Origin: Gemmata obscuriglobus
GTDB taxonomy: Bacteria > Planctomycetota > Planctomycetia > Gemmatales > Gemmataceae
Direction of reading: 5' to 3'
DNA length: 32,000 bases
Assembly (NCBI RefSeq): GCF_008065095.1
Contig: NZ_CP042911.1
Coordinates: 4,770,001-4,802,000, forward strand
Positions 1-32,000 of this stretch are shown one piece after another (position 1 is the stretch's first letter; each line of letters begins with the position of its first letter). The notes beneath the pieces are model-generated. The model ran no database searches. It was not told the DNA's origin and was given only the letters and a program-made list of their open reading frames with translations. The translations under genes were made by a program, and so were the position numbers.

Positions 1-2
1 CC

Positions 3-506
3 CCGGTCAAGCTGAAACTGGTCGCCAAAACCGACAAGTACAAGTTCGGCAGCGGCACAGTTCCCGCGGAGTTCAAAAAGTACCTCGAAGAGATTGCGCA
101 GGCCCAGAAGGACGGCAAGCCGGCCCAACCACCCAAACCGCCGGCGGTCGATTTGGTGCTGGAGATCGTCAACACGAGCAAGGACGAGGTGACGATTTAC
201 GTGGGCGGGGACGCCAACACCTGGACCTTCGACCTGACCGGCGGCGACGGCACAGTGAACCTCGGCAGCGGGCTGGCGATGACGCTGGAGTTCCGGCTAC
301 CGAAGGCGGTGACGCTGCCCCCGGGTAAGTCTCACGAGATCCCGGTGAAGCGGTTGTCCGACGGCGCCCGCGGGGCGGGCCGGTACGTGTACTGGACCGG
401 CCCCGGCGAGTACAAACTGAGCGCCAAGTACACGATTTCTGATAAGGACGGTGAGAAGGCCTACGAACTGAAGAGCGAGCCGGTGAAGATCACCGTCGAG
501 AAGTAG
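3..506 (+). CDS. hypothetical protein, 5' end cut by the window edge
   Basis: Frame 3 is open from base 3 (PVKLKLVAKTDKYKF...) and runs into the listed ORF 153..506. Its K/E/D/Y/T-rich composition is coding-like, unlike the R/P/G-rich spurious frames. No family recognised. Confidence 0.6.
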   Translation, partial: PVKLKLVAKTDKYKFGSGTVPAEFKKYLEEIAQAQKDGKPAQPPKPPAVDLVLEIVNTSKDEVTIYVGGDANTWTFDLTGGDGTVNLGSGLAMTLEFRLPKAVTLPPGKSHEIPVKRLSDGARGAGRYVYWTGPGEYKLSAKYTISDKDGEKAYELKSEPVKITVEK

Positions 507-525
507 CCTCGTTAGCACACCGACC

Positions 526-560
526 GGCCCGCGGGACGCTCAGGCAGTGTCCCGCGGGCC
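526..560 (+). terminator. GC-rich hairpin downstream of the first CDS (terminator-like, no clean U-tract)
   Basis: GGCCCGCGGGAC (526-537) pairs perfectly with GTCCCGCGGGCC (549-560) around an 11-nt loop, 20 nt after the stop codon. The following sequence GCATTCATT is only weakly T-rich. Confidence 0.4.
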
Positions 561-613
561 GCATTCATTGACACAAGGGCAAGGGAGACGGTACGGTAAG
601 GTGAGGAGGGAAC

Positions 614-1177
614 ATGAGTACACAAGTGATGCCCTACGCGACCCTCGCGGACCTGATGAAAGTCGAAGGGAAGGCCGAACTCATCAACGGGAGGATCGTG
701 ACCTTCATGCCCAGCGGATTTTTGCCCAGCCGCGTCGCGCGCAAGATTGTTCGCGCTCTTGAGGACTACGCAACGAGTGGCGGTCACGGTGAACCGGTTG
801 CCGACCCGACGGGGTACGCCTTCGACCCTCCATTACCATCGGGTCGTCAATCTCTTTGCCCAGACGCATCGTTTTACACCGGCGCACTTCCCACGAACCC
901 GATGGGGTTCATCGAAGGTTTCCCGGTCTTTGCGGTCGAGGTGCGGAGCGAGAGCGACTACGGCCCGAAGGCCGATCGCGAGTACGCGGACAAACGCGCC
1001 GATTACTTCTCAGCGGGCACGCGGGTGGTCTGGGATGTCGATCCGGTCGCACAGACGGTCACGAGTTACTCCGCCACCGCGCCGACAACATCGACGACGT
1101 TCCGACGCGGAAGCACGGCCGACGCCGAACCTGCGGTACCCGGATGGCGTCTGTCGGTTGACGCGCTATTCACTTGA
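614..1177 (+). CDS. Uma2 family (DUF820) PD-(D/E)XK putative endonuclease
   Basis: 187-aa ORF with ATG at 614 preceded by GGTGAGGAGGG. Typical Uma2 pattern: ELINGRIV..MP near the N-terminus, CPDASFY, FAVEVRSESD. Confidence 0.8.
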   Translation: MSTQVMPYATLADLMKVEGKAELINGRIVTFMPSGFLPSRVARKIVRALEDYATSGGHGEPVADPTGYAFDPPLPSGRQSLCPDASFYTGALPTNPMGFIEGFPVFAVEVRSESDYGPKADREYADKRADYFSAGTRVVWDVDPVAQTVTSYSATAPTTSTTFRRGSTADAEPAVPGWRLSVDALFT

Positions 1178-1201
1178 TTCTTGCCGGAAGTGGTGTAGTT
1201 T
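1174..1201 (+). promoter_or_regulatory. candidate sigma70-type promoter for the leader ORF and cimA transcript
   Basis: TTGATT (1174-1179), 16-nt spacer, TAGTTT (1196-1201). This would start transcription ~20 nt before the leader-ORF start. Hexamer match only. Confidence 0.3.
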
Positions 1202-1228
1202 TACTGCGATCTGAAGAGGAATAGAACT

Positions 1229-1303
1229 GTGTCGAACGTCTCCGCTATCCTGGTTACCGCGAGCGCCGTAATTGGCGCCGTCGTGATTATTACCACCGGG
1301 TAA
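1229..1303 (+). CDS. 24-codon leader peptide MSNVSAILVTASAVIGAVVIITTG (GTG start), candidate attenuation leader
   Basis: GTG at 1229 lies 8 nt after the Shine-Dalgarno-like AAGAGGA (1214-1220); stop TAA at 1301-1303. The peptide has 4 Ile, 5 Val and 3 Thr, with a terminal run GTC GTG ATT ATT ACC ACC. It uses ATT three times plus GTA and GTT, while neighbouring genes appear to favour ATC, GTG and GTC. Too short for the ORF track. Confidence 0.55.
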   Translation: MSNVSAILVTASAVIGAVVIITTG

Positions 1304-1333
1304 GCGGGGTCCGCCGAAGGTTCAGCCTTACGC

Positions 1334-1364
1334 ACCCCGGAGTTCCCTCCGGGGTTTTTCTTTT
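1334..1364 (+). terminator. intrinsic terminator (attenuator) between the leader ORF and cimA
   Basis: ACCCCGGAG (1334-1342), loop TTCC, CTCCGGGGT (1347-1355), then TTTTTCTTTT, 22 nt before the cimA ATG. CGGGGT (1305-1310) plus CG (1312-1313) can instead pair with ACCCCG (1334-1339) plus CG (1331-1332), which excludes the terminator stem. Confidence 0.65.
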
Positions 1365-1385
1365 CTGCACTCTCCCGAGTCCGCC

Positions 1386-2993
1386 ATGAGCCGCGTCAGC
1401 ATCTACGACACCACCCTCCGGGATGGGAGTCAGGGCGAAGGGGTCAACTTCTCGCTCCAGGACAAGCTGCTCCTCACGAAGCGGCTGGACGAGATCGGCG
1501 TGGAGTACATCGAGGGCGGCTACCCGCTCTCCAACCCGAAGGACTTCGAGTACTTCCAGGCGGTGCGCGGGCTGGACCTCAAACACGCCAAGGTCTGTGC
1601 GTTCGGCATGACCCGGCGAAAGAACGCGCCCGCGGAAACCGACACGTGCCTCAAGGCCCTGCTGGACGCGCACACGCCGGTCGTGACGATCGTGGGCAAA
1701 ACGTGGGACTTCCACGTCACGGAGGTGCTCGGCACCACGCTCGACGAGAACTGCGCGATGATCGCGGACTCCGTTCAATACTGCAAAGCGCAGGGCCGGG
1801 AGGTGTTCTACGACGCCGAGCACTTCTTCGACGGCTATCGCGCGAACCCGGAGTACGCACTCCGCACGCTCAAAGCCGCCGCGGGCGCCGGTGCGGCGGC
1901 GGTGATCCTTTGCGACACCAACGGGGGCACCATGCCGGAGCGCGTCGCCGAGGTGGTGGCGATCGTGACGCGGGCGTTGCCGTGTGAGGTCGGCATCCAC
2001 TGTCACAACGACTGTGAACTCGCGGTGGCGAACTCGCTCGCGGCGGTGCGGGCCGGAGCGACCCAGGTGCAGGGCACGATGAACGGCATCGGCGAGCGGT
2101 GCGGGAACGTCGACCTGATTAGCGTGATCGCGAACCTGGCCATGAAGTACAAGTACGACGTGCTCAAGCCCGGGAGCCTGACGCGCCTCACCGAAACGTC
2201 CCGCTACGCCTACGAGTTGGCGAACATGAACGCCCGGAACGGCCAGCCGTTCGTCGGCCATTCGGCGTTCGCCCACAAGGGCGGGATGCACACGCACGCG
2301 GTCGCCAAGGACCCGAGCACCTACGAGCACATCACGCCGGAGGCCGTCGGGAACGAGCGCCGCATCCTGGTGTCGGAACTGTCCGGGCACTCGACGATTC
2401 TGTCGAAGACCGCGAAGTACCAGATGAACCACGACAAGGCACTGACGACCAAGATCCTCCACGCCGTTCAAGATCTGGAGAACGTGGGGTACGAGTTCGA
2501 GGCGGCCGAGGCGTCATTCGACCTGCTCGTGCGGAAGGTGGCGAAGGACCACAAGCCGTGGCAGGTGGACAAGTCGCTGACGCTGTACAAGCCGTGGTTC
2601 GAGCGAATCTCGTACCGGGTCAACATCGAGGCCCGCGCGAACGGCACCCCGATCACGGAGGGGACCGTCCGGCTGAAAGTGGCGGGGGTCGTCGAGCACA
2701 CCGCCAGCGAAGGGGACGGTCCGGTGAACGCGCTCGACGGCGCGCTGCGGAAGGCGCTCGTGCGGTTCTACCCGCGCCTCGAAGAAATGCAGTTGGTGGA
2801 CTACAAGGTGCGGGTGGTGAACCCGAAGGCCGGGACCGCGGCGAAGGTGCGCGTGGTGATCGAATCGCGCGACGGTACCGACGTGTGGGGCACCGTGGGC
2901 GTGAGCGAGAACATCATTGAGGCGAGTTGGCTCGCGCTCTGCGACGCGATCGAGTTCAAGCTGTTCAAGGACGTGGAACGCGACCAAAAGTAA
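1386..2993 (+). CDS. cimA: citramalate synthase (isopropylmalate/homocitrate/citramalate synthase family, CimA-type)
   Basis: 535 aa. N-terminal IYDTTLRDGSQGEGVNFS..DK DRE-TIM aldolase signature, IHCHND metal site and a C-terminal LeuA-type regulatory domain. Length and sequence fit the TIGR00977-like citramalate synthase branch better than classical LeuA. Family assignment is secure; substrate assignment is inference. Confidence 0.85.
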   Translation: MSRVSIYDTTLRDGSQGEGVNFSLQDKLLLTKRLDEIGVEYIEGGYPLSNPKDFEYFQAVRGLDLKHAKVCAFGMTRRKNAPAETDTCLKALLDAHTPVVTIVGKTWDFHVTEVLGTTLDENCAMIADSVQYCKAQGREVFYDAEHFFDGYRANPEYALRTLKAAAGAGAAAVILCDTNGGTMPERVAEVVAIVTRALPCEVGIHCHNDCELAVANSLAAVRAGATQVQGTMNGIGERCGNVDLISVIANLAMKYKYDVLKPGSLTRLTETSRYAYELANMNARNGQPFVGHSAFAHKGGMHTHAVAKDPSTYEHITPEAVGNERRILVSELSGHSTILSKTAKYQMNHDKALTTKILHAVQDLENVGYEFEAAEASFDLLVRKVAKDHKPWQVDKSLTLYKPWFERISYRVNIEARANGTPITEGTVRLKVAGVVEHTASEGDGPVNALDGALRKALVRFYPRLEEMQLVDYKVRVVNPKAGTAAKVRVVIESRDGTDVWGTVGVSENIIEASWLALCDAIEFKLFKDVERDQK

Positions 2994-3017
2994 ACTGTCG
3001 GGAGGTCGCACGGGGTT

Positions 3018-3131
3018 CCCGCCCTGTGCTACGTCCGGCGACCCCTCCGGGGTGCAACCGTATTGAGCGTATCCCCTAATTGCCCGCCCCGGAGGGGCCG
3101 GCGAGCGTAGCACAGGGCACCCGCCCTGTGC
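3018..3131. repeat. composite GC-rich palindromic element in the cimA-valS spacer
   Basis: GCCCTGTGCTACG (3021-3033) pairs with CGTAGCACAGGGC (3106-3118), and CCCCTCCGGGG (3042-3052) pairs with CCCCGGAGGGG (3087-3097). A second small hairpin, CACAGGGC (3111-3118) with GCCCTGTG (3123-3130), competes for the same bases. Direct repeat CCCGCCCTGTGC at 3018 and 3120. Confidence 0.6.
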
Positions 3132-3155
3132 GCCAAAGGCTGTAGGTAAAGTAAT

Positions 3156-6100
3156 ATGGCGACCGAACTTCCGAAGGCATACGACTCCAAGGCCGCTCAG
3201 GAGAAATGGCTCACCTTCTGGGAAGGCAAAGGCTTCTTCCACAGCGAGCCGGACCCGGAAAAGAAGAAATACCCCAACGGGCCGTACACGATCGTCATCC
3301 CGCCGCCGAACGTGACGGGCGCGCTGCACATGGGGCACGCGCTCAACAACACGCTTCAGGACGTGCTGATCCGCTGGAAGCGGATGCAGGGCTTCAACGC
3401 CCTCTGGATGCCCGGCACCGACCACGCCGGCATCGCCACGCAGTCCGTGGTGGAGCGGCTCGTCCTCGCTCAGGAGAAAAAGACCCGTCATGACCTGGGC
3501 CGCGACGAACTTGTGAAACGCATCTGGGAGTGGAAGGACAAGTACGAGGCCCGCATTCTCGGCCAGCTCCGCGAGATCGGCGCGAGCTGCGACTGGAAGC
3601 GCACGCGCTTCACGCTGGACCCAGTGTGCGCCCGCGCGGTGCGCGAGACGTTCTTCCGGATGTTCCGCGACGGGTACATCTACCGCGGCAAGCGGCTGGT
3701 GAACTGGGACACGCACCTGCAAACGTCCGTGGCTGACGACGAAACCTACACCGAGGACACCAAGAGCGGGTTCTGGACGTTCAAGTATCCCGTGGACGGG
3801 ATGCCCGACACGTTCATCTCGTTCAGCACCACACGCCCCGAAACGATGCTGGGCGATACGGCCGTGTGCGTGCATCCCAACGACGAGCGGTACAAAGCGC
3901 TCGTGGGCAAGTCCGTGGTGCAACCGCACACAGGGCGGAAGATCCCCATTATCGCCGACGGCCAACTCGCCGACCCCGAGCTGGGAACCGGGTGCGTGAA
4001 GGTGACCCCAGCGCACGACCCGAACGACTACGCCTGCTGGCAACGGCACCCAGAAATTGGAATCATCAACATCCTGAACCCTGACGGCACCATCAACGAG
4101 GCCGGCGGCGAGTACAAGGGCCTGGACCGGTATAAGGCCCGCGAGGCCGTGACCGAGAAGATGAAGGAACTCGGGCTGTACGTGGACAAGTCCGAGCGGA
4201 TCGTGCCGATGCCGTTCAGCGATCGGAGCAAGACCCCGATCGAACCGTTCCTGTCGGACCAGTGGTTCGTGAAGATGTCCGACCGCGAGGACGGCAAGCC
4301 CGGCCTCGCACAGATGTCGATGGACGCCGTGGCCTCCGGGAAGGTGAAGTTCTTCCCCGAGCGCTACGCGCGGTCGTACCTCGACTGGCTCGGCGAGAAG
4401 CGCGACTGGTGCATCAGCCGCCAACTGTGGTGGGGGCACCGCATCCCGGTGTGGAGTAAAGAGTTTCCCGCTGAGCAAGACTATGCAGCGATGCGCAAGA
4501 TTATCTCAGAACAATTGAGAAAACTTGACCCCAAGGCGTCTGAGGCAGAAATCGCAGCAAACGTGGAACGGATGCGAGGCCCACATGAACAACAATGGGC
4601 AGCAACCGGCGCGGAGGGCTTCTCGCTCTATAATGGGCGAGGGTTTTCGCGCTCCAACCGCAGTGGTGACGGATCAAAAATCACGCAGTACATCTGCATT
4701 CAAAGCCCCGATCAGGAAACAGAACGGGACTTGGAGCAGCAGGGATACACGCAGTCTGAAGACGTGCTCGACACGTGGTTCTCATCCGCGCTCTGGCCGC
4801 ACAGCACGCTCGGCTGGCCCGGTCCCGCATTGCCCGAGGAGCGTGCCGACCGCACCGCGCCCGACTGGGAGCGCGACCGCTACTACTACCCCACGAGCAC
4901 GCTCGTGACGAGCCGCGACATCATCACGCTGTGGGTGGCGCGGATGGTGCTGACGGGGCTCTACAACCTGAACGAGATCCCGTTCCGTCACGTGTACATC
5001 ACGCCAAAGGTGCTCGACGGGTTCGGCGAGGGGATGAGCAAGTCGAAGGGTAACGGGGTGGACCCGCTCGACATCATTGAGCTTTATGGCACCGACGCCA
5101 TGCGCTACGGCATGGTGAAGCTCGCCACCGAGACGCAGGACGCCAAGCTCCCGGTGTCCAACATCTGCCCGCACTGCGGGAAGGATGTGGCGGTGAAGCA
5201 AGAGCACATGTACATGCGGACCAAGAAGCTCACTTGCCCCGAATGCAAGAAGGAGTTCCGCCCCGGCGGCCCGTGGCCGACGGACGACCCCGACCGCCCC
5301 ACCGCGAAGCAGGGCTCCGACCGGTTCGAGGAGGGCCGCAACTTCGCCAACAAGATGTGGAACGCGACGCGGTTCCTCCTCATGAACCTCGAAGGGTACG
5401 CGGCCGGACCGGTGAACATCGCGGAACTTCCCACCGAAGACCGCTGGCTGCTGTCGCGGCTCGCGACCACCACGAAGGCCGTGACCGCGGCCCTCGACGG
5501 TTACAAGTTCAGCGACGTGGCGCGGCTGCTCTACGACTTCGTGTGGAGCGAGTTCTGCGACTGGTACATCGAGATGTCGAAGGGGCGACTCAAGGACGCC
5601 GCCGCGCGCCCCACCGCGCAGCGGGTGCTCGCCGGGGTGCTCGACGGCATTATGCGGCTGGTGCATCCGCTCATGCCGTTCGTGTCGGAATCGCTGTGGC
5701 AGGCGCTGAACGAAACGGCCCCCGAGCGTGGGCTCCCCTCCCCCGCCAAGGCCGAGGAGAGTGCGGCGATTGCCGCGTGGCCGTCGTACCCCGACGCCTG
5801 GATCAGCGCCGACGTGGAAGCACGTTTCGCCCGGATGCAGGAGTTGGTGCGCGGGGTGCGCGAGATCCGCAACCGCTACCAGGTGGACGACAAGACGAAG
5901 CTCGACGTGGCCGTGAAGTGCTCCGCGGCCGTGGCCGCCGAGTTCAACGCCCTGGCCGCGTTCATCGGGCCGCTGGCGGGAATCGCGACCCTCACCGCCG
6001 GCCCCGACACCGCCAAGCCCAAACAGGCGGGCGGGTTGGTGAAGCCGGACTTCGAGGCGTATGTGTCGCTCGCGGGGCTGATCGACGCCGCCGCCGAGAT

Positions 6101-6290
6101 GAAGCGGCTCGAAAAGCAGATCGCCGACAAGCGGAAGGCGCTCGACGGCACACGGGCGAAACTCGCCAACGAGAAGTTCGTGAACAGCGCCCCGGCCGAG
6201 GTGGTGCAGCAGCAGCGCGACCTGCTCGCCGACATTGAGAAGCAGATCGCAACCTTGGAGGAGAACCTCAAGGATTTGCAGAGCGCGTGA
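3156..6290 (+). CDS. valS: valine--tRNA ligase
   Basis: 1044 aa. HIGH-type motif PPPNVTGALHMGHA, KMSKS-type GMSKSKGN, WCISRQLWWGHRIP, EDVLDTWFSS, RNFANKMWNA and a C-terminal coiled coil. Confidence 0.97.
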   Translation: MATELPKAYDSKAAQEKWLTFWEGKGFFHSEPDPEKKKYPNGPYTIVIPPPNVTGALHMGHALNNTLQDVLIRWKRMQGFNALWMPGTDHAGIATQSVVERLVLAQEKKTRHDLGRDELVKRIWEWKDKYEARILGQLREIGASCDWKRTRFTLDPVCARAVRETFFRMFRDGYIYRGKRLVNWDTHLQTSVADDETYTEDTKSGFWTFKYPVDGMPDTFISFSTTRPETMLGDTAVCVHPNDERYKALVGKSVVQPHTGRKIPIIADGQLADPELGTGCVKVTPAHDPNDYACWQRHPEIGIINILNPDGTINEAGGEYKGLDRYKAREAVTEKMKELGLYVDKSERIVPMPFSDRSKTPIEPFLSDQWFVKMSDREDGKPGLAQMSMDAVASGKVKFFPERYARSYLDWLGEKRDWCISRQLWWGHRIPVWSKEFPAEQDYAAMRKIISEQLRKLDPKASEAEIAANVERMRGPHEQQWAATGAEGFSLYNGRGFSRSNRSGDGSKITQYICIQSPDQETERDLEQQGYTQSEDVLDTWFSSALWPHSTLGWPGPALPEERADRTAPDWERDRYYYPTSTLVTSRDIITLWVARMVLTGLYNLNEIPFRHVYITPKVLDGFGEGMSKSKGNGVDPLDIIELYGTDAMRYGMVKLATETQDAKLPVSNICPHCGKDVAVKQEHMYMRTKKLTCPECKKEFRPGGPWPTDDPDRPTAKQGSDRFEEGRNFANKMWNATRFLLMNLEGYAAGPVNIAELPTEDRWLLSRLATTTKAVTAALDGYKFSDVARLLYDFVWSEFCDWYIEMSKGRLKDAAARPTAQRVLAGVLDGIMRLVHPLMPFVSESLWQALNETAPERGLPSPAKAEESAAIAAWPSYPDAWISADVEARFARMQELVRGVREIRNRYQVDDKTKLDVAVKCSAAVAAEFNALAAFIGPLAGIATLTAGPDTAKPKQAGGLVKPDFEAYVSLAGLIDAAAEMKRLEKQIADKRKALDGTRAKLANEKFVNSAPAEVVQQQRDLLADIEKQIATLEENLKDLQSA

Positions 6291-6364
6291 AATTGACCGC
6301 CGCAGTGCGTCCGCTGGTCACAACCGGCGGGCCGCTTTTAACACACGTACTTGGCAATACGGCC

Positions 6365-6443
6365 GCTATCTTGACGAGCCGCGACCGCCAGGGAGCGGGA
6401 TCCGTGGCCCCGCTCCCTGGCGGTCGCGGCTCGTCAAGATAGC
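6365..6443. repeat. 35-bp-stem perfect palindrome (bidirectional terminator-like or REP/MITE-like element)
   Basis: Bases 6365-6399 are the exact reverse complement of 6409-6443, with a 9-nt loop ATCCGTGGC. It lies between the convergent valS and truB genes. No U-tract on either strand. Confidence 0.8.
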
Positions 6444-6511
6444 AACACCGCAGATAGGTTCATGTATCACACACGTACCCGTCTGGTTGTGTCTGACTTG
6501 ATTTTGTCTTC

Positions 6512-6575
6512 GTGGCACAGACATTCCTGTCTGTGCATCCTTATCGCGCTGCACAGACAGGAATGTCTGTGCCAC
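6512..6575. repeat. 26-bp-stem perfect palindrome built from four alternating copies of GCACAGAC/GTCTGTGC
   Basis: 6512-6537 is the reverse complement of 6550-6575. Each arm is itself an 8-6-8 hairpin: GCACAGAC ATTCCT GTCTGTGC at 6515-6536 and GCACAGAC AGGAAT GTCTGTGC at 6551-6572. Confidence 0.8.
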
Positions 6576-6605
6576 AAGAGACAGAAACCACAAGCGGGCC
6601 GCAAA

Positions 6606-7490
6606 TCAGGACGGTAGCACTAGGGTCGGCTTGACGAACCCGTTGGGCAACACGGCGCCGATCCCAATTACTTCCTGAAATCCGTCGATTACCACAACTT
6701 CCTCACCCGGCTGTGGCGAAGCCTCGCCCGCGGTCGCAACCGTCTGTCCCTGACGAAACCGGGTCACCACTTCCGCGGAGATGCGCACGGCCGGGAGCGT
6801 CGAGAGCGCCGACGACATCGGCATGAGGTGCTTGCCGACTTCGCCGGGGTCGAGGTCGAGTGTGACGGCGTCTTCCGCGAGGTAGCACCCGACACGGGCG
6901 CGCCGCAGCGTTTGCACCATCCCACCGCACCCCAGAGCCGCCCCCAGATCGCGTGCGATGGAGCGGATGTACGTCCCCTTGCCGCAATCCACTTCCACGT
7001 CGGCGAACGGCCAGTCGTAACCCGTTAAGCGAACGGCGTCGATGCGCACCGGCCGCGGCGCCAGCGTCACCTCTTTTCCCTGGCGAACGAGGTCGTGCGC
7101 GCGCCGCCCGTCCACCTTCAACGCCGACACCGCGGGCGGCAACTGCTCGATCACCCCCACGAAGCGCTGGAGCGAGGCCTCCACCGCCTCGCCGGTCGGC
7201 GGCACCGCACCGGGCGTGTCGGTCACGGTACCGTCGGCGTCGTCGCTGGTGCTGGTGGCGCCGAGCCGGAACCGCGAGGCGTAGGTCTTCCCCATCGCCT
7301 GAACGTAATCGGCCAGCCGGGTCGCCGCCCCGACGCACACCACCAGCACGCCCGTGGCGAGCGGGTCGAGTGTGCCCGTGTGCCCGATCTTCGTTTTCTT
7401 GGGGAACCACCGCTGCACCCGGTTCACCGCGTCGCGCGAGGTCATCCCGCCGGGCTTGTCGATCACTAAAAGGCCGTTCATCGCGTCCAA
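6606..7490 (-). CDS. truB: tRNA pseudouridine(55) synthase TruB
   Basis: 294 aa. LLVIDKPGGMTSRD and the catalytic-Asp motif GHTGTLDPLATGVL. The start could instead be the Met 3 codons downstream. Confidence 0.95.
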   Translation of the reverse strand: MDAMNGLLVIDKPGGMTSRDAVNRVQRWFPKKTKIGHTGTLDPLATGVLVVCVGAATRLADYVQAMGKTYASRFRLGATSTSDDADGTVTDTPGAVPPTGEAVEASLQRFVGVIEQLPPAVSALKVDGRRAHDLVRQGKEVTLAPRPVRIDAVRLTGYDWPFADVEVDCGKGTYIRSIARDLGAALGCGGMVQTLRRARVGCYLAEDAVTLDLDPGEVGKHLMPMSSALSTLPAVRISAEVVTRFRQGQTVATAGEASPQPGEEVVVIDGFQEVIGIGAVLPNGFVKPTLVLPS

Positions 7491-7491
7491 C

Positions 7492-7929
7492 TCATGCGTT
7501 CGGATTGTCTCCCAACACGATAGAGACAGTCACCAGTTCCGTGCGTTCGCTCCCGCCGACCCGCTTCCAGAACGCGAGCCCGGCCGCGTTGTCGGCCTTC
7601 ACCCACAGGTTGATTTTCTCGACGCCCTCGGCACGAAGTGCGCCGGCGCACCGGTCGAAAAGGGCGCGGCCGATCCCACGCCCGCGAAACGCCTCGGCGA
7701 CCGCGACATGGTGCAGGTACCCGCGGCGCCCGTCGTGCCCCGCGAGGCTGACCCCCACCAGTTCGCCCGCCGCACCGAGCGCAACGAAACTGCACCCCGG
7801 GTTGCGCCGCAAATACCGCGCGAGCGCGGCCGGACTGTCCGCGTCGCGCAGGCCGATTCCGGGCAACCCTTGCCACAGCGTGAGCGCCGCGGGTATGTCT
7901 TCTTCGAGCATCGAACGAAACGTGACCAT
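7492..7929 (-). CDS. GNAT family N-acetyltransferase
   Basis: 145 aa from the ATG at 7929 (MVTFRSMLEEDI...), with acetyl-CoA-binding motif FRGRGIGRAL. It is the C-terminal part of the 444-aa track ORF 7492..8826, whose upstream portion is antisense to the lipid kinase. Its stop lies 1 nt before the truB start. Confidence 0.85.
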   Translation of the reverse strand: MVTFRSMLEEDIPAALTLWQGLPGIGLRDADSPAALARYLRRNPGCSFVALGAAGELVGVSLAGHDGRRGYLHHVAVAEAFRGRGIGRALFDRCAGALRAEGVEKINLWVKADNAAGLAFWKRVGGSERTELVTVSIVLGDNPNA

Positions 7930-7950
7930 CGCCGAACCCGCGAGGCCGGA

Positions 7951-8877
7951 ATGCACGCCACCTGTGTGATTTACAACCCGGCGGCCGGTCGCGGAAGGGC
8001 AGAACGGCTCCTCAACGCCCTCCCGCCGTCGCTCGCGAGCGGGGTCGAACTGCGCCCCACAACAACGGAGGGCCATGCGGTCGAACTCGCCCGCCGCGCG
8101 TGTGACGACGGGTTCGTGAAGGTCGTGGCCGCCGGCGGGGACGGCACCGTTCACGAAGTCGCGAACGGCGTCCTCCAGAGCGGGCGCCGCGACGTGGTGT
8201 TCGGCACCTGGCCGATCGGCTCCGCCAACGACTTCGCGTTCACCCTCGGCCTGGACGTTTGGTGGAAGATCCGCGAGCAAAACCCGCCCCTGGACGTGCT
8301 CGAAATCGATGTGGGCCGCGTGACCGCACCGGGCCGGGAACGGTTCTTCGTGGATTCGGTCGGGATCGGGTTCAACGGCATGGTGACCATCGAATCCCGC
8401 AAAACGAAGTGGCTCGCGGGGCTGCCGCTGTACGCCTGGGCCTTCCTCAAAGCGCTGGCGCGGCACTTCGCTACACCGCCGATGACGGTCCGGTTCGACG
8501 GCCGCGAGATCACCGGTCCGACGCTCGCGCTGTCGATCCTGAACGCGCAACGGGAAGGCAACTTCCCACTGCGCCCGAACGCCATCCTCACCGACGGTCA
8601 GTTCGACTACATGCACGCGAAGGGGCTCACCCGGCTGCACCTCGTTCGGTACTTGCCGGCCATGGTGCGCGGTAAGCTCCCGGAAGGTCACCCGCGACTG
8701 GCGCTCGGCCGCGCAAGCCGCATCGAGGTGCAACGGGAGGCACCGCTGTGCGTGCATGCGGACGGTGAGTTCGTGTGTGTGCCGGAGGACGGCGTGAAGG
8801 AAATCGCGATCGAGGTGCTGCCGCAACGTCTCAAGGTCGAGGTGTACCGGCCGGCACTGTACGGCGGCCTTCAGTAA
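7951..8877 (+). CDS. diacylglycerol kinase family lipid kinase (YegS/BmrU-like)
   Basis: 308 aa from the ATG at 7951 (MHATCVIYNPAAGRGRA...), with the GGDGT motif (AAGGDGTVHEV) and IGSANDFA. The track ORF 7354..8877 begins upstream with non-coding-like sequence. Confidence 0.85.
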   Translation: MHATCVIYNPAAGRGRAERLLNALPPSLASGVELRPTTTEGHAVELARRACDDGFVKVVAAGGDGTVHEVANGVLQSGRRDVVFGTWPIGSANDFAFTLGLDVWWKIREQNPPLDVLEIDVGRVTAPGRERFFVDSVGIGFNGMVTIESRKTKWLAGLPLYAWAFLKALARHFATPPMTVRFDGREITGPTLALSILNAQREGNFPLRPNAILTDGQFDYMHAKGLTRLHLVRYLPAMVRGKLPEGHPRLALGRASRIEVQREAPLCVHADGEFVCVPEDGVKEIAIEVLPQRLKVEVYRPALYGGLQ

Positions 8878-8999
8878 TCCGCACGCCGTTTGGTCACAAG
8901 TCCACAGATCTTAAAGTCGCGGGCCACTTCGCGAAGGCGCCACGGACTTCACAACCTAAGGACTTGTGGTCCAAAGGGCTCAACGGCCGTCGGTCAGCA

Positions 9000-9311
9000 T
9001 TAGTTGTGCGGGATCTCGACGCGGCACCAGCCGAGGTCCAGGTACGTGGCCTTCGAGCTGTCGTTGTGGAACACCTTGGGGTGCAGCGAGTAGATCACGA
9101 ACCGGCCGTCCTTGATGTCTTCAACCAGCCCGGCGGTGCGGAGCACACCCAGGTGATGAGACACGTTCACGATCTCAACGCCCAGTTCCTTCGCCAGTTG
9201 GGTCACGTTCTTGGAGCCGGTGCGGAGGCACTCGATGATGCGAATGCGGTTCGGCTCGGCAAGCGCCTGGAGCATCACGGCGCAATCTTCGGCTTGCTTC
9301 TTGTCGGTCAT
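9000..9311 (-). CDS. ArsR/SmtB family transcriptional regulator
   Basis: 103 aa with winged-HTH pattern LAEPNRIRIIECL...NVTQLAKELGV..VNVSHHLGVLRTAGLV. Confidence 0.9.
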   Translation of the reverse strand: MTDKKQAEDCAVMLQALAEPNRIRIIECLRTGSKNVTQLAKELGVEIVNVSHHLGVLRTAGLVEDIKDGRFVIYSLHPKVFHNDSSKATYLDLGWCRVEIPHN

Positions 9312-9424
9312 CGGTCAGTTCCCCTGAAGCGAGTTTAGCGGAGAGGGTGGCACGGCGGCCGCGGCGGAACTGAATACTCCGTCAGGACATGGGGAATTCT
9401 CAACAGAGTTATTCAATCAAAGTC

Positions 9425-9452
9425 TTTATAGGCCAGCGGTGGCTAAAGGCAA
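9425..9452 (-). promoter_or_regulatory. candidate sigma70-type promoter for the ArsR-family gene
   Basis: On the minus strand: TTGCCT (9452-9447), 16-nt spacer, TATAAA (9430-9425). It sits in a locally AT-rich stretch ~115 nt upstream of the start codon. Hexamer match only. Confidence 0.3.
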
Positions 9453-9490
9453 GCAATTTCAAGGTAACATTCAGGAGATTGCCGTTTCAA

Positions 9491-9718
9491 TTAAGCATTT
9501 TTCCGACCACACCATGAGGCTCCGCACGGCGGGCCGTCGCCGCGACAGTTGGTCGCCGGCGCGCCCTCGGATACTCGCCCCAGAGCGGGCAACCCGATCA
9601 ACTGATCCAACTCCTTCCCCTCGCACTTCGGGCACGTGACTGCCACCGCCGTGCGGGACGAGGTGAGTGCCTCGAAGCCGTGCTCACAGTTCCGGCACTT
9701 GTATTCGTAGAGAGGCAT
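9491..9718 (-). CDS. FmdB family zinc-ribbon protein
   Basis: 75 aa from the internal ATG at 9718 (MPLYEYKCRNCEHGFE...VTCPKCEG), the classic CxxC...CxxC FmdB N-terminus. The longer track ORF 9491..9940 overlaps the rhomboid gene. Confidence 0.8.
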   Translation of the reverse strand: MPLYEYKCRNCEHGFEALTSSRTAVAVTCPKCEGKELDQLIGLPALGRVSEGAPATNCRGDGPPCGASWCGRKNA

Positions 9719-9734
9719 ACCGTTCTCCCGGGTC

Positions 9735-10652
9735 TTACTTTCGTCGCTTCTTGTAGAGTTCACTCGCCTGAACCAGAATCTCGTTCTCTTCGGCCGTGAG
9801 GCTACCGCGGCCGTTTCGGGACACCTTCTCCAGAATCGCGTCGAGCTTCGCCTCGAGCTGTTCGTCGGCGGGCTTGGCGGGGCGCGGGGCTTCAACGGCG
9901 GCCGCAACAGGTTCGGGCCGGTCCTCTTCAGGCGGGGCATTCACGACCCGCAGCCGGGGCCGCGCGCGGGCGGACGGGTCCCGTGCGAATAACCGGCCGA
10001 ACTCGACCCCGGTTTCGTAATAGAGGAACCCGAACGCCGCCCCGCCGAGGTGCGCAAAATACGCCACGCCCCCGCCCGCGTGTCCGAACCCCATGAGGCT
10101 GTTGAACCCGACGAACAGGATCGCGAGGAGCCACGCCGGCACGGGGATGAAGAAGTACAGCCGCAGTTGTGCGTGCGGGTAATACAGAGCAAACACCACC
10201 ATCGCCGCCGCGACCGCGCCGCTGGCGCCGATCGCGCCGACCTTTTCCCCACCGGGCGCGACACCGGTCACCTGGGTGGCAACGAACACGATGTTCGCGA
10301 CCACCCCGCCGATCAGGTAGAACAGCACCAGCTCGCGCCCGCCGCGCCGCTCCTCGAACCGCCCGCCGGCCCAGTGCAGCACCAGCATGTTGAAGAACAG
10401 GTGCATCAGGCCGCCGTGCAGGAACACCGCCGTGAGCAGCCGCCAGACCTCGCCCTCCAGGACCTTATTCGGCCGGCACGAGCCATACTGGATCAGCGGT
10501 CCGGCATCGAAGCCCCCGCCGATCGTGGAGAACATTTGCCCGAAAAACACACCGACGGTTATCGCGATCAACCAGGTGGTGGCCCCCTGCTGACCGACCC
10601 GATCAAAAAAGCTCGGGTTGTCGCGGTAATAGTCCCGATCTTGGATGCCCAT
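9735..10652 (-). CDS. rhomboid family intramembrane serine protease with a ~90-aa charged C-terminal tail
   Basis: Start taken at the ATG at 10652 (MGIQDRDYYRDNP...). Motifs HGGLMHLFFNM, catalytic Ser in GASGAV and catalytic His in AHLGGAAFG, with multiple TM segments. The stop lies 16 nt before the FmdB gene start. Confidence 0.9.
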   Translation of the reverse strand: MGIQDRDYYRDNPSFFDRVGQQGATTWLIAITVGVFFGQMFSTIGGGFDAGPLIQYGSCRPNKVLEGEVWRLLTAVFLHGGLMHLFFNMLVLHWAGGRFEERRGGRELVLFYLIGGVVANIVFVATQVTGVAPGGEKVGAIGASGAVAAAMVVFALYYPHAQLRLYFFIPVPAWLLAILFVGFNSLMGFGHAGGGVAYFAHLGGAAFGFLYYETGVEFGRLFARDPSARARPRLRVVNAPPEEDRPEPVAAAVEAPRPAKPADEQLEAKLDAILEKVSRNGRGSLTAEENEILVQASELYKKRRK

Positions 10653-10760
10653 AGACCGCCCCCGAACACCGCGATTTGAACGCCTTTGTACTACTGTACC
10701 AGACGATACGGCGAACGGGAACGAACCGGCGCGGACATCGCCGCGGGGCGGACCGCACAC

Positions 10761-10789
10761 TTGACAAACCCGGTCGCGGCGCTTACAAA
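10761..10789 (+). promoter_or_regulatory. candidate promoter of tRNA-Glu
   Basis: Perfect TTGACA (10761-10766), 17-nt spacer, TACAAA (10784-10789). The predicted start is a few nt before the tRNA 5' end at 10802. Confidence 0.5.
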
Positions 10790-10801
10790 ACCTCTGAAGC
10801 C

Positions 10802-10874
10802 GGCCCTATCGTCTAGAGGCCTAGGACGGAGCCCTCTCAAGGCTCAAACTCGGGTTCGAATCCCGATAGGGTCA
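10802..10874 (+). tRNA. tRNA-Glu (anticodon CUC)
   Basis: 73-nt cloverleaf folded by hand. Acceptor GGCCCUA/UAGGGUC, D arm GUCU-AGAGGCCUA-GGAC, anticodon stem GAGCC/GGCUC with loop CU-CUC-AA, and T arm UCGGG-UUCGAAU-CCCGA. CCA is not encoded. Confidence 0.9.
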
Positions 10875-10907
10875 CTTAGTCGGCAGAACGCGTTAGAATC
10901 TTGAGGC

Positions 10908-10954
10908 AGCGTGAGCCGGGCCGGAATTATTTCCGCCCGGCTCACGCTGTTTTC
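10908..10954 (+). terminator. intrinsic terminator after tRNA-Glu
   Basis: AGCGTGAGCCGGGC (10908-10921) pairs with GCCCGGCTCACGCT (10935-10948) around a 13-nt loop, followed by GTTTTC. Confidence 0.7.
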
Positions 10955-11043
10955 ACACCCACACACAAGTTCTGATGGCTGCCCACCGCCGGGGCAATTA
11001 GCATGTCTCTCGTCCAATCCCCTCCTCACACCCCGGCGCGCCC

Positions 11044-12420
11044 GTGATCTCGTCAAGAGCCCACAGCATTTGGACGGTTTCCGTTCTGCTCCTCGCGCTC
11101 CCGGCGGACCTGTCCGCGCAGAAGCCGCCTTACGATGTCTTCCCACCAGCCGACCCGCCGTACTACCGCGTGCGGTATGAAGCGTCGGCCAAGATGGGCG
11201 AGCTGCCCTTCGCCGTCAACTACACGGTCTGGGTTCCAAAAGGTGTGAAGGCGCTCCGCGGGGTGATCGTCCACCAGCACGGCTGCGGCGAAGGGTCGTG
11301 CAAGTCGGGCCTGACGGGCGCGTTCGACCTGCACTGGCAGGCGCTTGCCCGGAAGCACGACTGTGCTCTCCTGTCGCCGGCCTACGAGCAGCCGGAGAAG
11401 GCCGATTGTCAGTTGTGGTGCGACCCGCGCAACGGCTCGGACGCGGCGTTCCGGAAATGCCTGATCGACCTCGGCGCAAAATCCGGACATCCGGAACTGT
11501 CGGAAGTGCCGTGGGCGCTGTGGGGGCACAGCGGCGGCGGGCACTGGGCCGGTGGCATGGTGATGCTGCACCCGGAACGAGTGGCGGCGGCGTGGCTCCG
11601 CTCGGGCGTGCCGCTCCTGAAGCCAGACCCGACCCGGACCGGGATCAAGGCTCACACGCTCCCCGAAGCGGCGCTGAAAGTCCCACTTATGTGCAACCTC
11701 GGCACGAAGGAAGGGGTCACCGTGAAGGACCCGCGGTTCGCGAGTGTATGGCCCGCCAACGAGACCTTCTTCAACGAGGTGCGCGGGAAAGGCGGGCTGA
11801 TCGGCGTGGCCGTCGATCCCCTTTCGAGCCACGATTGCGGCAACCAGCGGTACCTCGCGATCCCGTGGCTGGACGCGTGTCTCAGCGCCCGCTTACTGAA
11901 GCAAGCGGGGAAACCGCTTAACGCGATGCCGACCGAAGGCGTTTGGCTCGCACCTCCGACCGGTAGCGAGGCGACCCCGGCCGCGAAGTTTACCGGCGAC
12001 CCGCTCAAGGCCGCGTGGCTCCCGAACGAGTCGATCGCCCGGGCGTGGGCTCAGTACGTGAAGGACTCCGCGGTCACCGACAGGACACCCCCACCCCCAC
12101 CGACCAACGTCCGGCGCAACGGCAACGAGATCACATGGGACGGCGAAGCCGATCTGGAGAGCGGGCTGGCGGCTTTCGTGATCGAGCGCGACGGGAAAGT
12201 GATTGGGACCGTTCCCGAGCAGGGGAAGAACCCGTTCGGGCGGCCGGTCTTTCAGAACCTGCAGTACAGCGACACCCCCACCCAGCCGTTCGTCCCGATG
12301 AAGTTCACGGACACTAAAGCCGAGGCGGGGAAGAAGCACGTGTACCGCGTGATCGCGGTCAACACGGCAGGACTCAAGTCTAAACCGAGCGAACAAGCCG
12401 CCACGCCACCGGCCCCGTAA
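11044..12420 (+). CDS. secreted alpha/beta-hydrolase-like esterase with a C-terminal fibronectin-III-like domain
   Basis: 458 aa with a GTG start and signal peptide ([19 protein letters not shown]). Nucleophile-elbow motif GHSGGG. The C-terminus ([19 protein letters not shown]...[15 protein letters not shown]) looks FN3-like. Confidence 0.7.
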
Positions 12421-12443
12421 TCCCGACCCCTGAGCCGACCTGC

Positions 12444-13301
12444 ATGAACCCGACGCCCCGCCCCGCCCCGCCCGAGTCGTTCGGCGCCATGCTCGAACAG
12501 GCCCTCGGTGCCGTCGTAGCAATCTCGGAGCGCGACGACCTGCGCAACGTCGCCCGTGCCGTGTCTCACGCCGCCTGGGACCGCTTCATCGGCTCGCGTG
12601 GGCCACGAGACAACCGCCAGGAGCACGAGTGGGTCGTACTCGCCAACGTCCTGCGAATCGCCGAAGCGGAGCGGCTCACGCTCTCCGAGAAGCGCGTCGC
12701 CGTCGCGTTCACCTTCACCCACGACTCGCACTTCATCCCGCGCATCTCGGAGCAGGAGGTGCGCGAAGCGAGATCACCCGAAGCGAAAGTCCTGCTGGAA
12801 ACCAGAAAGGAAGCGCAACGGTACGAGCACATGCGGTTCGGCGCCGCCAACGCCCGCTCGCTGCTGAACCGGCTAACAGATCCGCGCACCGATGACGGGC
12901 CGCTGCTGACCGCCGAAGAAATCGACCGGTGCGCGCAGATCATCAGCACGCACGACGCCTGGAAGCTCCGCAACCCGGCCCCACCGCCCACCGGTGATCG
13001 CCTCGCCCTGGCGTGCGTCGAGGGGGATGCCCTGTGGCCGCTCCACCCGCTCGGTGTGCTCGCTGACCTGGAGCGGCCGAACGATCAGGGCGTGACAAAG
13101 GACTTCAATGACCCGCAAGCGTGGCGCGTGCAGACGCAGCAAAGCTGCCAAACGCTCGTGGAGTTCCGGGCCAAGTGGAAAGGGTTTCCCGCCTCAGACT
13201 TCGTTGACGGAGAGTCGATCTTCCGAACCCAAGAAGGGGGCCACCTGTACAGCGCGTGGCGACGGCACTGGAATCTGACCGACCTGGAGCGCGGGGTCTG
13301 A
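12444..13301 (+). CDS. hypothetical protein (possible HD-type metal-dependent phosphohydrolase; weak)
   Basis: 285-aa ORF with coding-like composition. It contains two HD dipeptides in plausible contexts (FTFTHDSHF, ISTHDAWK). No secure family assignment. Confidence 0.55.
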   Translation: MNPTPRPAPPESFGAMLEQALGAVVAISERDDLRNVARAVSHAAWDRFIGSRGPRDNRQEHEWVVLANVLRIAEAERLTLSEKRVAVAFTFTHDSHFIPRISEQEVREARSPEAKVLLETRKEAQRYEHMRFGAANARSLLNRLTDPRTDDGPLLTAEEIDRCAQIISTHDAWKLRNPAPPPTGDRLALACVEGDALWPLHPLGVLADLERPNDQGVTKDFNDPQAWRVQTQQSCQTLVEFRAKWKGFPASDFVDGESIFRTQEGGHLYSAWRRHWNLTDLERGV

Positions 13302-13315
13302 AAACCGACTGGGTT

Positions 13316-13361
13316 CAGTGCCGTGCACCCGCACACAATGCGAGCGGGTGCAACGGCACTG
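13316..13361. terminator. 17-bp hairpin between convergent genes (bidirectional terminator-like)
   Basis: CAGTGCCGTGCACCCGC (13316-13332) pairs with GCGGGTGC-A-ACGGCACTG (13344-13361) with one bulged A. No strong U-tract. Confidence 0.4.
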
Positions 13362-13367
13362 ACACGC

Positions 13368-14351
13368 TTACTTCCCGATCAGCGGCAGAATCACACGGTC
13401 CACATCCGCCTCTGTTTGCACCGGCGGGACGTTGCCGTGCAGCTCCCAGCTTTCCTTGAGTTCCGCGGACGCGCCGGGGGCGAGGGTCACCAGCTCTCCG
13501 ACTGTCTCCATTTCGAGCATGTCCTCGTTGGAGAACGTTTGGTACCGCGTGCCCCGGTCGGGGTACACCGCTCCCTCGCGGTAGTCGAACCGCTTAACGA
13601 ACAGCGTGCCCGAATTCAGGTAGCCGACCCACCCTTCACGGTGCGCCAGGCCGATCTTGGTCGGCCCCTTGTTCACGTCCTGGCGGAGCAGCGCGTAATT
13701 CTTTCCGAACGTCCAGCGGGTGTCCGCGAAGTCGAAATACGGCCACAGGATCAGCTCCTGGTTCGGGCCGTAGTCCGCGGGGGACTTGGCGTTGCTCGGA
13801 TGCCCCGGGTGGTTCTTTTTCGGCGGCAGTGGGAGGATTTCCACCCCCCCGGGCGCCATCACGGTCGGCCCCCAGGGCGCGAGTTCGGTCGGCGCGGTCC
13901 CGATGTTCGTCACGCGGAGAGTGACCTCCACCGCGGTGCCGCTCGGGGCGAGGCGCAGTTCCATCACCTTTTGAACGCCGTACTCGGTCTCGGGCGGCGG
14001 GGTGAACCGGGCGCCGTGCGTCCCGATCGCCTCCCACTTCACCGGGCGGTTGTCTGCGAAGTACGTGCGGGTGAGATCTTCAGGCGCGAGCCAGAACCGG
14101 TGACCGCCACGGATCTGCCATTCCGCCTCGCCGGTGCCGCCCATCATGGAGTCGTAGTTCTTCATCACGTTGAACCCGCCGGGGAGCCGGTACGCGATCA
14201 CGCGCGGCCCCACGTCCAGGGTCACCACCAGTTCGACCGCACCGTTGGTGAGCAGCAGGTTGTTCTTCCACCCGCGGTATTCGATGACGTCCACGCCGCT
14301 GTGCCTCGCTGGAGAGAAAAAAGGGGAAGTAAACGAAGCAACGGTCGGCAT
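13368..14351 (-). CDS. hypothetical protein, galactose-mutarotase-like / DUF4380-like
   Basis: 327 aa with no signal peptide. Sequence such as GGHRFWLAPE..., TNIGT.P.ELAPW and E.ETVGELVTLAPGAS...W.L resembles aldose-epimerase-fold DUF4380 proteins, from memory. It lies 36 nt downstream of the surface-protein gene on the same strand. Confidence 0.6.
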   Translation of the reverse strand: MPTVASFTSPFFSPARHSGVDVIEYRGWKNNLLLTNGAVELVVTLDVGPRVIAYRLPGGFNVMKNYDSMMGGTGEAEWQIRGGHRFWLAPEDLTRTYFADNRPVKWEAIGTHGARFTPPPETEYGVQKVMELRLAPSGTAVEVTLRVTNIGTAPTELAPWGPTVMAPGGVEILPLPPKKNHPGHPSNAKSPADYGPNQELILWPYFDFADTRWTFGKNYALLRQDVNKGPTKIGLAHREGWVGYLNSGTLFVKRFDYREGAVYPDRGTRYQTFSNEDMLEMETVGELVTLAPGASAELKESWELHGNVPPVQTEADVDRVILPLIGK

Positions 14352-14387
14352 GTTTCCACGCCGACCGTTCGCATAATCCGTTTCAGT

Positions 14388-15563
14388 TCACTTGGAGCCG
14401 AGCATCCGGACACCGAGCCGCCACGTCCCGACGGTGCCGAGAGCGATCGCACCCAGCAACAAGCCCGCGGGCGCCGGAACCGGGTTGGTCGGCGTTGTCG
14501 GGGTCGTCGGCGTATTCGGGTCGGTCGGCGTTGTCGGGGTCGTCGGCGTGTCGGGGCCTCCCACCGGCGGGGTCGTGGTCGTGGTGGTCGGCGGGGTTGT
14601 GGTCGTGGTCGTCGTACTGCCCCCCGGCGGGGTGGTCGTGGTCGTGCCGTTATTCGGGTTGCTGAAGAACCCGCCACCGCCACCGGTGCCACCACCCAGA
14701 CCGCCGACACCGCCTCCGCCCAGCGGCGCACCGGCACCACCCGCCAGCCCACCGCCGCCGGCGGTCAGCGCCCGGGCCATCGCCCCCGTACCCGCTGCCC
14801 CGCCGCCCGCGTATCGCAGAGCGAACTGCGACTGGGTAGCGCTACCGTCCGCCTGCGGAAGGCCTTGCAGCCGGATCAGTTCCCGACCACGAAGGTCCGG
14901 GTTCTCGATCAGCAGCGCGTCGTCCTTACCGGTCAGGGTACCGAGGTACTCCTGAGCGCGGGTCACGTAAACCGGCGCCTCGGCTTTCGGGTAGTTGGCC
15001 TGGAAGTCGCCGTCGAACAGGTCGAGCTTCAGTTCCCCTTGGGCCGGTTCGGGCTCCTGAATGACCTCCCACAGGGCGATTTGGAACGCCACCGCGTCGG
15101 TCGGGTCGACCGACTTCAGGACCGGATCGCGGAAGTGGCGACCGAACAGTTCCTGGACGAGGCGGGCGCGGCGGTTGGTAACATCCCCAACCTTATCCTG
15201 CGCGACCCCGGCGAGGTTGAAGTTCTTGGGTTCGTAGAGGTTGTTTGCGCGGAACTGGTAGGTCTTTTCCGCCACGATCGGGACCAGCACCTCGGCGCAG
15301 TAACCGGTGAAGTTCCGGTCGAGGCCGTTGGTGCCGTACTCGGTGCGCGGGACTTCCCACCGGAAGACCCCGGCGGAGCAAACGCTTTCCTTGAACTTGC
15401 CGTCCTGCTTGTACTTGTACTTGAACTGCTCCTTCGGCTCGAGCCTGTTGTAGAACACTTCAAGGGCCGGCTCCTGCCCCACCGCTCGCGTTTGCGAGAA
15501 CAGGGCGAGCGGGACGGCCGCGACAAGGGCGGCCAGCCGGGCACGGACGGATGAACGACACAT
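14388..15563 (-). CDS. secreted surface protein: thioester-domain-like N-terminal module, Gly-rich and Thr/Pro-rich stalk, PEP-CTERM-like C-terminal anchor
   Basis: 391 aa with signal peptide MCRSSVRARLAALVAAVPLALFSQTRAVGQ. GYCAEV (Cys89, codon 15297-15299) and AFQIALWEV (Gln161, codon 15081-15083) resemble the [YFL]CxE and TQxA[IV]W thioester motifs. C-terminus: VPAPAG-LLLGAIALGTVG-TWRLGVRMLGSK. Confidence 0.75.
   Translation of the reverse strand: MCRSSVRARLAALVAAVPLALFSQTRAVGQEPALEVFYNRLEPKEQFKYKYKQDGKFKESVCSAGVFRWEVPRTEYGTNGLDRNFTGYCAEVLVPIVAEKTYQFRANNLYEPKNFNLAGVAQDKVGDVTNRRARLVQELFGRHFRDPVLKSVDPTDAVAFQIALWEVIQEPEPAQGELKLDLFDGDFQANYPKAEAPVYVTRAQEYLGTLTGKDDALLIENPDLRGRELIRLQGLPQADGSATQSQFALRYAGGGAAGTGAMARALTAGGGGLAGGAGAPLGGGGVGGLGGGTGGGGGFFSNPNNGTTTTTPPGGSTTTTTTTPPTTTTTTPPVGGPDTPTTPTTPTDPNTPTTPTTPTNPVPAPAGLLLGAIALGTVGTWRLGVRMLGSK
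14487..14558. repeat. 36-bp tandem repeat (2 copies) inside the Thr/Pro stalk coding region
   Basis: GGTCGGCGTTGTCGGGGTCGTCGGCGT occurs at 14487 and again at 14523. On the minus strand it encodes TPTTPTTPTDPN and TPTTPTTPTNPV. Confidence 0.8.
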
Positions 15564-15847
15564 GGCGGACGAGCTCCCGCGTTCAAGACGCCGGACTAAA
15601 AATCACTCAGCGCGGAGGGTCGCGCTACATTAAAAGACGATACCGAGGGCCGGTTGTTCTTAAAAGACCGTTCTCATCGGAAAGCGCGTACGCCACACCG
15701 AATTAAACGGTCGCATGAACCGTAACGTTTATTTCGGCACAGCGACAGCAGGAATTCACTTCTGGAAACACGGCCGGGGGTATTACGGGCGCTTTCACCG
15801 GCACCTTGCACGAAGTTCGTGTGAGAAGCGAGAACATCTTCGGCGGC

Positions 15848-15856
15848 TGCTATAAT
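15848..15856 (+). promoter_or_regulatory. candidate extended -10 promoter element for ygiQ
   Basis: TGcTATAAT (TG 15848-15849, TATAAT 15851-15856) ~38 nt upstream of the ATG at 15894. No good -35. A 13-bp palindrome CACGAAgTTCGTG lies at 15809-15821. Confidence 0.3.
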
Positions 15857-15893
15857 CAGCGTGGATCAGCCCTTTCTATTCCAGGCCGACGTG

Positions 15894-17951
15894 ATGTCTA
15901 CCGCTCCGACCCGCATTCCCCTCTCACTCTGGCAGGAGCGGTACGCGGCCCCGTTCGCGCCCACCACGGCGGCCGAGGTGGCGGCCCGCGGCTGGGACGC
16001 CGTCGACATCGTGTTCGTAACGGGGGACGCCTACGTCGACCACCCGAGCTTCGCGATGGCGATCCTGCACCGGGTGCTCGAAAAGGCCGGGTTCCGGGTC
16101 GCGATCCTGAGCCAACCGGACTGGAAAACCTGCGAGCCCTGGCGCCAGTTCGGCCGCCCGCGCCTGTTCTTCGCGGTGAGCGCGGGGAACATGGACTCGC
16201 TCATCAACCACTACACCGCGAACAAGAAGGTCCGCAACGACGACGCGTACTCGCCGGGCGGGCGCATCGGGCTGCGCCCGGACCGCGCCACCCTGCCCTA
16301 CTGTCAGCGGGCGCGCGAGGCGTTCCCGGGCGTGCCGGTGATCGCCGGCGGGGTGGAAGCCTCGCTGCGGCGGCTGGCGCACTACGACTACTGGTCCGAC
16401 ACGGTGAAGCGGTCGATCCTGCTCGACTCGAAGGCCGATCTGGTCGTGTACGGGATGGGCGAGGGGAGCATCGTCACGATCGCGCAAAAGCTGAAGGCCG
16501 GCGGGACGCTGCGCGACCTCCGGGCCCTCCGCGGCGTCACGTACGCGCTGGGCGCGAAGGAGTCCGAAGCGTACGCCGCCCGCACCGCCGACGCGTCGTT
16601 CGAGCTGCTGCCGTCGTTCGAGCAGGTGCGCGACAGCAAGGAGGCGTTCGCCGAGGCGACGCGCCTGATCCACACCAACACGAACCCGTTCAACGCGGCG
16701 ACGCTGGTGCAGTTTCACGACCGGCAGGCGGTGGTGCAGAACCCGCCCGCGCTGCCGATCTCGCGGGAGGAAATGGACGCGGTGTACGACCTGCCGTACA
16801 ACCGCCGCCCGCACCCGAGCTACACGGAGCCGGTCCCCGCCCACGAGATGATCAAGGATTCGGTGACGATCCTGCGCGGGTGCTTCGGCGGCTGCACGTT
16901 CTGCTCGATCACGGCGCACCAGGGGCGGATCATCCAGAGCCGCTCGCCGGAGTCGGTCCTGCGCGAGGTGGAGAAGCTCGCGGCCGACCCGGACTTCAAG
17001 GGGATCATCTCGGACATCGGCGGCGCGACCGCGAACATGTACACGATGCGCTGCACGCTGCCGGAAGTGGAAGCGAAGTGCAAGCGGCTGTCGTGCGTCC
17101 ACCCGACGGTGTGCAAGCTGCTCGGGACCGACCACGGCCCGCTGATCGAGCTCATGCGCGAGGTGCGCGAAACAGAAGGGGTGCGGAAGGTGCTGGTGTC
17201 CTCGGGCATCCGGATGGACCTGGCGCAACTCTCACCGGAATACGTTCGCGAGCTAGCCGAGCACCACACCGGCGGACGCTTGAAGGTCGCGCCCGAGCAC
17301 ACCAGTCCCAAGGTTCTGGAGGCGATGAAGAAGCCCGACATCGACAACTTCGGGGTGTTCGCCGAGCAGTTCCGCCAGGCGAGCGCCGACGCCGGCAAGC
17401 CGAAGCAGCAGATCGTGCCGTACTTCATCGCGAGCCACCCGGGCAGCGACCTCGCGGAGATGATCGACCTCGCCCTGTACCTGAAGCAGAACGGCTACCG
17501 CCCGGACCAGGTGCAGGACTTCATTCCCGCCCCGTTCGACATCGCGACGTGCATGTATTACGCGGGCCTCGACCCGTTCACCAAGAAGCCGGTGCAAACG
17601 GCCAAGAACCTGACCGACCGCAAGATGCAGCGGGCGCTCATGCAGTTCTTCAAGCCCGAGAACTACTTCACCGTCCGCGAGGCCCTGATCCAGGCCGGCC
17701 GCGCCGACCTCATCGGCGGGTGCAACGGCCTCATCCCCGCGCAGCCCCCGAAGGAAGCCATCGAAGCCCGCCGCAAGCACGCCAACGCGGCCGTGGGCGC
17801 GGACCACTACCACACCGTCGCCAACCCCGCCAGGGGCGAGAAGCCGGGCGAGCGCGGCGCCGAGCCGGCGAAGACGGGCTACCGCCCGGGGCGGAAGTCG
17901 CAGAAAAGGCGGCAGGAGAAGCGGAAAGGGAACTCCGGTCCGAAGCCGTAG
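15894..17951 (+). CDS. ygiQ: YgiQ family radical SAM protein (UPF0313)
   Basis: Radical-SAM cluster motif CFGGCTFCSITAHQG, the N-terminal YgiQ-type domain (DIVFVTGDAYVDHPSF) and a basic Lys/Arg-rich C-terminal tail. Start taken at the ATG at 15894; the track ORF starts at the upstream in-frame GTG at 15861. Confidence 0.9.
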   Translation: MSTAPTRIPLSLWQERYAAPFAPTTAAEVAARGWDAVDIVFVTGDAYVDHPSFAMAILHRVLEKAGFRVAILSQPDWKTCEPWRQFGRPRLFFAVSAGNMDSLINHYTANKKVRNDDAYSPGGRIGLRPDRATLPYCQRAREAFPGVPVIAGGVEASLRRLAHYDYWSDTVKRSILLDSKADLVVYGMGEGSIVTIAQKLKAGGTLRDLRALRGVTYALGAKESEAYAARTADASFELLPSFEQVRDSKEAFAEATRLIHTNTNPFNAATLVQFHDRQAVVQNPPALPISREEMDAVYDLPYNRRPHPSYTEPVPAHEMIKDSVTILRGCFGGCTFCSITAHQGRIIQSRSPESVLREVEKLAADPDFKGIISDIGGATANMYTMRCTLPEVEAKCKRLSCVHPTVCKLLGTDHGPLIELMREVRETEGVRKVLVSSGIRMDLAQLSPEYVRELAEHHTGGRLKVAPEHTSPKVLEAMKKPDIDNFGVFAEQFRQASADAGKPKQQIVPYFIASHPGSDLAEMIDLALYLKQNGYRPDQVQDFIPAPFDIATCMYYAGLDPFTKKPVQTAKNLTDRKMQRALMQFFKPENYFTVREALIQAGRADLIGGCNGLIPAQPPKEAIEARRKHANAAVGADHYHTVANPARGEKPGERGAEPAKTGYRPGRKSQKRRQEKRKGNSGPKP

Positions 17952-18071
17952 CGGCTAGCTCACCGCCAGGTCAGAACTCTGGGTCCGTATCGGGTGCCGT
18001 GGTTGTCAAGTCGGCGGAACCCAGCATCGCTCGAGGTGACCGCAGAGCGTATCGCTGAGTGACGAATCGCT

Positions 18072-18122
18072 CGCGGCAGCGTCAGACCGGAGCGAACATC
18101 TGTCGGACACGCCGCTGCCGCG
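18072..18122. terminator. hairpin between convergent ygiQ and GNAT genes (terminator-like)
   Basis: CGCGGCAGCG (18072-18081) pairs with CGCTGCCGCG (18113-18122), and the inner GTCAGAC/GTCGGAC partly extends the stem. No U-tract. Confidence 0.35.
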
Positions 18123-18149
18123 ACCGCCGAACGAACTCCGGCTGCAAAA

Positions 18150-18704
18150 CTAATTGCTCTCGGGTGCCATCACTTTTATGAATCTAAACATCTCGTCACT
18201 ATCACCATCTTCCTCGGCCTGACCTGGAACTCGGTTTGGGTCGGGATGAAACCTGTTGTAGAATTCTACAATTCTGAAGCCGCACCTGTTTACATAGAAG
18301 TGGATGTTTCGCTTCTCGAAATACGCGGTGACGGTCTCCCAAACCCGGGTGTTCGGGTACTCCCTCTCGATTGCGTTCCAGGCTTGAAGCCCCAGCCCAC
18401 GACCCTGCCGGTCCGTCGAAATGAAAAAGAACGACAACGAGTTTCGATTGCTAACCTCATCGATTACCACGACTGCGCCGCCGACACGCCGACCATCGGC
18501 CATGATCCAATAGGTAGCAGCTCCGGCGGCAGAGATTGACTGCTCGATGTCCTCTTCAGGTGGAAAAGGCGCTTCCAGCGGCCGACCGAGGTCGGCTTCG
18601 GCCGCCACTCGGAACGAGTCCTGGAGCGCAGCCTTGAACTCACCCATGGAGTCTGCGTTGGCCTTCTGGAGGTTCACCACTCCGACACCCTCATGCACCC
18701 TCAT
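18150..18704 (-). CDS. GNAT family N-acetyltransferase (compositionally atypical)
   Basis: 184 aa with ATG at 18704 preceded by GGGAG. Acetyl-CoA motif RQGRGLGLQAW. G+C by hand count is ~56% overall and near 50% in the 3' half, clearly below neighbouring genes. Confidence 0.8.
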   Translation of the reverse strand: MRVHEGVGVVNLQKANADSMGEFKAALQDSFRVAAEADLGRPLEAPFPPEEDIEQSISAAGAATYWIMADGRRVGGAVVVIDEVSNRNSLSFFFISTDRQGRGLGLQAWNAIEREYPNTRVWETVTAYFEKRNIHFYVNRCGFRIVEFYNRFHPDPNRVPGQAEEDGDSDEMFRFIKVMAPESN

Positions 18705-18751
18705 GTGCCTTCACTCCCATTAAGTATGAGTTGGCCGGACTTTGCGCCGGT

Positions 18752-19939
18752 TCAGCAATCGGCTTGTACCGCTCCTGCTGCTGTTCGCGGGTTAATTGCG
18801 GAAGGGCGGCTGAGGTCGAGCAGCCGGTGCCAGCACCACTCGACCGGTCCGCTCTTGAAGAACCGGACCCACAGGTTGGCCAGCACTAACTGAACGAGCA
18901 CCACGGCGGCCGCTGTGGCCACCAGTTGGCCGCCCCCGGCCCACGCGGCCCAGGTGATCCCCGGGAGCGAGGCGAGCACCCACAGGCCCACGACGCTCTG
19001 CGTGACGTAGAGCGACAGAGCGGTGCGGCCGGCGGCGATGAACGGGTACAGGAGCCATCGGCCGGCCGCGGTCTGCCACGCCAAGTTGACCGCCGCGATG
19101 TGCCCCACCGCAAGGGAGAGCCGGCCCACCTCGCCGAAGTCCCAGCCGCCCGGCGCCCCGGACCCCGCGGGCGGCGGGGCCGTCAGACGAACCGTGCACC
19201 CGATGGCGTAGGCGACCACGGCGAGCGTCAGGTAGAAGGGCCGCGACCGAAGGCCCTGTAGGACGCCCCACTTGAACAGTGCTACGCCGACGAGCATCGT
19301 GCAGAGCGACTCAAGGAGGACCGACCAGAAGCCGAAACCGTCGAACGTCGTGAGCCACATCTCAACCGCCCGGTCCCGGGCCAGCGCCCCCGCGGCGACG
19401 CCCGAGCCGAAATCAGGGCCGGCCGCGCCGCCGAAGCCGGGGACGGTCCCGACCAGCGTGAGGGCCGCAAAGGTCAGGCCCAGAAGCAGGGCCGTGATGG
19501 GCCTGACGAGTCGGAACGGGAAGAGGAAGAGGGCCGCCAAGGCGTAGACGTGGACGATGTCGTAAGCCCACCGGACCAGGAAGACGTGGACGAGCCCGAT
19601 GCCGAGCAGCCACAGGTTGCGGCGGAAGTAGTCGTCGGCGACCGCAACGGGGCCGTCCGGCCGGGCCACCCTCGCCGTCAACAGGAGCATGCCCGCGCCA
19701 AACAACATCTGCAGCAGGCCGCGCTGCGTCCCGTCCACCAGCAGCCCGACGCCCCCTCCGGCGTGTTCGGGGCTGGGGGCCGTCGACTTCGCGCTGGTCG
19801 CACCCGGTGACTCCACCATGATCGGGATGTTGATGAAAAAGATGCCCAGGATGGCGATGCCGCGGAGGGCATCAAGGACCTGCACGCGCGGCCGCTCGGA
19901 TCGTGAGCCGGCAGAATCCTCGTCAACGTTCGCGCTCAT
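18752..19939 (-). CDS. DUF418 domain-containing membrane protein (YeiB-like)
   Basis: 395 aa. The N-terminal RVQVLDALRGIAILGIFFINI motif is typical of the family, with multiple TM helices throughout. Confidence 0.8.
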   Translation of the reverse strand: MSANVDEDSAGSRSERPRVQVLDALRGIAILGIFFINIPIMVESPGATSAKSTAPSPEHAGGGVGLLVDGTQRGLLQMLFGAGMLLLTARVARPDGPVAVADDYFRRNLWLLGIGLVHVFLVRWAYDIVHVYALAALFLFPFRLVRPITALLLGLTFAALTLVGTVPGFGGAAGPDFGSGVAAGALARDRAVEMWLTTFDGFGFWSVLLESLCTMLVGVALFKWGVLQGLRSRPFYLTLAVVAYAIGCTVRLTAPPPAGSGAPGGWDFGEVGRLSLAVGHIAAVNLAWQTAAGRWLLYPFIAAGRTALSLYVTQSVVGLWVLASLPGITWAAWAGGGQLVATAAAVVLVQLVLANLWVRFFKSGPVEWCWHRLLDLSRPSAINPRTAAGAVQADC

Positions 19940-20044
19940 GACTCGTCTCTTGTCGCTGGTCGGCGATGGTGCCGGTGGACCGGCTCCCGGGCCTGAACGG
20001 GAGCCAAATGTGGGCGACGGATTTTGAAAGGTAGTTGGTGTAAA

Positions 20045-20071
20045 TGACGCGGATGTGACGCGGGGGTGACG
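20045..20071 (+). promoter_or_regulatory. three TGACG direct repeats phased at exactly 11 bp (candidate OmpR-family response-regulator site)
   Basis: TGACG at 20045, 20056 and 20067 (TGACGCGGATG TGACGCGGGGG TGACG), in the divergent spacer between the DUF418 gene and the response-regulator gene. Confidence 0.35.
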
Positions 20072-20268
20072 TTTCCGTAATCAGGATCGCCGGTCCCCGA
20101 GCCGGCCACCGTCCGGATCGCGACCGTCGGTCGTGCCGGGCAAGAACGTGTGTCGGAACCGCAGGCGCGGCGCAGTGCAACGACGTAACAATCTATAATG
20201 GATGCCACGGTTTGGAACGCTCCCGGGTGGTTGGGTCTGTTGCAATCCAATTCTGGGCGGGTGGGTGA

Positions 20269-20943
20269 ATGAAGGTGCTCATCATCGAGGACGATACCCG
20301 AACGGCCGAATACCTCCGCAAGGGGCTAAGGGAGGCGGGCTTCACGGTCGACATCGCGTCGCGAGGCGACGACGGGCTGCACCTGGCCGCGACCGGAGGG
20401 TACGAGTTGGTCGTACTCGACATCATGTTGCCGGGCCGCGACGGTTGGTCGGTCCTAGCCGCGCTGAGGGCGGCCGGGCGGCAGACACCGGTCCTGTTCC
20501 TGACCGCCGCGGACGCCGTAACGGACCGCGTCCGCGGGCTGGAACTGGGCGCCGACGACTACCTGATCAAGCCGTTCGCCTTCTCCGAGTTCCTCGCCCG
20601 CGTGCGGTCGGTACTCCGGCGGGGAACGGACCGGCGGACGGACGTCCTGCGGGTCGCCGACCTGGAGGTCGACACGGTGCGCCTCGCGGCGAGCCGAGCG
20701 GGTCGCAAGCTGGACCTCACCCCGAAGGAGTTCGGCCTGATCGCCCTGATGGCCCGGCGGGCCGGCGACGTGCTCTCGCGGACGGTCATTGCCGAACAGG
20801 TATGGGACATGAACTTCGACAGCGAGTCTAACGTCGTGGATGTACACGTCCGCCGGCTGCGGGCCAAGCTCGATGACCCGTACCCCACGAAGCTCATTCA
20901 CACCGTACGCGGGGTGGGCTATGTTCTCGAAGAGCGCGGCTAG
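20269..20943 (+). CDS. heavy-metal-type OmpR-family response regulator (CusR/CopR-like)
   Basis: 224 aa. Receiver domain (MKVLIIEDD..., phospho-acceptor context VVLDIMLPGRDG, DDYLIKPF) and a winged-helix output domain (LTPKEFGLIALM..., IHTVRGVGYVL). Confidence 0.92.
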   Translation: MKVLIIEDDTRTAEYLRKGLREAGFTVDIASRGDDGLHLAATGGYELVVLDIMLPGRDGWSVLAALRAAGRQTPVLFLTAADAVTDRVRGLELGADDYLIKPFAFSEFLARVRSVLRRGTDRRTDVLRVADLEVDTVRLAASRAGRKLDLTPKEFGLIALMARRAGDVLSRTVIAEQVWDMNFDSESNVVDVHVRRLRAKLDDPYPTKLIHTVRGVGYVLEERG

Positions 20944-22287
20944 CTGGTCGATGGGGCGGCGGATGGCCGTCTGGTACGCGGCCTCGGCTGCCGTCCTGCT
21001 CCTGGTTGGGACAACGACGCTCTACCTCGCCGTTGCGTCCGCCCTTGAGGCCGAGGGGGACGAACTGCTCGACGATGCGGCCGTGAGCTTGGACAAGTTG
21101 AAGCCCGGGTCCGGCGGTCGGCCGACGCGTGACGACTGGCCGGGCGATGACTACCGCGTCCGCACCGCCACGGGCGAGGTGATCGCCTCGTCCCCGGAGG
21201 CGGACGACCGCCTGCCGCCGGGGCTGGTCGCCGGGGCGGGCGGGTCGACCATCGGACCGCCACCGGCCGCTGGGTGAGAGCCGTTGCGCGGGAGATCGGT
21301 GGGCGGACCTACGAGGTGTCCTACGACCGGACCCGCGAACTGGAGCTCTTGCGGCGGTACCGTCGCTCGATGTCGCTCACCCTCGCGCCGGCCCTCCTGG
21401 CCTCGGCGGTCATTGGGGCACTCATCGCCCGCAAGGGCCTGCGACCGGTCGAAGAGATCGCGGCGACAGCGGCCCGGATCGGGCCGGACCGGTTGGACGA
21501 GCGGATCGCGGTGGACCAATTGCCCGCCGAACTGAGCGACCTCGCCGCCACGTTCAATGTGATGCTCGACCGACTCCAGGAGTCGTTCCGCCGGCTGGAG
21601 CGCTTCTCGGCGGACATCGCCCACGAGTTGCGGACGCCGGTGCATGCGCTCCGCAACGTCGCCGAGGTTGCCTTGAGGACCTCCCAGACCCGGGCCGACG
21701 ACCGGGAGGCGTTGGCAGTCTGCCTCGAGTCCGCGGGCGGACTCGCACGGCTGATCGACCGGCTCCTCTTCATCGCCCGCGCCGATTCCCCCCGGGCCGT
21801 GCTCGAGCTGGAGACGATCGACTTGGCGACCGAGCTGGAGTCGCTGCGGGAGTTTTACGAGCCCGTCGCGGCGCAGACGGGGGTCGAACTGGTACAACTC
21901 GCCGTTCCGCCGCTCCCGTGTCGGGTGGATCGCACCCTCCTGCAGCGGGCTATCGGAAATCTGATTACAAACGCACTGGACCACACGCCCCAATGCGGGC
22001 GAGTGTCCATCGCAGGGACGGTCGAAGGGGGAGAGGTGGTGATCAGCGTTACCGACACCGGCTCGGGGATCGCCGCGGAGCACCTTCCCCGCATCTTCGA
22101 CCGCTTCTACCGGCCGGACGCGGCCCGCCCCTCCGGCGGCGGGTGCGGTCTCGGGCTGGCGATCGTCAAGAGCTTCGCGGAGCTGCACGGCGGCCGTGCC
22201 GAGATCGCCAGCCGGCCCGGACAGGGGACGCGGGTGACGCTCCGACTGCCCGCCGGCGGGCATGACGGGACCGTCACCCCGACGTAA
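20921..22287 (+). pseudogene. CusS-like heavy-metal sensor histidine kinase, interrupted by a frameshift near 21225-21250
   Basis: The N-terminal part (TM1 and start of the periplasmic domain, MFSKSAASWSMGRRMAVWYAAS...) is in frame 2 and stops at 21275-21277. The rest (TM2, HAMP, H-box FSADIAHELRTP, N/G boxes) is in frame 1, which is open from 21151. The join falls in a G-rich run. It could be a true pseudogene or a sequencing indel. Confidence 0.8.
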
Positions 22288-22445
22288 TCCTCGCGCCGTG
22301 CGGATGTCGGTTGGTCAAGAAGAAGGGATACCGGCCGGGGCGAAATTCGCAGCGGAGGGGTTCGGGAAATAGGTTAAGATTCTGCTGACGGCGCGGGGCC
22401 ACTCAAGTCCCCGCTCCTTTGGAACAGTAGAGGGGTAGGCTTCGT

Positions 22446-23165
22446 ATGGGACGCATTTTCGAGAAGCGCAAGTACTCGATCTTCAAGACCGCCGCGCAGA
22501 ACTCGAAGGTCTATTCCAAGTACAGCAAACAACTGTACGTGGCGGCCAAGAACGGCGTGCCCGACCCGCACGCCAACCCGGTTCTCCGCAACATCATCGA
22601 ACGAGCCAAGCGCGACAACGTGCCGAGCCACGTGATCGAAAAGGCGATTCAGAAAGCCGCAGGCGCCGGGGGCGAGAACTACCAATCGGCGCGGTACGAG
22701 GGCTTCGGCCCCGGCGGCTCGCTCGTCGTCGTCGACTGCCTGACCGACAACAACACCCGCACGATCTCCGACGTGCGCAGTTGCTTCACCAAGACCGGCT
22801 CCAAACTGTCCGCCAGCGGGTCCGTGGTGATGCTGTTCGATCACCTGGCCGTCATTTCCTTCACCGGTAACGATGAAGAGAAAGTCATGGAAGCCATGTT
22901 CGCCGCGGACGTGGCCATCGAAGAGGTGGAATGTAAGGACGGCACCGTTACGGTCTTTGCTCCCCCCGGCGAGTTCTATAAAGCCAAAACCGCGCTACTC
23001 GAAGCCTTTCCGGGCCTTGAACTGGACGTTCAAGAAATCAGCTTCCTTCCGAAGGAAACAAAACAACTCAGCGGCGACGAGTTGGCCCTGTTCGAGAAAT
23101 TTCTCAGCATGCTCAACGATTGCGATGACGTTCAGGAAGTGTACCACAACGTCTCGCGTTCGTGA
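22446..23165 (+). CDS. YebC/PmpR family DNA-binding regulator (YeeN-like paralogue type)
   Basis: 239 aa. It resembles E. coli YeeN along its length (MGR...K.A...SK.Y.K....YVAAK.G.PDP..N..L...IERAK...VP.HVI.KAI.KA.G...E......YEGFGP.GS). Confidence 0.9.
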   Translation: MGRIFEKRKYSIFKTAAQNSKVYSKYSKQLYVAAKNGVPDPHANPVLRNIIERAKRDNVPSHVIEKAIQKAAGAGGENYQSARYEGFGPGGSLVVVDCLTDNNTRTISDVRSCFTKTGSKLSASGSVVMLFDHLAVISFTGNDEEKVMEAMFAADVAIEEVECKDGTVTVFAPPGEFYKAKTALLEAFPGLELDVQEISFLPKETKQLSGDELALFEKFLSMLNDCDDVQEVYHNVSRS

Positions 23166-23515
23166 ACGCGAGGTAGAGAGGTAGAGAGATCGGTTTCGTG
23201 CGTCATGCGTCAAACCGCTCTGATTAATTTGAAAAAGCAACTGGGGAGTTGGTGGCTCATTTGTCGCAGCGGATGGCCACTCACCGGCGGTGCCGCTGGG
23301 GGCCAAGTACCGCTCGACATCATTCCGCTCCTGGTACCTGTAGCCGATCGTACCCGATCGGTTGCCCGGAACGTCATGCAAGTTTGCCAGATGCCAATCT
23401 GCCCCTCTACGGGGAGTTCAGACGCACCACGTCAGGCTCGAAAAACCCGCTGAAGAGACATTCGGGTGTAAAGAAAGGTGCGGGCGAACGCAGAATTGGC
23501 GTCAAGAACGAAACG

Positions 23516-23558
23516 CAAAAAGCCGCGACCCCGGTGCATTTCTGCATCGGGGTCGCGG
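23516..23558 (-). terminator. intrinsic terminator downstream of 16S rRNA
   Basis: On the minus strand CCGCGACCCCG (23558-23548) pairs with CGGGGTCGCGG (23533-23523) around a 14-nt loop, followed by CTTTTTGCG. It lies ~100 nt after the 16S 3' end. Confidence 0.65.
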
Positions 23559-23657
23559 ATATATCGTTGGCAAGTGGGTGCGTGCGGTCTGTGTGAGGCG
23601 GGGTGATATGTGGTCGGTGGTGCTCGAGCCACACGACCTGTGTGTCAGTATCCTTAG

Positions 23658-25156
<1,499 letters not shown>

Positions 25157-25357
25157 AATTTTCGCACTGCCAGTCACCCGGCAGCGACTTGGTCGAGTTC
25201 AATCCGGCCGTTGTTCGGTGTCGACTTCACTTTGGACCGCACCACACCGCACGCACCCCACCTCGCGGTGAAGCCCGTTCGTTGTGATTCGATCCGAGAT
25301 GGAGTTAACACCCACTCAACGGCGCTAACCCACCTCAAACAGATCTCACGCACCCAC

Positions 25358-25370
25358 TTGTCAAAGATCA
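25358..25370 (-). promoter_or_regulatory. boxA-like antitermination element in the 5S-16S spacer
   Basis: The minus strand reads TGATCTTTGACAA, compared with the E. coli rrn boxA TGCTCTTTAACAA. It lies ~200 nt upstream of the 16S 5' end. Confidence 0.55.
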
Positions 25371-25471
25371 GCACTCGGCTCAACCGTTTGACCGGTCGAG
25401 CAAGCCACTCCTCATCAGAGTGTATTGACGATCGACTCACTCGTACAGTGGGAGTCGATCAATTATAAAGT

Positions 25472-25579
25472 AGCCGGCGATACCTACTCTCGCGCTGGAC
25501 GCACTACCATCGGCCTCAAACGTTTCACGGCCGTGTTCGGAATGGGAACGGGTGTTTCCGTTTGGGTATGGTCACCGGC
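25472..25579 (-). rRNA. rrf: 5S ribosomal RNA (~108 nt)
   Basis: In reverse complement: GCCGGTGACCATACCC...CCGTTCCCATTCCGAACACGGCCGTGAAACG...GCCGATGGTAGTG...GCGAGAGTAGGTATCGCCGGCT. Terminal helix GCCGGYG/CGCCGGC. The short length fits reports for planctomycete 5S. Confidence 0.92.
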
Positions 25580-25685
25580 ATGGTTCGTGTCGGGTGTTAC
25601 CCCGACGGTGTATCGGTACAACGTGGTGAAGCGTCAAGTCGCATCGCGTGTGTCATTCGAGACAGAGCGGTGGAGTGGGGAGTGC

Positions 25686-28435
<2,750 letters not shown>

Positions 28436-28690
28436 GCACTGCCCAGACCACCGCACCCGCCGGCAAGCGGGTACCGTTAGTCGAGCATCACCACTAGTTC
28501 CGCCGCGGCACCGATATGTGCCACCAACGGAGATTATCTCAACCACTTCTAAGGCTCGTGTCTCGTCTTGTCACTGATCGCCGCCACCCGCAACCCGCCG
28601 GACCCGGCCCCGCACCCGAAGGAGCGACGCCACACCCAGACGACCCGCAAGCGGCACCGACGAAGATGCAACTTAACTTGCTTCACCACG

Positions 28691-28703
28691 TTGTCAAAGA
28701 CCG
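28691..28703 (-). promoter_or_regulatory. boxA-like antitermination element in the 23S leader
   Basis: The minus strand reads CGGTCTTTGACAA(CGTGGTG), ~255 nt upstream of the 23S 5' end. It shares TCTTTGACAA and a following GTGG(G)TG with the element at 25358-25370. Confidence 0.55.
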
Positions 28704-28881
28704 TCTCGGCAGGAGGTCACACCACCTGCCACTGGCCGTCTTACCGGCTTGTTGAGCCCCGTCCGCCGCCCTCACGAGCCGCTTCCGGAACCCGAATGGT
28801 TCGGCCGCCCTGGTCGAGCGAGCCGGACCAACTTTTCGCGTCGCAACTCGTTACCCGCGTTGCGTTTGCGTCACTCCGATC

Positions 28882-28909
28882 ATCTTAGCTCGCGACCCCC
28901 ATCCGTCAA
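28882..28909 (-). promoter_or_regulatory. candidate rrn promoter with an upstream A-tract (UP-like)
   Basis: On the minus strand: TTGACG (28909-28904), 16-nt spacer, TAAGAT (28887-28882). AAAGAAAAGT (28930-28921) ends 11 nt upstream of the -35. The promoter lies ~175 nt upstream of boxA and ~445 nt upstream of 23S. Confidence 0.4.
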
Positions 28910-29507
28910 CCCGTCCCATCACTTTTCTTTCCGACTCGCGAACCAGTCTCGAACATCAAATAACTAACACGTGCGGGCATGTCTGCCCGTCACTTTCGCG
29001 GCACGATGCGTCCGCAATCGTGGGGAAGATTGAGGTATAGGGCCCCGGCAGCCGTTCGCCAAGCCCCATCTCGGAACCGGACCGGCATCACGCCGAATCC
29101 CGGTCCCCCTCGTGACGTGCAAGTCATCCGCTCGAACGGGCTTGCGCCCGAACCACGACTCGCACACTTTTGGACAGATTTTTCGCGGAAAAGGGTTCGC
29201 TTGACCAGCCGGATTGGCACCGACACAGGTTCGTCGCTACTTCACTCGTTCCCCGTCCAACTGCACGGCCCCAGCGCCCGTGCCTCACGTGTTCTTCTCC
29301 CACATCGTAGCACCCCGAACACCCAACCGTCAACTCGCCGAGCGTCGCTGAGCACCATAAAGCGTTACTCAGAAACGGGATCGGACTTTTTACCGCTTGT
29401 AGAAGAGCAATCACGGCCGAAACTGGTCAGACCTGAGCCGGCCTCGGCTTACAACAGCGTCTCGTTATAACGACACGCCAGGACAGCTTCTTGAAAATCT
29501 GTAAGCA

Positions 29508-31208
29508 TCACTTTTGTGCGGCTTTGAAGAGCCCATCAGGAACGGTTGTAATCGATCCGGTCGGGGGCTTTATGCCGGCGGCCTTCGCCAGGATTGCGGC
29601 CGCCGCGAGCGGCGTGACTCGGTCCTTACGCACCCCAGAAACGACGCCCGTGCCATATACAACCAGCGGTACGTGAGTGTCGTATGGATGCGGACTACCG
29701 TGTGTCGTGCCGGTACCGAGCGTTGCGGACGGCAGATAATACGGTTTCAGCAGCACGTACACGTCTCCGCACCGCTCTGCGTGGAACGAACGCGTAACCA
29801 TTTGCCCGATCGCGTCCGTTGCCGGAACGCCATCCATGAGCGCGGTACGGGTGTATGAGGCTTGAACTCCGGTTTGTTTCGTCAGCCAGTCGGAAAGAGC
29901 GTTTTCAACGTCCGATTGTTTAAGTCCTGCAGCCTTCACCGCTTTCGTGTTCAAATACACCCACGGTCCCGATATGGCCTCAACCCACTTTGCAGTCCCT
30001 TTGGCGTATTTCTCTGTTAGGAACGCCTCGATCTTGGATGCAGTGGCCGGTTGAACGCGCGCCGCGTCACGCCCTTCTTTGCGACTCACCTCCGGTAACG
30101 GACAGATGCCGTGGTCGGCGGTCATCACAAGAACGTACTTGCCCTTCCCCACTTTGGAATCGAGCGTGTCGAGTAGGCGCTTCATGATCCGGTCGGAGCG
30201 AAGCGTCACATCAAGCACCTCTTGCGAATCCGGCCCCCATGCATGACCGACCGCGTCGTTTGACGAGAAACTGAGCGACAGCAGGTCGGGAACGTCGTCG
30301 GCCCCCAGTTTCTCTGCGGTGACCGCGGTTTCAGCGAGTTCGAGCAGTAAATCGTTACCGAATGGCGACGTGTAGATTGCGTTCAGGTAAGCGGGTTTGG
30401 TTTTCGGGTCGGCCGGCTCGAACGGGTGCGGAAACACACGCCCCTGCCCGGCAGCACCTTTACTCTCACCGCTCACGTCGTCGGGGCCGCTCAGTTTCGC
30501 GTAGTCGAGGTCGGCCCGGAACCGGTCCCAGGTCTTGCCGCGCCACCGCTCGGCCGGCTTGATCTTGTTAAAGTCCGCAACCCACGGGTGAACGGCGTCG
30601 CGATAAAATGTGGACGTGACGAACTGTCCGGTTCCACCGTCCATCCAATACACCGCGTCGGGCGATTTGCCGCCCGGCAGCGCCGCACCGCGGTTCTTGA
30701 GCGAAAGCGCGACCACTTTACCCTTCCCAACGGTGCCGAGCTTAAGCGCGTCGGCAATCGTCGGCTTCAGGAGTCGATTGGGTGATACACCGCCCTTCGC
30801 CCCCTTCTTCTCGTCCTCGTCGGTGCCGGCGAGTGTCCGCAATGGCACCTGTTCATGGCGCTCGGAACCAACGCAGTTGACCGACTTGCCCACGCCCCGA
30901 TCGAACCAGTCGTTGCCAACGACCCCGTGCTCGGCCGGACCGCACCCGGTCGCGACCGACGAATGCCCCGCGGCGGTGACGGTGTACGCGTAGGGATAAT
31001 GGCAGTTATCGAACCAGGCCCCCTCGTCCGTAATTCGCTTGAATCCGCCCTCGCCAAACTGTGACTTCCAGCGGGCGAGGTAATCGCCCCGGAACTGATC
31101 GAAGTACACGAGTACGACGAGTCGCGGGGGGATGGGTTTGTCTGCCGCGTGGGCAGTGGGCGGTGGAACGAGCGCGGGGAGAGCAACGATGAGAAGGGAT
31201 CGCAGCAC
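29508..31208 (-). CDS. secreted alkaline phosphatase family protein (nucleotide pyrophosphatase/phosphodiesterase, PafA-like)
   Basis: 566 aa with a GTG start and signal peptide (LLIVALPALVPPPTAHAADK). Metal and nucleophile motifs VYFDQFRGDY, YTVTAAGHSSVATG and MTADHGICP. Confidence 0.88.
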   Translation of the reverse strand: MLRSLLIVALPALVPPPTAHAADKPIPPRLVVLVYFDQFRGDYLARWKSQFGEGGFKRITDEGAWFDNCHYPYAYTVTAAGHSSVATGCGPAEHGVVGNDWFDRGVGKSVNCVGSERHEQVPLRTLAGTDEDEKKGAKGGVSPNRLLKPTIADALKLGTVGKGKVVALSLKNRGAALPGGKSPDAVYWMDGGTGQFVTSTFYRDAVHPWVADFNKIKPAERWRGKTWDRFRADLDYAKLSGPDDVSGESKGAAGQGRVFPHPFEPADPKTKPAYLNAIYTSPFGNDLLLELAETAVTAEKLGADDVPDLLSLSFSSNDAVGHAWGPDSQEVLDVTLRSDRIMKRLLDTLDSKVGKGKYVLVMTADHGICPLPEVSRKEGRDAARVQPATASKIEAFLTEKYAKGTAKWVEAISGPWVYLNTKAVKAAGLKQSDVENALSDWLTKQTGVQASYTRTALMDGVPATDAIGQMVTRSFHAERCGDVYVLLKPYYLPSATLGTGTTHGSPHPYDTHVPLVVYGTGVVSGVRKDRVTPLAAAAILAKAAGIKPPTGSITTVPDGLFKAAQK

Positions 31209-31675
31209 GCAATGATCTCCAAATAGGGCAGCATCTTCACATTACGACTCGACACCCGGCTCGGAACCGTCATCGCTCCAAGGGAACGCCGCGGCAGGGT
31301 CCGCGCCAAGTCGAACGAAAAGGAGGCGCGGCCGACCTCGGGAGCACACGCACCCATGTTACCCTGACGCCGGGTCATTTGAACGCGCATCAGTCGCGTT
31401 ATGCCCCATTTCCGACTACAGCACGCACGAAAGCCGCATCCGCCAGCCCGACATTCACACATCAAACCACACAGTGGTTGGCACGGCCGTCACGATCGCC
31501 TGCCAAGCCTCTCCTTCGGCCGCCTGAGTGATTTAGTTAGGAACCCTTAGAAAGCGCTTGCACGCAACTCCGGAGTGGGTATCCTCGTGTCGTCGCGGGC
31601 GATCGCACGCCTGCGTTGCGTTCTGTCAAAAGTAGCCACTCTCCTTTTCGGTCATCATCCTGCTGTGAGGCCCTT

Positions 31676-32000
31676 ATGTCCCGGTCCCCCTCTCCGGACC
31701 AGTTAACGCGCCACACCTGGCCACGGTGGGCGTTGGCGGCGTTTGCTCTCGTTGCTCTCGCGGGCTGTTCGAGCGATTCCGTTCAGACGACCGCGAACCC
31801 GACAGAAGAGCGCCTTCGCGCGATCGGCACCGCTTACGGGCGGGCGTCGGACGGGCTCAAACGCCCGCCCCGGAGCGCGGAGGAACTCAAGCGGTTCCTG
31901 CCGGACGTGCCCGGGACCGATCCGGCCAGCGTTCTGGTGTCCCCGAACGACCAGAAGCCGTTCGTAATTGTGGCCGGCGTGAACGTGCGCGAGCTCGGGG
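31676..32000 (+). CDS. putative lipoprotein, 3' end cut by the window edge
   Basis: From the ATG at 31676 the frame is open to the window end (MSRSPSPDQLTRHTWPRWALAAFALVALAGCSSDS...), with lipobox LAGC. It is absent from the ORF track because it has no stop in the window. Confidence 0.6.
   Translation, partial: MSRSPSPDQLTRHTWPRWALAAFALVALAGCSSDSVQTTANPTEERLRAIGTAYGRASDGLKRPPRSAEELKRFLPDVPGTDPASVLVSPNDQKPFVIVAGVNVRELG

Follow-up and report, generated by a model that had tools for sequence, protein, structure and literature searches.

A predicted ribosome-mediated leader-peptide attenuator upstream of the citramalate synthase gene cimA in planctomycetes

Organization of the cimA locus of Gemmata obscuriglobus

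The window analysed here is a stretch of 32,000 nt from the genome of Gemmata obscuriglobus (contig NZ_CP042911.1, positions 4,770,001 to 4,802,000 of the forward strand). It contains cimA and, after a gap of 162 nt, valS (Table 1). The scan of the window detects no terminator-like site between the two genes, and there is no other branched-chain amino-acid gene in the window.

Upstream of cimA, a short leader ORF is enclosed between a putative promoter and an intrinsic terminator. The original prediction was that of a transcription attenuator in which translation of Val, Ile and Thr codons of this ORF controls cimA, and the features that it described are all found by reading the sequence, the terminator being separated from the ATG of cimA by 21 nt. 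The ORF does have 24 codons on the forward strand, with GTG, not ATG, as the start codon. It is preceded, as predicted, by a Shine–Dalgarno-like motif, and there is no such purine run upstream of the ATG of cimA. The putative promoter directly upstream of the ORF and the probable cimA–valS operon discussed below were absent from that prediction and were found in the present analysis.

Table 1. Position of the predicted attenuator elements and of the downstream genes in the window.
Feature	Position	Strand	Description and basis
Sigma-70-like promoter (putative)	1174-1201	+	-35 TTGATT 1174-1179, 16-nt spacer, -10 TAGTTT 1196-1201
Shine-Dalgarno-like motif	1214-1220	+	AAGAGGA, 8 nt upstream of the leader GTG; sequence reading
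Leader ORF	1229-1303	+	GTG start, 24 sense codons, TAA stop 1301-1303; sequence reading and ORF list
ORF-internal hairpin	1259-1281	+	GCG-A-GCGCCG / UAAU / UGGCGCCGU; lowest-energy folds
Putative sensing codons	1280-1297	+	GTC1280 GTG1283 ATT1286 ATT1289 ACC1292 ACC1295 (Val Val Ile Ile Thr Thr)
Region 2, antiterminator 5' strand	1305-1313	+	CGGGGTCCG; begins 2 nt past the leader stop codon
Region 3, antiterminator 3' strand	1331-1339	+	CGCACCCCG; overlaps the initial 6 nt of the terminator 5' arm
Intrinsic terminator	1334-1364	+	Stem 1334-1342/1347-1355, 9 bp (7 G-C), loop TTCC, T-run to 1364
cimA, (R)-citramalate synthase	1386-2993	+	TIGR00977, 695 bits (cut-off 450)
valS, valine-tRNA ligase	3156-6290	+	NF004349, 1036 bits

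The peptide encoded by the leader ORF is (M/V)SNVSAILVTASAVIGAVVIITTG (VSNVSAILVTASAVIGAVVIITTG). The putative sensing codons are followed by GGG and then by the stop codon. In the closest relatives (loci L001, L002, L003, L005 and L009), a purine-rich GAGAG or AAGAGG motif is found at an equal distance from the start. The -35 element of the leader promoter is overlapped by the stop codon (1175-1177) of the upstream gene, which belongs to the Uma2 family. This promoter has one mismatch and was missed by a generic scan and by the strict pattern used below; it was assigned from its position and from homology.

The terminator has the sequence ACCCCGGAG-TTCC-CTCCGGGGT (1334-1355), followed by TTTTCTTTT. 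It is the sole terminator-like site between positions 600 and 3300, and one of only two strict terminators on both strands of the entire window. The alternative pairing proposed in the original prediction, in which region 2 captures the beginning of the terminator stem, consists of 8 pairs and one C-C mismatch, and it is extended by an inner helix (1317-1320/1326-1329). The calculated energies of the isolated hairpins are close: -17.0 kcal/mol for the antiterminator versus -17.8 for the terminator.

Another hairpin is predicted inside the ORF, and its loop contains an ATT codon (1271-1273). Comparison by eye reveals counterparts of this hairpin, with a different sequence, in L001, L002, L003 and L005. 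It is a candidate RNA polymerase pause or coupling hairpin.

Conservation of the leader in planctomycetes

The original prediction suggested looking in related genomes for a similar Ile/Val/Thr-rich ORF followed by a terminator before cimA, ilv and leu genes. The unit that we find consists of a TTGACN-17-TAnnnT promoter, a short Ile/Val-rich ORF, an antiterminator strand linked to the stop codon and a covarying terminator. Two independent sets of cimA loci were examined: of about 77 usable loci from genomes, 44 carry the unit upstream of the gene, and of 73 from metagenomes, 34 do. Homologues of the leader ORF are found in 78 loci; within these figures the loci are mutually related and some counts are not independent. 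The carriers include the cultured Gemmata sp. IIL30, Rhodopirellula maiorica, Novipirellula rosea and strain ZRK32. From Gemmataceae to Pirellulales, the upstream gene changes but the leader ORF stays, as do its terminator and the antiterminator next to its stop codon. When both strands of 80 genome loci and of the window are considered, the succession of an Ile- or Val-rich ORF, a terminator and a gene is found solely before cimA. Three weak candidates are located elsewhere (in L014, L072 and L080), and they have Leu- or Asn-rich tails.

A strict promoter (TTGACN-16..18-TAnnnT) lies 5' of the leader ORF in 40 of the 44 genome loci, compared to 0.25 expected from shuffled sequences, and in 25 of the 34 metagenome loci. 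The ATG of the ORF is located 6-8 nt past the -10 element in nine loci or more (L004, L007, L017, L019, L026, L033, L034, L068 and L071), which would imply that the start is leaderless and hence translated. The density of strict terminators over the 260 nt that precede cimA is 100 times that of the rest of the loci (1.14 Mb of strand-bases).

These comparisons bear on the trivial explanation according to which the hairpin and its T-run belong to the Uma2-family gene, as its terminator, or act as an insulator, the Ile/Val-rich ORF being a chance frame. It is true that the terminator is situated 157 nt past the stop codon of the upstream gene, and that spurious ORFs are abundant in GC-rich DNA. 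However, an ORF of the Uma2 family is found upstream in just 4 of 80 loci, compared to at least 44 for the leader and the terminator, which indicates that the unit travels with cimA and not with the upstream gene; moreover, the promoter separates the upstream gene from the ORF in 40 of 44 loci. The enrichment over shuffled sequences and the replication in the independent metagenome set are not what is expected of a chance ORF, and the identities between the CimA proteins of different loci (53-90%) rule out that assembly duplicates are being counted. We rejected this explanation, which the comparative data effectively refute, and we give it next to no probability.

Covariation and folding of the leader RNA

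The alignment of the terminator stem from 36 sequences has 98.4% of its cells paired, and 6 of the 9 pairs are changed on both sides; the covariation score was matched by none of 500 shuffles. In the MAFFT alignment of 36 leaders, the terminator is aligned well but the antiterminator strand is not, its offset from the stop codon being variable. The covariation of the antiterminator was therefore assessed by swapping arms between loci: the native pairings are more stable than the swapped ones, with p=0.0018 in the genome set and p=1.6e-5 in the metagenome set. Covariation, which the original prediction had suggested looking for in both stems, is thus detected in each of them. RNAalifold, applied to seven close relatives, gives firm support for the terminator only.

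The 5' strand of the antiterminator sits on the leader stop codon or beside it. The best partner of the 5' arm of the terminator begins between -10 and +9 nt from the leader stop in 34/34 genome loci and 33/34 metagenome loci. In many Pirellulales, the stop codon is even inside the antiterminator helix, for example in L053, where GGTCTTAGGGC pairs with GCCCTGAGGCC. Between the last Ile codon and the antiterminator there are 16 nt in the median case, and 12 nt or more in 86% of the 78 loci.

We also folded the nascent RNA in the presence of a modelled ribosome footprint. For the window, this calculation gives the antiterminator as the minimum-energy structure at just two positions of the A site, Ile codon 1289 and Thr codon 1292 (and, partly, at Thr codon 1295), and the antiterminator is masked when the ribosome is at the Gly codon or at the stop codon. 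The model agrees with the original proposal that a ribosome at the stop codon masks positions 1305-1313 and that a ribosome at the Ile codons leaves them free. With the modelled ribosome at the stop codon, the antiterminator is unable to form in 43 of 44 loci; with the ribosome at least 5 codons upstream, it forms in about 28 of 44, and in about one third of the loci this simple folding model yields no antiterminator.

In the same model, about half of the loci form the antiterminator even when no ribosome is present, which suggests that a 1:2 layer acting as anti-antiterminator is not general. A search for a conserved region-1 partner had no discriminating power, since almost any G-rich segment finds a partner. 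In the lowest-energy fold of the window RNA, 1304-1310 pairs with 1240-1246, and RNAalifold pairs 1305-1311 with 1274-1280 instead. According to these folds, the window would have a full design of the 1:2 / 2:3 / 3:4 type. When the full-length RNA of the window is folded, the terminator is the lowest-energy structure under every ribosome scenario, so that read-through would depend on kinetics, with the antiterminator forming first. Such a dependence on folding kinetics is usual for attenuators.

Codon content of the leaders

The codons ATT, GTA and GTT had been predicted to be rare, and the codon usage of cimA and valS in the window confirms it: Ile is encoded 12 times by ATT versus 56 times by ATC, and among 109 Val codons, GTA is absent and GTT occurs twice. 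In comparison, the leader ORF of the window alone contains three ATT, one GTA and one GTT. The same bias is found across the genome loci, where ATT makes up 76% of the Ile codons in leaders versus 18% in cimA; the ATT:ATC counts are 79:25 in leader tails versus 145:660 in cimA (p=1e-32), and 64:27 versus 176:619 in the second, metagenome, set (p=9e-20).

Relative to the cimA background, the leader tails are enriched in Ile (5.3x) and in Val (2.0x), depleted in Leu (0.2x) and Phe (0.08x), and there is no family-wide enrichment in Thr (1.0x). At least three Ile codons are found among the final 15 codons in 27 of 48 loci (2.8 expected from dinucleotide shuffles), and at least five Ile and Val codons in 31 of 48 (1.3 expected). 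The original prediction invoked control by Ile, Val and Thr. The part of it that concerns Ile is borne out by both the enrichment and the ATT bias, the contribution of Val appears to depend on valS (see below), and a role of Thr has no support at the level of the family. It is chiefly the Gemmata-like leaders that have the Thr-Thr pair, Thr codons being scattered in the others, and the pair may consist of spacer codons only.

The gene valS comes after cimA in about 50 of 80 genome loci. The gap between the two genes is only 2-13 nt in several genome loci, and slight overlaps between them occur in the metagenome set. They probably form an operon that is regulated as a unit, and we infer that the two genes of the window are co-transcribed. 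In the genome loci, the tail of the leader contains on average 3.0 Val codons when valS is downstream and 0.73 when it is not (p=8e-5); the difference persists after collapsing relatives (p=6e-4 and 0.007), and it is replicated in the metagenome set (3.4 versus 1.6, p=0.018). The number of Ile codons in the leader is the same with and without valS. That the Val codons track the presence of valS downstream of cimA suggests that the unit probably controls the whole operon. This association, which is correlative, would mean that the codon content of the leader evolves along with the content of the operon.

One may ask whether the ORF codes instead for a functional, small hydrophobic membrane peptide which has its own promoter and terminator, the Ile and Val residues forming a transmembrane segment, while cimA is transcribed by leak-through or from another promoter. 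The leader peptide is indeed hydrophobic, its ORF is bracketed by a promoter and a terminator, and the tail AVIGVVVVITTG is conserved among the leaders of the Gemmata-like subgroup. However, beyond the Ile/Val run, the leaders vary widely in sequence, and their length ranges from about 19 to 45 codons. Leu and Phe, which are typical of membrane helices, are precisely the residues that are depleted, and a bias towards the rare ATT codon is not expected from a protein-coding need. Neither would a membrane peptide account for the tie between the stop codon and an antiterminator strand whose sequence covaries with that of the terminator, for a Val content that follows the downstream valS, or for the occurrence of the unit solely before cimA. 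We consider that a membrane peptide is very improbable.

Is the switch operated by a trans-acting factor?

In another alternative, the switch is real, but a ligand or a trans-acting factor, and not the translating ribosome, operates it: a small RNA, a protein that binds RNA, or a mechanism akin to riboswitches or T-boxes could do so, the ORF being incidental or auxiliary. The leaders of many Gemmataceae contain a nearly invariant 15-nt hairpin, GCGCAGGGAGTGCGC (GCGCAGGGAGUGCGC), always located 9 nt after an in-frame ATT. The third-codon positions of this hairpin are conserved, which suggests an element recognized by RNA or protein. In addition, there is a precedent in Streptomyces coelicolor, where mutating the regulatory codons elicited no response from the leader attenuators predicted for ilvB and leuA (PMC1262725).

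Against the involvement of such a factor, the 15-nt hairpin is absent from the window; where it is present, it could be a new pause or coupling module. Searches with Rfam at the gathering threshold, in the whole window and in 15 further loci, gave no relevant match, be it to T-boxes, riboswitches or cis-regulatory leaders, including Thr_leader, Leu_leader, His_leader, Trp_leader and ilvB-OMG. A permissive search of positions 1100-1450 returned, as the best sub-threshold match, the rnk leader of Pseudomonas (27.4 bits for a threshold of 55), which is essentially a match to the terminator. The RNA between promoter and terminator is nearly all ORF. Last, a trans-acting factor does not explain why ATT is preferred in frame, why the stop codon is coupled to the antiterminator, why the Ile codons keep their spacing from it, or why Val codons go with valS. 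Control by such a factor is improbable in our opinion.

The T-box riboswitch was considered separately and rejected: no T-box match was obtained at E<=10 on positions 1100-1450, and the leader RNA, of about 155 nt, is mostly ORF and too short for a T-box.

Proposed mechanism

We consider it very likely that the element is a classical ribosome-mediated leader-peptide transcription attenuator of cimA, and probably of the cimA-valS operon. The core of the original reading, namely that the position of the ribosome selects either the antiterminator or the terminator before cimA and reports on the charging of Ile-tRNA, is supported by the comparison of sequences between loci. Translation of the leader ORF, coupling between transcription and translation, polymerase pausing and the response to amino-acid supply are inferred from the arrangement of the elements.

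Transcription would begin a few nucleotides past the -10 element. A ribosome would load at AAGAGGA/GTG and translate the leader as RNA polymerase advances, and the ORF-internal hairpin may pause the polymerase so that the two machineries remain coupled. If charged Ile-tRNA (and Val-tRNA) is ample, the ribosome would reach the TAA codon, its footprint would cover region 2 and prevent the formation of the antiterminator, and the hairpin 1334-1355, with its T-run, would stop the transcript before cimA. A shortage of charged Ile-tRNA or Val-tRNA would instead stall the ribosome at GTC GTG ATT ATT, the ATT codons being rare and wobble-read. The stalled ribosome would cover region 1, leaving region 2 free to pair with region 3 as soon as the latter is transcribed. 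With the 5' arm of the terminator tied up in this manner, the polymerase would proceed into cimA, whose product feeds the pyruvate route to isoleucine, and into valS.

Comparison with known attenuators

The organization of the leader resembles that of the enterobacterial ilvGMEDA, ilvBN and thr leaders and the trp model: a short leader with clustered codons for the end product, a region 2 that lies shortly after the stop codon, hairpins 2:3 and 3:4 that exclude each other, and a terminator with a T-run. The likeness to the ilv and thr leaders was part of the original prediction; the comparison with thr is weak, Thr not being enriched family-wide. In trpL, two Trp codons are followed by three codons and the stop, and likewise in the window two Ile codons are followed by three codons and the stop. 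Unlike the enterobacterial leaders, with which it shares no detectable sequence or structure homology (no Rfam match), the planctomycete element has depleted Leu codons, appears to be leaderless in some members of its family, lacks a general 1:2 layer and precedes cimA and then valS. To our knowledge, the citramalate (pyruvate) route is absent from enterobacteria.

A second group of related systems is that of the uORFs found upstream of ilvB in actinobacteria and in Leptospira (the Corynebacterium ilvB-II motif, ilvB-OMG and the Leptospira ilvB motif; PMC10272879, PMC1262725), which are also rich in branched-chain codons, with Thr in some of them, overlap or precede a strong intrinsic terminator with a predicted antiterminator, and were also discovered by comparative genomics in GC-rich genomes. 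The ilvB-II motif was validated with a reporter (PMC10272879). The planctomycete leaders differ from them by the downstream genes, cimA-valS instead of ilvB, by the lack of a match to the Rfam models, by the dominance of Ile encoded by a rare codon, and by a stop codon which is embedded in the antiterminator or abuts it.

The presence of a synthetase gene behind a leader that contains the cognate codons, Val and valS in our case, is reminiscent of the attenuators of E. coli pheM-pheST and of those predicted for Streptomyces trpS and leuS (PMC1262725). Here, in contrast, the synthetase gene comes second, the first being a biosynthetic gene that serves another amino acid, and a single leader combines two classes of codons, with the caveat that the link to valS is correlative. 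The literature that we searched reports no leader-peptide attenuator of valS.

Regarding T-boxes specific to Ile or Val, the likeness is that tRNA charging sets the expression of an Ile-pathway or synthetase gene through the choice between terminator and antiterminator. The T-box, unlike the planctomycete leader, which is mostly ORF, binds and senses the uncharged tRNA itself, by means of its Stem I and T-box sequence, without translation. In Deltaproteobacteria, an Ile T-box was reportedly described by Vitreschak et al. (2008) in front of a cimA-like paralogue of leuA.

The original prediction was made in unawareness of any attenuator of this kind in planctomycetes or before cimA, and we found no prior description in Rfam 15 or in the open-access literature that was searched; the broad attenuator survey of Lopatovskaya et al. 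2010 may contain an earlier mention.

Implications for planctomycete biology

If our interpretation is correct, this would be, as far as we could find, the first leader-peptide attenuator described for Planctomycetota, for a citramalate synthase and for valS. The element may also be used as an annotation marker, as it would point to genuine promoters, start sites of translation and intrinsic terminators, which are difficult to call in such genomes.

Classical attenuation needs a ribosome that follows closely behind RNA polymerase. A conserved attenuator in Gemmata-like bacteria would therefore be genomic evidence that transcription and translation are coupled in these organisms. A spatial separation of the two processes has been proposed for the Gemmata-like lineage (as cited in PMC5394234); if it were general, it would be incompatible with ribosome-mediated attenuation, and the attenuator would offer a simple reporter for testing it. 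A broader reading is plausible but tentative, and we stop just short of favoring it: the element would be a phylum-wide two-input attenuator of Planctomycetota, in which Ile is sensed for cimA through the rare ATT codons, with Val codons as an addition in operons that contain valS, and its conservation would mean that transcription and translation are physically coupled in Gemmata-like genomes.

The cimA leader in the window

The original prediction placed before cimA a 24-codon leader ORF with an AAGAGGA site 8 nt upstream, codons that are rare in this DNA, an intrinsic terminator, and a strand next to the leader stop codon that can pair with the 5' arm of that terminator; all of these are found in the sequence (see the table). 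As a matter of fact, cimA and valS together use ATT 12 times and ATC 56 times, and GTA and GTT make up 2 of their 109 Val codons. The terminator is the sole terminator-like site in 600-3300. The antiterminator is lengthened by a helix (1317-1320/1326-1329), and as isolated hairpins the two have similar energies (-17.0 kcal/mol for the antiterminator vs -17.8 for the terminator).

Features of the window (window positions)
Feature	Position	Strand	Remarks
Uma2-family gene	614-1177		putative restriction endonuclease (PF05685); ends with TGA 1175-1177 within the -35 hexamer of the leader promoter
Leader promoter	1174-1179, 1196-1201	+	-35 TTGATT, 16-nt spacer, -10 TAGTTT
AAGAGGA site	1214-1220	+	8 nt 5' of the leader start codon
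Leader ORF	1229-1303	+	24 codons, GTG start, TAA stop 1301-1303, peptide VSNVSAILVTASAVIGAVVIITTG
Final leader codons	GTC1280 GTG1283 ATT1286 ATT1289 ACC1292 ACC1295 GGG1298	+	read from the sequence
Antiterminator	1305-1313 with 1331-1339		CGGGGTCCG with CGCACCCCG; 8 pairs, one C-C mismatch
Intrinsic terminator	1334-1355		stem-loop ACCCCGGAG-TTCC-CTCCGGGGT, then TTTTCTTTT
cimA	1386-2993	+	TIGR00977 citramalate synthase, 695 bits (cut-off 450)
valS	3156-6290	+	next gene after cimA
ORF	11044-12420	+	458 aa
ORF	12444-13301	+	285 aa
ORF	13323-15554	+	743 aa
ORF	15806-18058	+	750 aa
23S rRNA	28435-25684	-	
5S rRNA	25579-25472	-	
16S rRNA	25156-23658	-	

Canonical hairpin-plus-T-run terminators are very rare in the window and in all 80 loci of the genome set described below. 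On both strands of the 32-kb window, only two sites fit a strict definition, that of cimA and one at 13791-13813, which sits within a long ORF. Elsewhere in the window, none of the four successive large plus-strand ORFs (11044-18058) matches a Pfam family at E<=1e-5. The rRNA genes (23658-28435) are ordered 23S, 5S, 16S along the minus strand, so that the 16S gene lies downstream of 23S-5S rather than upstream.

Conservation of the element

Scanning one genome per species, with CimA identities that range from 90% in Gemmataceae down to about 55% in Pirellulales, gave 80 cimA loci. In 48 of them a hairpin with a T-run is found in the 260 nt preceding cimA, and in 44 of these 48 an Ile/Val-rich ORF ends 19-50 nt before the hairpin. 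At least three Ile codons are present among the last 15 codons (the leader tail) in 27/48 loci, when dinucleotide shuffles average 2.8 with a maximum of 8, and at least five Ile+Val codons in 31/48, when 1.3 are expected from shuffles of the same regions. There are 45 strict terminators in the 260-nt zones that precede cimA, as opposed to 25 in the other 1.14 Mb of strand-bases, so that their density is 100-fold higher in the former. The search for a similar ORF and terminator in relatives, suggested in the original prediction, was thus successful, and an independent scan of metagenome contigs replicated it in 34 of 73 usable loci. Over all loci and both strands, the combination of Ile/Val-rich ORF, terminator and gene is confined to cimA, and the candidates in front of other ORFs are three weak ones with Leu- or Asn-rich tails. 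The upstream neighbour belongs to the Uma2 family in only 4/80 loci: the element is conserved along with cimA rather than with the neighbouring upstream gene.

A promoter motif (TTGACN-16..18-TAnnnT) lies 5' of the leader ORF in 40/44 genome loci (0.25 expected) and in 25/34 metagenome loci. In at least nine loci (L004, L007, L017, L019, L026, L033, L034, L068, L071) an in-frame ATG follows the -10 hexamer by 6-8 nt; these leader mRNAs would be leaderless, which would fix the reading frame independently. In the window and in its closest relatives, by contrast, the 5' UTR is 22-27 nt long and contains a GAGAG/AAGAGG site.

Both stems covary, as the original prediction asked to be checked. In an alignment of 36 sequences, the terminator stem is 98.4% paired, 6 of its 9 pairs are changed on both sides, and 0/500 shuffles match the observed score. 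Since the antiterminator lies at a variable offset from the stop codon, MAFFT could not align it, and the strand that pairs best with the terminator 5' arm was located locus by locus. This strand begins between -10 and +9 nt relative to the leader stop in 34/34 genome and 33/34 metagenome loci, and native pairings are stabler than those with an arm taken from another locus (Wilcoxon p=0.0018 and p=1.6e-5, respectively) or with shuffled spacers (p=1.5e-7). The antiterminator strand follows the type of terminator arm: CGGGG with CCCCG in the Gemmata-like group, TCCAGGGCT with AGCTCTGGA in L017, GCCTGAGG with CCCTCAGG in L033, and GGTCTTAGGGC with GCCCTGAGGCC in L053, where the leader stop codon is within the helix.

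Codon usage of the leader tails

Ile is encoded by ATT 79 times and by ATC 25 times in the leader tails of the genome set, vs 145 and 660 in the adjacent cimA genes (Fisher p=1e-32); the ATT:ATC counts in the metagenome set are 64:27 and 176:619 (p=9e-20). This bias cannot be an artefact of ORF selection. A rare, wobble-decoded Ile codon is what would be expected of a site built to stall ribosomes when charged tRNA-Ile is low. The leader ORF could instead encode a mere membrane-helix peptide, a reading that the depletion of Leu and Phe in the tails argues against. The regulatory run, proposed to consist of Ile, Val and Thr codons, is borne out by enrichment for Ile and Val, but not for Thr (1.0x).

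A nearly invariant 15-nt element, GCGCAGGGAGTGCGC, is present within the leader ORFs of 23 loci (L003, L004, L006, L008-L011, L017, L019, L021, L024, L071, L081-L084, L086, L087, L089, L092-L094, L126) and missing from the window. It encodes A-Q-G-V-R and folds as a 5-bp hairpin with the loop GGGAG; 16 of the 23 copies are identical, third codon positions included, and the L024 copy is compensatory (GCGCG...CGCGC). Ile codons precede it, with an in-frame ATT exactly 9 nt upstream of every copy, and Val codons follow it. The hairpin may serve in pausing or coupling, or the element may be a binding site.

Proposed switching mechanism

We modelled the ribosome as a footprint from A-18 to A+12, counted from the first base of the A-site codon (A), and folded the nascent RNA as far as the terminator loop. 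For the window, no A-site position but Ile 1289 and Thr 1292 (and, partly, Thr 1295) makes the antiterminator the lowest-energy fold. When the ribosome is absent or farther upstream, 1304-1310 pairs with 1240-1246, which would act as a region 1 (the strand that sequesters region 2, the 5' strand of the antiterminator), and with the A site at the Gly or stop codon region 2 is masked. Comparing the alternative folds thus reproduces the predicted logic, in which a ribosome at the stop codon masks 1305-1313 and one stalled at Ile frees it, and which is also that of the trp, ilv and thr attenuators. In 43/44 loci a modelled ribosome placed at the stop codon prevents the antiterminator from forming; with one placed at least five codons upstream, the antiterminator forms in about 28/44, and the transition mostly coincides with the Ile run. 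The first paired antiterminator base follows the last Ile codon by a median of 16 nt (at least 12 nt in 86% of 78 loci). The full-length lowest-energy fold holds the terminator in every case, which implies that read-through into cimA would have to be kinetic.

Val codons and valS

The valS gene follows cimA in about 50 of the 80 genome loci; in several of these 2-13 nt lie between the two genes, and in the metagenome set they overlap slightly in some cases. In the genome loci, Val codons per tail amount to 3.0 with valS downstream (n=26) and 0.73 without (n=11; p=8e-5). This difference persists when loci are collapsed at 85% (3.03 vs 0.72, p=6e-4) or 75% CimA identity (2.95 vs 0.65, p=0.007), and in the metagenome loci (3.4, n=21, vs 1.6, n=8; p=0.018). 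The number of Ile codons, on the contrary, is the same (3.08 vs 3.09, genome loci). The Val codons, which had been grouped with Ile and Thr, therefore most likely report for ValRS, as the pheM leader does for the synthetase encoded by the downstream pheST. The exceptions, in the metagenome set, are L086 and L093, where the 1.2 kb that follow cimA yielded no valS; it may be that synteny was lost recently. Their leaders are of the Gemmataceae type, with 7 and 4 Val in the last 15 codons.

In the window, 162 nt separate cimA from valS. Most of this gap is taken up by a 46-nt inverted repeat (3007-3052/3087-3132), whose arms, 34 nt apart, are 78% complementary and lack a T-run, and whose core has no second copy in the window. 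Given an inverted repeat but no terminator in this gap, co-transcription of cimA and valS is a plausible prediction.

Relation to known attenuators

Neither the window nor any of 15 other cimA loci matches a family of Rfam 15. In the literature searched, the broad survey of Lopatovskaya et al. 2010 excepted, we found no description of leader-peptide attenuation of cimA, of valS or in planctomycetes. Of the systems described so far, the nearest are the ilv, thr and trp attenuators of enterobacteria, the ilvB uORFs of actinobacteria (ilvB-II, ilvB-OMG and the Leptospira ilvB motif; PMC10272879, PMC1262725) and synthetase attenuators such as pheST, trpS and leuS (PMC1262725). As a caution, the predicted ilvB and leuA attenuators of S. 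coelicolor did not pass codon-mutation tests (PMC1262725).

The cimA leader is a real conserved element, which is predicted to work like a classical attenuator: four of the five structural features of the latter are present, and the fifth, the 1:2 pairing, may be. Attenuation needs coupled transcription and translation, which gives this leader an added interest. A spatial separation of the two processes has been proposed for Gemmata, in work cited in PMC5394234. The predicted cimA attenuator bears on whether transcription and translation are coupled or spatially separated in this organism.
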